Source: Octopus sinensis (lineage: Eukaryota). From it: a DNA stretch of 64,000 bases. Below, piece by piece: positions 1-64,000 of this stretch. Both the position numbers and the translations under genes were made by a program. The notes under the pieces were generated by a model that did no database searches, was not told the origin of the DNA, and saw nothing but the letters and a program-made list of their open reading frames with translations. The number at the start of each line of letters is the position of its first letter. Position 1 is the stretch's first letter. The stretch lies in NCBI RefSeq assembly GCF_006345805.1, contig NW_021833080.1:1-64000 (forward strand), read 5' to 3'.

Positions 1-387
1 CATATATATATACATATATATACACGTAGATGGGTTCGCAAGTTTACACGACTGAACGGCTGAAACCTTTCCAAATGTACGAATATAGACATACATACAC
101 TGAACACACACACACATACATATAGTATATATGTGCCTCGATAAAGACACTCTTATTTATCTTCTTACAGAAGCACGTACATTCACACTTTCTCACACGT
201 AGACCCCCCCCCCACACACACACACGCTCAAATATGCCTACACATAGAGACAGAAACCTCACTTGTGTTCTTGTGTATTGCGGAAGATATGAAACGATGA
301 TTCATTGCTTTAGTTTTTTTATGGGTGCAACACATGTTGTAGTCTCTTGTATTCTTCTTCCCTCCTGGTATTGGTTCAATAATACCG

Positions 388-968
388 CACACTTTACATT
401 TTGTTCCACATCTAGCTATGTGTAACAATGACCAACCACGAAGTTGATCTCGCACCCTTGGTACCAAACGCACATACTTTACAGAAAGCATATCAGTAGG
501 AGAGGTCCTCAATGCGGTTGGTCGACATGCTAGAAATATTAACTGAATACCTCACAAATTATACCCTGTTATCTGAAATATCGGATGCGTTACATTGGAT
601 AATGTGGTTGCTTTTTTCAAAGGGATGGCCCTGTCGTAGGCCAACCCATTGTTCTGTAAAAACACAAAGAGAAACAAAACCAAGATGGTTCACAACTGAA
701 ATACGTTTGATCTTTGGTCCGCACAATAAGGATTGACTAGGGGCTAAAAAACAACCCGAAGGAAAGATATATTAGAAATTGTAATCCAAGATGTACAGAT
801 ACGCTACGTCTGCAAGAATAAAAATAATAATAAAGAGTGAATCACACTGGAAACTTTTTTCTCACAGACCTGATTCTGATGTAGTAGAACTGACCAACTG
901 TTAATCAATAAAAATGGCAATACCCCCCAGTACATATATATATATATAATATATATATATATATTATG

Positions 969-1010
<42 letters not shown>

Positions 1011-1043
1011 TATGTATTTATATATAATATATTATATAAATTA

Positions 1044-1075
<32 letters not shown>

Positions 1076-1657
1076 TATATATAACTACATAATATATATA
1101 TATATATTATATATTATATATATTACTGGGGTATTGCCATTTTATTGATTAACAGTTGGTCAGTTCTACTACATCAGAATCAGGTCTGTGAGAAAATAGT
1201 TTCCAGTGTGATTCACTCTTTATTATTATTTTTATTCTTGCAGACGTAGCGTATCTGTACATCTTGGATTACAATTTCTAATATATCTTTCCTTCGGGTT
1301 GTTTTTTAGCCCCTAGCAATCCTTATGTGCGGACCAAAGATCAAACGTATTTCAGTTGTGAACCATCTTGGTTTTGTTTCTCTTTGTGTTTTTACAGAAC
1401 AATGGGTTGGCCTACGACAGGCCATCCCTTTGAAAAAAGCAACCACATATCCAATGTAACGCATCCGATATTTCAGATAACAGGTATAATTTGTGAGGTA
1501 TTCAGTTAATATTTCTAGCATTCGACCAACCGCATTGAGACCTCTCCTACTGATATGCTTTCTGTAAAGTATGTGCGTTTGGTACCAAGGGTGCGAGATC
1601 AACTTCGTGTTGGTCATTGTTACACATAGCTAGATGTGGAACAAAATGTAAAGTGTG
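388..1657. repeat. Inverted duplication: ~545-bp arms (388-932 and 1124-1657) around a (TA)n spacer
   Basis: Arm 2 is the reverse complement of arm 1 (e.g. CACACTTTACATTTTGTTCC at 388 vs GGAACAAAATGTAAAGTGTG ending 1657); differences are almost all 1-bp indels. Confidence 0.95.
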
Positions 1658-2579
1658 ACATATATATATAATTTTAAATTTCAAATGAGGGTGAGAAACA
1701 TGTATACGAATAATCCATTTTTTATTACTTTTCTTTTGTCTTACTCGATTACGTTTAGTTATTTTGCTAATTTTCTTGAGAACATTTCTCAGTGGTAAGA
1801 CCGTAGCGGATCTATTTCTAGCAAATGGGTGTCCACATAGTAGTTTCCCTCTAATATATATATAATATTTATATATATATATAATATAATATATATAATA
1901 CATATATATAACGTAATATATATATATATAAAAATAAGTAATTATTTAACTTTTGCATTGTATGACATTATTTTAAAATGTTCGTTTATTTTTCCTAAAA
2001 ATTGAGACAATGAATAATGGAATGAATGAATAAGAGGATTTATCGTTATTTGTTTTACGTCCATTAATTTACCTTTGTAATTTTTCTCATTCGTATCTCT
2101 ATTTCCGTGTTCTTCGTCACGCGAAAGCTAAACGTAGCATTATGGTGTACATATAAAAAAATGTGAGAAGAAAAAAATGGATAAAAAATGATCATCTAGC
2201 AGTGCTTTGGACCCTACTAGCCTTACTAGCACATGTATACCACTGGTTTTGAATCGTGCCAGTGCAATAATGTGCAAAATGTATCTAACGTTCGGCAATG
2301 AACTGAAACACTTGTAGGGATTTGAAATAAAGCCTGTTCTTTCCATCTTCCCGTATTAAATATTTTTTCTAAATACTTACAGATTTCCACATGTATATCT
2401 AATAAAAAGGTGAAGCCCTACTGTATAATAATAATATGTGGTAGCCGATACGCGAAAACACGCTGTATGGTTATTACCCCCAAAATATTAAGTAAACATA
2501 TATATGTGTGTGTTTGCAAGAGTTCTTCCTTATCGTGTGGGCCTGTATAAGTTTGTGTATATATATATTATATATATTT

Positions 2580-2930
2580 GTGAACTCACGGTCATAGGAT
2601 CGCGGTTTCGATTCCCAAACCGGGCGTTTGTGAGGTTTATTGAGCGAAAACACCTAAAAGCTCCACGAGGCTCCGGTAGGGGATGGTGGTGATCCTGCTG
2701 TACTCTTTCACCATAACTTTCTCTCACTCTACTCCCGTTTCTGTTGTACCTGTATTCAAGGGCCGGCCTTGTCACTCTCTGTGCCACGCCTGAATATCCC
2801 CGAGAACTACGTAAGGGTACACGTGTCTGTGGAGTGCTCAGCCACTTTACACGTTAATTTCACGAGCAGGCTGTTCCGTTGATTCGGATCAACCGGAGCC
2901 CTCATCGTCGTAACCGACGGAGTGCTTCCA
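2580..2930 (+). mobile_element. tRNA-derived SINE family B, 5'-truncated
   Basis: Same body as the copies at 22.3, 26.7, 39.8 and 61.0 kb; ends AACCGACGGAGTGCTTCCA. Confidence 0.9.
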
Positions 2931-3292
2931 TTATATATATTTATATACATGTGTGTGTGTACGCCTGCATTTTGTCCGGCGTGCTAACGATTCTGCCTGC
3001 TCGCTTCGTTATGCAAGCGAATAATAATATATGCATATGGTATAACTAAAAGCAAAATTCAATTGAATTTTAAGGCCTGGTCTCCATATTACAGGTCAGT
3101 AAAATTACGAAAAATCACACCTCGTCGATTTACGAAGCAGATTTATAAACAACTAATCATTGTATTCCCGTATAATCACATATTTTTCAATCATTTTACA
3201 AGAAAAAAAATACACAAGAATTTTTACTCAAAGAAAGAAGTACAGAAATAAAAAAGAATCTAGAAAAAACAAAACAAAACGAAAGAAATATA

Positions 3293-3395
3293 TTACATGA
3301 TACCACCAGGAACTGAAAACATCTTGGCAAAGAGCGCAGCTAGCTGTAGGTTCTGGTCTAGATTTTCTAATTTATCTTCGTAGATCTTGTAGATT
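3293..3395 (-). CDS. Putative terminal coding exon, copy 1 (x-IYKIYEDKLENLDQNLQLAALFAKMFSVPGGIM*), protein unidentified
   Basis: TCTCTTTTAG acceptor, 103 nt open to TAA; colinear gap-free paralog at 5947-6049 with the same length, acceptor and stop position. Confidence 0.6.
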
Positions 3396-3442
3396 CTAAA
3401 AGAGAGACTGATATTCTGACCTTATTAAATAGACTCTCTCAC

Positions 3443-3454
3443 AACATAGTTACA
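3443..3454 (-). CDS. Putative 12-nt microexon upstream of exon copy 1
   Basis: CAG|TGTAACTATGTT|GTGAGA followed by a 47-nt GT-AG intron; same layout at 6104-6115. Confidence 0.4.
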
Positions 3455-3582
3455 CTGGGTATATATATATATATTATATACGTATGATATATACATATAG
3501 ATCTGAAATATATAGTAATATATACACATTCAACAACACACACACACACACAACACAGATATTACTATTGTTATATATGTAT

Positions 3583-3627
<45 letters not shown>

Positions 3628-3689
3628 TATATTGCTATGACGTATTCGTCTGGAGGAGGAAAATGAACAGAAAATCAAAGAAATTATAG

Positions 3690-3841
3690 GAGCCGCTCTG
3701 TGGTAGGAAGCTTACTTCAAACCACATCTTCTCGGGTTCAATTCCACTGCGTGGCAACTTGAGCAAGTACTTTCTACTATAACTTCGGGCAGAACAAATC
3801 TTTGTTAGTGGATTTAGTAGACAGAACTGAAAGAAGGCCCG

Positions 3842-3845
<4 letters not shown>
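3690..3845 (+). mobile_element. Degenerate CORE-type SINE family A head
   Basis: Diverged match to the family A 5' part (..CTTGAGCAAGT..AACTGAAAGAAGGCCCGTC) ending in (TA)n. Confidence 0.75.
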
Positions 3846-3890
<45 letters not shown>

Positions 3891-3895
<5 letters not shown>

Positions 3896-3977
3896 GAAAG
3901 AATGGAGTCGAACGAAGATGTTAACAACAAAAAAGGAATTTTGTTAACATCTTCGTTCGACTCCATACTTTCATTTA
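3891..3977. repeat. Near-perfect hairpin, 37-bp arms with 1 mismatch and a 13-nt loop
   Basis: TAAATGAAAGAATGGAGTCGAACGAAGATGTTAACAA / TTGTTAACATCTTCGTTCGACTCCATACTTTCATTTA. Confidence 0.95.
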
Positions 3978-4164
3978 TTCATATACAACACACAAATTTC
4001 TGCACATGAACCCGGAGTTTCTACCCTTGATAGGTCGCTTCAACCGTGTTTCTGACGTGTATTTGCTACCCAGGTTTCGGTTAGACGAATGCCGACGATA
4101 AACATAGGATAATTCATTCACCTACTTAAATATATATATATGTATATATTTGTGTGAGCTGTAA

Positions 4165-4800
4165 TCCCAGGTTAAGATCATGTTATCCATGGTTTGTTCT
4201 CAAATCTTTTGTTATTCTTCTCGAGGCCCCTTATGCTGAAAGGCAGGATCTTGACTATGTTAACTCCTCAACTCCAGTACTTGCGGGCTTTTTTTTTTTT
4301 TTTACAATTTCGGTACATATTTTCCTTTTCATATCAACAATTACAATATCTTGCATGTTGTATTTTATTTATGTTTCGTTTTGCACTGATAAAGCTCTCA
4401 ATCTCTCGTCTTCGTTTTCAAAGAGGTGCATTTCTATTTCTCCAAAACGATCGCAGATCTTCTTTCTGCATACAAGACGAAACTTATCGCAAAAGTTCGA
4501 GCGGATTATTGCAGCAATCTTGTCGTATCTACATTTTTTTGTATCCATCCTGAGCTAATTGTAGAAAACCCAGTAATTAGCAATGCGAACCATAGTTTCC
4601 ATCCAAATCATTGCATATTCTACATTTTGGAGAAGAGTCCTGCTGATTTATTATCCTCTTGATTTAATCTAACTTCTGGGGCTTTGTCTCCGTACGGCCC
4701 CTAATCTTTCTTTGAGTCGCTTCTATATTTCTTTCTAACTATATACTACACCCTGTCTCTTTTGCCTTTTTGAAATACAGTAAAACTCTTTTCATTCAAA
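4165..4800 (-). mobile_element. Fossil RLE-type non-LTR retrotransposon (R4/Dong-like), 3' part of ORF
   Basis: Frameshifted minus-strand translation gives QQDSSPKCRICND..ETM.(H)I..QLAQDGYKK.RYDKIAAII..NFCDKF (CCHC knuckle and RHD region) then QDIVIVDMKRKIC (PD-like endonuclease motif). Confidence 0.75.
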
Positions 4801-5946
4801 ATTTGATATCCTCGTTTCTACTTATTCTCGTTTTCCTAGATTTGGTTCAGCAAATTCTAAAAATATCGAGACACAACGTGTAATAAGTAACCTTTGCTAT
4901 AGATACAGTCAAACCAACAGGCTTCTGCACAGCACCCTTCCTCCTCCCACCCTCCCACTCGCAAGAAATCGGTCGCTTCTGGTTTCAGTTACTGGTGATT
5001 GTTAAAATTCCCCACAGTGGATTGATCACAGAATTTCATATTTGGGAAGTGAACGATCTACCCTCTTAGCCATGCTTGCATCCACAGCCAGGTTTGGTAC
5101 AGCAAAATATAAAGAAACTGGTGACGGTTTGTGTCGGCAAATAATAAGTAAGGCCAATGAAAAAAAGTAAAATGTCAAAAAATTGGAATAAATTATTTTG
5201 CGTGAGAAATACTAAAAAAAAATCTGCCTTTTCGAAATATACTAGTTAATGGGGCAAAATGAATAAATTATTTTGTTAAGCATTAGGATAAAATCTTAGG
5301 GTTTCGCATAGAAACCTTTGTTAGAGCAGAGAGATTAACAACGAAGTGTTTCTTCCAAAATGTTAGATAGAGTACTCTTCATCATTTCTGCAAATAATTA
5401 TTTCCATTATTTGTGAAGATTCAGTAATACATTTGGCGTAAAAGAGATGCAAAACAAATAAACTAAAATACAAGCAAAGAATATTATTAACTTCGAGTGC
5501 AATATAAAAAAAAGCTCAGATCAATCAACAGAATTACTGTCAGAGAAACGCCAAAGTACCGACCCTGTCGATTATTTGCAGATTTAAGTAAAATCTATCA
5601 ATCAAAGAAAAACCCTTCAAATATAACCACAATTTCAATCGCAATTGGTTTTATTCGGGGGGGGGGGGCAAAGGTCAACCTGTTCATGCACACACGAGAC
5701 GAAAGGCATTAAAGCTGTGACCAACCTACCGTTGTAAGGTTATATAAGATTGTAATACTCCGTTTCTTACTCAAGACGTTTGGGTGTGATTTGAAGGAGT
5801 TTTGGTATTATTTCTCACAGGCTTAAACTAACACCAGATATAAATGTTGACCAAATCAGAAACCAACGAACCTTCCATAATAAAAAGCTAGTATAGAACT
5901 AAAGCAAAAGATATGCTAGAAATGGAAAAGAATAAAAAAAAGAGCA

Positions 5947-6049
5947 TTAAATGCCCCCAGCAAGAACTAAAATCTTTTTGGCAGAGAGCTTGGCTTTCTG
6001 CAGGCTTCGGTCTACTTTTCCTGTATTATCATTGTAAATCTTGTTAGTT
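5947..6049 (-). CDS. Putative terminal coding exon, copy 2 (x-TNKIYNDNTGKVDRSLQKAKLSAKKILVLAGGI*), protein unidentified
   Basis: GGTTTTAG acceptor, 103 nt open to TAA; about 69% nt and 13/33 aa identity to 3293-3395 without indels; AATAAA about 290 nt downstream (5651-5656). Confidence 0.6.
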
Positions 6050-6103
6050 CTAAAACCGAGCAATTGCTATTCTGATTTTATTTAAAATAGTAGACTTTCT
6101 TAC

Positions 6104-6115
6104 GAGATAGCTTCA
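6104..6115 (-). CDS. Putative 12-nt microexon upstream of exon copy 2
   Basis: TTTTCAG|TGAAGCTATCTC|GTAAGA followed by a 54-nt GT-AG intron; could alternatively be the end of a longer exon (MSSDKMKYIFSEAIS). Confidence 0.4.
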
Positions 6116-6831
6116 CTGAAAATATACTTCATTTTATCTGATGACATAGATAATACATGCGTGTGTGTATGTGAGTGTGCGTGCGTTTGCGTGCGTGTAT
6201 GTGCGACTGTGTGCGTGTGAGTTGGCTTTGGTGAGCTTATAAGGTATGAACAGTCAATTACTGCCTTGGAATAGCTAAACCTGTTAGAGAGAGAAGCGAG
6301 AGAAGGTGAGATATAGACAGAAAGAGAGAGAGAGAGAGAGAGAAAAGAGAGAGAGAGAGAGGGGGGAAAGCAATACTTTCCAGCTAGCCATAAGAAATAG
6401 ATAAAAAATATAAGAATTATTTTCTGGGGGAAAAAGTACAATGACGTCATTTTTCAACAGAACCTGATCATAATGCGAAAGAAACAGAAAAAAGTGCTCG
6501 AGAAGATCTTCGTAAAAAATTAGGCTCCAGCGAATTGAAAGGCCTCAACTGTATCGCATAGTGAATACTTATTTTTCTTTATTGAACACAAAATCGTTTT
6601 AAGAATAATTGCAAAATTCGATCAAATTTGGAAAGCTGAAAAATATAAATGGTACAAAATTCACAGCAACCTTTAGTACAACTAAAGTACCAAAAAGGGA
6701 CCAAAATCAAAAAACAGAATCAGGATTGGTGGTGCGTTCAAAACTTGGTAACGTAAATCGAGCTATGGGACATTCCCTAACAATCTATTGAGCTAGGTCT
6801 GCATGTTCTACATTCAAAGTGGTTTTTGACA

Positions 6832-7235
6832 TAGGCGCAGGAGTGGCTGTGTAGTAAGTAGCTTGCTAACCAACCACATGGTTCCGGGTTCAGTCCCACT
6901 GCGTGACATCTTGGGCAAGTGTCTTCTGCTATAGCCCCGGGCGACCAATGCCTTGTGAGTGGATTTGGTAGACGGAAACTGTCGTATATATGTATATATA
7001 TATATTTGTATGTGTGTGTATATGTTTGTGTGTCTGTGTTTGTCCCCCTAGCATTGCATGACGACCGATGCTGGTGTGTTTACGTCCCCGTCACCTAGCG
7101 GTTCGGCAAAAGAGACCGATAGAATAAGTACTGGGCTTACAAAGAATAAGTCCCAGGGTCGATTTGCTCGACTAAAGGCGGTGCTCCAGCATGGCCGCAC
7201 TCAAATGACTGAAACAAGTAAAAGAGTAAAGAGTA
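6832..7235 (+). mobile_element. CORE-type tRNA-derived SINE family A
   Basis: GGCGCAGGAGTGGCTGTG head, CTTGGGCAAGTGTCTT core-like block, internal (TA/TG)n, (AAAGAGT)n tail; more than 10 copies in the window. Confidence 0.9.
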
Positions 7236-7261
7236 TAGTCAAGGGGCTGGAAAGTGCTTGG

Positions 7262-7444
7262 CATTAAGGATGTCGGGAAAAGTATAGTTGGAGGACCAAC
7301 ATTTCATGTTCTTTTACAAGGCTGAGAAACACTATTGGACGGCTGCAAGAAGTGTATGAATCTCAGAGGGGAATGTGTTAAATAAAATCATAATCAACTG
7401 TATTTTCTTTTGCCAAACCCAGGAACGTTTCAGCACTCCTCGTA
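7262..7444 (+). mobile_element. Mariner transposon 3' end fragment
   Basis: Translates LLQG*ETLLDGCKKCMNLRGECVK* (mariner C-terminus KKC..LRGEYVE type); ends in TIR-like CAGCACTCCTCG-TA. Confidence 0.7.
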
Positions 7445-7460
7445 AACACACACACACACA

Positions 7461-7498
<38 letters not shown>

Positions 7499-7679
7499 CA
7501 CACACACACACATACACGCACACACATACATTCATACACGCATACATGCATACATATATACATGCATACATACAAAAATACCCTGTTGTTGATGTTGAAA
7601 TCCCAATGAAGGAGGCTTGGATCTAGGTTAGAAACCGGTTCTTTCTCTGTTGGCGAGAAATCTTCAAATTAACTGAATA

Positions 7680-8160
7680 AAAACATACATACATGCATGC
7701 ATACATACATACATACATGCATGCATGCATACATACATACATACATACATACATGCATGCATACATACATACATACATACATGCATGCATACATACATAC
7801 ATGCATGCATGCATACATACATACATACATACATACATACATACATACATACATGCATACATACATACATACATGCATACATGCATACATACATACATAC
7901 ATACATACATTCATACACACATGCATACATACATACATGCATACATGCATACATACATACATGCATATAAAAATACCCTGTTGTTAATGATCAAATACCG
8001 ATGAAGGAGACATTGACTAGGTTAGAAACCGTTTCATTCTCTATTGGCAAGAAATCTTGAAATAAACTGAATAAAGACATACATACATGCATGCATACAT
8101 ACATACATACATACATACTTACATACATACATACATACATACATTCATACATACATACAC
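7680..8160. repeat. (CATA/CATG)n tetranucleotide tracts with a ~105-bp flanking unit repeated at 7575 and 7970
   Basis: Direct reading of the sequence. Confidence 0.9.
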
Positions 8161-8519
8161 GATTGACTCTCCAGTCGTTAGACACCCTATGAGGGTTCGA
8201 CGATTTCTTATCGAACGATTACACAGTTGATTTGTTTATAGTGATCAAGTGTTCGTGTACACATAAGCTCCCTCCCACCCTGCATCAAATCGACATTACC
8301 TGTACAGGTGCAACGGGGGGGGGGGGCACATGTAAGATGATGGAATGACCGCAGAGCGACGTGAAATAGAATGCTTTGCTCAAGAACACAACGCAACGCC
8401 CGGTCTGGGAATCGAACCCGCGATCTCGCAGTTAGTGTAACAACCCTACACACACACACACACACAAACACACACATACATACATATAAACATGCAGGCA
8501 AATATAAATATGAAAATAT

Positions 8520-8935
8520 TGCGCGGGAGTGGCTGAGTGGTAAGTAGCTTGCTTACCAACCACATGGTTCCGGGTTCAGTCCCGCTGGGTGGCACTTTGG
8601 GCAAGTGTCGCCTACTATAGCCTCGAGCCGACCAAACTCTTGTGAGTAAATTTGGTAGACGGAACTGAAAAGAAATCCGTCGTATATTTATGTGTATATA
8701 TATATATGTTTGTGTGTGTGTAGTGTATGTTTGTGTTTCTGTGTTTGCCCCACCCACCCCAATTTGCGTCACAACCGATGCGGGTGTGTTCACATCCCCG
8801 TAACCTAGCGGTTCGGCAAAAAAAAAAAACATAAAATAAGTGCCAGGCTTACAAACAATAAATCCTGGGGTCGATTTGCTCGGCTAAAGGCGGTGCTCCA
8901 GCATGGCTGCAGTCAATTGACTGATACAGTAAAGA
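8520..8935 (+). mobile_element. SINE family A, diverged
   Basis: Homologous to 6832-7235. Confidence 0.85.
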
Positions 8936-9223
8936 GAGCATATAGAATGTACAGAGAATATATCTAATAAGCGTGCACAAATCTCAAAAGCACCAACATT
9001 TTAAAATAAGGATTTGAAAGGAAACTAATTATGTCTATCACTAAATACACAAAATAGATCACTTAGGTCGATATGTGAGCTTCTCAGTTTCAAAGATTAA
9101 TATTTTCCCAAACATAACCAAATTTCCGGATTGTTGCAAGAGAGAGGTAAACTATACTTGATGCGTTTTCAATCGATAGGAAAGCTAATGAGTGTCCGAA
9201 AAGTATCTTCTGTTAATAAATAG

Positions 9224-9622
9224 ACGCGGGAGTGGTTGTGTGGTAAGTAGCTTGTTTACCGACCACATGGTTCCAGGTTCAGTCCCACTGCGTGGCACGT
9301 TGGGCAAGTGTCTTCTACTATAGCCTCGGGCCGACCAAAGCCTTGTGAGTGGATTTGGTAGACGGAAACTGAAAGAAGCCTGTCGTATATATGTGTATAT
9401 ATATATGTATGTATGTGTGTTTGTCCCCCTAGCATTGCTTGACAACCGATGCTGGTGTGTTTACGTCCCCGTAAGTTAGCGGTTCGGCAAAAGAGACCGA
9501 TAGAATAAGTACTGGGCTTGCAAAAGAATAAGTCCCGCGGTCGAGTTGCTCGAATAAAAGCGGTGCTTCAGCATGGCCGCAGTCAAATGACTGAAACAAG
9601 TAAAAGAGTAAAAGAGTAAAGA
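9224..9622 (+). mobile_element. SINE family A
   Basis: Homologous to 6832-7235. Confidence 0.9.
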
Positions 9623-9664
9623 ATGCATTAACTATTAATACTTCTACCACTAATACTTGAGCTA

Positions 9665-9950
9665 CATGGCTTAGGGGTTAGAGCAGCGGACTCGCGGTCG
9701 ACGGATCGCGAGTTCGAATCACAGACCGGGTGATGTGTGTTTTTATGAGCGAAACACCTAAGCTCCACGCGGCTCCGGCAGAAGGTAATGACGAACTTCT
9801 GCGAGACTCTTTCGCCACAACTTTCCTCCTTCATCTTGCATTTTGCAGCTCACCTGCGACGGACCGGTGTCCCGTCCAGGTGGGGAAACAATACGCAAAG
9901 GAAATCGGGAGACCGACCCTATGAGACAGGCGTGGATCGAGAAGGAACAA
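9665..9950 (+). mobile_element. tRNA-derived SINE, family B variant
   Basis: B-like head GCAGCGGACTCGCGGTC..GTTCGAATC with a different 3' body; related minus-strand copies at 28130-28437 and 55600-55885. Confidence 0.8.
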
Positions 9951-9951
9951 A

Positions 9952-10260
9952 CAACTACTACTACTACTACAACTAATACTACCAGTACTACTTCTACTAC
10001 AACCACCACCACCACCACCATGACGACGACGACGATGACGACAATGACGACCACCAGCAGCAGCAGCACTACCACCACCACCACCACCACTACTACTACT
10101 ACTACTACTGCTACTACTGCTACTGCTGCTACTACTACTACTACTACTACTACCTCTACTACTACTACTACTACTATAATCGTCATCGTCATACTCATCA
10201 TTGTCGTCGTCGATGTCATCAGTAACACCATCGTCATTATAATTGCAATGTCACTTATTT
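9952..10260. repeat. Compound trinucleotide microsatellite (ACT/ACC/ACG/AGC)
   Basis: Direct reading. Confidence 0.95.
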
Positions 10261-10434
10261 TCAAGTTGTCCTTATCCTGTTCTTTCTACTCCTCCGTCTC
10301 CTCCGACCTCCACCTCCAGTCATCTCATCCTTCCTCGTTATCTATTCCTCTTCATCGTCACTCTTGTTATCGTGAACAACGTCTGCATCATCGTTGTAAC
10401 CATTATTGTCAAAGTAGACGTCCTGAACCGTTAC

Positions 10435-11340
10435 GGCGGCCCGGCAACATGCTTAGCCGTATTTCGTCTGCCGTTACGTTCTGAGTTCAAATTCCGCCGA
10501 GGTCGACTTTGCCTTTCATCCTTTCGGAGTCGATTAAATAATTACCAGTTACGCACTGGTGTCGATATAATATACTTAATCCGTTTGTCTGTCCTTGTTT
10601 GTCCTCTCTGTGTTTAGCCCTTTGTGGGTAGTAAAGAAATAGATATTTTGTCTGCCGCTACGTTCTGAGATCATATTCCGCCGAGGTCGACTTTGCCTTT
10701 CATCCTTTCGGAGTCGATTAAATAATTACCAGTTACGCACTGGGGTCGATATAATAGACTTAATCCGTTTGTCAGACCTTGTTTGTCCTCTCTGTGTTTA
10801 GCCCCTTGTGGATAGTAAAGAAATAGGTATTTTGTCTGCCGCTACGTTCTGAGTTCAAATTCCGCGAGGTCAACTTTGCCTTTCATACTTTCGTAGTCGA
10901 TTAAATAAGTACCAGTTACGCACTGGGGTCGATATAATCGACTTAATCCGTTTGTCTGCCCTTGTTTGTCCCTTGTTAGCCACTTTGGATGTAAGAAATG
11001 GTATTTTGTCTGCCTAATCTGAGTTCAATTCGCGAGGTCACTTTGCCTTTCATGTTCGGTCGATTAAATAGTACCAGTTACGCACGGGGTCGATATAATC
11101 GACTTAATCCGTTTTGTCTGCCCTTGTTTGTCCCCTCTGTGCGTAGCCACTTGTGGGCAGTAATGAAATGGGTCTTTTGTCTGTCTACGTGTTCTGAGTC
11201 CAAATTCCGCCGAGGTCGACTTTGCCTTTCATCCTTTCGGGGTCGATAAATTTAGTACCAGTTGCGTACTGGGGTCGATCTAATCTACTGAGCCCCTCTT
11301 CCAACATTTCGGGCCTTCTGCCTAGGGTAGAAAAGAATAT
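10435..11340 (+). mobile_element. Head-to-tail multimer (about 5 units) of Meta-domain-type SINE family C
   Basis: Repeating ~180-bp unit GTATTTCGTCTGCCG..GAGTTCAAATTCCGCCGAGGTCGACTTTGCCTTTCATCCTTTCGG..; central block resembles the MetaSINE domain (recalled). Confidence 0.85.
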
Positions 11341-11714
11341 TAGACGTCTCCGTAGTCGTCGTTAATGTCATCGCCATCTTCATCATACCGAGCACACCAT
11401 CATATTAATTATCGTCACCATTATTTGAATAATTGCTATTTATATTTCTAATGCTTTCATTTTCTTGCTATTGTTGTTGTTGTTGCTGCTGCTGGTGCTT
11501 TTGTTGCGGCTGCTGCTGCTGCTGATGTTGTGTCTGGTGTTGTTAGTATTGGCGATGGAGTCGCTGGTGGAGCTATCATTACAGTACGACCCAAATATAT
11601 ATCTTAAATACATTTCCCTACTGAGACGTTATGAACGTGTAGAACCCAGACAAGGCATTGTTAGCAAATAGACATTGGGAGAAAAATAAATAAACAACAC
11701 AAGGTCAATATACG

Positions 11715-11731
11715 CATATATATATATAATA

Positions 11732-11819
<88 letters not shown>

Positions 11820-11863
11820 GTGGTATATATATATATGTACTATATATATTATATATATATCTA

Positions 11864-11917
<54 letters not shown>

Positions 11918-12219
11918 ATATATGTATACAATATTATAATATATATATATATATATCTATCTGCATATATATGCATATATTGTGTATATATGTATATATA
12001 TAACATACCTATATACATGGATGGATGTATATGTGTATATAAACATATATATAAGTAGTATACAATATGTATTTGCGAACAAATATACTACATGCATATA
12101 TATAATATGAATATATGTATACATACCAAATACACACATACATTTATATATATATATATATATATATACATGCATACATCATGAATATACGCATTGCACA
12201 TATACGCATACAACACGCC

Positions 12220-12271
<52 letters not shown>

Positions 12272-12393
12272 GTATGCATATAAATATAGATACACATATA
12301 CATATATATGCACACGACGCATACATACATGCATGCATGCATTGCATACATACATAAATTCATACATACACACATATACACACACACAGAGGC

Positions 12394-12447
<54 letters not shown>

Positions 12448-12450
12448 TTC
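11715..12450. repeat. (TA)n-rich compound microsatellite
   Basis: Direct reading. Confidence 0.95.
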
Positions 12451-12579
12451 CGAATCGTTTATTTACATAATATATCAAGCTGAGTAACGCAATATTTCTA
12501 AATATAGTTTCGTCTTTCCTTTGTGAAATTACCCAATGAAAATAAGCCCCATTATCATTACAATAAAAATTCTCGTTAT

Positions 12580-12609
12580 TATTGTTACCGTTGTTGTTGT
12601 TATTATTGT

Positions 12610-12648
<39 letters not shown>

Positions 12649-13098
12649 AATAAATGAGAACAACAACAATAGTAGTAATAGAGTTTACTCGTATGAAAAC
12701 TGCCGCGGTAATTTGGGTGGTAGCGTTCTTGTTGGAGAGCTATTTAGCTTTCTATGAGAACTCGCACACGAGCATCAGCACAACCACCACCACCACCGCC
12801 ACCGCCACCGCCACCGCTACCGCCACCGCCACCACCAGCTGTCGCCGCCGCCGCCGTCACCTTCACTAGACTCAGCTATCACCGCCGCCACCACCACCAT
12901 CATCACCACCACAACCACAACCACCACCACTACCACTACTGCCACCACCACCACCACCACAATCATTACCATCATCGTCGTCATCATGATCATGACCATC
13001 ATGATTGTCATGATTATCATCCACATCACCATCACCATCATCACCACCACCATCATCATCATCATCACCATCACCATCATCATCATCACCACCATCAC

Positions 13099-13136
<38 letters not shown>

Positions 13137-13230
13137 CCATCACCATCACCATCTTCACCATCAGCGCCACTAGCATCGTAACTACCACAACCACCAAGAT
13201 TACTATTAGCACCATCACCGAAATTATTAC

Positions 13231-13262
<32 letters not shown>

Positions 13263-13585
13263 ACACCACCATCAAGAATACCACTACCATCACTACCACT
13301 ATGACTCCCACCACTGTTACGTATATCACCACCAGCATCACCGCAACCGCCACAACCACCTCCACCACGACCACCTCCAAAACCACCACCTCTAAGTACT
13401 TCCTCCCCACCAACACACTGTCAGAATCATCACCGACCCACCATCGTCACTACTACCCCAGCACCATCACCGAAAACAAATAACAACGAAGCTACTGCCT
13501 CCGCTACCACCACACCACCACCACCACCACCACCACCACCACCACCACCACCATCACCAAAAATACTACTACTACTACTACTAAC
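12580..13585. repeat. Compound trinucleotide tract (ACC/ATC/ACT)
   Basis: Direct reading; source of the poly-His/Ile/Met ORFs. Confidence 0.95.
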
Positions 13586-13847
13586 TTACTACATCCTTTG
13601 AACAACCCTTTCAATGGAGGGCATTGCCCTAGCGTCTTGCACTGAGAAATAACAAGTGTGACATTACCCGGAGTCATTGGAAGAGAAATGGCGGGTAACC
13701 TTAGGAAGCACGGCATTAAATAAGTCTTTTAAAGAATTTTGAGAAATGTTTGCTGAGAAAATAACCTGCGATTCTTTTCTGTACGTATATGCCATGCATC
13801 GTACTGTGTGTAGCGTGTGTCTGCACACATGCATACATACACACACA

Positions 13848-13891
<44 letters not shown>

Positions 13892-14016
13892 ATATCTATA
13901 TATATAATACTATATATATATATATATATATATAGCTATATATATATATATATATAATAATATACAGATATATATATATATACATATATTATATATATAC
14001 ATATATATATACTATA

Positions 14017-14072
<56 letters not shown>

Positions 14073-14112
14073 TATACATATATATAATATACATATATAT
14101 ATATAACATATA

Positions 14113-15610
14113 TTCGAATGATTTGTCTGTGTTTCGTGTTCGTCGTCCCTTCCTGTTTTTCACGTTCATTATATATAAAAACATTCATTCTTAATATTAT
14201 TGCGGCGTTACGTGCACCCCCCCCGTTTGTTGTCCAATTTAAAACCCTGCACGACTTCTATACACACTGTCTTTCCTACCCACCATTGCTTCTTCACCAA
14301 ACTATTTTGGCGCCCTCCGATTCTTTCTTCCCCCTCTTCCTTCCATCCTCCTTAATCCCTTCTTTCTTTCTCTTTTCCTCTTGGCACTGATTCTGTCCCC
14401 TGCCTTCCACCCTCTTTGATTCCCTCTCTCTCTGTCTCTCTTTCTCTCTCTCTCCTGCGACCCTGTGATTCTTAACCATTCTGTTGGCCATCGTATCTTG
14501 ACCAACATGTGTCCCCGCTACCGCTACCGAAACGGTAATTATTCTACGCCTGCTATGTTGTTTTGTTTGGTCTCATTTGGTCTAAAGTCGTATGACAACC
14601 ACAGTTATATATATTTTGTTTATTCATTACTGTTTTCAATTTCGTTTTCGTCTCTTGTATTTACATCCGTCTTGTGCGTTCACATTCCTGTCTTCTACCA
14701 AAATATCTAATGCTTACAGCTTAGTTTTTTTCTTGGGGCTGGCCGAGTTGGAGCAAATATCAGAATTGAACAGCCGAAATTTGCTATGATGATTCGGTGT
14801 CTGACTGAAGATTGAAGGCTTCGAATGATTTGTCTGTGTTCCGTGTTCGTCCCTTCCTGTATTTCACGTTCATTATATATAAAAACATTCATTCTTATAT
14901 TATGCGGCGTTACGTGCAACCCCCCCCCCCCCCCCCGTTTGTTTGTCCAATTTTAAACCTGCACGACTTCTATACAACACTGTCTTTTACTACCCGCCAT
15001 TGCTTCTTCACCAAACTATTTTGGCGCCCTCCGATTTCCCCCCTCTTCCCCCTCTTCCTCCCATCCTCCTTAATCCCTTCTTTCTCCTTTTCTCTTGGTC
15101 ACTGATTCTGTCCCCTGCCTTCCACCCTCTTTGATTCCCTCTCTCTCTGTCTCTCTTTCTCTCTCTCTCCTGCGACCTGCTGATTCTTAACCATTGTTGG
15201 CCATCGTATCTTGACCAACATGTGTCCCCGCTACCGAAACGGTAATTATTTCTACGGAGCCAGCTGCTTGTTGTTTTGTTTGTCTCATTTGGTCTAAAGT
15301 CGTATGACAACCACCGTTATATATATTTTGTTTATTCATTACTGTTTTCATTTCGTTTTCGTCTCTTGTATTACATCCGTCTTGTGCGTTCACATTCCTG
15401 TCTTCTACCAAGAATCTAATGCTTACAGCTTAGTTTTTTTTCTTGGGGCTGGCCGAGTTGGAGCAAATATCAGAATTGAACAGCCGAAATTTGCTATGAT
15501 GATTCGGTGTCTGACTGAAGATTGAAGGCTTCGAATGATTTGTCTGTGGTTCCGTGTTCGTCCCTTCCTGTATTTCACGTTCATTATATATAAAAACATT
15601 CATTCTTATA
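14113..15610 (+). repeat. Tandem repeat, ~708-bp unit x 2.1, between (TA)n tracts
   Basis: TCGAATGATTTGTCTGTG restarts at about 14114, 14821 and 15531; an older related copy of the last ~200 bp lies at 56160-56420. Confidence 0.95.
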
Positions 15611-15765
15611 CATATATATATATATACATATGAATGTATACATAAACAGGCATACATGTATATATATATGTGTGTAGATAAACACACATACATGTATATA
15701 TATTTAAGCAGATATATTTTTCTATCTGTAATTATATATACTGTCTGTCTATCTATCTATCTATA

Positions 15766-15812
<47 letters not shown>

Positions 15813-15850
15813 ATAATATATATATATATTATATATATATATATATATAT

Positions 15851-15910
<60 letters not shown>

Positions 15911-15936
15911 ATATATATATATATATATATATATCA

Positions 15937-15992
<56 letters not shown>

Positions 15993-16314
15993 ATATGCAT
16001 ACATAGTCTTACTCAGATAACAAATGTATAATCAAACGGAGAAACATTAGCCGTGCATTTACATCTATTGTGTTATAACGATGTTCGAATGGTAACATTT
16101 CATTTATCCATTTTATTTAGTCATTTGTTTATTTTACTAGACTTATTCACTTGTTGTTGTTGTTGTTGTTTTTGTTGCTCTTCTTCTTCTTCTTCCTCCT
16201 CTTCCTCCTCCTCCAATTCTGCACGAAAGAAGACAATAGGAAAGGATAATGAACCCGTTAACGCAAGAGGCAATGTCAATGAACGATCAGTTTTATTAAG
16301 AAACTATCCCTATC

Positions 16315-16374
<60 letters not shown>

Positions 16375-16757
16375 TTTTTTATTAAACAAAGAATGTGTGT
16401 GTGTATGAGTGTAAGTGAGTTTAGTTGTGAGGGTTTTGTGTGTAAACAAGACTAACTTATTTGCCACCAGGATGAAGGATTAGGGGGGACAAATCAAAGA
16501 CAGATAAAAAAAGTGTGTGTATATAATGAAATGGTAAAATAATTAAAAAGAAGAAATCAAATAAGTATGCATGGTATACAATGAAAACGAAGGGACCTAT
16601 ACATCGTATAAAATGGTTTAAAGACGTCTGGGGAGAGGATGATAGAGATGTAGCTCTCCTGATACAGGATGACCCCTAGGGATAATCGAGGAATCCCGCG
16701 GTCTGAGATTTCTCTGAACATCAACAGCAAGTGCCCTCTCCAATTCCTTCTCTCCGA

Positions 16758-17587
16758 CAAAGGGCTAAACACAGAGAGGACAAACAAGGACAGACAAACG
16801 GATTAAGTCGATTATATCGACCCCAGTGCGTAACTGGTACTTATTTAATCGACCCCGAAAGGATGAAAGGCAAAGTCGACCTCGGCGGAATTTGAACTCA
16901 GAACGTAACGGCAGACGAAATACCTATTTCTTTACTACCCACAAAGGGCTAAACACATTTTCGCAATTTTCACCTGCCTTTCAGTTAACTCACACGAGGA
17001 CAGCACTTCCGTCTTCACTCTCAAATTTCTTTTCTTCAAATGAAACATGAAAAAGTTGATGAGAGCTCAACCCAATAACCCCTTTCGACAAATCAACTAT
17101 TCTAATGAAACCTGCCATCAATCACATTTTACCCTATACAATTTCAGAAGTTAATATTGTTTTCGTTTTAGTTAGGGAGTATCAAACAATATTTTCTACT
17201 TTAGGTACAAGGCCCTAAATTTTTGGGGAAGGAGGCCAATCGATTAGATCGACCACAGTACGCAACTGTTAATTAAATTAGCGACCCAGAAAGGATGAAA
17301 GGCAAAATCGACCTCGGCGGAATTTGAACTCAGAACGTAACGGCAGACGAAATACCTATTTCTTTACTACTCACAAAGGGCTAAACACAGAGAGGACAAA
17401 CAAGGACAGACAAATGGATTAAGTCGATTACATCGACCCCAGTGCGTAACTAGTACTTATTTAATCGACCCGAAAGGATGAAAGGCAAAGTCGACCTCGG
17501 CGGAATTTGAACTCAGAACGTAGCGGCAGACGAAATACCGCTAAGCATTTCGCCCGGCGCGTTAACGTTTCTGCCAGCCTGCCGCCT
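16758..17587 (-). mobile_element. SINE family C copies (16758-16955 and 17180-17587)
   Basis: Reverse complement of the family C unit and head. Confidence 0.85.
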
Positions 17588-17766
17588 TTAGAGAGTATTA
17601 AATAATGCAATCTTCGGTAGACGCTTTCTGAGGAGAAAAACTCGCCATCCGCCAGCTGGAAGATGTTTTGTTAAAGATACAAAATTGACGATGTCCTTAT
17701 AATGACGGACAGAATGATTTGTAGTTTTTGTTCCGACTCTCAACGTTTTAAGAAGGAATTTTACCG

Positions 17767-18170
17767 AGGCGCAGGAGTGGCTGTGTGGTAAGTAGCTTGC
17801 TAACCAACCACATGGTTCCGGGTTCAGTCCCACTGCGTGGCATCTTGGGCAAGTGTCTTCTGCTATAGCCCCGGGCCGACCAATGCCTTGTGAGTGGATT
17901 TGGTAGACGGAAACTGAAAGAAGCCTGTCGTATATATGTATATATATATATGTATGTGTGTGTTTGTGTGTCCCCCTAGCATTGCTTGACAATCGATGCT
18001 GGTGTGTTTACGTCCCCGTCACTTAGCGGTTCGGCAAAAGAGACCGATAGAATAAGTAGTGGGCTTACAAAAAATAAGTCCCGGGGTCGATTTGCTCGAC
18101 TGAAGGCGGTGCTCCAGCATGGCTGCAGTCAAATGACTGAAACAAGTAAAAGAGTAAAGAGAGTAAAGAG
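17767..18170 (+). mobile_element. SINE family A
   Basis: Homologous to 6832-7235. Confidence 0.9.
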
Positions 18171-18429
18171 GTCATCTTGGATTTTTTTTTTTCTGAAATA
18201 TTTTCCGGTCAATTCATTTAATTTTACTTCCTTTCTTTTCGTATTCTTTTCGTATTTTTTTCTTTCTCAGAAAGCTGTTATGATCAAACTATGAACAGAA
18301 ATGAGCTCCACTCATATTCAGTTTGCTTGAGATAAACTGTATGTTATGGCGACAACTTTAAGACGCCATCTGACTTTAAGGGCACATCATAGTCCGATTT
18401 GATGCTAAATAGGAAAATTGAAAACCAGA

Positions 18430-19000
18430 ACAATATAAACAAAACAGTAATTCTTATAATGACGAAAGGCTGCCGCTAAAATTGCTGACGAAAACAGTAC
18501 AGAGTTAAGTAATTGTATTAAGAATAGTCAATGGTAGCGGTGGCGTTGGTGTGTGTTTTTGGGGTGTAATAATATCAGCTCTTTAGCAAAGAAAAAATAA
18601 AGCCATGTCTGCACTTGTAAGAACATGATAATGAGTTAGGAATAATGGTTAAATGGAGTTGAGAACAATAGTCCCAGTGCACTAGATATAAAATAAACGA
18701 TGCAAATATTTGAACGAGAAAGCATCTGCAAAAGTTGTATATGAATAAAAAATATTTAGCAGCAAGAGTAATTGTAAACTACATGACTGGCTGTAAAGAA
18801 AATATTTCTTTAAATTAATATCAGTGCTTTGAGAAAGAAATGGTGATTTTGCCCATGCTGTTGGCAATGAGAATAGAAAATGAACAATTAGATTAAGCAC
18901 CAAAAGAAAAGAGTAAAGGAAAAAATATATTTCTAAAGTAGTTTCTAGAATATTGGTAAAAACTTTTGCTGTGGGGGGTAAAAAAAAGTGTAACGTTCCG
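18430..19000 (+). mobile_element. Possible highly decayed Tc1-like transposase fragment
   Basis: Frameshifted motifs in the expected order: VIL.NDE, NGSGGVGVCFWGVI (GGG.VM.WG), NNSP.H (DNAP.H), DW; many stops. Confidence 0.35.
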
Positions 19001-19318
19001 GGTGTCAATGACTTACTATAATGTTTATTGTATTACATACAATATTCTATAACATAGGTTAAATTTTTAGTGGCATTTTGTTTCATATTTATGGGACAGG
19101 TTGCAATTAGAATCATATTTACATATGACATTATAATATAAGTGTCGCAGTATTACGTTTATTTTAATATTGCATTTTATTACATTTTATTATAAGATGC
19201 AATTCCATTTCAGACACTTATACATCGTGTTCTGAAATGCGATAGATCTGGCTTGACAACAATATACATACATTAAATATATACATATATGCATACATAC
19301 ATAATACATAATACATAC

Positions 19319-19398
<80 letters not shown>

Positions 19399-19499
19399 GC
19401 ATGGATATTAAATATATATTATATATAATATATTATATAATATATGTACATATATATATATAATATATATATATATATATGTACATATATCTATATATA

Positions 19500-19549
<50 letters not shown>

Positions 19550-19570
19550 CATATATGTACACACACACAC

Positions 19571-19605
<35 letters not shown>

Positions 19606-19810
19606 TTGTATATGTATATATGTATGTGTGCACGCACATACACATATACATATCACATGCACGCATGCACACACAGACACACACACAGACGCACACTTGG
19701 TTTATTGATTTCAGAACGGCCTTCACAACAATATTTACAGCATTTTAAAATACGATAGAAGTTGCTTGATGCGGGAAGCTAACCTAATACTTCATCTTAA
19801 GACACATTAA

Positions 19811-20656
19811 ATTACATGGAAAAATACGAGCAAGCGTAATAATTCTTAAGATTATAAACCTGGAAAATTCAGGACAAGTTATTATAACTGGTAAAGTACA
19901 GCACAAAAATAGTTTACTTAAAATATTGCAGCTAAGGATAAAATTTCAAATAAAATATTTAGATTTAGAAAATATCAGCTGTTTTTAAAACTAAAAATTT
20001 TATTACAAGTTATTACTTTTATTTGTTATTACTTGTTAATTCTATTAAAAAGAATTAACTCAATTAAAATATTTTTTGCACTTTAAAAATATTCATTTTT
20101 TAAGATTATTAATTACTAAATAGAAATTTGAAAGATGGCTATAAAAATAATTTTAGTACATACCTAGTTAGTACAATAAATAGTATGCAAAAATTAGTTA
20201 TATATTACAGTAAAATCTACCTATAACAACAAATTCACAGTAAAATTTGCTTGAGTTATTGCCTAAGTTATTGCCAAGTTTTCAAATTTTTAGTCTTGAC
20301 CCAATGCCTATTTTTTACATAATGAATTTGCCTACCCTATATACTATTCTACTTTGCATAAAAACTTTAGCTAAACTGGTACTTCTGGCTATCATTTTTT
20401 AAATATTCTAGTGTGTCAATATTTTAACAAAATGATGGTACCTTTTTTAAATATAATGTTACTTTTTAAATTAAAATCAAATAATTTTTAGTATTCAAAT
20501 TTTATCCTTAGCTGCAATATTTTAAGTAAAAATTGTCTTGTTCTGCACTTTACCAGGTGTAATAAGTTGTCCTGAACTTTCTCAAATTGTCCTAATATTT
20601 TCCAGCTTTATAATCTTAAGAATATTATTTCTCTTGCTCGCATTTTTCCATGTAAT
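19811..20656. mobile_element. Old foldback / MITE-like inverted-repeat element (~850 bp)
   Basis: Arms 19811-19950 and ~20495-20656 are diverged reverse complements, including a perfect TTTACTTAAAATATTGCAGCTAAGGATAAAATTT match; a short inner TATGCAAA/TTTGCATA pair is also present. Confidence 0.75.
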
Positions 20657-21277
20657 CCATGTTTTTCCAGACTATGCTAATATGCTAATTAGTAATGTGT
20701 AAATTAGCGGTGCCTTTGATAATTTTTCCTTACCTCAATGACACCGGTGACATATATTAAAAGTCCCCCTATAGAACTTTATCCATAACAAAGTATAGAT
20801 CTATCATTTAAACTTTAAACTATAATTTAAACTTAATTAAAATACATTTTGTTTTTAAAATTAAAAAAAAAGTTAATACTGAAATCCAATTTTCGGCCTT
20901 ATACTTTTTCATGATATTTTACCTCACAACGTTTTTAATACAAATTTTTGTTGCATGGAACCAAATCTATAAATTCCTTCATGCTTTCTTCTAGCATTGA
21001 ATCTAAGATAAATATATTTTTCTTTTAGAATAAAAAGTTATTTAGATTTAAACTTGATTGGAGGCGTTATTTACTCTCCTATAACATTGCTACATATTTT
21101 GAGGTAAACGTTTTTCTACTGGATCAAATCTAAATTTTTTCTGCCGAAATGTACCTAGAGACCAGCCCCCTTCAAAACTGCTAACAGTTTTTAATTCGGT
21201 TAAGAACTGGATTAGCGACAAGCTTTGAAATATGCTGCGTGTGAGTAAACTGCCGCCTTAAGAATATTATTCAACTA

Positions 21278-21444
21278 TAGGCGCAGGAGTGGCTGTGTGG
21301 TAAGTAGCTCGCTTACCAACCACATGGTTCCGGGTTCAGTCCCACTGCGTGGCATCTTGGGCAAGTGTCTTCTGCTATAGCCCCGGGCCGACCAATGCCT
21401 TGTGAGTGGATTTGGTAGACGGAAACTGAAAGAAGCCTGTCGTA

Positions 21445-21517
<73 letters not shown>

Positions 21518-21716
21518 TGTTTGTCCCCCTAGCATTGCTTGACAACCGATGCTGGTGTGTTTACATCCCCGTCACTTAGCGGTTCGGCAAAAGAGACCGA
21601 TAGAATAAGTACTGGGCTTACAAAGAATAAGTCCCGGGGTCGATTTGCTCGACTAAAGGCGGTGCTCCAGCATGGCCGCAGTCAAATGACTGAAACAAGT
21701 AAAAGAGTAAAGAGTA
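21278..21716 (+). mobile_element. SINE family A
   Basis: Homologous to 6832-7235. Confidence 0.9.
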
Positions 21717-22314
21717 TTAACGTAGTTGAATCATATGCATTTATTACTAATATCTTTTCGATCAATGTCTTGCATATTCTTTAAGATGTATAAACACGAC
21801 CTGGAATTCTGTATTATTAATTAGAAATTTAAGTTCCAGCTGGTTTTAATTTGACTTGAATTTATTAACAACCGATAACTAATAATCAACTAATAACAAG
21901 CTTTGCCAATTAAATTTTAATCTCCGTCCAATGCCAGACACGTTAATAGTTGCATCGAAGGAATGTGTTGAGAGGAAATGCATTTTTTTAAAATCAAAGG
22001 GTAGTGTTGTAACATTTGGTGCTAAATTGACTCTACTGCCTTTGTAAAAGCTGAAGAACCTTAGCTAATTGTATCTTATAGAAGGAAAAAGACTGTCTAA
22101 GCTGAGGGTAAAAAAATGCTCATAAAAGATATATTATAGTTTATAGCCATAATAGGCGTTGAAGAGAATTCTACACCGAAAAATTATCTCCAGAATAGCG
22201 GCTGGAAGAGTACAGCACTGGTACTGTTAGCTGAAATTATTATAAAAGAAAAAAAAACTCAAACTCATCATATCCCCTAACAGATACTCAACTGTCATTA
22301 GAGGTGGACAGTAG

Positions 22315-22670
22315 TAGGCCCAGTGGTTAGGGCAGCGGACTCGCGGTCATAGGATCGCGGTTTCGATTCCCAGACCGGGCGTTGTGAGTGTTTATCGAGC
22401 GAAAACACCTAAAGCTCCACGAGGCTCCGGCAGGGGATGGTGGTGATCCCTGCTGTACTCTTTCACCACAACTTTCTCTCACTCTTACTTCCTGTTTCTG
22501 TTGTACTTGTATTTCAAAGGGCCGGCCTTGTCACTCTCTGTGTCACGCTGAATATCCCCGAGAACTATGTTAAGGGTACACGTGTCTGTGGAGTGCTCTC
22601 ACGAGCAGGCTGTTCCGTTGATTCGGATCAACCGGAACCCTCGTCGTCGTAACCGACGGAGTGCTTCCAC
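22315..22670 (+). mobile_element. SINE family B
   Basis: GGCCCAGTGGTTAGG (A-box-like), GTTTCGATTCC (B-box-like) and the shared body. Confidence 0.9.
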
Positions 22671-23429
22671 CACCAGTAAGACCATACATACGAGAGCATT
22701 CTTCCCATAGAAGCAGCAGATAGATGACACAACTGCACACCTTCTGTCTCGCAAGTCAGACATGATCGACAATAACAACAAAACCACATCATCATCATCA
22801 TCATCATTAACAGAATGGATAACATCAGCAGCAAAAAAATAAATAAATAAAAAGAGTGATACTTGAAACTACTGCGATAGAAACAGTAGTAACAATAATA
22901 ATAATAATAGCAAAAAACCTCAAAAGCAACGGCAGCTAAGACCGTCAAACATCTCCGGAATAACAGACAACCTTGCGACCAAATCTCATAAAAAATACAA
23001 GACCATCATATATAAAACACACACTCCACATACTGTCCTTCACACGTTTCTTTCTCCATCTGCCGCAGAACATAGCCTATTCAGAGTGAAAGACAGTGCG
23101 AGGGCACTAGTCGTCCCCCAAAGATACCCATACAATTATCACAGCCTTAGCAATAACAAAAAATCACAGAGACAACCACAAGCATAATTACAAAAGCGAA
23201 AAAAAAAATATCTCAATATCAACGGCAACAACACCAATGAAAAGAACAAAAGCCCTCCTGCATCAGCTTCACTGTTGTTCAGAAAAGCAACATTGAATTG
23301 ACGGAAGAGATGATTAACAATAAAAACATTCACACCAGTGGGGATGCTTTAAGAAGCCCCTCCCCAAAACCTCAATAGACTATAATAAAAACATAATAAA
23401 AACTGACTCACAAACTTACAGATGCCTTC

Positions 23430-24030
23430 AAAGATTACTCTTTTAATGCTGCGCTTTTGAGCAAGCTGGTCAGAAAATTTCTGAGAAAATTATTTTGACG
23501 TTTTCTCTTCTTCCCAATGAAGAGGTGATTCACGCGGCCATTTCCACTGCCAGAATGAATAAACATTCTATTTTCTTTCGCGACAAACATGACCGTATTC
23601 AGAGTGGATGTACGAATGTACGTGTTCTGGTGTCAGCTTGTAAGCAATGATCTCAGGTTGTTATACATATATGTAGTAGCCATCTGTAAGAAGAGGGTCT
23701 CTGGAGCACAAACAAGCACGTCTGTGTTTGACTATTGGGAGACATTCTGATATTATGCAGCACAGAAATCAGGCATTAAGGTTGAAGGGTTATGCTAGAA
23801 ATCCTTATTTCTCAAGTTGCTTGTCACTTACCTGGACCAGGACGATAAGTCTGTAGTCCTGGATATTAATGACTGCTGAGAGCGCCTTCAGGATATTGGT
23901 TTTCTATTACCCGATAGTGCAGAAAGGCAAAAATCTTTTAGTCTTCAAGATTTCCTATGGTCGTTCCGATCTCTTACTAATGGGATTTTGGAATTGCATT
24001 TTAGTTTCAAAGCGGGACTGAATGGGGGTT
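23430..24030 (+). mobile_element. Possible decayed LINE (L1/Tx1-like) APE endonuclease region
   Basis: Scattered motifs in plausible order (SFNAALL, FDVF, VRVLVS, LRLLYIYV, LLGD, TWT, GFW) across frames with many stops. Confidence 0.3.
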
Positions 24031-24057
24031 ATTAGCGCATGTAAATGCGTGTGTATC

Positions 24058-24088
<31 letters not shown>

Positions 24089-24204
24089 AGAAGACCTGCT
24101 CAAAAACTTTTAACTGTCTGACAAGTAGCGATTGGATCTCTTTGCTATGAAATCAACTAACCCCTTTCCCGACTTGCTTACCTTGTGCCAAAAATTTTTT
24201 GAAA

Positions 24205-24254
24205 TCATCAACATCATCATCATCATCATCATCATCATCAACGTCATCATCATC

Positions 24255-24309
<55 letters not shown>

Positions 24310-24331
24310 CCATCATCATCATCACCATCAC

Positions 24332-24381
<50 letters not shown>

Positions 24382-24495
24382 CCTTCATCATCATCACCTT
24401 CATCATCATCATTGTCATCACCATCGTCATCATCATTATTATTATTATCATCATCATCATCATCATTATTATTATTGTTGTTGTTATTATTATTC
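24205..24495. repeat. (CAT)n/(ATT)n microsatellite
   Basis: Direct reading. Confidence 0.95.
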
Positions 24496-25427
24496 GAATG
24501 TGACTCAACCGGTTTGGCTGCCATTCAGCTTAACCTGCGTATTTACGGCAGTGGGTAGCTTGTTGTATTTGAGATGTCCTCAGGCACCTTCAGTCATATG
24601 CAGCAGCAGCAACAACAACAAGAACAACGCCAACAACACATAAGGAGCAGCAACCGAATGTACCGAACCGCTTACGATGAGTAAAAGTATCTGTTCTCCG
24701 ATTTCACTTACTTACAGATTGGAACGGGTAGCAGGAATTTTAAGGGTGCGATTTTGTAGACGATTTACTGTTGTTGGGTGCACTGCTCATCACTTAGTAC
24801 TTTCTCCGTTACCTTTTTTTTTCACAGAAAACCATTCATATTTGTTATATATATATATATATATATACTACACATTCATACTCACACAAAGAAACAAATA
24901 CACATTCACAAAGAAGCACGCACACACTCATATACACACACGCACACGCCCACACACATGCATACGCACACACAGAAACCCACCCAGCCATCCACCCACA
25001 CATGCACAGACACACTCTTTGCTGTTATTCTTGTGCCAAAAGAACATGGTGGTCGCTCTCATCTGTTCACAACGTTTTCTTTCTGTTTAAGGGAGTTTTC
25101 TTTCTAGATTTGTGGAAACGCGGAGAGATTTCTGACTAACAAATGTTTTATGTATCATCCTCTTCGACATCTTTACACGTCCTCCTTCCCCTCCTCTGTG
25201 GTGGCGAGCTAGCAGAATCGTTAGCATGTCGGACAAAATGTTTGGCGGCGTTTCGTCTGCCTTTACGTTCTCAGTTCAAATTCCGCCGAGCTCGACTTAG
25301 TCATTAATCCATTTGGAGGTCGATAAAATAAATACAAGTTAAGCACTAGGGTCGGTATAATCCCCCAATATTTCAGGCGTTATACCTATAGTATTATTAT
25401 AAATAATACTATATTTATGTACTATTT

Positions 25428-25797
25428 ATAGGCGCAGGAGTGGCTGTGTGGTAAGTAGCTTGCTAACCAACCACATGGTTCCGGGTTCAGTGCTTGGGCA
25501 AAGTGTTCTCTGCTATAGCCCCGGGCCGACCAATGCCTTGTGAGTGGATTTGGTAGACGGAAACTGAAAGGAGCCTGTCGTATATATGTATATATATATA
25601 AGTGTGCGTGTATATGTTTGTGTGTCTGTGTTTGTCCCCCTAGCATTGCTTGACAACCGATGCTGGTGTGCTTACGTCCCCGTCACTTAGCGGTTCGGCA
25701 AAAGAGACTATAGAATAAGTCCCGGGGTCGATTAAAGGCGGTGCTCCAGCATGGCCGCAGTCAAATGACTAAAACAAGTAAAAGAGTAAAAGAGTAT
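25428..25797 (+). mobile_element. SINE family A with internal deletions
   Basis: Homologous to 6832-7235. Confidence 0.88.
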
Positions 25798-25985
25798 ATT
25801 ATTTATCGAGTGGTGGGGTTGATGTAATCGCCTTGCTCCCACCACCTATAAAACAAGTATTGTGCCAAAGCTGCAAGGAATATAACACGAATACAGGAAG
25901 AATATATCGAAAAGGAAGTTATATGTATGAAATAACTATGCTTTTAAGTCTATAATCCATGATTAAGTGTAAAGTTCACAATATA

Positions 25986-26034
<49 letters not shown>

Positions 26035-26667
26035 GATTGAGTGATAGAGCAGCGCATGCCTTCAAAGTGACACAGGGGTAAAATATACAAAGCCCAGTAT
26101 ACTCATCATGACTACTCGTCTGATAAGGGTACACTAGGCACATGCATCACAACCATGTGTGACATGGTGATCTCATATCAAGATAGACAGTGCATGGACT
26201 TGCAGGTGGGGCCCAGTTTGAAGTTTCTTCTGATCGAGTAACCCATCCCGCTTAAAAGGTCCCTGATTAAGGGTTGTTTAAGGATGTTGAAAGAACCACC
26301 CATGTTTCCAGAGGTGAATTATTCAAACCCCAAAGAATCCCTCTCAACACATGGCTATGATGCTCCCCCACTACTTCTGCTCGTGATCAGAGATGCACAT
26401 ATCGTCAGCCACTAAGGGACATGTTTAACTCGTTTAGGTCAAACAACTGACAAGCAATTCTGTGGTATTGAGCAGAATGTTTGCTGTAGCCCATCTTTTA
26501 TACCAAGACAAAACAATGTACATGATAACACTTTCAATCAGTTAAGATCAGAAGTAATGAGAGCTACTGCCCGGTACTGCATTTATCATTATTCATAATT
26601 GTATGGAGGCGAGCTGGTAGAATCGTTAGCATTACTATGTGTCTGTTATGTCGTAATACTACACAGT

Positions 26668-27050
26668 GGAGGCGCAATGGCCCAGTGGTTAGGGCAGCGG
26701 ACTCGCGGTCATAGGATCACGGTTTCGATTCCCAGACCGGGCGTTGTGAGTGTTTATTGAGCGTAAACACCTAAAGCTCCACGAGGCTCCGGCAGGGATG
26801 GTGGTGATCCCTGCTGTACTCTTTCACCACAACTTTCTCTCACTCTTACTTCCTGTTTCTGTTGTACCTGTATTTCAAAGGGCCGGCCTTGTCACTCTCT
26901 GTGTCACGCTGAATATCCCCGAGAACTACGTTAAGGGTACACGTGTCTGTGGAGTGCTCAGCCACTTACACGTTAATTTCACGAGCAGGCTGTTCCGTTG
27001 ATTCGGATCAACCGGAACCCTCATCGTCGTTACCGACGGAGTGCTTCCAG
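26668..27050 (+). mobile_element. SINE family B, full length
   Basis: GGAGGCGCAATGGCCCAGTGG...GGAGTGCTTCCA. Confidence 0.92.
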
Positions 27051-28129
27051 TACTACACAGTAGCTGTAGGAGCTACGAAATCCTCTTCGCCACTGTTATG
27101 TCGCTTTTTCGGATGCCTTCTACTCAACTCGACTCCTCTCTACTCTGACCTAGTCTATTTTGTTCTACCGACGTCTAGGCTTCTCCCTCTATATCTACGT
27201 ATTGGGCTAGCCTACTTCATCGTCTGGTGGCGTCCACACAATAGTGTCTATGTGTGTCAAGGTGCGAGGATTAGCGGGTTAGTGTATTTAACTCGCGATT
27301 GTAAGGTGGTAAGTACGAATCTTGGCGGCGTTTTGTCCTTGATGAATACAACGTATTTCGCCTTGCTTCCTCTCAAATGGAAAAAAAAATTCGTCCTATA
27401 TGTAGTTCAGAGTGTTAACGTTGTCATACACGATGTGTCACGCTGCATGTCCCTGAGTACTACGTCAATATCACGAGCAGCTTGTTCCGTTGATCGAAAC
27501 AACTGGAATATCCGTCATTATAACCGAGTGAGTGTTTTGCTATCTATCTATGAATCTATGAATGAATGAATGAATGAATGAATGAATCTATCTATCTATC
27601 TATCTATCTATTTCTACCTAGGTATATAGAACTTGATGGGATAAGTATTATGTAGGCGATTACCACATCAGTACTTTATGCAGGAACCTGCATAAATTTA
27701 AATAAACGAAGTGCATTTGGTTATATTTCGATCAATCATAAATTGAGCACTGCGCCGATGCAAGTCATGTATATCAACTAGGCTTGCTATAATCCCTACA
27801 GAGTGAATAATAATTATTTTGATTTAAGAAAAATTAAATCGAATCAATTTTACGTACGTTTCGGTGAACGAACAACATTTAGTTCATATGACATACAAAA
27901 CTATACAATTCATGCAAAAATTAGCATTCGTTCACTTCGTGATAATTATATATGCATATATACCTAACCACGAAGAAACTGTTGATTAAATTATTATTAC
28001 CCTAGATTTTAGCTGATTAGAAATTTGCATCTATAAGATATTCTTGGTAGTCATTTGATTTATAAGTTAATGATCTTTCAAATTTTATTTTTGGCAATAA
28101 AATCTCCCACAAAATTTAGTCTACATCGT

Positions 28130-28437
28130 ATGTATGTTTGTTCCTTCTCGAGCCACGCCTGTCTCATATTGGCAGTTTTCCCTGTTTCCTTGGCGTATAG
28201 GTTCCCCACCTGGACGGGACGCCGGTCCGTCGCAGGTGAGCTGCAAGATGCAGGAGGAAAGAGTGAGAGTAAGTTGTGGCGAAAGAGTCTGCAGACGTTC
28301 GCCATTATCTTCTGCCGGAACCGCGTGGAGCTTAGGTGTTACGCTCATAAACACACATATCGCATGGTCTGAGATTCGAACCTGCGATCTCTCGACCGCG
28401 AGTCCGCTGCTCTCACCACTAGGCCAAGTGCCTCCAT
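28130..28437 (-). mobile_element. SINE family B variant
   Basis: Reverse complement of the 9665-9950 type. Confidence 0.8.
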
Positions 28438-29797
28438 ACATCGTATGTATACACAAAAGTAAACATGTTGCATTTCTTGAAAATATTATTCTCGATTTCG
28501 ATTCCCAGATAGATCGGTAGTGCGTTCTGTTGTTGAGCAAACCGTTTCATTTCGCGTTGCTCCAATCCTCTCAGCTGTAAAATGTGTGCGCCTGTGACGG
28601 CTGGCGTGCCGTTCAAATGTATGTTAGAATGCCCGCCTAGCCAGTGGACTGGGGTCATTCAAACACACACCCATGCGAGGACGCGCACTATGTATAACAA
28701 CAACCGACTGTCTGCTCAACACAGTAATACCTTTTATACAACATCTCACACGCTTCAAAAGTTGACGAGTATACTAATGGTACTAGCAAGAGGTTAATCT
28801 ATCATTGCGAGATAAACAAAAGGCAAAATTCACCAAGTACGATTAAAAAAGAACGAAGTCAACGAATTCATATGTAGCACATGTTATAGGAGTGAGAATA
28901 ACTATCATAGATTAATTTCATCTGCCGTTACGTTCTGAGTTCAAATTCTGCCGAGGTCGACTTTACCTTTCATCCTTTCGGGGTCGATGAATTAAGTACC
29001 AGTTACGCACTGGAGTCGATGTAATCGACTTAATCCCTTTGTCTGTCCTTGTTTGTCCCTTCTATGTTTAGCCCCTTGTGGGTTATAAAGAAACATATCA
29101 TAGATTAAATTTATCCCTGCATATAATAGCTACACGCAAATGGCTTATATTTTATTGTTACAGGAGGGGCAGAATGCGAAAATAAAAATAAAAACGCTGA
29201 AGAGGATTCGAAAGTGGAAGGACGAAGTTTGAATAAATACAGCAATTGATTTTGTCAGTCACAGTACAAGGTATTCTTCCTTTCCTTTTCCCTTTTTTTT
29301 TTCTTCGTCAACCTACTGCCCTAGTTGTGAGGTAATCACTTCTGGTTAAGTAATCTATTAGTGACGTCACACAGAAGCAATATTTAACTGACACCGTAGA
29401 TAGACGGGAAGTAAAAACGTACAATAATTTAGTATTAATTTCATCAACCAGAAAATTCTAACACATTTAATTTGATGGGAATCTCTGTCGACTGCACCAT
29501 ACATGAAAAGTTACTTCACCAGACACACACACACGTTATATATAACATACATACATACATACACATAAATATATATATATATATATGAGGATGTTTGTTT
29601 ATGTTCGGGTCAATATGTATGTGTGCATACACTTATGCATATGAGAAGAAATCATTTTATTTGTCTCACTGGTTTTCTCCCATTTTCTGTTTCAATCTAT
29701 TTTCCGTCTTTTTCTTTCTCACATTACTGACTCTCTCACCATTTTGCTTCCCCTCTTTTTTCTCTTTGGATATACATATAAAAAAATATATATACAT

Positions 29798-29841
<44 letters not shown>

Positions 29842-30244
29842 ACACACATACATACATACATAATACATGCATACATGCATTCATACACATAGATATACAT
29901 ATAGGTGTACATATATATACATATACATATATATTTATATGTATATATATATATAGAGAGAGAGTAAAGAAATATATATATATAGAGAGAGAGATAGATG
30001 TAGATATAGATATAGATATATGTATATATATATATTATATATATATATATTATATATATATATACACACATATACTAAATAATATACTATACATATATAT
30101 ATATATATGTATGTATATACAGATATATGTAATTTTATATATATATATTATATATATATATTATATATGTATGTATATACAGATATATGTATTTTATATA
30201 TATATATATATTATATATTATATATGTATGTATATATATATGTA

Positions 30245-30278
<34 letters not shown>

Positions 30279-30297
30279 ATTTCTATATGTATGTATG

Positions 30298-30362
<65 letters not shown>

Positions 30363-30365
30363 TAT

Positions 30366-30425
<60 letters not shown>

Positions 30426-31595
30426 GTAGAGAGACAGACAGACAGATAGATATACTTATACACTAACATTCAAAAAATATACAAGCTATCAAAAACAACA
30501 GAAATAATCGTCATCCGATGAAAAAAAAAGAAACAAAAAAAATCAAAAACCAAAAACATACAATATAAAAAAAACCAACCAACAACACCGAATTGGAAGA
30601 CGTATTTTTGGCCGATCCTTGAGAAAATTTGTCTGGGACACGACGAACGTAAGGCGACATTTTCATGACTATAATGTCAGAGGTAGAAAAAGGCGTATAG
30701 CCAGCCCCACAGAATCCAAAACCTTAACAAGTTTGACAACATAACTTCCTCCCTCACATTTGTATTTTTCCTTCTTTCTTTTTTTTTTCCTTCCTCTTTT
30801 GTTTTTTTGTTGTTTTTGATGTTTTTGTGTTGCTTTAGTTTCGTGCATAAAAAGGAAAGGGAGACAATTATATAAGCGTTAAAATGCAGAAACCTTTCAC
30901 ATATTTTGTATCTCTTTCTCCCTATCTTTCTGTCTGCCAATGTCTTTGTATCTCTCTGTCTTCATCTCTCTATCTGTCTATCCGCCTGTCTGTCTGTCTG
31001 TCGCTATCTGTCTGGGCATCTCATTCTCTCATCTCTGTCTCTCTACGTAACTATCTTCTTTTTGTTTTTTCCGTCTAGTTCAAAATATATAACCTTACTA
31101 AATTTTGTTTTCCTCCTTTCGCCGACTGCTCCCAGAAATTTGGATGAAAAAGCAAAATATTAAGTAACGAAAAAGAGCGATGGAGTATATATAGAATGAG
31201 AGCGATACAGATATTTCGAGTGATAAAGACTGAAAGAAAAAAACAGAGAAAGAAGGAAAGAAAGAGAGAATGAAAGAAAGAATGAAAGAAAGAAAGTGAG
31301 GATTGACGAGATTTTGGAAAGAAAGAATGCTCTGTTCCATAAACATAAAGAGATTCTTAGGAACATTTGAGGAAATTTGGTTAGTTTATATGAATGTATC
31401 GTAAGATATGGTGGAGGCTTTGAAGCCAACAACGGCATTGGTGTTGTAGTGGTGTCGATGGTAACGATGAAGACAACACGACGACGATGATGGTAATGAT
31501 GATGATAACGATGACGATGACGACGACGATGATAAGTGCAATACTGGAAAAGTTGTGAGATTGATGGCGTGTTGATGAAGATTATGACCAATTTG

Positions 31596-32020
31596 AAGGC
31601 GGCGAGCTGGCAGAAATGTTATTACGCCGGCCGAAACGAAATGCTAAGCGGTATTTCGTCTGCCGTTACGTTCTGAGTTCAAATTCCGCCGAGGTCGACT
31701 TTGCCTTTCATCCTTTCGGGGTCGATTAAATAAGTACCAGTTACGTACTGGGGTCGATGTAATCGACTTAATCCGTTTGTCTGTCCTTGTTTGTCCTTTC
31801 TGTGTTTAGCCCTTTGTGGGTAGTAAAGAAATAGGTATTTCGTGTGCCGCTACGTTCTGAGTTCAAATTCCGCCGAGGTCGACTTTGTCTTTCATCCTTT
31901 CGGGGTCGATTAAATTAGTACCAGTTACGCACAGGCTCGATATAATCGACTTAATCCATCTGTTTGTCCTTGTATGTTCCCTCTATGTTTAGGGCCCCCT
32001 GTGGGCAACAATGAAATAAA
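31596..32020 (+). mobile_element. SINE family C dimer with head
   Basis: GGCGGCGAGCTGGCAGAA head plus two units. Confidence 0.88.
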
Positions 32021-32121
32021 TATCATACAATGATGCTGAGGATAGCGATGACGATAATACTAATAATGATGATGGTGACAACGATGATGGTGGTGTTGTT
32101 GTTGATGATTTTAAAGATGTG

Positions 32122-32506
32122 TGGAAGCACTCCGTCGGTTACGACGATGAGGGTTCCGGTTGATCCGAATCAACGGAACAGCCTGCTCGTGAAATTAACG
32201 TGTAAGTGGCTGAGCACTCCACAGACCCGTGCACCCTTAACGTAGTTCTCGGGGATATTCAGCGTGACACAGAGAGTGACAAGGCCGGCCCCTTGAAATA
32301 CAGGTACAACAGAAACAGGAAGTAAGAGAGAGAGAAAGTTGGGGGCGAAAGAGTACAGCAGGGATCACCACCATCCCCTACCGGAGCCTCGAGGAGCTTT
32401 AGGTGTTTTCGCTCAATAAACACTCACAACGTCCGGTCTGGGAATCGAAACCGCGATCCTATGACCGCGAGTCCGCTGCCCTAACCACTGAGCCATTGCG
32501 CCTCCA
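32122..32506 (-). mobile_element. SINE family B
   Basis: Reverse complement of 26668-27050. Confidence 0.92.
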
Positions 32507-32689
32507 CTTTAAAGATGTAACGATAATGAGGATGCTGGCGATAATGAATATAATTAGTAAAAGAAGGAGAAAGTTGTTGCAAATATTTTTCTGCAGCCAT
32601 TGCTCAAAACCGACCGTGATGACTTCTATGGTATGCGAAGTCAATCGTAGAACTGCAATATGATCCCGAGTTCCAAATACATTTAACCC

Positions 32690-33368
32690 TTGTCTGATTG
32701 AAGACCACTTTGAATACATGTTTTGTTGGAGATCACCAGTAGCTCTGTCGACGATATCTCTGTCTACATGCAGTACCTCATTCTAGTAGAAGGCTACACT
32801 GTACTCATGCTTCCTTAACGACTAAACTGTACCTCTGTGTTATTACAGCACACTATACTTTTGTCTAAAAGCCACAGCGTCCCTCCGTCTAACTGAAGAA
32901 CACTGTGTACCTCTGTTTTATAAAAGACAACATTGTACCTTTACTTTTGCAAAGGCAACATTGTGCATTTTAAAGATCACACTGTACTTTATCTAATTAA
33001 CGAGAACATAATTTAGCTCTGTTTGATTAATTAATTTAATTAAAGGTGCATGTATGACTCCTTAAAGACCACACTGCGTCTCTGTTTATGTAAAGAACCA
33101 TGTGATCACGTCGTCTCGTGACTGACCAGACTATCAGTTGTTGCTATACATCGTTGGTCACGATGCGCTTTGTATCGTCTTAGCCTTCGAATGTCGCCAC
33201 CCCACTGGCTAGGTGAGCAGGTCAATTTTGCCCCTGATCGAAAGGGAGGACGTGAAGTGAAGTGTTTTACTCAAGAACACAAAGCGACGCCCGGTCTGAG
33301 AATCGAACCCATAATCTAACGATCGTGAGTTCAACAGTCTAAACAATGCCATGCGTCTTCACACACAG

Positions 33369-33437
<69 letters not shown>

Positions 33438-33960
33438 CGCATGCACGCATATGTATGTATTTATATGTATATAATGTGTAACTATACTTTTCGTCGATAA
33501 ATATCAAATTATATCGGTGACAAAATCGAAAATCAAGTGATTTACCGAAAGAAGTCCCTTGAGATAGTTGTTCCTCATCGAGTTCCATACCTCTTTATTC
33601 TTTCTCTTTACAAAGAATAACACTGTATTTATGTCTAATTAAAGACCACACTGTAATTGTTTAACGCACTGACTAATTAGAGACTATACTGAACGGCTGA
33701 CTAATTAAAGGATACCTTATACCTCTGACTGATAAGAGACCATTTTATGTATGTCTCACAAAAGATTACGTTCTACCACTTCCTTAATAATTACACTCGT
33801 ATCTCCGTTCAATTAACACCTCTCTCCAAACACTCTGTTTAATAAAAAAAAAAAACCCAAAACCCCCAAAAAGCACAGAAAAAGAAAAAATGCCACACCG
33901 TACCTCCCTGTAATTAAATACTACTTCGTCCCATAATGAAAACCACAATCTGCACTGATC
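32690..33960 (+). repeat. Degenerate ~27-bp minisatellite (AATTAAAGACCACACTGTACCTCTGT-like), interrupted by a SINE at ~33100-33355 and (CA)n
   Basis: Recurrent AAAGACCACACTG / CTGTACCTCTGT motifs at roughly 25-30 bp spacing. Confidence 0.65.
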
Positions 33961-35489
33961 AATCTAATATATTGTTTAGGACGTTAATCTTGTTTTCTCT
34001 GTATTGGACTAGTATGAGGACAAAATGGTCATAGTGTATGTGTGTCATTTTATATTTCCTCACTGTGTCTTACATGTGTGCTGTGAATGATGGCTAAATG
34101 TTGAAGCATTTTTGTCTTCTCCGTAGATCTAGTATGCTTATATAAGTTTATAATTGCAACGGTTTCTAATATTTGATAGGTATAGTTTTGTTGATAAGGC
34201 AGGAGATAGCGATTGTGTTAGGTACTACTTTTTGTCCGTTTGGCGCCAAGTTTCTAGGTTGTTGATATCGTAGTTGTACAGCTATATCTGGGGAACGGTG
34301 GGAGGAAATAACTGTGACAGCTGGCTATTACGGATGTAAAATACCGATCGTATACAGAATTCTTAAAAACAGTAAGATCTTTGTGGCATACGTACGGTGA
34401 ATTAGGATATTCTAGATAAGTTGTGATGCATTTTGTAGAAATGACATTTGTATAAGATGGCTTGCAGTGAGACCGAGCCCGTGACCTCGAGTTTGCAAGG
34501 CAAACATCTTAACCACTTACTAGAACGTTGGGTCTATCCACACATTGTGAGTAATATAGGTGGACGGAAACTGTATGGAAGACTCTTGGGTTAGTTTAAC
34601 TGCAATTCAAATTGTCCATGTTTGTCATATCCTGTCTCATGTTGATACTGTTTGAGAATTATTTTGAGGGCACCAAAATGTCTGGAATATTTAGCCACAT
34701 ACATGTTAATTCAGGAGCAGATAATTTGGCTGAATACATAACTGAATACTCATCGACGAACGACAGAGATCCATCATAATCATATGACGATGTCTTGGTA
34801 ATCTGAAAGGTAATTTATTAAAGAATGTTTAGGGTTTTGTGTTGTTTTTGTTTAATGCTAGGTTGGCCCTGAATAAGCCGGCCAATGATCAAAGACGGTT
34901 TTGCTGTAAGTACACCATCTTTCTATCAGGAATTGTCCACATCAGACTACAATTATCCCATGTTTAACCCACTGAACTCTGGAGCAAGTATGTAGAGGTT
35001 TAATCATCGTTTGTTTGGTTCTCTATTGTTATCCAAGTTGTGTATTTTGTTGTCTTTCTTGGTTGAACTCATACTCTTTTGATGAAAAATATTCGCTAAC
35101 TTATCATTTCTTTATTGAAGACAATAGGGTGTGTTGAGGCATATTACGTTGTTATTTCTAGCAAATCGAGTGACTACATCGGTAACGCGTAATTATATAG
35201 TTCGTAAATCCTGGCGTAGATTTCAGATGATATTCGTGGTCTCAACAATTGCTTCAAAGGGTCTTTACGCATTTTATGTGCAGAGGAATGTGTAGAGGAG
35301 TGCATTGGACTGTAAGACTTTTGGAATTCTAAGTTACCGTTTTTGTTACCTCGTAGAACGAAGGATTTTTAGATAAGTTTTTCTCAAAGTAAGCACGACC
35401 GCACCGTGGGGGTTGGTGGAAAATTTTACATGATTACTGGGCACGAAAATAGCAGTAGATTGCAGATAGTGGTGAAAGTTGCATCTCTT

Positions 35490-35905
35490 TACTCATTACT
35501 CTTTTACTTGTTTCAGTCATTTGACTGAGGCCATGCTGGAGCACGGCCTTTAGTCGAGCAAATCGACCCCGGGACTTATTCTTTGTAAGTCCAATACTTA
35601 TTCTATCGGTCTCTTTTGCCGAACCGCTAAGTGACGGGGACGTAAACACACCAACATCGGTTGTCAAGCAATGCTAGGGGGACAAACACAGACAGACAAA
35701 CATATACACACACACACATATATATATATATATACATATATACGACAGGCTTCTTTCAGTTTCCGTCTACCAAATCCACTCACAAGGCATTGGTCGGCCC
35801 GGGGCTATAGCAGAAGACACTTGCCCAAGGTGCCACGCAGTGGGACTGAACCCGGAACCATGTGGTTGGTTAGCAAGCTACTTACCACACAGCCACTCCT
35901 GCGCA
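35490..35905 (-). mobile_element. SINE family A
   Basis: Reverse complement of 6832-7235. Confidence 0.9.
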
Positions 35906-36550
35906 TCATTTAATTTTCAAAAATATTCCTTAAAATTTTTATTCTGTTTGAGAATCTGTTGTTAATATTAGTTTTAAATATGGGAATGTGGCCAACAATT
36001 AGAGGGGGGGTCATAGGTTGATTGGATCAACACTTAGGACTGAACTGGTACTTATTCTTTCGACTCCGAAAGAATGAAAATCAAAATTGACCCCGGCGGA
36101 TTTTGTATTCAAAACATAAAAACGGACGAAAAGTCGGTAAGCATTTTGTCCGGCGTGCTAAATATTCTTATTGCACGTCACCTTCGATTTCAAGTTTCAG
36201 AAGGCCAGCTATTTTATAGGAGAGGTGAGTCGATTACATTTTCCCCAGGACTTGACTGTTCTCTTTTTTATTTATCGGTCCTGAAAAGATGTTTACCTTT
36301 CCGGGTCGACGGAATTTGAATTCAGAAAGTACAACCGGAAGAAAAGCCGCTTAGCATTTTGTCCCCTGTGCTAACGGTTACTCTAATATTACTTTCAACT
36401 TTTGATACAAGACCAGCCATTTCGGTGGTGGAGATCCAATAAATGTTTATAGAATTTTTACTCTAACCGTCCTTACTTCTCTGAAGTTATCCTTAGCCTG
36501 GCAGTGACAATAACAATTTGTAACTGTGGATCAGGTTTATTTATTTATTA

Positions 36551-36962
36551 TACATTAGCTGTATCGCCCGGCGTTGCTCGGGTTTGTAAGGGAAATAACT
36601 ATATAAGCATTTTTAGAGATGTAAAGTATAATAGCCATCTCAATATGGCTAACCACAAGGGGGGGGTGTTACTGTAGCTGTTTACGTTCTGAGATTTAAT
36701 AATAAATTTTTAGAGAGTTACTTCCCTTATATATGCCAAAAATGCATTAAAAATGGGAAAAATTGATGGTAATTTTTTTTTTAAATCGTAGACTCATCGT
36801 AGACTCATCGTAGACGCGCGCTAATACCCAGAAGGGCTCGATATGAATCATGACTATAAGATACCCGGTTTTGGTTAAACTGCACCGCAAAATGTGGGAG
36901 TAGTTAGGAATCTAAATCGTAGGAGACAGACAGCACACAACCTCACTTTTATATATAAAGAT
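36551..36962 (+). mobile_element. Non-autonomous Helitron/Helentron-like element
   Basis: Starts (A)TTAGCTGTATCGCCCGGCGTTGCTCGGG and ends GACAGACAG..CACTTTTATATATAAAGAT; termini resemble DINE-1/Lep1-type elements (recalled). Confidence 0.6.
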
Positions 36963-38736
36963 TTTAATTGATATTAGTTAGCAAATGATATTTATGCGTC
37001 CGACATACAAAGGAATAACAACAAAGATCGGCTCAACGGAATTTGATCTCAAAACATTAAAGAGGACAAAGAGTATTATTGTAATTCTTTGTAATTCATC
37101 AAGAACTGCTCGTTAATTAACCGAAATGAACTTTTACCACACAGTCTCTCTTTGCCTCTCACTCACTCTTCGTATGTGTGCGTGGGTGTGTATGTCCCGC
37201 GCGCGCGCATTGTGTATATGTTTTTTTTTATATGTTATTTGTTTTAGTTCTGACACTGCGGCCATGCTGGGGATATCGATTAGAAATATCCGTTGTTAAC
37301 TATTTCTGGCACATTGGCTTCTTCCTCTCATATTCCATTCTTAACCGCTCTCTTTCTCTTCCCCCTCACGCTCTCTCCACTCTCCCATTCACCGGTTTCT
37401 CTCTTGGTTTGTCTCTCTGGTCCTTGTAATACCCTCAATCCGATATCCATCTACATACACAATTTATGCTTCATCTCTGAAGCAATTTGTTAATTGTCCT
37501 TTAATTTCAGGGGATACTGCGACGCGCCAATCGTAGTGGGGGAAACTTTGTAAGGAAACGTATCAGGGAAACTCAGTTTGAAGTAAATTCAGTGCAGGTT
37601 CCTTCGATGGTGGTTCGAGGCCGAGCGATAAAGACCCCAGTTAAAGGAAATAAGATCTCCCGATGGTACCATATTCTCTTTCCAGTATAGATGGCAATTC
37701 AAAAACAGGAGGAAGACACCCAAGTGTCTCGACCTAGGGTGGACCCAGCTCTCTTTGAGTGCCAGGAACTAACAGGCCGAATCACTTACTTGAGGTGAGC
37801 TCTTCCTTTGAAGATTTTCCCATGCGGTTAGCTTGCCCTGTAGCGAGGTTCCAACAACGAAAGACAGAACAAAACATTATAAAATAAAAATACAAAAATG
37901 AAAAACGAAAAATAATATTAAAGTAAAACTAAAAAGTAAAAATGAAAACAATTAAAGATTTAAGAACATCAACTTTTATGCATAAACATAGATAAACAAT
38001 ACATTTACATTTGTAATAATAAAAAAAAAACAATTCCTTGTTATCAGTTTTTAAAAACTATATCTGGTTCTTGTTCGACAAAATATAAAACATACAGGTT
38101 ATCTTTTGTCTCTGTCTTCGTTCAATGTACACACTTAATCAGTAGAAAGCGCCAGTTTTCGGGTTAAATTCTAGTTCTTTTATGTTCTGTTCCATTTTTT
38201 GTTTTCGATCCATTAGCTCAGATCAGGGCCAATGGTCGTAGAATTATCATCATATTTCAAAAGAAAAAAATAAAAACAAAAAAATGTCGTTCAATGATAT
38301 TACAATGGAATCTATCAGCACCAACTCACCTACATGCTACAAGTTTATTTCTCGTATCGGTTCTAAGAATTTCTCTTACTTAGAAAAAAGTTTTAGTTAC
38401 TACTATGCTTCTGTTTAATATTGGTCAAAATAAATATTGATTTGAAATTTTGGTACTAGGCCAGCAGTTTCACGGGGAAGAAGTAAGTCGATTACATCGA
38501 CCCCAGTACTCGATTGGCACTTATTTTATCGACCCCGAAATGATGAAAAGCAAAGTCGATCTTGAGAGAATTTGAACTCAGAACGTGAAGCCAGACAAAA
38601 AATACCGCTAGGCATTTCACCCGGCGTGCTAACGATTCTGCCAGCTCGCCGCCTTTCATGGCCTATATACGTATTGGGAAATTGGTCTGCCGGCTAACTG
38701 CTCCAGTCACGTTCTACATGTATAGAAAGAATGCAG

Positions 38737-38773
<37 letters not shown>

Positions 38774-39620
38774 ATAAACAGAGACAAAGGAATATAACAT
38801 AAAAGGTGTATCTTCCTTTGCTTGTTTCAGTCACTAGACTGTGGTTAGCCTGAGACACCGCCTTGAAGAACTGTTGGTTGAACGGGGTACATATTCGGAT
38901 GTAGAGGGTTTGTTGGACACAGTGTGAGACGACTGTTGTTATCGCTAGGCCTAACTCATCGTAAAGTCAATACCACCATGACCGATATCCAATCTACAGT
39001 GGAGAAGGCTAGCCACTGGATTTGGTTAAAAAGAGACGATGAGCGATGGCTAGAAGAATATTGAGCTGTATTGAATAACCAGCTGATCTAGCGAGTGGGG
39101 CTTCATATCAGTGAGGGGCGCCGTGCGCATTGATGCCGTCGAGAGGTAGGCCCCGAAACGGCGCGCATTCTCTGCTGATGACCCCATACACTTGCTGGCT
39201 TCCGGTATACGGAGATTTTGACTGGTAGCACTTGCATGTTCAAGTTGAATGCAAGACATATTTGTTTCTTTCGCCGAACCGCAAAGTTACGAGGACGCCA
39301 ACAAATTAACACAAGTTGCCAAGCGACGGGAAGGGACAAAAAATATCCACACACACACATATACGTCTTCTTTCAGTTTCAACTCACAAGGGTTTGGTCG
39401 GCCCGAAGCTATACTAGAAGACACTTTCCAACGGTTCCACGCAGTGAGACTGAACCCGGGACCATGTGGCTGTGAAGCACATTTTCTACCACACAGCCAA
39501 ACCTATTCCAAGGATAACGTTTCATAACAGAACGTGAAAGTGGAAATTTCACCGACAAAATTTTGTCTTTGTTCGATCAAATGATTGTCTGGTGGTATTG
39601 TATGTGTGTGTGTGTGAGTG

Positions 39621-39656
<36 letters not shown>

Positions 39657-39704
39657 ATGGTAGTCCAAGAGAGACGGTTCTACAATTTCCTCAGATGATT
39701 CGTT

Positions 39705-40545
39705 TATTATTCCCCAATACTTAAACTAACAAAAACTACTTAACCATAACTAATTTTTAACTAACGCTAAAATGTAAAAATAAATAAACTAGATATCATA
39801 TAAATCGAATAACATTTCACTACCATTTACTTCTAAAATGTGAAGGTGCAATGGCCCAGTGGTTAGGGCAGCGGACTCGCGGTCATAGGATCGCGGTTTC
39901 GATTCCCAGACCGGGCGTTGTGAGTGTTTATTGAGCGAAAACACCTAAAAAAAGCTCCACGAGGCTCCGGCAGGGGATGGTGGTGATCCCTGCTGTACTC
40001 TTTCACCACAACTTTCTCTCACTCTTACTTCTTGTTTCTGTTGTACCTGTATTTCAAGGGGCCGGCCTTGTCACTCTCTGTGTCACGCTGAATATCCCCG
40101 AGAACTACGTTAAGGGTGCACGTGTCTGTGGAGTGCTCAGCCACTTACACGTTAATTTCACGAGCAGGCTGTTCCGTTGATTCGGATCAACCGGAACCCT
40201 CATCGTCGTAACCGACGGAGTGCTTCCACTCACATCTAAAATAATAACTTTACTACGTTAACTACATATAAAATAATATTCAAGCAAATAAATATTCATA
40301 TTTTGAGAAAATCATATTCATTAAATAATATTATTAAACCATTATGCAAAAGGTATAAAATTTAAACTTTACTATAACTAAACTATATATAATCTTCATC
40401 CTTCTCAGTACATATAAAAAAATATTTCTATACGTATTACTTTATAATCAAAAATTTTTATCAATACTTTTCCTCATAAATCTTAAAACATAAAATTTAA
40501 TCTAAATCAAAAATAATTTAAATAAAATTATCCTGTGTACATTAT
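39705..40545 (-). pseudogene. NUMT: 5' half of mitochondrial 16S rRNA (rrnL), interrupted by a SINE
   Basis: Minus strand carries 16S motifs in the correct order: ATAGAAAT..GTACTGAGAAGGATGAA, TACCTTTTGCATAATGGTTTA, TTCTCAAAA, then GAAATGTTATTCG..TATCTAGTTT after the SINE. Confidence 0.75.
39845..40229 (+). mobile_element. SINE family B inserted in the NUMT
   Basis: Homologous to 26668-27050. Confidence 0.92.
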
Positions 40546-40732
40546 AGCTCGTGCTTTCAATCAAATCCAAATTGACCGAGCAATTTTACCGGGTACCATA
40601 CGTGAGGTATGGAAATGATCGCAGATATATGTTAGATGAGATATTTTACTCAAGAGTACGACGCGCCACCCGGTTCAAGTATTAAAACCACGAGCTCACG
40701 ATCTCCAGAGCAAAACTAGGCCATGCAGCCTC

Positions 40733-40799
<67 letters not shown>

Positions 40800-40808
40800 C
40801 ATCTATCC

Positions 40809-40844
<36 letters not shown>

Positions 40845-40856
40845 ATCTATCTATCC

Positions 40857-40930
<74 letters not shown>

Positions 40931-40967
40931 ATTTCTATCTATCTATCCATCTATCCATCTATCTATT

Positions 40968-41471
40968 TAAAAAAAGATGGGTGAATGTGGCAAGGATGGC
41001 ACGTATGAATGACGAAGCCACCTTGAGCATAATCCTATGAACCCAGAAATTGAAAACAGAGGGTTACCCACTTGCAAACAAATGTGGTAACATATAACAA
41101 TATTGACCGAGGTTACCGTGGTCTTTTTCGTAGGCTTTTCTTCCCACGGATAAACCTCATCTGCTTCCCCCTTTACACCGTACATCATGACACTGTGATA
41201 CACGATCCCTATTGATCGTTTTCTTTTCTTTTTTTTTCCTCTTTTTTCTTATTTTTTCCTTTTTCTTTTCTTTTGTTTCTTTTTTTCTCTTTTCCTTTTC
41301 TTTTTATTTTTTTTCTTCTTCTTTTTTTCTTTTCTTTTTTCCCTTTCACGAACCCTTTTGATCGAAAACCTACGCCACTTTTTTTTTTGTTTTTTTTCAT
41401 ACCCCAAAAGAAAAGCTCTACCTTGTAATTTGTCCCATCTATGTGCAGCCCTGTGTGGCCAATGAAGAAAC

Positions 41472-41543
<72 letters not shown>

Positions 41544-41715
41544 ACACGATCCCTATTGAACGGCTTCCTTTTTCTTTCTTTCCACGATCCCTTTTGATCG
41601 AAATTCTACACCCACCTTTTTTTCTTTCCTTCCCCAAAAGAAAAGCTCTACTTTGTATTTTGTCCCCCCCCGCCCTCTGTGTTCAGCCCTGTGTAGCTAA
41701 TAAAGAAACGTGTCT
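40968..41715 (+). mobile_element. RTE-like LINE 3' remnant with a duplicated 3' tail (41195-41470 and 41543-41715)
   Basis: [22 protein letters not shown] resembles the RW.GHVARM.D.R..K.IL terminus; the tail ACACGATCCCTATTGA..AAGAAAC(TATC)n occurs twice. Confidence 0.45.
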
Positions 41716-41925
41716 ATCTATCTATATCAAATAATAATTATAATAAGGATTATTACGAAGTAGCATTAGCATTACCTTTAATTTCTTTTTATACATGTTC
41801 AACTTCGACTAGACCTACACGTGTTTCCTCTGCATCAATTAGTAACTGTTTCAATAGCAACCTTACTACAATACCGGTGCAGTTTCTCAGATATCTGTAA
41901 ATTTATATTTTGTTTGATGACAGAT

Positions 41926-42298
41926 AGGCGAAGGAGTGGCTGTGTGGTAAGTAGCTTGCTAACCAACCACACGGTTGCGGGTTCAGTCCCACTGCGTGGC
42001 ATCTTGGGCAAGTGTCTTCTGCTATAGCCCCGGGCCGACCAATGCCTTGTGAGTGGATTTGGTAGACGGAAACTGAAAGAAGCCTGTCGTATATATGTAT
42101 ATATATGTATATGTGTGTGTGTTTTTGTGTGTCTGTGTTTGTCCCCCTAGCATTGCTTGACAACCGATGCTGGTGTGTTTACGTCCCCGTCACTTAGCGG
42201 TTCGGCAAAAAGAGACCGATAGAATAAGTACTAAAAGGTGGTGCTCCAGCATGGCCGCAGTCAAATGACTGAAACAAGTAAAAGAGTAAAAGAGTAGA
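41926..42298 (+). mobile_element. SINE family A
   Basis: Homologous to 6832-7235. Confidence 0.9.
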
Positions 42299-42503
42299 TA
42301 TTTCGATGATTGCATTGATTGCAAAGAGATATATGCAAAAAGACGAATATAGAAACAAAACAACCGAACGGAAAATGAAAACTAGCCGAAAATCAAGAGG
42401 ATCTCAAAATGGCAACGACAATATTTATATACAAGCAAATATAACAGTCGCTAATTTCGATCTAAAGTTGTTTGAATCTAAAATTGAAATGATATATATG
42501 TGT

Positions 42504-42541
<38 letters not shown>

Positions 42542-42701
42542 ACGCACACACACACATATTATATATATATAAAAACTTGGAGAAGAGAAATAGAGAAATA
42601 ACGCGTGCGTTCGGTCATATAGTAATATAATAAATAAAAAATATATGCCATATATACATACATATATTTCATACCTACATCTACATGTATATATACATAA
42701 T

Positions 42702-42770
<69 letters not shown>

Positions 42771-42804
42771 TATACATATATATACATACACATATATATA
42801 TAAT

Positions 42805-42860
<56 letters not shown>

Positions 42861-42989
42861 GAGTACACGGACACCACAAATAGACGTAGAACACAACGAG
42901 AGACGAGAACATAAAAGCAAACAAGGAAACGGACTTTTTTTAAACAACGAAAAAACAGAGTACAAGACAAACAATACAAGGAAAATTCC

Positions 42990-43034
42990 CCTTCATCAGC
43001 TGTCCCTGGGTCGACTCAAAGTGTGTTTCGAAGG
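42990..43034 (-). ncRNA. Decayed hammerhead-like motif in a (TA)n-flanked repeat (42860-43060)
   Basis: CCTTC-GAAAC-ACACT..CTGATGA-AGGGG; ACACT is interpretable as CpG-decayed GCGTY. Confidence 0.4.
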
Positions 43035-43721
43035 TAAGGACAGAACACAGTCGAAGCATATATATATGTGGTGTGTGTGTGCGTGTATGTGTGTTAGGAT
43101 TATAGTTCCCTAAAAAATCTGCCTTGTTACTTCATTTCAGAATTTGTCAGTGGAAAATTGACTCGTTTTAAAAGATGGTTAAAACCGCCTATCATATAAA
43201 AGTACTGTAAAGTGTATATTCCATGTACATAGTACAGTGAGTATTTGTCTCAAATCTCGATTCTCTTCGTTTTAACCGGGTAATTATTCTAGTCCGTGCG
43301 ATGTTATATTTTAGCACTTGGCTTGTGTTTAGGAGACATTTTGTATTCTGTACTATGAGATTTTTTTAACGGAGTATTCAATCATATTATAACCGAGCGG
43401 CACTTCATTCACAAAGAATAGTACACGTTTACATCACATGCTTCTGTGTGTGTACGTATTCATGCAAATCTATATCGAAACATACGCATGTATATAGCGC
43501 GCTCATATAGACAGAAAACTTAATAGGGCCCGATGAGGGAGGGATCATCAAAACAGATTGCCTGTGTTTGTATGCATGAATATTGTACAGATGTCTATAG
43601 ATAAACACCCATACTCATCTCAGAAGCAAACACACACACATGGATATCTATCCATCCATCCATCCATCCATCCATCTATCTATCTAGCTACATATAAGTG
43701 TATATATGTTAGTGCATGTGG

Positions 43722-43752
<31 letters not shown>

Positions 43753-43860
43753 TATATATATATACATATATATATATATATTATATATACATATCTATCT
43801 ATCTATCTATCTATCTATATCTATCTATCTATCGATCTATCTATCTATCTATCTATCTAA

Positions 43861-43905
<45 letters not shown>

Positions 43906-43934
43906 CACATATATATATACATACATATATATAT

Positions 43935-44335
43935 ATATGCTGGCTGTGTGGTAAGTAGCTTGTTTACCAACCACATGGTTCCGGTTCAGTCCCACTGTGT
44001 GGCACCTTGGGAAAGTGTCTTCTTCTATAGCCTAGGGGCCGACCAAAGCCTTGTGAGTGGATTTGGTAGACGGAAACTGAAAGAAGCCCGTCGTATATAT
44101 GTATATATATATGCGTGTGTGTGTTTGTGTGTCTGTGTTCGTCCCCCTAGCATTGCTTGACAACCGATGCTGGTGTGTTTATGTCCCCGTTACTTAGCGG
44201 TTCGGCAAAAGAGACGTAGAATAAGTACTGGGCTTACAGAAGAATAAGACCCGGGGTCGAGTTGCTCGATTAAAGGCGGTGCTCCAGCATGCCGCAGTCA
44301 AACGACGACTGAAACAAGTAAAATAGTAAAAGAGT
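43935..44335 (+). mobile_element. SINE family A
   Basis: Homologous to 6832-7235. Confidence 0.9.
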
Positions 44336-44399
44336 ATATATATATATATATATAATATATAATATATATAATATATATATATACTATATATATTTATAT

Positions 44400-45775
44400 A
44401 TTATTGTTAATGTAGTAAAATAGAACATATGCATATATATAAACATATATGTACGTACCTACTCTACATGTACATATACAACCATATATGTGTACAGCGA
44501 CACCAAAAAGACGTCGAACACTAGAAGAGAGCGAAACACATAGACCACAAACCAAGGAACAGACAAGCAAAAAAAGAGGAGAGATACAGGACAATAAGCA
44601 CAACGAAAAAAACCCTTTTCAGTCGCTAAGATTCATCTACTAACGTTCGAAGGATAAGGCGAGACGTATACTTCGAAGAAAAAATTCCTTCCCGCGAAAA
44701 GCAAATCAATTAAAATTCTGAGATCTTTTCGCAGAGGGGTAAAAAAAAAAGAAAAAAAAAAGAAGCAAGCAACGACGCGTAACGACAGTACAAACATATA
44801 ACGTAAAAAATATATATATAAACAGTGGAAAAAATAAATATATAACAGTGAGAGACAGGACAAGGAGAACAAGATAAGAAGGGCTGTTAACGCCAGACGA
44901 AAAAAGTATTGCAAACGTTTGATGATCGTGGACGACGAGAGAGAGCAAATGTAGTCGACCAGTAGCCTTTACAAGGCGGGCGAGAAAGACATGCCAGATA
45001 GCAGTTACGCGGAAGTATCGTCGCAGATGGAAGACGGGAATGGGGGAGGGGAGGAGGAGCAGGAGGAAGAGAGAGAAGAAGGGGAATGGTGCGAGGAGAC
45101 ATGAAGAATGGTGAAAATGAGTTGAAGCGGAGAGATGAGAATGAAAATGAGAGAGAGGGGAAGAGACAAGTTAAGTGAGGGAAAAAAAAGACGACGAAAA
45201 GGGGAATGGGAGAGAAAGAAAGAAAGATGCAGAGTCGCGTGAGAGTTAATATCAAGGCTAATGATAAACAGAACAATCTTACTTAATAGGGTGCGTGCGT
45301 TTAGTCGTCTAATATGTTAATAAATAGAACATATGCCATATATTTAAACATATATGTACGTACCTAACTCTACATGTACATATACACCCATATATGTGTA
45401 CAGGACACCAAAAAGACGTCGAACACATAGAGAGACGAAACACATAGACACAAACCAAGGAACAAGACAAGCAAAAAAGAGAGAGATACAGGACAATAAG
45501 CACAACGAAAAAACCCCTTCTTCAGTCGCTAAGATTTCATCTACTAAACGTTTCGAAGGATAAAAGCGAGACGTATACTTCGAAGAAAAATTCCTTCCGC
45601 GAAAAGCCAATCAATTAAAATTCTGAGATCTTTTCGCAGAGGGGTAAAAAAAAAAAGAAGCAAGACGGTAACGACAGTACAACATATAAACATAAAAAAT
45701 ATATATATAAACAGTGGAAAATAAATATATAACAGTGAGAGACAGGACAAGGAGAACAAGATAAGAAGGGCTATA
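44400..45775. repeat. Direct duplication (~44400-44885 and ~45306-45775) separated by a purine-rich 420-bp insert
   Basis: Copies differ mainly by small indels. Confidence 0.9.
45514..45559 (-). ncRNA. Type II-permuted hammerhead-like motif
   Basis: CCTTC-GAAAC-GT-T-[TAGTAGAT GAA ATCTTAGCGA]-CTGAAGA-AGGGG; both core strands intact, palindromic ACGT stem III, imperfect stem I; same family as 42990-43034. Confidence 0.55.
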
Positions 45776-45793
45776 CTACCCACAAGGGGCTAA

Positions 45794-45841
<48 letters not shown>

Positions 45842-46541
45842 CACGTGCTGTAGCTTTAAGAAGCTCCAGGGAGATCTGCACAGCAGGTCTTCAGAAAATA
45901 ATGTATGTTTCTATAAATGTATAAATACTTGCATTATATTATGTATGTACGTATGTATGTGTGTATGTGTGTGTGTGCTTTGGATATGTATGTATTTATG
46001 TATGTTTGTATGTATGTTTGTATGTATGTATGTAAGTATGTATGTATGTTTGTGTGTATATATGTAAGGCAAGTTGGTCTGTGTAAGTCGGAAACCCGTG
46101 TTCATGTATATATATCTACACGCGTCGTCTACATTTATAGAGACCCCCCCCACCCCAAAAAAAATATCTACGCCCCCTCCTCCTGTTGTATATCTTAGCA
46201 AAATAATTTTATAAGGAAAGAAAAAGAAAAAAGGAAGAGAAAAGTAGTTATAAAATGCATACCCCATTCGAAAATAGACGTTAAATCTAAAAAAAAAAAA
46301 TAATAATAAGCTAAAAAGAAATGCACAAGAGGACAACTGCAGCAATAACAACAACAGTAACAACAACAAAACCATTAGCTACATTAAAGCTATTGGTAAT
46401 AATAATACTATTAATAACGATGAGGAACTGAAGCAGAAATATAGATAAGAACGAAAGAAATACAGAGAGAGGAAGACTAATGGAAACAAAGAGAGTGCAA
46501 CCAGAGGCTATAAACCACGGTTTATACCTGTTTCTCTATCT

Positions 46542-46579
<38 letters not shown>

Positions 46580-46618
46580 GTGTGAATGTACACATGCATT
46601 TATATATATATATAAAAT

Positions 46619-46660
<42 letters not shown>

Positions 46661-46876
46661 ACGAACGTATGTTCGTTTATACATATCTATATAGACACGC
46701 ACACATACGCGTTTATATAATATACACACACATTACATATGTATATATATATATACACACAAACATAGTATATATTTATATATATATTCGGATGTAATAT
46801 GTGTGTGTTATATATATAGTTATATATCTACATATATCTATCTATATATATGTATGTATGTATATATGTGTATATA

Positions 46877-46963
<87 letters not shown>

Positions 46964-47344
46964 ATAGTAATAGATAGATATATAGACGAATGAAAAGTGA
47001 CGTTTTATGCGTGTGTGTGTTTGCGTGCGTGGGTGCGTGTGTGGCGTACGTGTGCGCGCGTTTGTGTGTGTGTGTGTGTATGTGTGTGTGTGTGTGTGTG
47101 TCTGCGTGTGTGTGTGTGTTTGTGTGTGTGTGGATCTGACAAACTAAATACACTGTACTATAAAATATTGTAGTTTTATTTTCGTTAGATTGTCAGAAAC
47201 TGCAGAAACAAAGCATTTTACTAGAGTTTGCCTGCATTTTCACGTCTCTGCCTGCCACGCACTCCCACTCCGCTTGTTGTTTTAGACTTGTTCTGCCAGC
47301 GTGACCTATCAGACACATATTGCGTTTTTATTATATGTAAGAAG

Positions 47345-48490
47345 TTGGCAAGCTGGCAGAAACGTTAGCACGCTCGGCGAAATGCGTAGCCGTATTTCGT
47401 CTGCCGTTACGTTCTGAGTTCAAATTCAGCCGAGGTCGACTTTGCCTTTCATCATTACGGTGTCGATTAAATAAGTACCAGTTACGCACTGAGGTCGATA
47501 TAATCGACTTAATCCGTTTGTCTGTCCTTGTTTGTCCTCTCTGTATTTTGCCCCTTGTGGGTAGTAAAGAAATAGGTATTTCGTGTGCTGCTAAGTTCTG
47601 AGTTCAAATTCCGCCGAGGTAGTATTTGCTTTTCATCCTTTCGACGTCGATAAATTAAGTACCAGTTGCGTAATTTCCCAAAAATTCGGGCTTTGTGCCT
47701 ATAATAGAAAAGATTATATGTAAGAAGGCGACGGGCAGGCAGAATCGTTAGCACGCCGGGCGAAATGCTTTGCGGTATTTCGTCTGCCGTTACGTTCTGA
47801 GTTTAAATTACGCCGAGATCGACGTGCCTTTAATCTTTTCGGGGTCGATTAAATAAGTATCAGTTACGCACTGGGGTCGATATAATCGACTTAATCCGTT
47901 TGTCTATCCTTGTTTGTCCTCTCTGTGTGTAGCCCCTTGTGGGTAGTAAAGAAATAAGTATTTCGTCTATCTTTACGTTCCGAGTTCACTTTGCCTTTCA
48001 TCCATCCGGGGTCGATAAATTAAGCATAGGGAACACTGGGGTCGATGTAATCGACTAGTCCCCTCTCCCCAAATTTCAAGGCATTGTGCCTTCAGTACAA
48101 AGGATTATATCTAAGAAGGCGGCGAGCGGGCAGAAACGTTAGCACGCCGGGCGAAATGCGTAGCTGTATTTCGTCTGCCGCTACGTTCTGAGTTCAAATT
48201 CCGCCGAAGTCGATTTTGCTTTTCATCCTTTCGGGGTCGATTAAGTAAGTACCAGTCACGCCCTGGGGTCGATATAATCGACTAATCCGTTTCTCAGTCC
48301 TTGTTTGTCCTCTGTGTGTTTAGCCCCTTGTGGGTAGTAGAGAAATAGGTATTTCATCTGTCTTCCGTTCTGAGTTCGACTTTGCGTTTCATCCTTTCGG
48401 GGTCGATAAATTAAGTACCAGTTGCTTACTTTGGTCGATCCAAACGACTGGCCCCCGCCCCCAAAGTTTCGGGCCTTGTGCTAGAGTAGA
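47345..48490 (+). mobile_element. Cluster of SINE family C multimers (three head-led blocks)
   Basis: Heads at about 47345, 47730 and 48120, each followed by two units. Confidence 0.88.
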
Positions 48491-49589
48491 ACAGTTTATA
48501 TGTACGATTTTATTACAAAATATATTTTTGTTGTCGATGGAGGTATTTCGATGTAACTTTCCTTCTTATTTTAATTTACCGCCTTATTGGTCCATTACAA
48601 GTCTCTAATGAGCTAGAATTGACATGTATATTTGTGTTACAATTATCTTACAATTTTAGCAACACCTCTGATAAATCTGCTTGATAACATACATTGATAT
48701 GCTATCTCAATTTGTATTATATGTATATAATTGTGCTTTAGTTAACCTGTTATCTATTATTATAGGCCGTACCTAGATATCTTACTTATATTTATACTTG
48801 TACATAAATGTCGTTCAATAACCACATTATTCCAATCTCTTACATGAAAATCGCTCACCTTTCTAGTATTTCTTGCATTTTTCATGCAATTTACGTCACT
48901 GTTTGTTCAGATTTTTGTTTTCATCGCAGCAATATCAAGTGCTGCAAAAGATATCTTATAGACGGACTTATTAAGTAAAGTGCAATGCAATTTTTATGTG
49001 CCTAAAATATATTACAAGCTTCTAAATGTTCGTATTATTTCAGAGTTTTTTTTTTCTAATATACTCCGTGCATCTACAAGAAAAAAAATCTTTTATTCTT
49101 TTACTCGTTTGAGTCATTTGGCAGCGATCATGCTGGAGCACCGCCTTTAGTCGGAGAATTCGGCCCCAGAATTTATCCGTTGTAAGCCTAATACTTATTT
49201 TATCGGTGTCTTTTGAAGAACTAAGTTACGGGGACGGAAACACACCAACATAGGTTGTCAAGCGATGGTGGAATCCAAACACAGACATATCCATATATAT
49301 ATATATATATATAATGAAGGGTGAAATTAATTAATTTGGAAAAATTATCAATTACACCAAGTAGTCTTCGGATGTAAAAGCCTCATTCGAGGAAAATTTA
49401 AGTAATACTAAGCAATAAGGGTTTAGCAACGAATTGCCTTACCAATACCGAATTTAGAAATAGCAGTCAAAGGGTTATAGCTATTTCTTTACTAAAAAGG
49501 GAGATCTCAGTAAAAACAGCATTTGGAAGCAGACACAACAGGTAAGAGAGAATGAATTGACTGCAATCTATCATACATTTTTTTAGTTA

Positions 49590-49693
49590 TCTACGGACGT
49601 ACGTTTCGAAATCAAGTTTTAGGAAAGCATAAGAATAAATATTAATATTAAATAATTCTATCTTACCGAAACTTCTTTTCTCTTCAGCGTAGA
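49590..49693 (-). ncRNA. Type I hammerhead ribozyme, array copy 1
   Basis: Reverse complement reads TCTACG CTGAAGA..GAAA CGTACG TC CGTAGA. Confidence 0.85.
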
Positions 49694-50183
49694 ATACTAT
49701 AATCATAAATGATTATATATTGAATTTTGAGATACCAGAAGGCACACAACTCAACTCAGTATCAGAGCGAGCTAGAATCCGCAACTGGTATCACCGAATT
49801 CAATTTGATGATGAAACGATTGCGTCAACATCCCCTTCCCACCCGCGTGTAGCCAAAACAAGATACTGTGGTCATCTACTGAGATAAAATATGGTTATCC
49901 GTAATAATGAAGGGTGAAATTAATTAATTTGGAAAAATTATCAATTACACCAAGTAGTCTTCGGCATGTAAGCCTCATTCGAGGAAAATTTAAGTAATAC
50001 TAAGCAATAAGGGTTAGCAACGAATTGCCTTACCACATACCGAATTTAGAAATAGCAGTCAAAGGGTTATAGCTATTTCTTCTACTAAAAAGGGAGATCT
50101 CAGTAAAAACAGCATTTGGAAGGCAGACACAAACAGGTAAGAGAGAATGAATTGACTGCAATCTATCATACATTTTTTAGTTA

Positions 50184-50290
50184 TCTACGGACGTACGTTT
50201 CGAAATCAAGTTTTTAGGAAAGCATAAGAATTAAATATTAAATATTAAATAATTCTATCTTACCGAAACTTCTTTTCTCTTCAGCGTAGA
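50184..50290 (-). ncRNA. Type I hammerhead ribozyme, array copy 2
   Basis: Core and stems intact. Confidence 0.85.
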
Positions 50291-50785
50291 ATACTATAAT
50301 CATAAATGATTATATATTGAATTTTGAGATACCAGAAGGCACCAACTCAACTCAGTATCAGAGCGAGCTAGAATCCGCAAATGGTATCACCGAATTCAAT
50401 TTGTGAATGAAACGATTGCGTCAACATCCCCTTCCCACCGCGTGTGTAGCCAAAACAAGATACTGTGGTCATCTACTGAGATAAAATATGGTTATCCGTA
50501 ATAATGAAGGGTGAAATTAATTAATTTGGAAAAATTATCAATTACACCAAGTAGTCTTCGGCATGTAAAAGCCTCATTCGAGGAGGAAAATTTAAGTAAT
50601 ACTAAGCAATAAGGGTTTAGCAACGAATTGCCTTACCACATACGAATTTAGAAATAGCAGTCAAAGGGTTATAGCTATTCTTCTACTAAAAAGGGAGATC
50701 TCAGTAAAAACAGCATTTGGAAGGCAGACACAAACAGGTAAGAGAGAATGAATTGACTGCAATCTATCATACATTTTTTTAGTTA

Positions 50786-50893
50786 TCTACGGACGACGTA
50801 CGTTTCGAAATCAAGTTTTTAGGAAAGCATAAGAATTAAATATTAAATATTAAATAATTCTATCTTACCGAAACTCTTTCTCTTCAGCGTAGA
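50786..50893 (-). ncRNA. Hammerhead, array copy 3 (3-nt GTC duplication at the cleavage site)
   Basis: Plus strand reads GGACGACGTACG instead of GGACGTACG. Confidence 0.7.
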
Positions 50894-51382
50894 ATACTAT
50901 AATCATAAATGATTATTATTGAATTTTGAGATACCAGAAGGCACCAACTCAACTCAGTATCAGAGCGAGCTAGAATCCGCAACTGGTATCCCGAATTCAA
51001 TTTGTGAATGAAACGATTGCGTCAACATCCCCTTCCACCCGCGTGTAGCCAAAACAAGATACTGTGGTCATCTACTGAGATAAAAATGGTTATCCGTAAT
51101 AATGAAGGGTGAAATTAATTAATTTGGAAAAATTATCAATTACACCAAGTAGTCTTCGGCATGTAAAAGCCTCATCGAGGAGGAAAATTTAAGTAATACT
51201 AAGCAATAAGGGTTTAGCAACGAATTGCCTTACCACATACCGAATTTAGAAATAGCAGTCAAAGGGTTATAGCTATTTCTTCTACTAAAAAGGGAGATCT
51301 CAGTAAAAACAGCATTTGGAAGGCAGACACAAACAGGTAAGAAGAATGAATTGACTGCAATCTATCATACATTTTTTAGTTA

Positions 51383-51489
51383 TCTACGGACGTACGTTTC
51401 GAAATCAAGTTTTTAGGAAAGCATAAGAATTAAATATTAAATATTAAATAATTCTATCTTACCGAAACTTCTTTTCTCTTCAGCGTAGA
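51383..51489 (-). ncRNA. Type I hammerhead ribozyme, array copy 4
   Basis: Core and stems intact. Confidence 0.85.
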
Positions 51490-51977
51490 ATACTATATCA
51501 TAAATGATTATATATTGATTTTGAGATACCAGAAGGCACCAACTCAACTCAGTATCAGAGCGAGCTAGAATCCGCAACTGGTATCACCGAATTCAATTTG
51601 TGAATGAAACGATTGCGTCAACATCCCCTTCCACCCGCGTGTAGCCAAAACAAGATACTGTGGTCATCTACTGAGATAAAATATGGTTATCCGTAATAAT
51701 GAAGGGTGAATTAATTAATTTGGAAAAATTATCAATTACACCAAGTAGTCTTCGGCATGTAAAAGCCTCATTCGAGGAAAATTTAAGTAATACTAAGCAA
51801 TAAGGGTTTAGCAACGAATTGCCTTACCACATACCGAATTTAGAAATAGCAGTCAAAGGGTATAGCTATTTCTTCTACTAAAAAGGGAGATCTCAGTAAA
51901 AACAGCATTTGGAAGGCAGACACAAACAGGTAAGAGAGAATGAATTGACTGCAATCTATCATACATTTTTTTAGTTA

Positions 51978-52080
51978 TCTACGGACGTACGTTTCGAAAT
52001 CAAGTTTTAGGAAAGCATAAGAATTAAATATTAATTAAATAATTCTATCTTACCGAAACTTCTTTTCTCTTCAGCGTTGA
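51978..52080 (-). ncRNA. Type I hammerhead ribozyme, array copy 5 (one stem I mismatch)
   Basis: Plus strand CAGCGTTGA instead of CAGCGTAGA. Confidence 0.8.
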
Positions 52081-52571
52081 ATACTATAATCATAAATGAT
52101 TATATATTGAATTTTGAGATACCAGAAGGCACCAACTCAACTCAGTATCAGAGCGAGCTAGAATCCGCAACTGGTATCACCGAATTCAATTTGTGAATGA
52201 AACGATTGCGTCAACATCCCCTTCCCACCCGCGTGTAGCCAAAACAAGATACTGTGGTCATCTACTGAGATAAAATATGGTTATCCGTAATAATGAAGGG
52301 TGAAATTAATTAATTTGGAAAAATTATCAATTACACCAAGTAGTCTTCGGCATGTAAAAGCCTCATTCGAGGAAAATTTAAGTAATACTAAGCAATAAGG
52401 GTTTAGCAACGAATTGCCTTACCACATACCGAATTTAGAAATAGCAGTCAAAGGGTTATAGCTATTCTTCTACTAAAAAGGGAGATCTCAGTAAAAACAG
52501 CATTTGGAAGGCAGACACAAACAGGTAAGAGAGAATGAATTGACTGCAATCTATCATACATTTTTTAGTTA

Positions 52572-52676
52572 TCTACGGACGTACGTTTCGAAATCAAGTT
52601 TTTAGGAAAGCATAAGAATTAAATATTAAATATTAAATAATTCTATTACCGAAACTTCTTTTCTCTTCAGCGTAGA
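52572..52676 (-). ncRNA. Type I hammerhead ribozyme, array copy 6
   Basis: Core intact; small deletion in distal stem II. Confidence 0.85.
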
Positions 52677-53696
52677 ATACTATAATCATAAATGATTATA
52701 TATTGAATTTTGAGATACCAGAAGGCACCAACTCAACTCAGTATCAGAGCGAGCTAGAATCCGCAACTGGTTCACCGAATTCAATTTGTGAATGAAACGA
52801 TTGCGTCAACATCCCCTTCCCACCCGCGTGTAGCCAAAACAGATACTGTGGTCATCTACTGAGATAAAATATGGTTATCCGTAATAATGAAGGGTGAAAT
52901 TAATTATTTGGAAAAATTATCAATTACACCAAGTAGTCTTCGGCATGTAAAAGCCTCATTCGAGGAAAATTTAAGTAATACTAAGCAATAAGGGTTTAGC
53001 AACGAATTGCCTTACCACATACCGAATTTAGAAATAGCAGTCAAAGGGTTATAGCTATTTCTTCTACTAAAAAGGGAGATCTCAGTAAAAACAGCATTTG
53101 GAAGGCAGACACAAACAGGTAAGAGAGAATGAATTGACTGCAATCTATCATACATTTTTTTAGTTATCTACGGACGTACGTTTCGAGATTTCGAAACGTA
53201 CGTCCGTAGATAACTAAAAAAATGTATGATAGATTGCAGTCAATTCATTCTCTCTTACCTGTTTGTGTCTGCCTTCCAAATGCTGTTTTTACTGAGATCT
53301 CCCTTTTTAGTAGAAGAAATAGCTATAACCCTTTGACTGCTATTTCTAAATTCGGTATGTGGTAAGGCAATTCGTTGCTAAACCCTTATTGCTTAGTATT
53401 ACTTAAATTTTCCTCGAATGAGGCTTTTACATGCCGAAGATACTTGGTGTAATTGATAATTTTTCCAAATTAATTAATTTCACCCTTCATTATTACGGAT
53501 AACCATATTTTATCTCAGTAGATGACCACAGTATTGTTGGCTACACGCGGGTGGGAAGGGGATGTTGACGCAATCGTTTCATTCACAAATTGAATTCGGT
53601 GTACCAGTTGCGGATTCTAGCTCGCCTGATACTGAGTTGAGTTGGTGCCTTCTGGTATCTCAAAATTCAATATATAATCATTTATGATTATAGTAT

Positions 53697-53803
53697 TCTA
53701 CGCTGAAGAGAAAAGAAGTTTCGGTAAGATAGAATTATTTAATATTTAATATTTAATTCTTATGCTTTCCTAAAAACTTGATTTCGAAACGTACGTCCGT
53801 AGA
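53697..53803 (+). ncRNA. Type I hammerhead ribozyme, inverted copy (predicted cut after C53797)
   Basis: Stem I TCTACG(53697-702)/CGTAGA(53798-803); CTGAAGA 53703-709; stem II GAAA/TTTC then AAGTTT/AAACTT and AGAATTA/TAATTCT; GAAA 53786-789; stem III ACG-TA-CGT; GUC site. Confidence 0.88.
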
Positions 53804-54288
53804 TAACTAAAAAAATGTATGATAGATTGCAGTCAATTCATCTCTCTTACCTGTTTGTGTCTGCCTTCCAAATGCTGTTTTTACTGAGATCTCCCTTTTT
53901 AGTAGAAGAAATAGCTATAACCCTTTGACTGCTATTTCTAAATTCGGTATGTGGTAAGGCAATTCGTTGCTAAACCCTTATGCTAGTATTACTTAAATTT
54001 TCCTCGAATGAGGCTTTTACATGCCGAAGACTACTTGGTGTAATTGATAATTTTTCAAATTAATTAATTTCACCCTTCATTATACGGATAACCATATTTT
54101 ATCTCAGTAGATGACCACAGTATCTTGTTTTGGCTACACGCGGTGGGAAGGGGATGTTGACGCAATCGTTTCATTCACAAATTGAATTCGGTGATACCAG
54201 TTGCGGATTCTAGCTCGCTCTGATACTGAGTGAGTTGGTGCCTCTGGTATCTCAAAATTCAATATATAATCATTTATGATTATAGTAT

Positions 54289-54395
54289 TCTACGCTGAAG
54301 AGAAAAGAAGTTTCGGTAAGATAGAATTATTTAATATTTAATATTTAATTCTTATGCTTTCCTAAAAACTTGATTTCGAAACGTACGTCCGTAGA
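54289..54395 (+). ncRNA. Type I hammerhead ribozyme, inverted copy (predicted cut after C54389)
   Basis: Same as 53697-53803. Confidence 0.88.
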
Positions 54396-54891
54396 TAACT
54401 AAAAAAATGTATGATAGATTGCAGTCAATTCATTCTCTCTTACCTGTTTGTGTCTGCCTTCCAAATGCTGTGTTTTTACTGAGATCCTCTTTTAGTAGAA
54501 GAAATAGCTATAACCCTTTGACTGCTATTTCTAAATTCGGTATGTGGTAAGGCAATTCGTTGCTAAACCCTTATTGCTTAGTATTACTTAAATTTTCCTC
54601 GAATGAGGCTTTTACATGCCGAAGAAGACTACTTGGTGTAATTGATAATTTTTCCAAATTAATTAATTTCACCTTCATTATTACGGATAACCATATTTTA
54701 TCTCAGTAGATGACCACAGTATCTTGTTTTGGCTACACGCGGGGTGGGGAAGGGGATGTTGACGCAATCGTTTCATTCACAATTGAATTCGGTGATACCA
54801 GTTGCGGATTCTAGCTCGCTCTGATACTGAGTTGAGTTGGTGCCTTCTGGTATCTCAAAATTCAATATATAATCATTTATGATTATAGTAT

Positions 54892-54998
54892 TCTACGCTG
54901 AAGAGAAAAGAAGTTTCGGTAAGATAGAATTATTTAATATTTAATATTTAATTCTTATGCTTTCCTAAAAACTTGATTTCGAAACGTACGTCCGTAGA
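54892..54998 (+). ncRNA. Type I hammerhead ribozyme, inverted copy (predicted cut after C54992)
   Basis: Same as 53697-53803. Confidence 0.88.
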
Positions 54999-55311
54999 TA
55001 ACTAAAAAAATGTATGATAGATTGCAGTCAATTCATTCTCTCTTACCTGTTTGTGTCTGCCTTCCAAATGCTGTTTTTACTGAGATCTCCCTTTTTAGTA
55101 GAAGAAATAGCTATAACCCTTTGACTGCTATTTCTAAATTCGGTATGTGGAAGGCAATTCGTTGCTAAACCCTTATTGCTTAGTATATATATATATATAT
55201 GGACTGAACCCCGAACCATGGGCACGTGCCTTCTACTATAACTTCCGGCAGACCAAAGCCTTGTGAGTGGATTGGTAGACGAAAACTGAAAGAAGCCCGT
55301 CGTATATGTGT

Positions 55312-55355
<44 letters not shown>

Positions 55356-55599
55356 TTGTGTGTCTGTATGTGAATGCGTTTGTTTTTGCTTGCAATAACC
55401 GTTTCTTTTTGGTCAAACTATTGTATATCCAGCTGCTCCATATGCAAAGATACCAAGAATTGTTAAAGTTTAGTAAAACTGTTTTGTATAGTATGTTGAA
55501 TCTAATATTTCGTTTTCTGAAAAAGTTACATTTTGGACTTAGAACAATTTTGCATAACAGTAACGATATAACGATAAACGTCGCCCTTTTCAAGATTAG

Positions 55600-55885
55600 C
55601 CAGCCTCATGGGCCCGGTTTCCCGGTTTCTGTGGCGTATGTGTTCCCCCCAGCCTGACGAGACGCCAGTCCATCGCAGCGTTACTCAAGAAACAGGAAGA
55701 GAAAGTGTGAGAAAGATGTGGCGAAATAGTACAACAGGGGTCGCAACCACCCCCTGCCGGAGCCTCGTGGAACTTTTAGGTGTTTTCGCTAAATACACAC
55801 ACACAATGCCCGGTCTGGGAATCGAAACCCCGATCCTCCGTCGCGAGTCCGTGTCCTAGCCACTGGGCCATTGCGCCTCGACGGC
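55600..55885 (-). mobile_element. SINE family B variant
   Basis: B-type head on the minus strand ending at ..CCACTGGGCCATTGCGCCTC. Confidence 0.8.
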
Positions 55886-55887
55886 AA

Positions 55888-55988
<101 letters not shown>

Positions 55989-56453
55989 ATGTGTGTGTGT
56001 GTCTGTGCTTGTGAAAGTTTTGTATCTCTACCGTAAGGCTTCATTTCCACACACGCCAGCTGAATTCAATTCGTCCCCAGTCGAAAGACACCTGTTGTTA
56101 TGTCGTCTTATTATTAAATTATTTTTATTGTATTTTGTATTTATATTTGTGTAACATCTGTTTTTCCGTCCTTGTTTTCGTATACATTCGATGCTGTTTT
56201 CGAGAGAGTCTAATGATCGTAGCTTAGTTTTTCCCTGGAGCTGGCCAGATTGGAGCAATCTCAAGATTAATCAGCCGAAACTGCAAGGATGATCCGGGTC
56301 TTGACTGAGGATAAAAAGCTTCGTATGACCCGTCCTTGTTTTTTATATCGTCTATCTGGATGCTTTGTTGTCCCTTTTCCCTTTTGTATCGTCTAGTTGT
56401 CTGGAGGTTTAGCGTTCTTGTCCCATTTTGTAGGTATATATATATATAATATA

Positions 56454-56542
<89 letters not shown>

Positions 56543-56606
56543 GCACGCATATATATCTATATTTGTATGTTGGTATATATATAATGTATGCATGTGAGTT
56601 TGCACG

Positions 56607-56639
<33 letters not shown>

Positions 56640-56824
56640 GATACTATACATATACACACATACAAATGTATGTATGTGCACGCGTGTGTGTGTGTTCTTG
56701 TGTGGGTATATATACATATATATAATTACATATAATATATGCATATTCATGTATGTGCACACTTGTATACTACCTACCTACCTACCTACGTACCTACCTA
56801 TATACATATATATGTATGTGTATG

Positions 56825-56880
<56 letters not shown>

Positions 56881-57114
56881 ATATATATATCGACCTAGTA
56901 ACACAAAAAAATGTTTAAGGGCCTGTAGGATATAAGCAGATTACTGCAGACAAACAACATTGTTGTGTATGTCTATGCGTGTGTCTGCGTATACGTATGT
57001 GTGCGTGTGTGTTTGCGCGTGCGTGGGTCTGTCTTTGTCTGTCCCTCTGTTTGTGTGTCTATCCGTCTGTCTTTGTGTCTTATTATCTCCCTCAGACAGT
57101 GTTAAATCTAGCAA

Positions 57115-57515
57115 ATGATGATGTCGATGATGATGATGATAATAATGATGATGACGATGATAATGATAATAATGATGATGTTGATGATGATAATAATGAT
57201 GATGACGATGATGATGATAATAATGATGATGACGATGATAATGATAATAATGATGATGACGATGATGATAATGATGATGATAATGATGATGATGATAATA
57301 ATGATAATGATGATGATGACGATGATAATGATAATAATGATGATGATGATAATGATAATAATAATGATGATGACGATGATAATGATAATAATGATGATAA
57401 CGATGATAATGATAATAATGATGATGATGACGATGATGATGATAATAATGATGATGCCGATGATGATGATGATGATGATGATGAAGATAACAATTATAAT
57501 GATGATGGCGATGAA
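57115..57515. repeat. (GAT/AAT/GAC)n compound microsatellite
   Basis: Direct reading. Confidence 0.95.
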
Positions 57516-57679
57516 GATACATACGCATTCTCTCAGTCTCTGTTATACATATATATACACACATTCTCTCTCACACACACATGTATAGATCTGTATACAC
57601 ACACACACACAGACGCACACTAATACACCAGTACACACATACGTATACATTTATACACACACACACACACACCTATACT

Positions 57680-58070
57680 CTTTACTCTTTTCTCTTTTAC
57701 TTGTTTCAGTCATTTGACTGCGGCCATGCTGGAGCACCGCCTTTAGTCGAGCAAATCGACCCCGGGACTTATTCTTTGTAAGCCCAGTACTTATTCTATC
57801 GGTCTTTTTTGCCGAACCGCTAAGTGACGGGGACGTAAACACTCCAGCATCGGTTGTCAAGCAATGCTAGGGGGACAAACACAGACACACAAACACACAC
57901 ACATATATATATATACATATATACGACAGGCTTCTTTCAGTTTCCGTCTACCAAATCCACTCACAAGGCATTGGTCGGCCCGGGGCTATAGCAGAAGACA
58001 CTTGCCCAAGATGCCACGCAGTGGGACTGAACCCGGAACCATGTGGTTGTTTAGCAAGCTACTTACCACA
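57680..58070 (-). mobile_element. SINE family A
   Basis: Reverse complement of 6832-7235. Confidence 0.9.
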
Positions 58071-58377
58071 CACAAACAAACACAAGTATACATCTATACA
58101 CACACGTTTATAAGGGTAATGTTTATGCTGATGTTGTTGGTGATGATGTTGGTATCAATAACAATTATGTGCAGAACAATATCGATTGGTTCGATATGTA
58201 CCTGATCACAACAGAAGAAATCTTCAACAAGAAAAAAAATTCGCATCAATGGAGCGACATTTTCACAGACAGTTCCGAAGGATGAAATAAATTTCATTAC
58301 TTTCTCGAAGTATTTTGCGCTATATTTAAGAATTGCGTTGCTCCTTTTTTGGAATATATCTAGCATTTTCATCTGGG

Positions 58378-58760
58378 ATGGAAGCACTCCGTCGGTTACG
58401 TCGACAATGGTTCCGGTTGATCCGAATCAACGGAACAGCCTGCTCCTGAAATTAACGTGTATGTGGCTGAGCACTCCACAGACACGTGTACCCTCAACGT
58501 AGTTCTCGGGGATATTCAGCGTGACACAGAGAGTGACAAGGCCGGCCCTTTGAAATACAGGTACAACAGAAACAGGAAGTAAGAGTGAGAGAAAGTTGTG
58601 GTGAAAGAGTACAGCAGGGATCACCACCATCCCCTGCCGGAGCCTCGTGGAGCGTTAGGTGTTTTCGCTCAATAAACACTCACAACGCCCGGTCTGGGAA
58701 TCGAAACCGCGATCTTATGACCACGAGTCCGCTGCCCTAACCACTGGGCCATTGCGCTTC
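58378..58760 (-). mobile_element. SINE family B
   Basis: Reverse complement of 26668-27050. Confidence 0.92.
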
Positions 58761-58806
58761 CACAGCATTTTCATCTATGTTGATAACAACAACAATAACT
58801 CCAGTT

Positions 58807-59004
58807 CTACATTTAAGAGATGGCGAATTATGTACATTATTTACATTATTTACATTTGACGGATATTTGTCCTCATCTTGTTTGTTGTTAATATAGCGTT
58901 TCGGCTGATACACCCTCCAGCCTTCATCAGGTATCTTGGGGAAATTTCGAACCTGGGTTCTTATTCCTAAGGTATTTTTCGATGTTATCATTATTATTAT
59001 TATT

Positions 59005-59035
<31 letters not shown>

Positions 59036-59234
59036 TATTATTATTATTATTATTATTAATATTATTATTATTCATGTCACTGTTTGGAATCGAACACGGA
59101 ATCTTGGGAATGAGAAGCCAGGTTCGAAATTTCCCAAAGACACCTGATGAAGGCTGGATGGTACATTAGCCGAAACATTGTGTTAACAACAAAAAAGATG
59201 AGGACAAATACCCGTCAAATGTATATAATATAAG
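58807..59234. mobile_element. Penelope-like insertion: two divergent pLTR fragments around (ATT)n, each with a decayed minimal hammerhead (58890-58935 minus, 59139-59184 plus), with a 14-bp TSD
   Basis: GACAC-CTGATGA-AGGCT..AGCC-GAAAC-AT-T-GTGTT; direct repeat CAATAACTCCAGTT at 58793-58806 and 59235-59248. Confidence 0.8.
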
Positions 59235-59439
59235 CAATAACTCCAGTTACAACGGCTAAATGTCCTATTTACTCTAAAATTAAAGTTATCTTGTGTTGGT
59301 CAAGGTCAGAACGCTTTTCCTCGTAAGTCCACTTAATCAGGGTCTACATGAGTCTAAGAAAAAGAGAAAACAGTCACGATTTTAAAATAAGTTTTAAAAA
59401 GAAAAGACACTTTGAATGTATAGAAAGGGTGTCTAACAT

Positions 59440-60225
59440 CGAAACGAGGAAAGGCAAAGTCGATCTCGGCGCAATTTGAACTCAGAACGTAACGGCAGAT
59501 GAAATACGGCTACGCATTTCGTCCGACGCGCTAACGTTTCTGCCAGCTCGCCACCTTAGTAGAAAAGAATATTGACAAAGTTAAGGTGGCGATCTGGCAG
59601 AAACGTTCGCACGCCGGGCGAAATGCTTAGCAGTATTTCGTCTGCCGCTACGTTCTGAGTTCAAATTCCGCCGAAGTAGACTTTGCCTTTCTTCCTTTCG
59701 GGGTGAATAAATTAAGTACCAGGTACGCACTGGAGTCGATGTAATCAACTTAATCCGTTTGTCTGTCCTTGTTTGTCCTCTGTGTTTTTAGCCCCTTGTG
59801 GGTAGTAAAGAAATAGGTATCTCGTCTGCCCTTACGTTGTGAGTTCAAATTCGGCCGAGGTTGACTTTGCCTTTCATCCTTTCGGGGTCGATAAAATAAG
59901 TACCAATTACGCACTGGGTCGATATAATTGACTTAATCCGTTTGTCTGTCCTTGTTCGTCCTCTCTGTGTTTAGCTCCTTGTGGGTAGTAAAGAAATAGG
60001 TATTTCGTCTGTCTTTACCTTCTTAGTTCAAATTCCGCCGAGGTCGACCGTGCCTTTTATCATTTTGGGGTCGGTAAATTAAGTACCAGCTGCATCCTGG
60101 GGTCGATCTAATGAACTGGACCCCTCCCCAAAAATTTCGGGCTTTGTGCCTAGAGTAGAAAAAATATTCTATTCTACTCAGGCGGCGAGCTGGCAAAAAC
60201 TTGTGGGTAGTAAAGAAATAGATAA
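59440..60225. mobile_element. SINE family C cluster (minus copy 59440-59560, plus trimer from 59585)
   Basis: Family C head and units. Confidence 0.85.
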
Positions 60226-60981
60226 TTTAATGACATAAATTTATCATTATTAAACTGGTGCTAAGCACATAAATGAACGTGACATTTTGGTGAAAGTTTC
60301 TAATTCAGATAATTTTGAAACGATATTCTATGGAACTGAGATTTTTTCTTGTTGAAGTTTTCTTCTGTTGTGATCAGGTACATATCGAACCAATCGATAT
60401 TGTTCTGCACATAATTATTATTGATACCAACATCATCACCAACAACATCAGCATAAACATTACCCTAATAAACGTGTGTGTATAGATGTATACTTATTTT
60501 ATCGACCCCGAAAGGATGAAAGGCAAAGTGGACCTAGGCCGAATTTGAATTCACAACGTAACGGCAGACGAAATACCTATTTCTTTACTACCCACAAGGG
60601 GCTAAACACAGAGAGGACAAACAAGGACAGCAAAAAAGTTGTAGGCATTTCCCTTAAAGTTATGAAGGCAGGGTTAAAATAATAAAAAATAGGGTTGCAA
60701 GACAAAGTGCTTCAATTTGATCATTTTCTGCAAGGAATTGGTTCAAATAATTAAACTTATCTTCATTTGTTCTCGAAACGTAGTGAAAATGTTGGGCTTA
60801 TGAATATACGTTTAGTGTTTCGTTTCCTAGAGTGGATGGCGCGTTTAGTCGTAGAGTAAAGTTTCCTTTAACGTTGGTTGTTGAAGTTTATATCAGCCGA
60901 AAAGGTGTACCAGATTGCTGCCGGTGTATCTCATATTCTCCCTCACTCTTTGTCTCTAGCTATTATACCTTCGATATTCAA

Positions 60982-61358
60982 AGGCGCAATGGCCCAGTGT
61001 TTAGGGCAGCGGACTCGCGGTCGTAGGATCGCGGTTTCGATTCCCAGATCGGGCGTTGTGAGTGTTTATTGAGCGAAAACATCTAAAGCTCCACGAGGCT
61101 CCGGCAGGGATGGTGGTGATCCCTGCTGTACTCTTTCACCACAACTTTCTCTCACTCTTACTTCCTGTTTCTGTTGTACCTGTATTTCAAAGGGCCGGCC
61201 TTGTCACTCTCTGTGTCACGCTGAATATCCCCGAGAACTACGTTAAGAGTACACGTGTCTGTGGAGTGCTCAGCCACTTACACGTTAATTCCACGAGCAA
61301 GCTGTTCCGTTGATCGTATCAGCTGGGACCCTCATCGTCGTAACCGACGGAGTGCTCA
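60982..61358 (+). mobile_element. SINE family B
   Basis: Homologous to 26668-27050. Confidence 0.92.
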
Positions 61359-61972
61359 TAAGTATGTACCTAGAAAAAAAAACCAAACGAACAACAGAAG
61401 TACCAGGAACATTAATAAAGAATGGTAGATGTTACCTAGTGATATTCATCTGCGAGTGACGGTGACACATTTTTAAAATTATTTTTCCTTTCCTTGCACC
61501 AAATTCCTTACATGTTCAACTGGTACTTTATCGAACCTAAAATTATAAAAGACAAAGTGAAACTCGATGGAATTTGAACTCAGAACATAAATATGGACGA
61601 AATGCCGCTCAGCAGTTTTCCCGGTGGACTAAACATTCTGCCAGTTCGCCGCTTTGGTTGAATATAGTAATACTAACTTAACTATTATGTATTTGTCTGT
61701 CTGTCTGGCCTTCCCATCACTTAATTATTTGCAATTACTTTTCCTGTGGCCCAAACGTTAAACATATTAATACTAACTTTAACTATTAATATTTGTCTGT
61801 CTGTCTGTCACATTACATGATTAATTCTAGTTAATTTCCATTGCTCCATGTAGTATATTATTTCAAACTACGTCATTAGTCATTTGGTGGTCCCATTGTT
61901 TTCCCCAATTATTTGTAATTAACTTCTCAATACTCCAATCATTAAATATATTAATACTAACTTAACTATTAC

Positions 61973-62011
<39 letters not shown>

Positions 62012-63540
62012 CTATCTATCTATCTATCTATCTTCTATCTATCTATCTATCTGTCTGTCTGTCTGTCTGTCTGTCTGCTTGTCTGTCTATTTATCTATCT
62101 GTTTGTCTCTCTGTCTGTCAGTTCCTTTGCTCCATGCAATACATATATTAACGACAACTTACCTAGGGATATATAGAAATAGTTCATCCTTCTGAGTTTT
62201 TAAAGAACATTTATAAATTCGTCCATTTTGTTTTGTCTGTGAGACTAAACGAGAATCGATAAATGAGTCAATGAATACCAAATCAAACAATTTGAAGATA
62301 ATGATTTGAACATTTATCCCATTTAATACTATATAAAGGAATAGAGGAGGATCAACAGATTTAGTAAAACCCACGAACAAAATGCTTTGTAGTATATTAT
62401 TTGTTGTTTAAAAATTTATCCCGAACAATTGTAAATGTTCTTCAAAATATAACTGAAGAAAATAATTTTCATTTTAGATAGTTCTTGAAACAGCGATAGT
62501 TATTGAACATTTTTGGAAATGGTTAAGTGATTTATATACTTCTGATGAGAACCCAATAACGTTCGAAATAAATCGAATAAGGTTAATTTTTATGCTACCG
62601 AGATCGATTTTGCCTTTTTTCCGTTCGGTGTCGATGAAATAAGTACTAGTTGAGCACTCGGTCGATAATGTCGCCTCCCACCAAAATTTCGGTCGTTTTG
62701 TTTTTTGCCTATTCGTTGTTTCTGCCTATTTTTGCCTAAGGATAATTATTCAACATTTGGAACAGGTATGGGCAACCATTTTCGAGGAGCGGGCTGTATG
62801 GAAAATGGCTCATCTCTGTGTTTAGCCCCTTGTGGGCAGTAGAGAAAAAGGTATTTCCTTTGCCGCTACATTCTGAGTTCAAATATCACCGAGATTGACG
62901 TTGTCTTTCATCCTGTCGGAGTCGATAAAATAAGTACCATTTGAACACTGGGGTCGATGTAATCGACTTATCCGCTCCCCCAAAATCGTAGCAAAATTTG
63001 TAACGATTATTATAACTACTAATTTTTTAAGATGATCTTGCAAAATTGGTTAAGTGCTGGTCAAAATACTTTGTACTGTTATGTTAAATTGCCTTTTAAA
63101 ATTTAACCGTCTTTCCTCCTTGGAGACGATAAAACCGAGCGAAATTCGGTATATGATCGACTGCATCCATTCTCTCTAAAATTTTGAAGTTTTGTTTCTA
63201 TGTTAAACGCGATTATTATTATTTGGCATAATATTCCAAAAATTCCAGAATCTTTGGTTTGGAACCGCACCCTCAGAAATTGTGACTTCTGCTAAATCAA
63301 TCATCAATTAAGATTCAGGAAGTTGACAAGAATTTCGTCTTGGGACGCTACTTAATTGCATTAAAATAAATTTCGATAGAAATGACTGTTTCTCAGTGGG
63401 AAACCGTCTCCTTATATATTAGGAATAAATGAGAAATTCTAAAGATCTCCTGCATACATACATACATGCATGCATAGATTTGTTTGTATGTGTGCGTGTG
63501 TGTGTATATATATATAGGCATACAAAATACATACACACAT

Positions 63541-63596
<56 letters not shown>

Positions 63597-63682
63597 ACAT
63601 ATATATATATATGTATACATATATATATATATATATGTGTGTATGCGTATACATACATACTTATATATATATATAATGTGTG

Positions 63683-63723
<41 letters not shown>

Positions 63724-64000
63724 GGTCATATATTTATATACATTTACATATGTGTATATGAGCTTACATGTCTGTGGGTAGGTGTGTGTATGTGCGTATG
63801 TGTGTATGTACAAATATCTCAGAGGCAAAAACCATTAGAATCCAACTTGAATTAGCCATTCCGTCCTTAACATACATCACATTTCTGTGTGAGGTTTTGC
63901 AAATGATAAACGTATATACATCTTGTTACTAGCACTTTTACTTCTAGGCTCTCTCAGCCGGGTCACACAGAGCAACAGAATCACACATACACTTGCACAT

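What the first reader, a model, noticed from the sequence alone, without database searches (positions are those of the whole stretch)
49312..55186. ~596-bp tandem monomer with a complete hammerhead ribozyme in every copy: candidate cephalopod retrozyme / circRNA-producing element
Seen in the sequence: about 10 near-identical non-coding monomers. Nine carry both conserved hammerhead core strands (CUGAAGA and GAAA..UC). In the consensus the stems are correct: 6-bp stem I TCTACG/CGTAGA, a G-C-closed and unusually long AT-rich stem II (~75 nt), stem III ACG-TA-CGT and a GUC cleavage triplet. Two copies have a defect at stem I or the cut site. The monomer has further hairpins (GAAATAGC/GCTATTTC, GATACCAG/CTGGTATC, ATAATCA/TGATTAT). 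Established knowledge: type I hammerheads with a short palindromic stem III occur in tandem repeats (newt satellite 2, schistosome SM-alpha, metazoan non-LTR retrozymes, Penelope pLTRs), often cleave as dimers, and retrozymes give monomeric circular RNAs. Inference: read-through transcription would be cut every ~592-603 nt (e.g. 53797, 54389, 54992), releasing monomers that could circularise and be re-inserted by an autonomous retroelement. The monomer is longer than the metazoan non-LTR retrozymes I recall, and I do not recognise this family.
Basis: partly seen in the sequence, partly recalled or inferred. Interest (0 to 1): 0.92.

Follow-up and report, generated by a model that had tools for sequence, protein, structure and literature searches.

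The report
Octopus hammerhead-ribozyme repeat, two opposed arrays
A 5.9-kb block of about ten near-identical 600-bp non-coding repeats, each carrying a full hammerhead self-cleaving ribozyme motif, fits the known class of animal "retrozymes" that make small circular RNAs, and it is built as two head-to-head arrays inside a (TA)n microsatellite.

Summary
The repeat and the ribozyme motif are real. The region 49311-55186 holds 9.8 copies of a 600-bp, 34% GC, non-coding monomer. Nine copies have a complete type I hammerhead (HHR) core with stems I, II and III. Seven are flawless, one has a stem I mismatch and one has a 3-nt insert in stem III. A structural descriptor expects 0.007 such motifs per shuffled window. 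Rfam Hammerhead_1 aligns end to end but scores only 20.2 bits against a cut-off of 34, because stem II is 76 nt long.

There are 6.5 copies with the ribozyme on the minus strand (49311-53186) and 3.3 copies with it on the plus strand (53187-55186). They are joined head to head, and both outer ends sit in (TA)n.

The HHR-sense RNA folds far better than shuffles (z = -7.8) and better than the antisense strand. Copies differ almost only by 1-nt indels, which look like sequencing noise.

Best reading: a new octopod family of non-LTR retrozymes, probably laid down by target-primed, rolling-circle reverse transcription from both ends of a broken (TA)n site, as Penelope-like elements do. The 600-bp size lies within the published range. 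Cleavage, circles and mobility are untested. No relatives were found elsewhere.

The parts
49293..49310 (.). (AT)9 microsatellite at the left outer end. It is the internal microsatellite of a flanking SINE-like repeat and the presumed target site.
   Evidence: Sequence read. Other copies of the flanking repeat carry a (TA/TG)n run at this position.
49311..53186 (-). Left arm: 6 full monomers plus a 0.46 partial monomer, HHR-sense on the minus strand. Its 3' end (consensus position 290, ...CTTCATTAT) abuts (AT)n. Its 5' end is at consensus position 587.
53187..55186 (+). Right arm: 3 full monomers plus a 0.33 partial monomer, HHR-sense on the plus strand. Its 5' end is at consensus position 583 (GATTTCGAAACG...). 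Its 3' end (consensus position 195, ...CTTAGTAT) abuts (TA)n.
53167..53210 (.). Head-to-head junction: two truncated half-hammerheads facing each other (TCTACGGACGTACGTTTCGA | GATT | TCGAAACGTACGTCCGTAGA). The join is blunt with no microhomology and a 4-nt asymmetric spacer at 53187-53190. It lies in the basal helix of stem II, 14 and 18 nt upstream of the two cleavage sites.
   Evidence: (arms 52937-53186 and 53191-53440 are 100% complementary, 4 nt apart).
55187..55200 (.). (AT)7 microsatellite at the right outer end.
54289..54395 (+). Representative complete HHR. Stem I 5' strand 54289-54294; core CUGAAGA 54295-54301; stem II 54302-54377 (76 nt, G10.1-C11.1); GAAA 54378-54381; stem III palindrome ACGUACGU 54381-54388; C17 at 54389 (cut between 54389 and 54390); stem I 3' strand 54390-54395.
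   Evidence: Rfam Hammerhead_1 model positions 1-45, 20.2 bits. The MFE fold reproduces stems I and II. Descriptor hit. Coordinates checked.
53697..53803 (+). Complete HHR, cut after 53797.
54892..54998 (+). Complete HHR, cut after 54992.
52572..52676 (-). Complete HHR on the minus strand, cut between 52578 and 52577.
51978..52080 (-). HHR with an intact core but an A.A mismatch in stem I (TCAACG instead of TCTACG).
   Evidence: (513T>A). It fails the strict descriptor.
51383..51489 (-). Complete HHR on the minus strand.
50786..50893 (-). HHR with a 3-nt insert (GTC) in stem III. The insert turns the palindrome into a 3-bp stem with a 5-nt loop. It may be a sequencing error.
50184..50290 (-). 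Complete HHR on the minus strand.
49590..49693 (-). Complete HHR on the minus strand.

Best explanation
This is a young, non-coding, non-autonomous retroelement of the non-LTR retrozyme kind, in an octopod genome.

Shown by the sequence: each 600-nt unit encodes a type I hammerhead. It has a 6-bp stem I that continues beyond a 2x2 internal loop, and a canonical core (CUGAAGA / GAAA / GUC). Stem III is a 2-bp stem with a palindromic GUAC loop, which can instead pair with a second ribozyme as an 8-bp helix. Stem II is unusually long at 76 nt.

Inferred life cycle: transcripts in the HHR sense are cut after GUC every ~600 nt, probably more efficiently as dimers. The monomers carry 5'-OH and 2',3'-cyclic phosphate ends held together by stem I. 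A host RtcB-type tRNA ligase circularises them into a highly self-paired 600-nt circular RNA. A reverse transcriptase from an autonomous element, most likely a Penelope-like element, copies the circle round and round and produces tandem cDNA.

Inferred origin of this locus: both 3'-OH ends of a break in a (TA)n microsatellite primed such rolling-circle cDNAs at UAU|UAC sites of the RNA. One cDNA ran 6.5 turns and the other 3.3 turns. Both stopped at the foot of the long stem II helix, and the two 5' ends were joined bluntly. That would give two outward-facing arrays with their 3' ends in (TA)n.
For: HHR motif:
- All core positions and all three helices are present in 9 units.
- Chance expectation is 0.007 per shuffled window and 0 in 20,000 shuffled monomers.
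- Rfam Hammerhead_1 aligns over model positions 1-45.
- The unconstrained MFE fold of the region yields stems I and II with an open core.
- RNAcofold predicts a dimer with an 8-bp intermolecular helix III, at -57.8 kcal/mol against 2 x -22.7 kcal/mol. This is the arrangement reported for newt and other type I HHRs with a palindromic stem III (PMC3088659).

RNA-level design:
- The sense monomer folds at -172 kcal/mol (z = -7.8, 21 G.U pairs).
- The antisense strand folds at -131 kcal/mol (z = -3.6, 6 G.U pairs).
- Stem I closes the whole molecule.

Retrozyme features:
- Tandem units, GC 34%, and the longest ORF is 51 codons.
- At least 2 consecutive complete HHRs on each arm.
- Published retrozymes are 'highly self-paired' circular RNAs proposed to yield tandem cDNA from a primed circle (PMC7229834).

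Insertion architecture:
- Both outer ends lie in (TA)n, at different monomer phases, and both fall at TAT|TAC.
- The arms are head to head.
- Penelope-like element insertions are described as partial tandems with an adjacent inverted 5'-truncated copy and a bias toward (TA)n or other microsatellite targets (PMC8557442).

Youth and single origin:
- There are about 3 clean substitutions against about 70 indel positions in 5.9 kb.
- There are no other copies in the remaining 58 kb.
Against: - The Rfam score is below the curated cut-off (20.2 against 34 bits). The hit is lost when more sequence is searched.
- A 76-nt stem II is atypical. Stem II is usually a few base pairs, and lengthening it can lower activity (PMC3088659).
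- All copies are one lineage, so there is no covariation support.
- No homologue was found in any collection I could reach.
- There is no reverse transcriptase or Penelope-like ORF in the window.
- No transcription, cleavage or circle data exist here.
- No target-site duplication can be read in (TA)n.
- The junction has no microhomology, and a DNA-level origin is also possible.
Confidence: 0.68

Rival explanations
1. This is ordinary satellite DNA that happens to carry a hammerhead, like newt satellite 2 or the cave-cricket pDo500 satellite. The array grew by unequal crossing-over or replication slippage. A DNA-level fold-back at the adjacent 8-nt palindromes (TTTCGAAA, ACGTACGT) inverted part of it. 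The ribozyme may trim transcripts, but the element does not move through RNA.
For: - Tandem, homogeneous copies.
- The inversion point lies exactly in a stretch with two 8-nt palindromes and has the 4-nt spacer typical of fold-back inversions.
- Published work notes that satellites and retrozymes grade into each other.
Against: - This is a short isolated block of 9.8 copies in SINE-rich DNA. Both outer ends lie in (TA)n at different monomer phases. That pattern is expected for target-primed insertion and not for in-situ expansion.
- Strand-specific RNA structure argues for selection at the RNA level.
- The junction shows no microhomology.
Confidence: 0.15
2. The hammerhead motif is a relic or a look-alike that no longer cleaves, because the 76-nt stem II or missing loop-loop contacts prevent the active fold. 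The block would then be an inert repeat.
For: - Sub-threshold Rfam score.
- Atypical stem II length.
- No covariation data.
- The z-score of the HHR region on its own is only -1.96.
Against: - Every invariant core nucleotide, the G10.1-C11.1 pair and the A15.1-U16.1 pair are intact in nine copies.
- Stem II has an internal loop 4 bp from the core and stem I has one 6 bp from the core. By my own recollection of sTRSV and Schistosoma HHRs, this is the usual spacing of interacting loops in extended hammerheads (inference).
- The chance expectation for the motif is negligible.
Confidence: 0.15
3. The head-to-head join, and possibly the joining of two separate loci, is an assembly artefact such as a fold-back chimeric long read. 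The real locus or loci would then be simple one-way arrays.
For: - Copy differences are almost all 1-nt indels and are deletion-biased (56 deleted against about 15 inserted bases, about 3 substitutions). This is the signature of poorly polished long-read consensus.
- A near-perfect 2-kb palindrome with a 4-nt spacer is an unstable structure.
Against: - Each arm continues into its own distinct, non-mirrored flank.
- The join falls in the ribozyme core and palindrome region, not at a random monomer position. About 3% of monomer positions would qualify (inference).
- Inverted adjacent copies are a described hallmark of Penelope-like insertions.
Confidence: 0.12
4. The block is the terminal-repeat (pLTR) part of an autonomous Penelope-like element, not a separate non-autonomous family.
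For: - Penelope pLTRs carry type I HHRs, and retrozymes are phylogenetically close to pLTRs.
- The insertion architecture is the same.
Against: - There is no RT or GIY-YIG coding capacity anywhere in the 64 kb, and no stop-free stretch that looks like a real protein.
- Monomers follow each other directly with no internal body.
- Penelope HHRs are described as minimal variants, whereas this one is extended.
Confidence: 0.05

Closest known systems
Metazoan non-LTR retrozymes (Cervera & de la Pena 2020, PMC7229834; Li, Clavereau & Pollet 2026, bioRxiv 10.64898/2026.07.22.740005), including the mussel Mytilus galloprovincialis families
   Same: - Tandem non-coding repeats of low GC.
- One type I HHR per unit, with a 2-bp helix III capped by a palindromic tetraloop.
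- Highly self-paired monomer RNA.
- No LTR, PBS or PPT.
[quoted passage not shown]
   Different: - The monomer is 600 bp against 170-450 bp in the 2020 survey, although it lies inside the 51-972 bp range of the 2026 survey.
- Stem II is a 76-nt imperfect hairpin instead of a short stem-loop.
- The locus is two opposed arrays.
- No expression or cleavage data.
- I found no open-access report of a cephalopod family.
Penelope-like element insertions and their pLTR hammerheads (Cervera & de la Pena 2014; Craig et al. 2021, PMC8557442)
   Same: - Partial tandem organisation.
- An adjacent inverted 5'-truncated copy.
- A microsatellite target, (TA)n.
- A type I HHR with a palindromic helix III that can act as a dimer.
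   Different: - No RT or GIY-YIG ORF.
- The HHR is extended, not minimal.
- The repeat unit is the whole element.
Hammerhead-bearing satellites: newt satellite 2 (~330 bp), Schistosoma Sm-alpha (~335 bp), Dolichopoda pDo500 (~500 bp). These are recalled from my own knowledge and were not fetched.
   Same: Tandem monomers transcribed and cut to unit length by a type I HHR with a weak or palindromic helix III. Dimer-dependent cleavage is described for the newt ribozyme.
   Different: Those are large, high-copy families. Here only one 9.8-copy locus is visible, and genome-wide copy number is unknown.
Rfam RF00163 Hammerhead_1
   Same: Full-length alignment to model positions 1-45, with every conserved core position matched and the same loop-less 4+4 helix III consensus.
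   Different: The score is 20.2 bits against a gathering score of 34. The loss comes from 72 nt where the model has 10 in stem II.

Membership tests
Hammerhead ribozyme, type I | Invariant core: C3 U4 G5 A6 N7 G8 A9, G12 A13 A14, the A15.1-U16.1 pair, and H17 (not G) at the cut site | tested here: met
   CUGAAGA ... GAAA ... GUC is present in nine units. All are matched in the Rfam alignment.
Hammerhead ribozyme, type I | Three helices around the core with helix I open, and a G10.1-C11.1 closing pair | tested here: met
   Descriptor result: stem I 6 bp, stem II at least 4 bp and G-C closed, stem III 3-4 positions. The unconstrained MFE fold gives stems I and II.
Hammerhead ribozyme, type I | Score at or above the Rfam RF00163 gathering threshold (34 bits) | tested here: not met
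   20.2 bits, E = 0.01, in a 161-nt search. No hit in the larger searches.
Hammerhead ribozyme, type I | Short helix II whose loop contacts a loop in helix I (extended, fast-cleaving format) | tested here: inconclusive
   Helix II is 76 nt. Internal loops lie 4 bp (helix II) and 6 bp (helix I) from the core and could substitute for the usual loops. Tertiary contacts cannot be computed here.
Hammerhead ribozyme, type I | Base-pair covariation among homologues | tested here: inconclusive
   All copies are about 99% identical. No homologue was retrieved.
Hammerhead ribozyme, type I | Site-specific self-cleavage | not testable with these tools
   Needs in vitro transcription.
Non-LTR retrozyme | Tandem repeat with at least two consecutive units carrying complete type I HHRs, with HHR MFE below -5 kcal/mol (Li et al. 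2026) | tested here: met
   Three consecutive complete HHRs on the plus strand and runs of consecutive complete HHRs on the minus strand. MFE is -25.9 kcal/mol.
Non-LTR retrozyme | Monomer of a few hundred bp and low GC (<45-50%) | tested here: met
   600 bp and 34% GC. This is above the 150-450 bp range of PMC7229834 and inside the 51-972 bp range of the 2026 survey.
Non-LTR retrozyme | Non-coding; no LTR, PBS or PPT | tested here: met
   The longest stop-free stretch is 51 codons in any frame of a trimer. Units are directly tandem.
Non-LTR retrozyme | Highly self-paired monomer RNA | tested here: met
   66% of bases are paired, z = -7.8, and the effect is specific to the HHR strand.
Non-LTR retrozyme | Expressed as linear and circular monomer RNA | not testable with these tools
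   No transcriptome access. The ORF-based look-ups into public assemblies found nothing.
Non-LTR retrozyme | Co-occurrence with, or sequence relation to, Penelope-like elements | not testable with these tools
   No Repbase or Dfam library and no host genome are available. No Penelope-like element is present in the window. Only the insertion architecture matches.
Autonomous Penelope-like element | ORF with RT and a GIY-YIG endonuclease | tested here: not met
   None of the 130 stop-free stretches of at least 90 aa has the look of a real protein (composition and repeats, judged by eye; no domain search was run), and the array has none above 51 aa.

The most novel reading that the evidence does not exclude
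The locus may be a preserved 'footprint' of how animal retrozymes integrate. Two target-primed rolling-circle reverse transcriptions would have started from both ends of one broken (TA)n site on a 600-nt circular RNA. Both would have terminated at the same pause site, the foot of the ribozyme's 76-nt stem II, and been sealed head to head. This would be the first direct structural evidence for the circle-templated, Penelope-type integration that has so far only been proposed. The resulting roughly 2-kb perfect inverted repeat would also make long double-stranded RNA on read-through, a ready substrate for silencing or for the heavy A-to-I editing known in octopus.
Probability: 0.3. Interest if true: 0.6.

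Novelty: new member of a known kind. Interest (0 to 1): 0.42.

Why it matters
If confirmed, it adds cephalopods to the animals that carry hammerhead retrozymes. It also supplies a natural hammerhead with a very long helix II, which is useful for asking how much helix II can grow before loop-loop docking fails. The locus itself is informative. Its arms have 3' ends in (TA)n at arbitrary monomer phases, and their 5' ends are 4 nt apart at one structural site. That is what circle-templated, doubly primed reverse transcription predicts, and it can be tested simply by surveying the other loci of the family in the genome. Otherwise this is one more species-specific family of a class already known to be widespread in invertebrates.

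Tried and rejected
- Tandem Repeats Finder did not list the array because its longest period is 500. I used the repeat finder and BLAST instead.
- Rfam found nothing at gathering threshold or at E<=10 over 6.9 kb. Its only hits there were spurious miRNA matches caused by the palindromic junction. A 731-nt search also missed the HHR.
- No other ribozyme family was seen on either strand. The filters limit how much this negative result means.
- Exact-pattern scans for this HHR in JGI metagenome contigs and IMG/VR returned 0 hits.
- I tried to reach other assemblies through the three consensus-level ORFs of the monomer (47, 42 and 36 aa). None has an exact gene on record and the 47-aa ORF has no homologue. 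I take these ORFs to be chance.
- ARAGORN found no tRNA in the window, so the tRNA origin of the flanking SINE-like repeat rests only on my memory.
- No Pol III A or B box and no AATAAA were found in the monomer. There is one TATA-like heptamer per strand, which is not evidence of a promoter.
- I tested whether mirror-image copies either side of the junction share private variants, which would indicate a DNA-level duplication. They do not. The apparent shared sites at columns ~340 and ~413 are different deletions. This is uninformative if the variants are sequencing noise.
- A simple inversion of a once-uniform array does not reproduce the observed order of arms and flanks (reasoned).
- A relaxed-descriptor HHR-like hit at 62538-62583 is at chance level, 0.1 per window.

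Full report
OBSERVATION

The block 49311-55186 consists of copies of one monomer. Start-to-start spacings are 592-603 bp. Cutting at the predicted ribozyme site gives units of 592-603 nt and a 600-nt consensus. BLAST of that consensus finds full copies only inside the block and nothing else significant in the other 58 kb. Tandem Repeats Finder did not list the array only because its period limit is 500.

The pattern CTGANGAG-N60-90-CGAAACGNNCGTC occurs nine times, six on the minus strand and three on the plus strand. None was seen in 100 shuffles.

From 49311 to 53186 the ribozyme strand is the minus strand, with 6 full units and one 0.46 partial unit. From 53187 to 55186 it is the plus strand, with 3 full units and one 0.33 partial unit. 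The two blocks meet head to head. The innermost 250 nt of each arm are 100% complementary and 4 nt apart. The junction reads TCTACGGACGTACGTTTCGA|GATT|TCGAAACGTACGTCCGTAGA.

IS IT A HAMMERHEAD?

For the unit at 54289-54395:
- Stem I 5' strand: UCUACG.
- Core: CUGAAGA.
- Stem II: 76 nt, opening with G10.1 and closing with C11.1.
- GAAA, followed by ACGUACGU (A15.1...U16.1) and C17.
- Stem I 3' strand: CGUAGA.

Evidence for and against the call:
- Rfam gives no hit at gathering threshold over the window, none at E<=10 over 6.9 kb and none over 731 nt.
- On 161 nt, Hammerhead_1 (RF00163) aligns over its whole length (positions 1-45) with every conserved position matched. The score is 20.2 bits against a gathering score of 34, and E = 0.01 for that search. 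The alignment has 72 nt where the model has 10, so I infer that the shortfall is the insertion penalty.
- My own type I descriptor requires stem I of at least 5 bp, stem II of at least 4 bp, stem III of at least 3 positions and a uridine followed by a non-G cut-site nucleotide. It finds eight units in the array and none elsewhere.
- Shuffled 64-kb windows give 0.007 hits on average with that descriptor, and 20,000 shuffled monomers give none.
- Unconstrained folding of 146 nt returns stem I (6 bp, a 2x2 internal loop, then 4 more pairs) and stem II (4 bp, a 2x2 internal loop, 6 bp, then further pairs), with the core left open.
- Stem III as a hairpin is only 2 bp plus a GUAC loop. PMC7229834 describes this form for invertebrate retrozyme HHRs.
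- Two copies co-fold with an 8-bp intermolecular helix III and gain about 12 kcal/mol. This is the dimer mode described for newt and many type I HHRs.

My verdict is that the motif is a genuine hammerhead by sequence and secondary structure. It has an atypically long helix II. Activity is unproven.

THE MONOMER AS AN RNA
- The consensus has no coding capacity. The longest stop-free stretch is 51 codons.
- GC content is 34%.
- The HHR-sense strand folds at -172 kcal/mol against -123 +/- 6 for shuffles (z about -7.8), with stem I closing the whole molecule.
- The antisense strand reaches only -131 kcal/mol (z = -3.6). It has 6 G.U pairs against 21 in the sense strand.
- This strand asymmetry is what selection on an RNA of ribozyme polarity would produce. 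It matches the 'highly self-paired circRNAs' of published retrozymes.

COPY DIFFERENCES

Against the consensus, the copies show 56 deleted bases, about 15 inserted bases and only about 3 clean substitutions in 5.9 kb. Two thirds of the deletions lie in runs of at least 2 identical bases, against half of all consensus positions. That ratio is the reverse of real divergence and looks like long-read consensus noise. The true copies are probably virtually identical, so the array is very young or was made in one event. The two 'defective' ribozymes may therefore also be errors.

ENDS, FLANKS AND HOST
- In HHR sense, both arms end at TAT|TAC sites of the monomer. The left arm ends at consensus position 290 and the right arm at position 195. 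Both run straight into (AT)n...CTTCATTAT(AT)9TGGA... and ...CTTAGTAT(AT)7GGA....
- The 5' ends of the arms are at consensus positions 587 and 583. These lie inside the basal helix of stem II, 14 and 18 nt upstream of the cleavage site. The join shows no microhomology.
- The flanks are two different copies of a SINE-like repeat that carries an internal microsatellite and occurs at least ten times in the window.
- The left flank copy is cut at its microsatellite. The right flank copy lacks its head, and its first 21 nt (55201-55221) are inverted relative to intact copies.
- A translated artefact of that repeat hits only Octopus vulgaris and O. bimaculoides predicted proteins, so the host is an octopod.
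- There is no RT or endonuclease ORF in the window.

MECHANISM (INFERRED)

Published work proposes the following cycle for non-LTR retrozymes. Tandem transcripts self-cleave. Monomers are circularised by RtcB. [quoted passage not shown]

Penelope-like insertions are described as partial tandems, often with an inverted 5'-truncated copy alongside, and with a bias toward microsatellites such as (TA)n. A 2026 preprint relates vertebrate retrozymes to Penelope terminal repeats and reports consensus lengths of 51-972 bp.

The present locus fits a doubly primed version of that scheme. Both 3'-OH ends of a break in the self-complementary (TA)n would anneal at UAU/UA sites of the RNA. Each would prime a multi-turn cDNA, which explains the arbitrary and different 3' phases, the 6.5 and 3.3 turns, and the identical copies. 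Both would stop at the same strong structure, and the two ends would be joined. That the two 5' ends fall within 4 nt of each other would happen by chance in about 1.5% of cases (my estimate: 9 of 600 positions). This points to a preferred stop site or to a palindrome-driven DNA event. I cannot tell which.

One consequence follows for expression. Sense transcripts of the two arms diverge from the centre. A transcript entering from outside is antisense on the near arm and sense on the far arm, and it would fold back into about 2 kb of double-stranded RNA.

RIVALS
- Satellite DNA expanded and inverted at the DNA level. The two adjacent 8-nt palindromes TTTCGAAA and ACGTACGT sit at the junction, and a 4-nt spacer is typical of fold-back events.
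- An inactive, decayed ribozyme.
- An assembly artefact at the junction. This is made thinkable by the noisy consensus but is opposed by the distinct flanks and the non-random position of the join.
- A fragment of an autonomous Penelope-like element, which the absence of any ORF opposes.

COMPARISON AND NOVELTY

By the published operational definition and the descriptive features, the block qualifies as a non-LTR retrozyme.
- Mollusc retrozymes are already known in mussels, with repeats of 350-390 bp.
- I found no open-access paper describing hammerheads or retrozymes in cephalopods. The only co-mentions are a Penelope survey, a twister ribozyme screen, and a paper on non-autonomous LTR retrotransposons that holds each of the words octopus, hammerhead and retrozyme only once or twice.
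- The 600-bp size is not outside the known range.
- The long helix II and the head-to-head organisation are variant features.

I rate it a new member of a known kind. It is of moderate interest, mainly for the integration footprint.

LIMITS

No homologous sequence could be retrieved. There is therefore no covariation test, no copy-number estimate and no expression evidence. All functional steps are inferred.

Noticed in passing
window 55201-55221: The first 21 nt of the right-flank SINE-like copy (GGACTGAACCCCGAACCATGG) are inverted relative to at least 8 intact copies in the window, and about 18 nt that normally follow are missing. This is a micro-rearrangement directly at the array/(TA)n boundary. 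It could be a scar of the insertion or of break repair.
   Followed up: partly
window 49286-49316 and 55180-55205: Read in ribozyme sense, both outer junctions have the same form: monomer ...TAT, then (AT)n, then TGGA. On the plus strand the flanks are therefore short inverted repeats, TCCA(TA)n ... (TA)nTGGA. The 4-nt match may be chance.
   Followed up: partly
window 52937-53440: The two innermost units have no indel in their first ~244 consensus columns, while every other unit has 1-5 there (roughly P = 0.01). Either the consensus is polished better next to the unique junction, or the palindrome arms are homogenised near the centre.
   Followed up: partly
window 6780-7230, 9188-9615, 17591-18158, 21278-21711, 35496-35962, 41838-42293, 44004-44333, 57686-58202 and others: At least ten copies, in both orientations, of a ~350-400-bp SINE-like repeat with an internal (TA/TG)n microsatellite. 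Its translated artefacts match Octopus predicted proteins, so annotated 'hypothetical proteins' in those genomes include repeat-derived ORFs.
   Followed up: partly
window 47330-48415: A 391-bp unit repeated 2.8 times (80% matches), containing a different tRNA-like or SINE-like sequence (GTTCAAATTCCGCCGAGGTCGA...). ARAGORN calls no tRNA.
   Followed up: no
window 62538-62583 (+): A minimal hammerhead-like string, ACTT CTGATGA GAAC...GTTC GAAA TA...TA A GGTT. It was found only with relaxed rules (stem I 4 bp, stem III 2 bp, AUA site). The expectation is 0.1 per shuffled window, so it is probably chance.
   Followed up: partly
window 57114-57514; also 9761-10481, 12748-13480, 24113-24640: GAT/AAT-rich 9/27/30-bp minisatellite and several long trinucleotide-type tracts. 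They produce long low-complexity pseudo-ORFs on both strands.
   Followed up: no
window 53143-53234: Rfam sub-threshold 'mir-1277' and 'MIR6224' hits on both strands are artefacts of the perfect palindrome at the inversion junction. They are not miRNA genes.
   Followed up: yes
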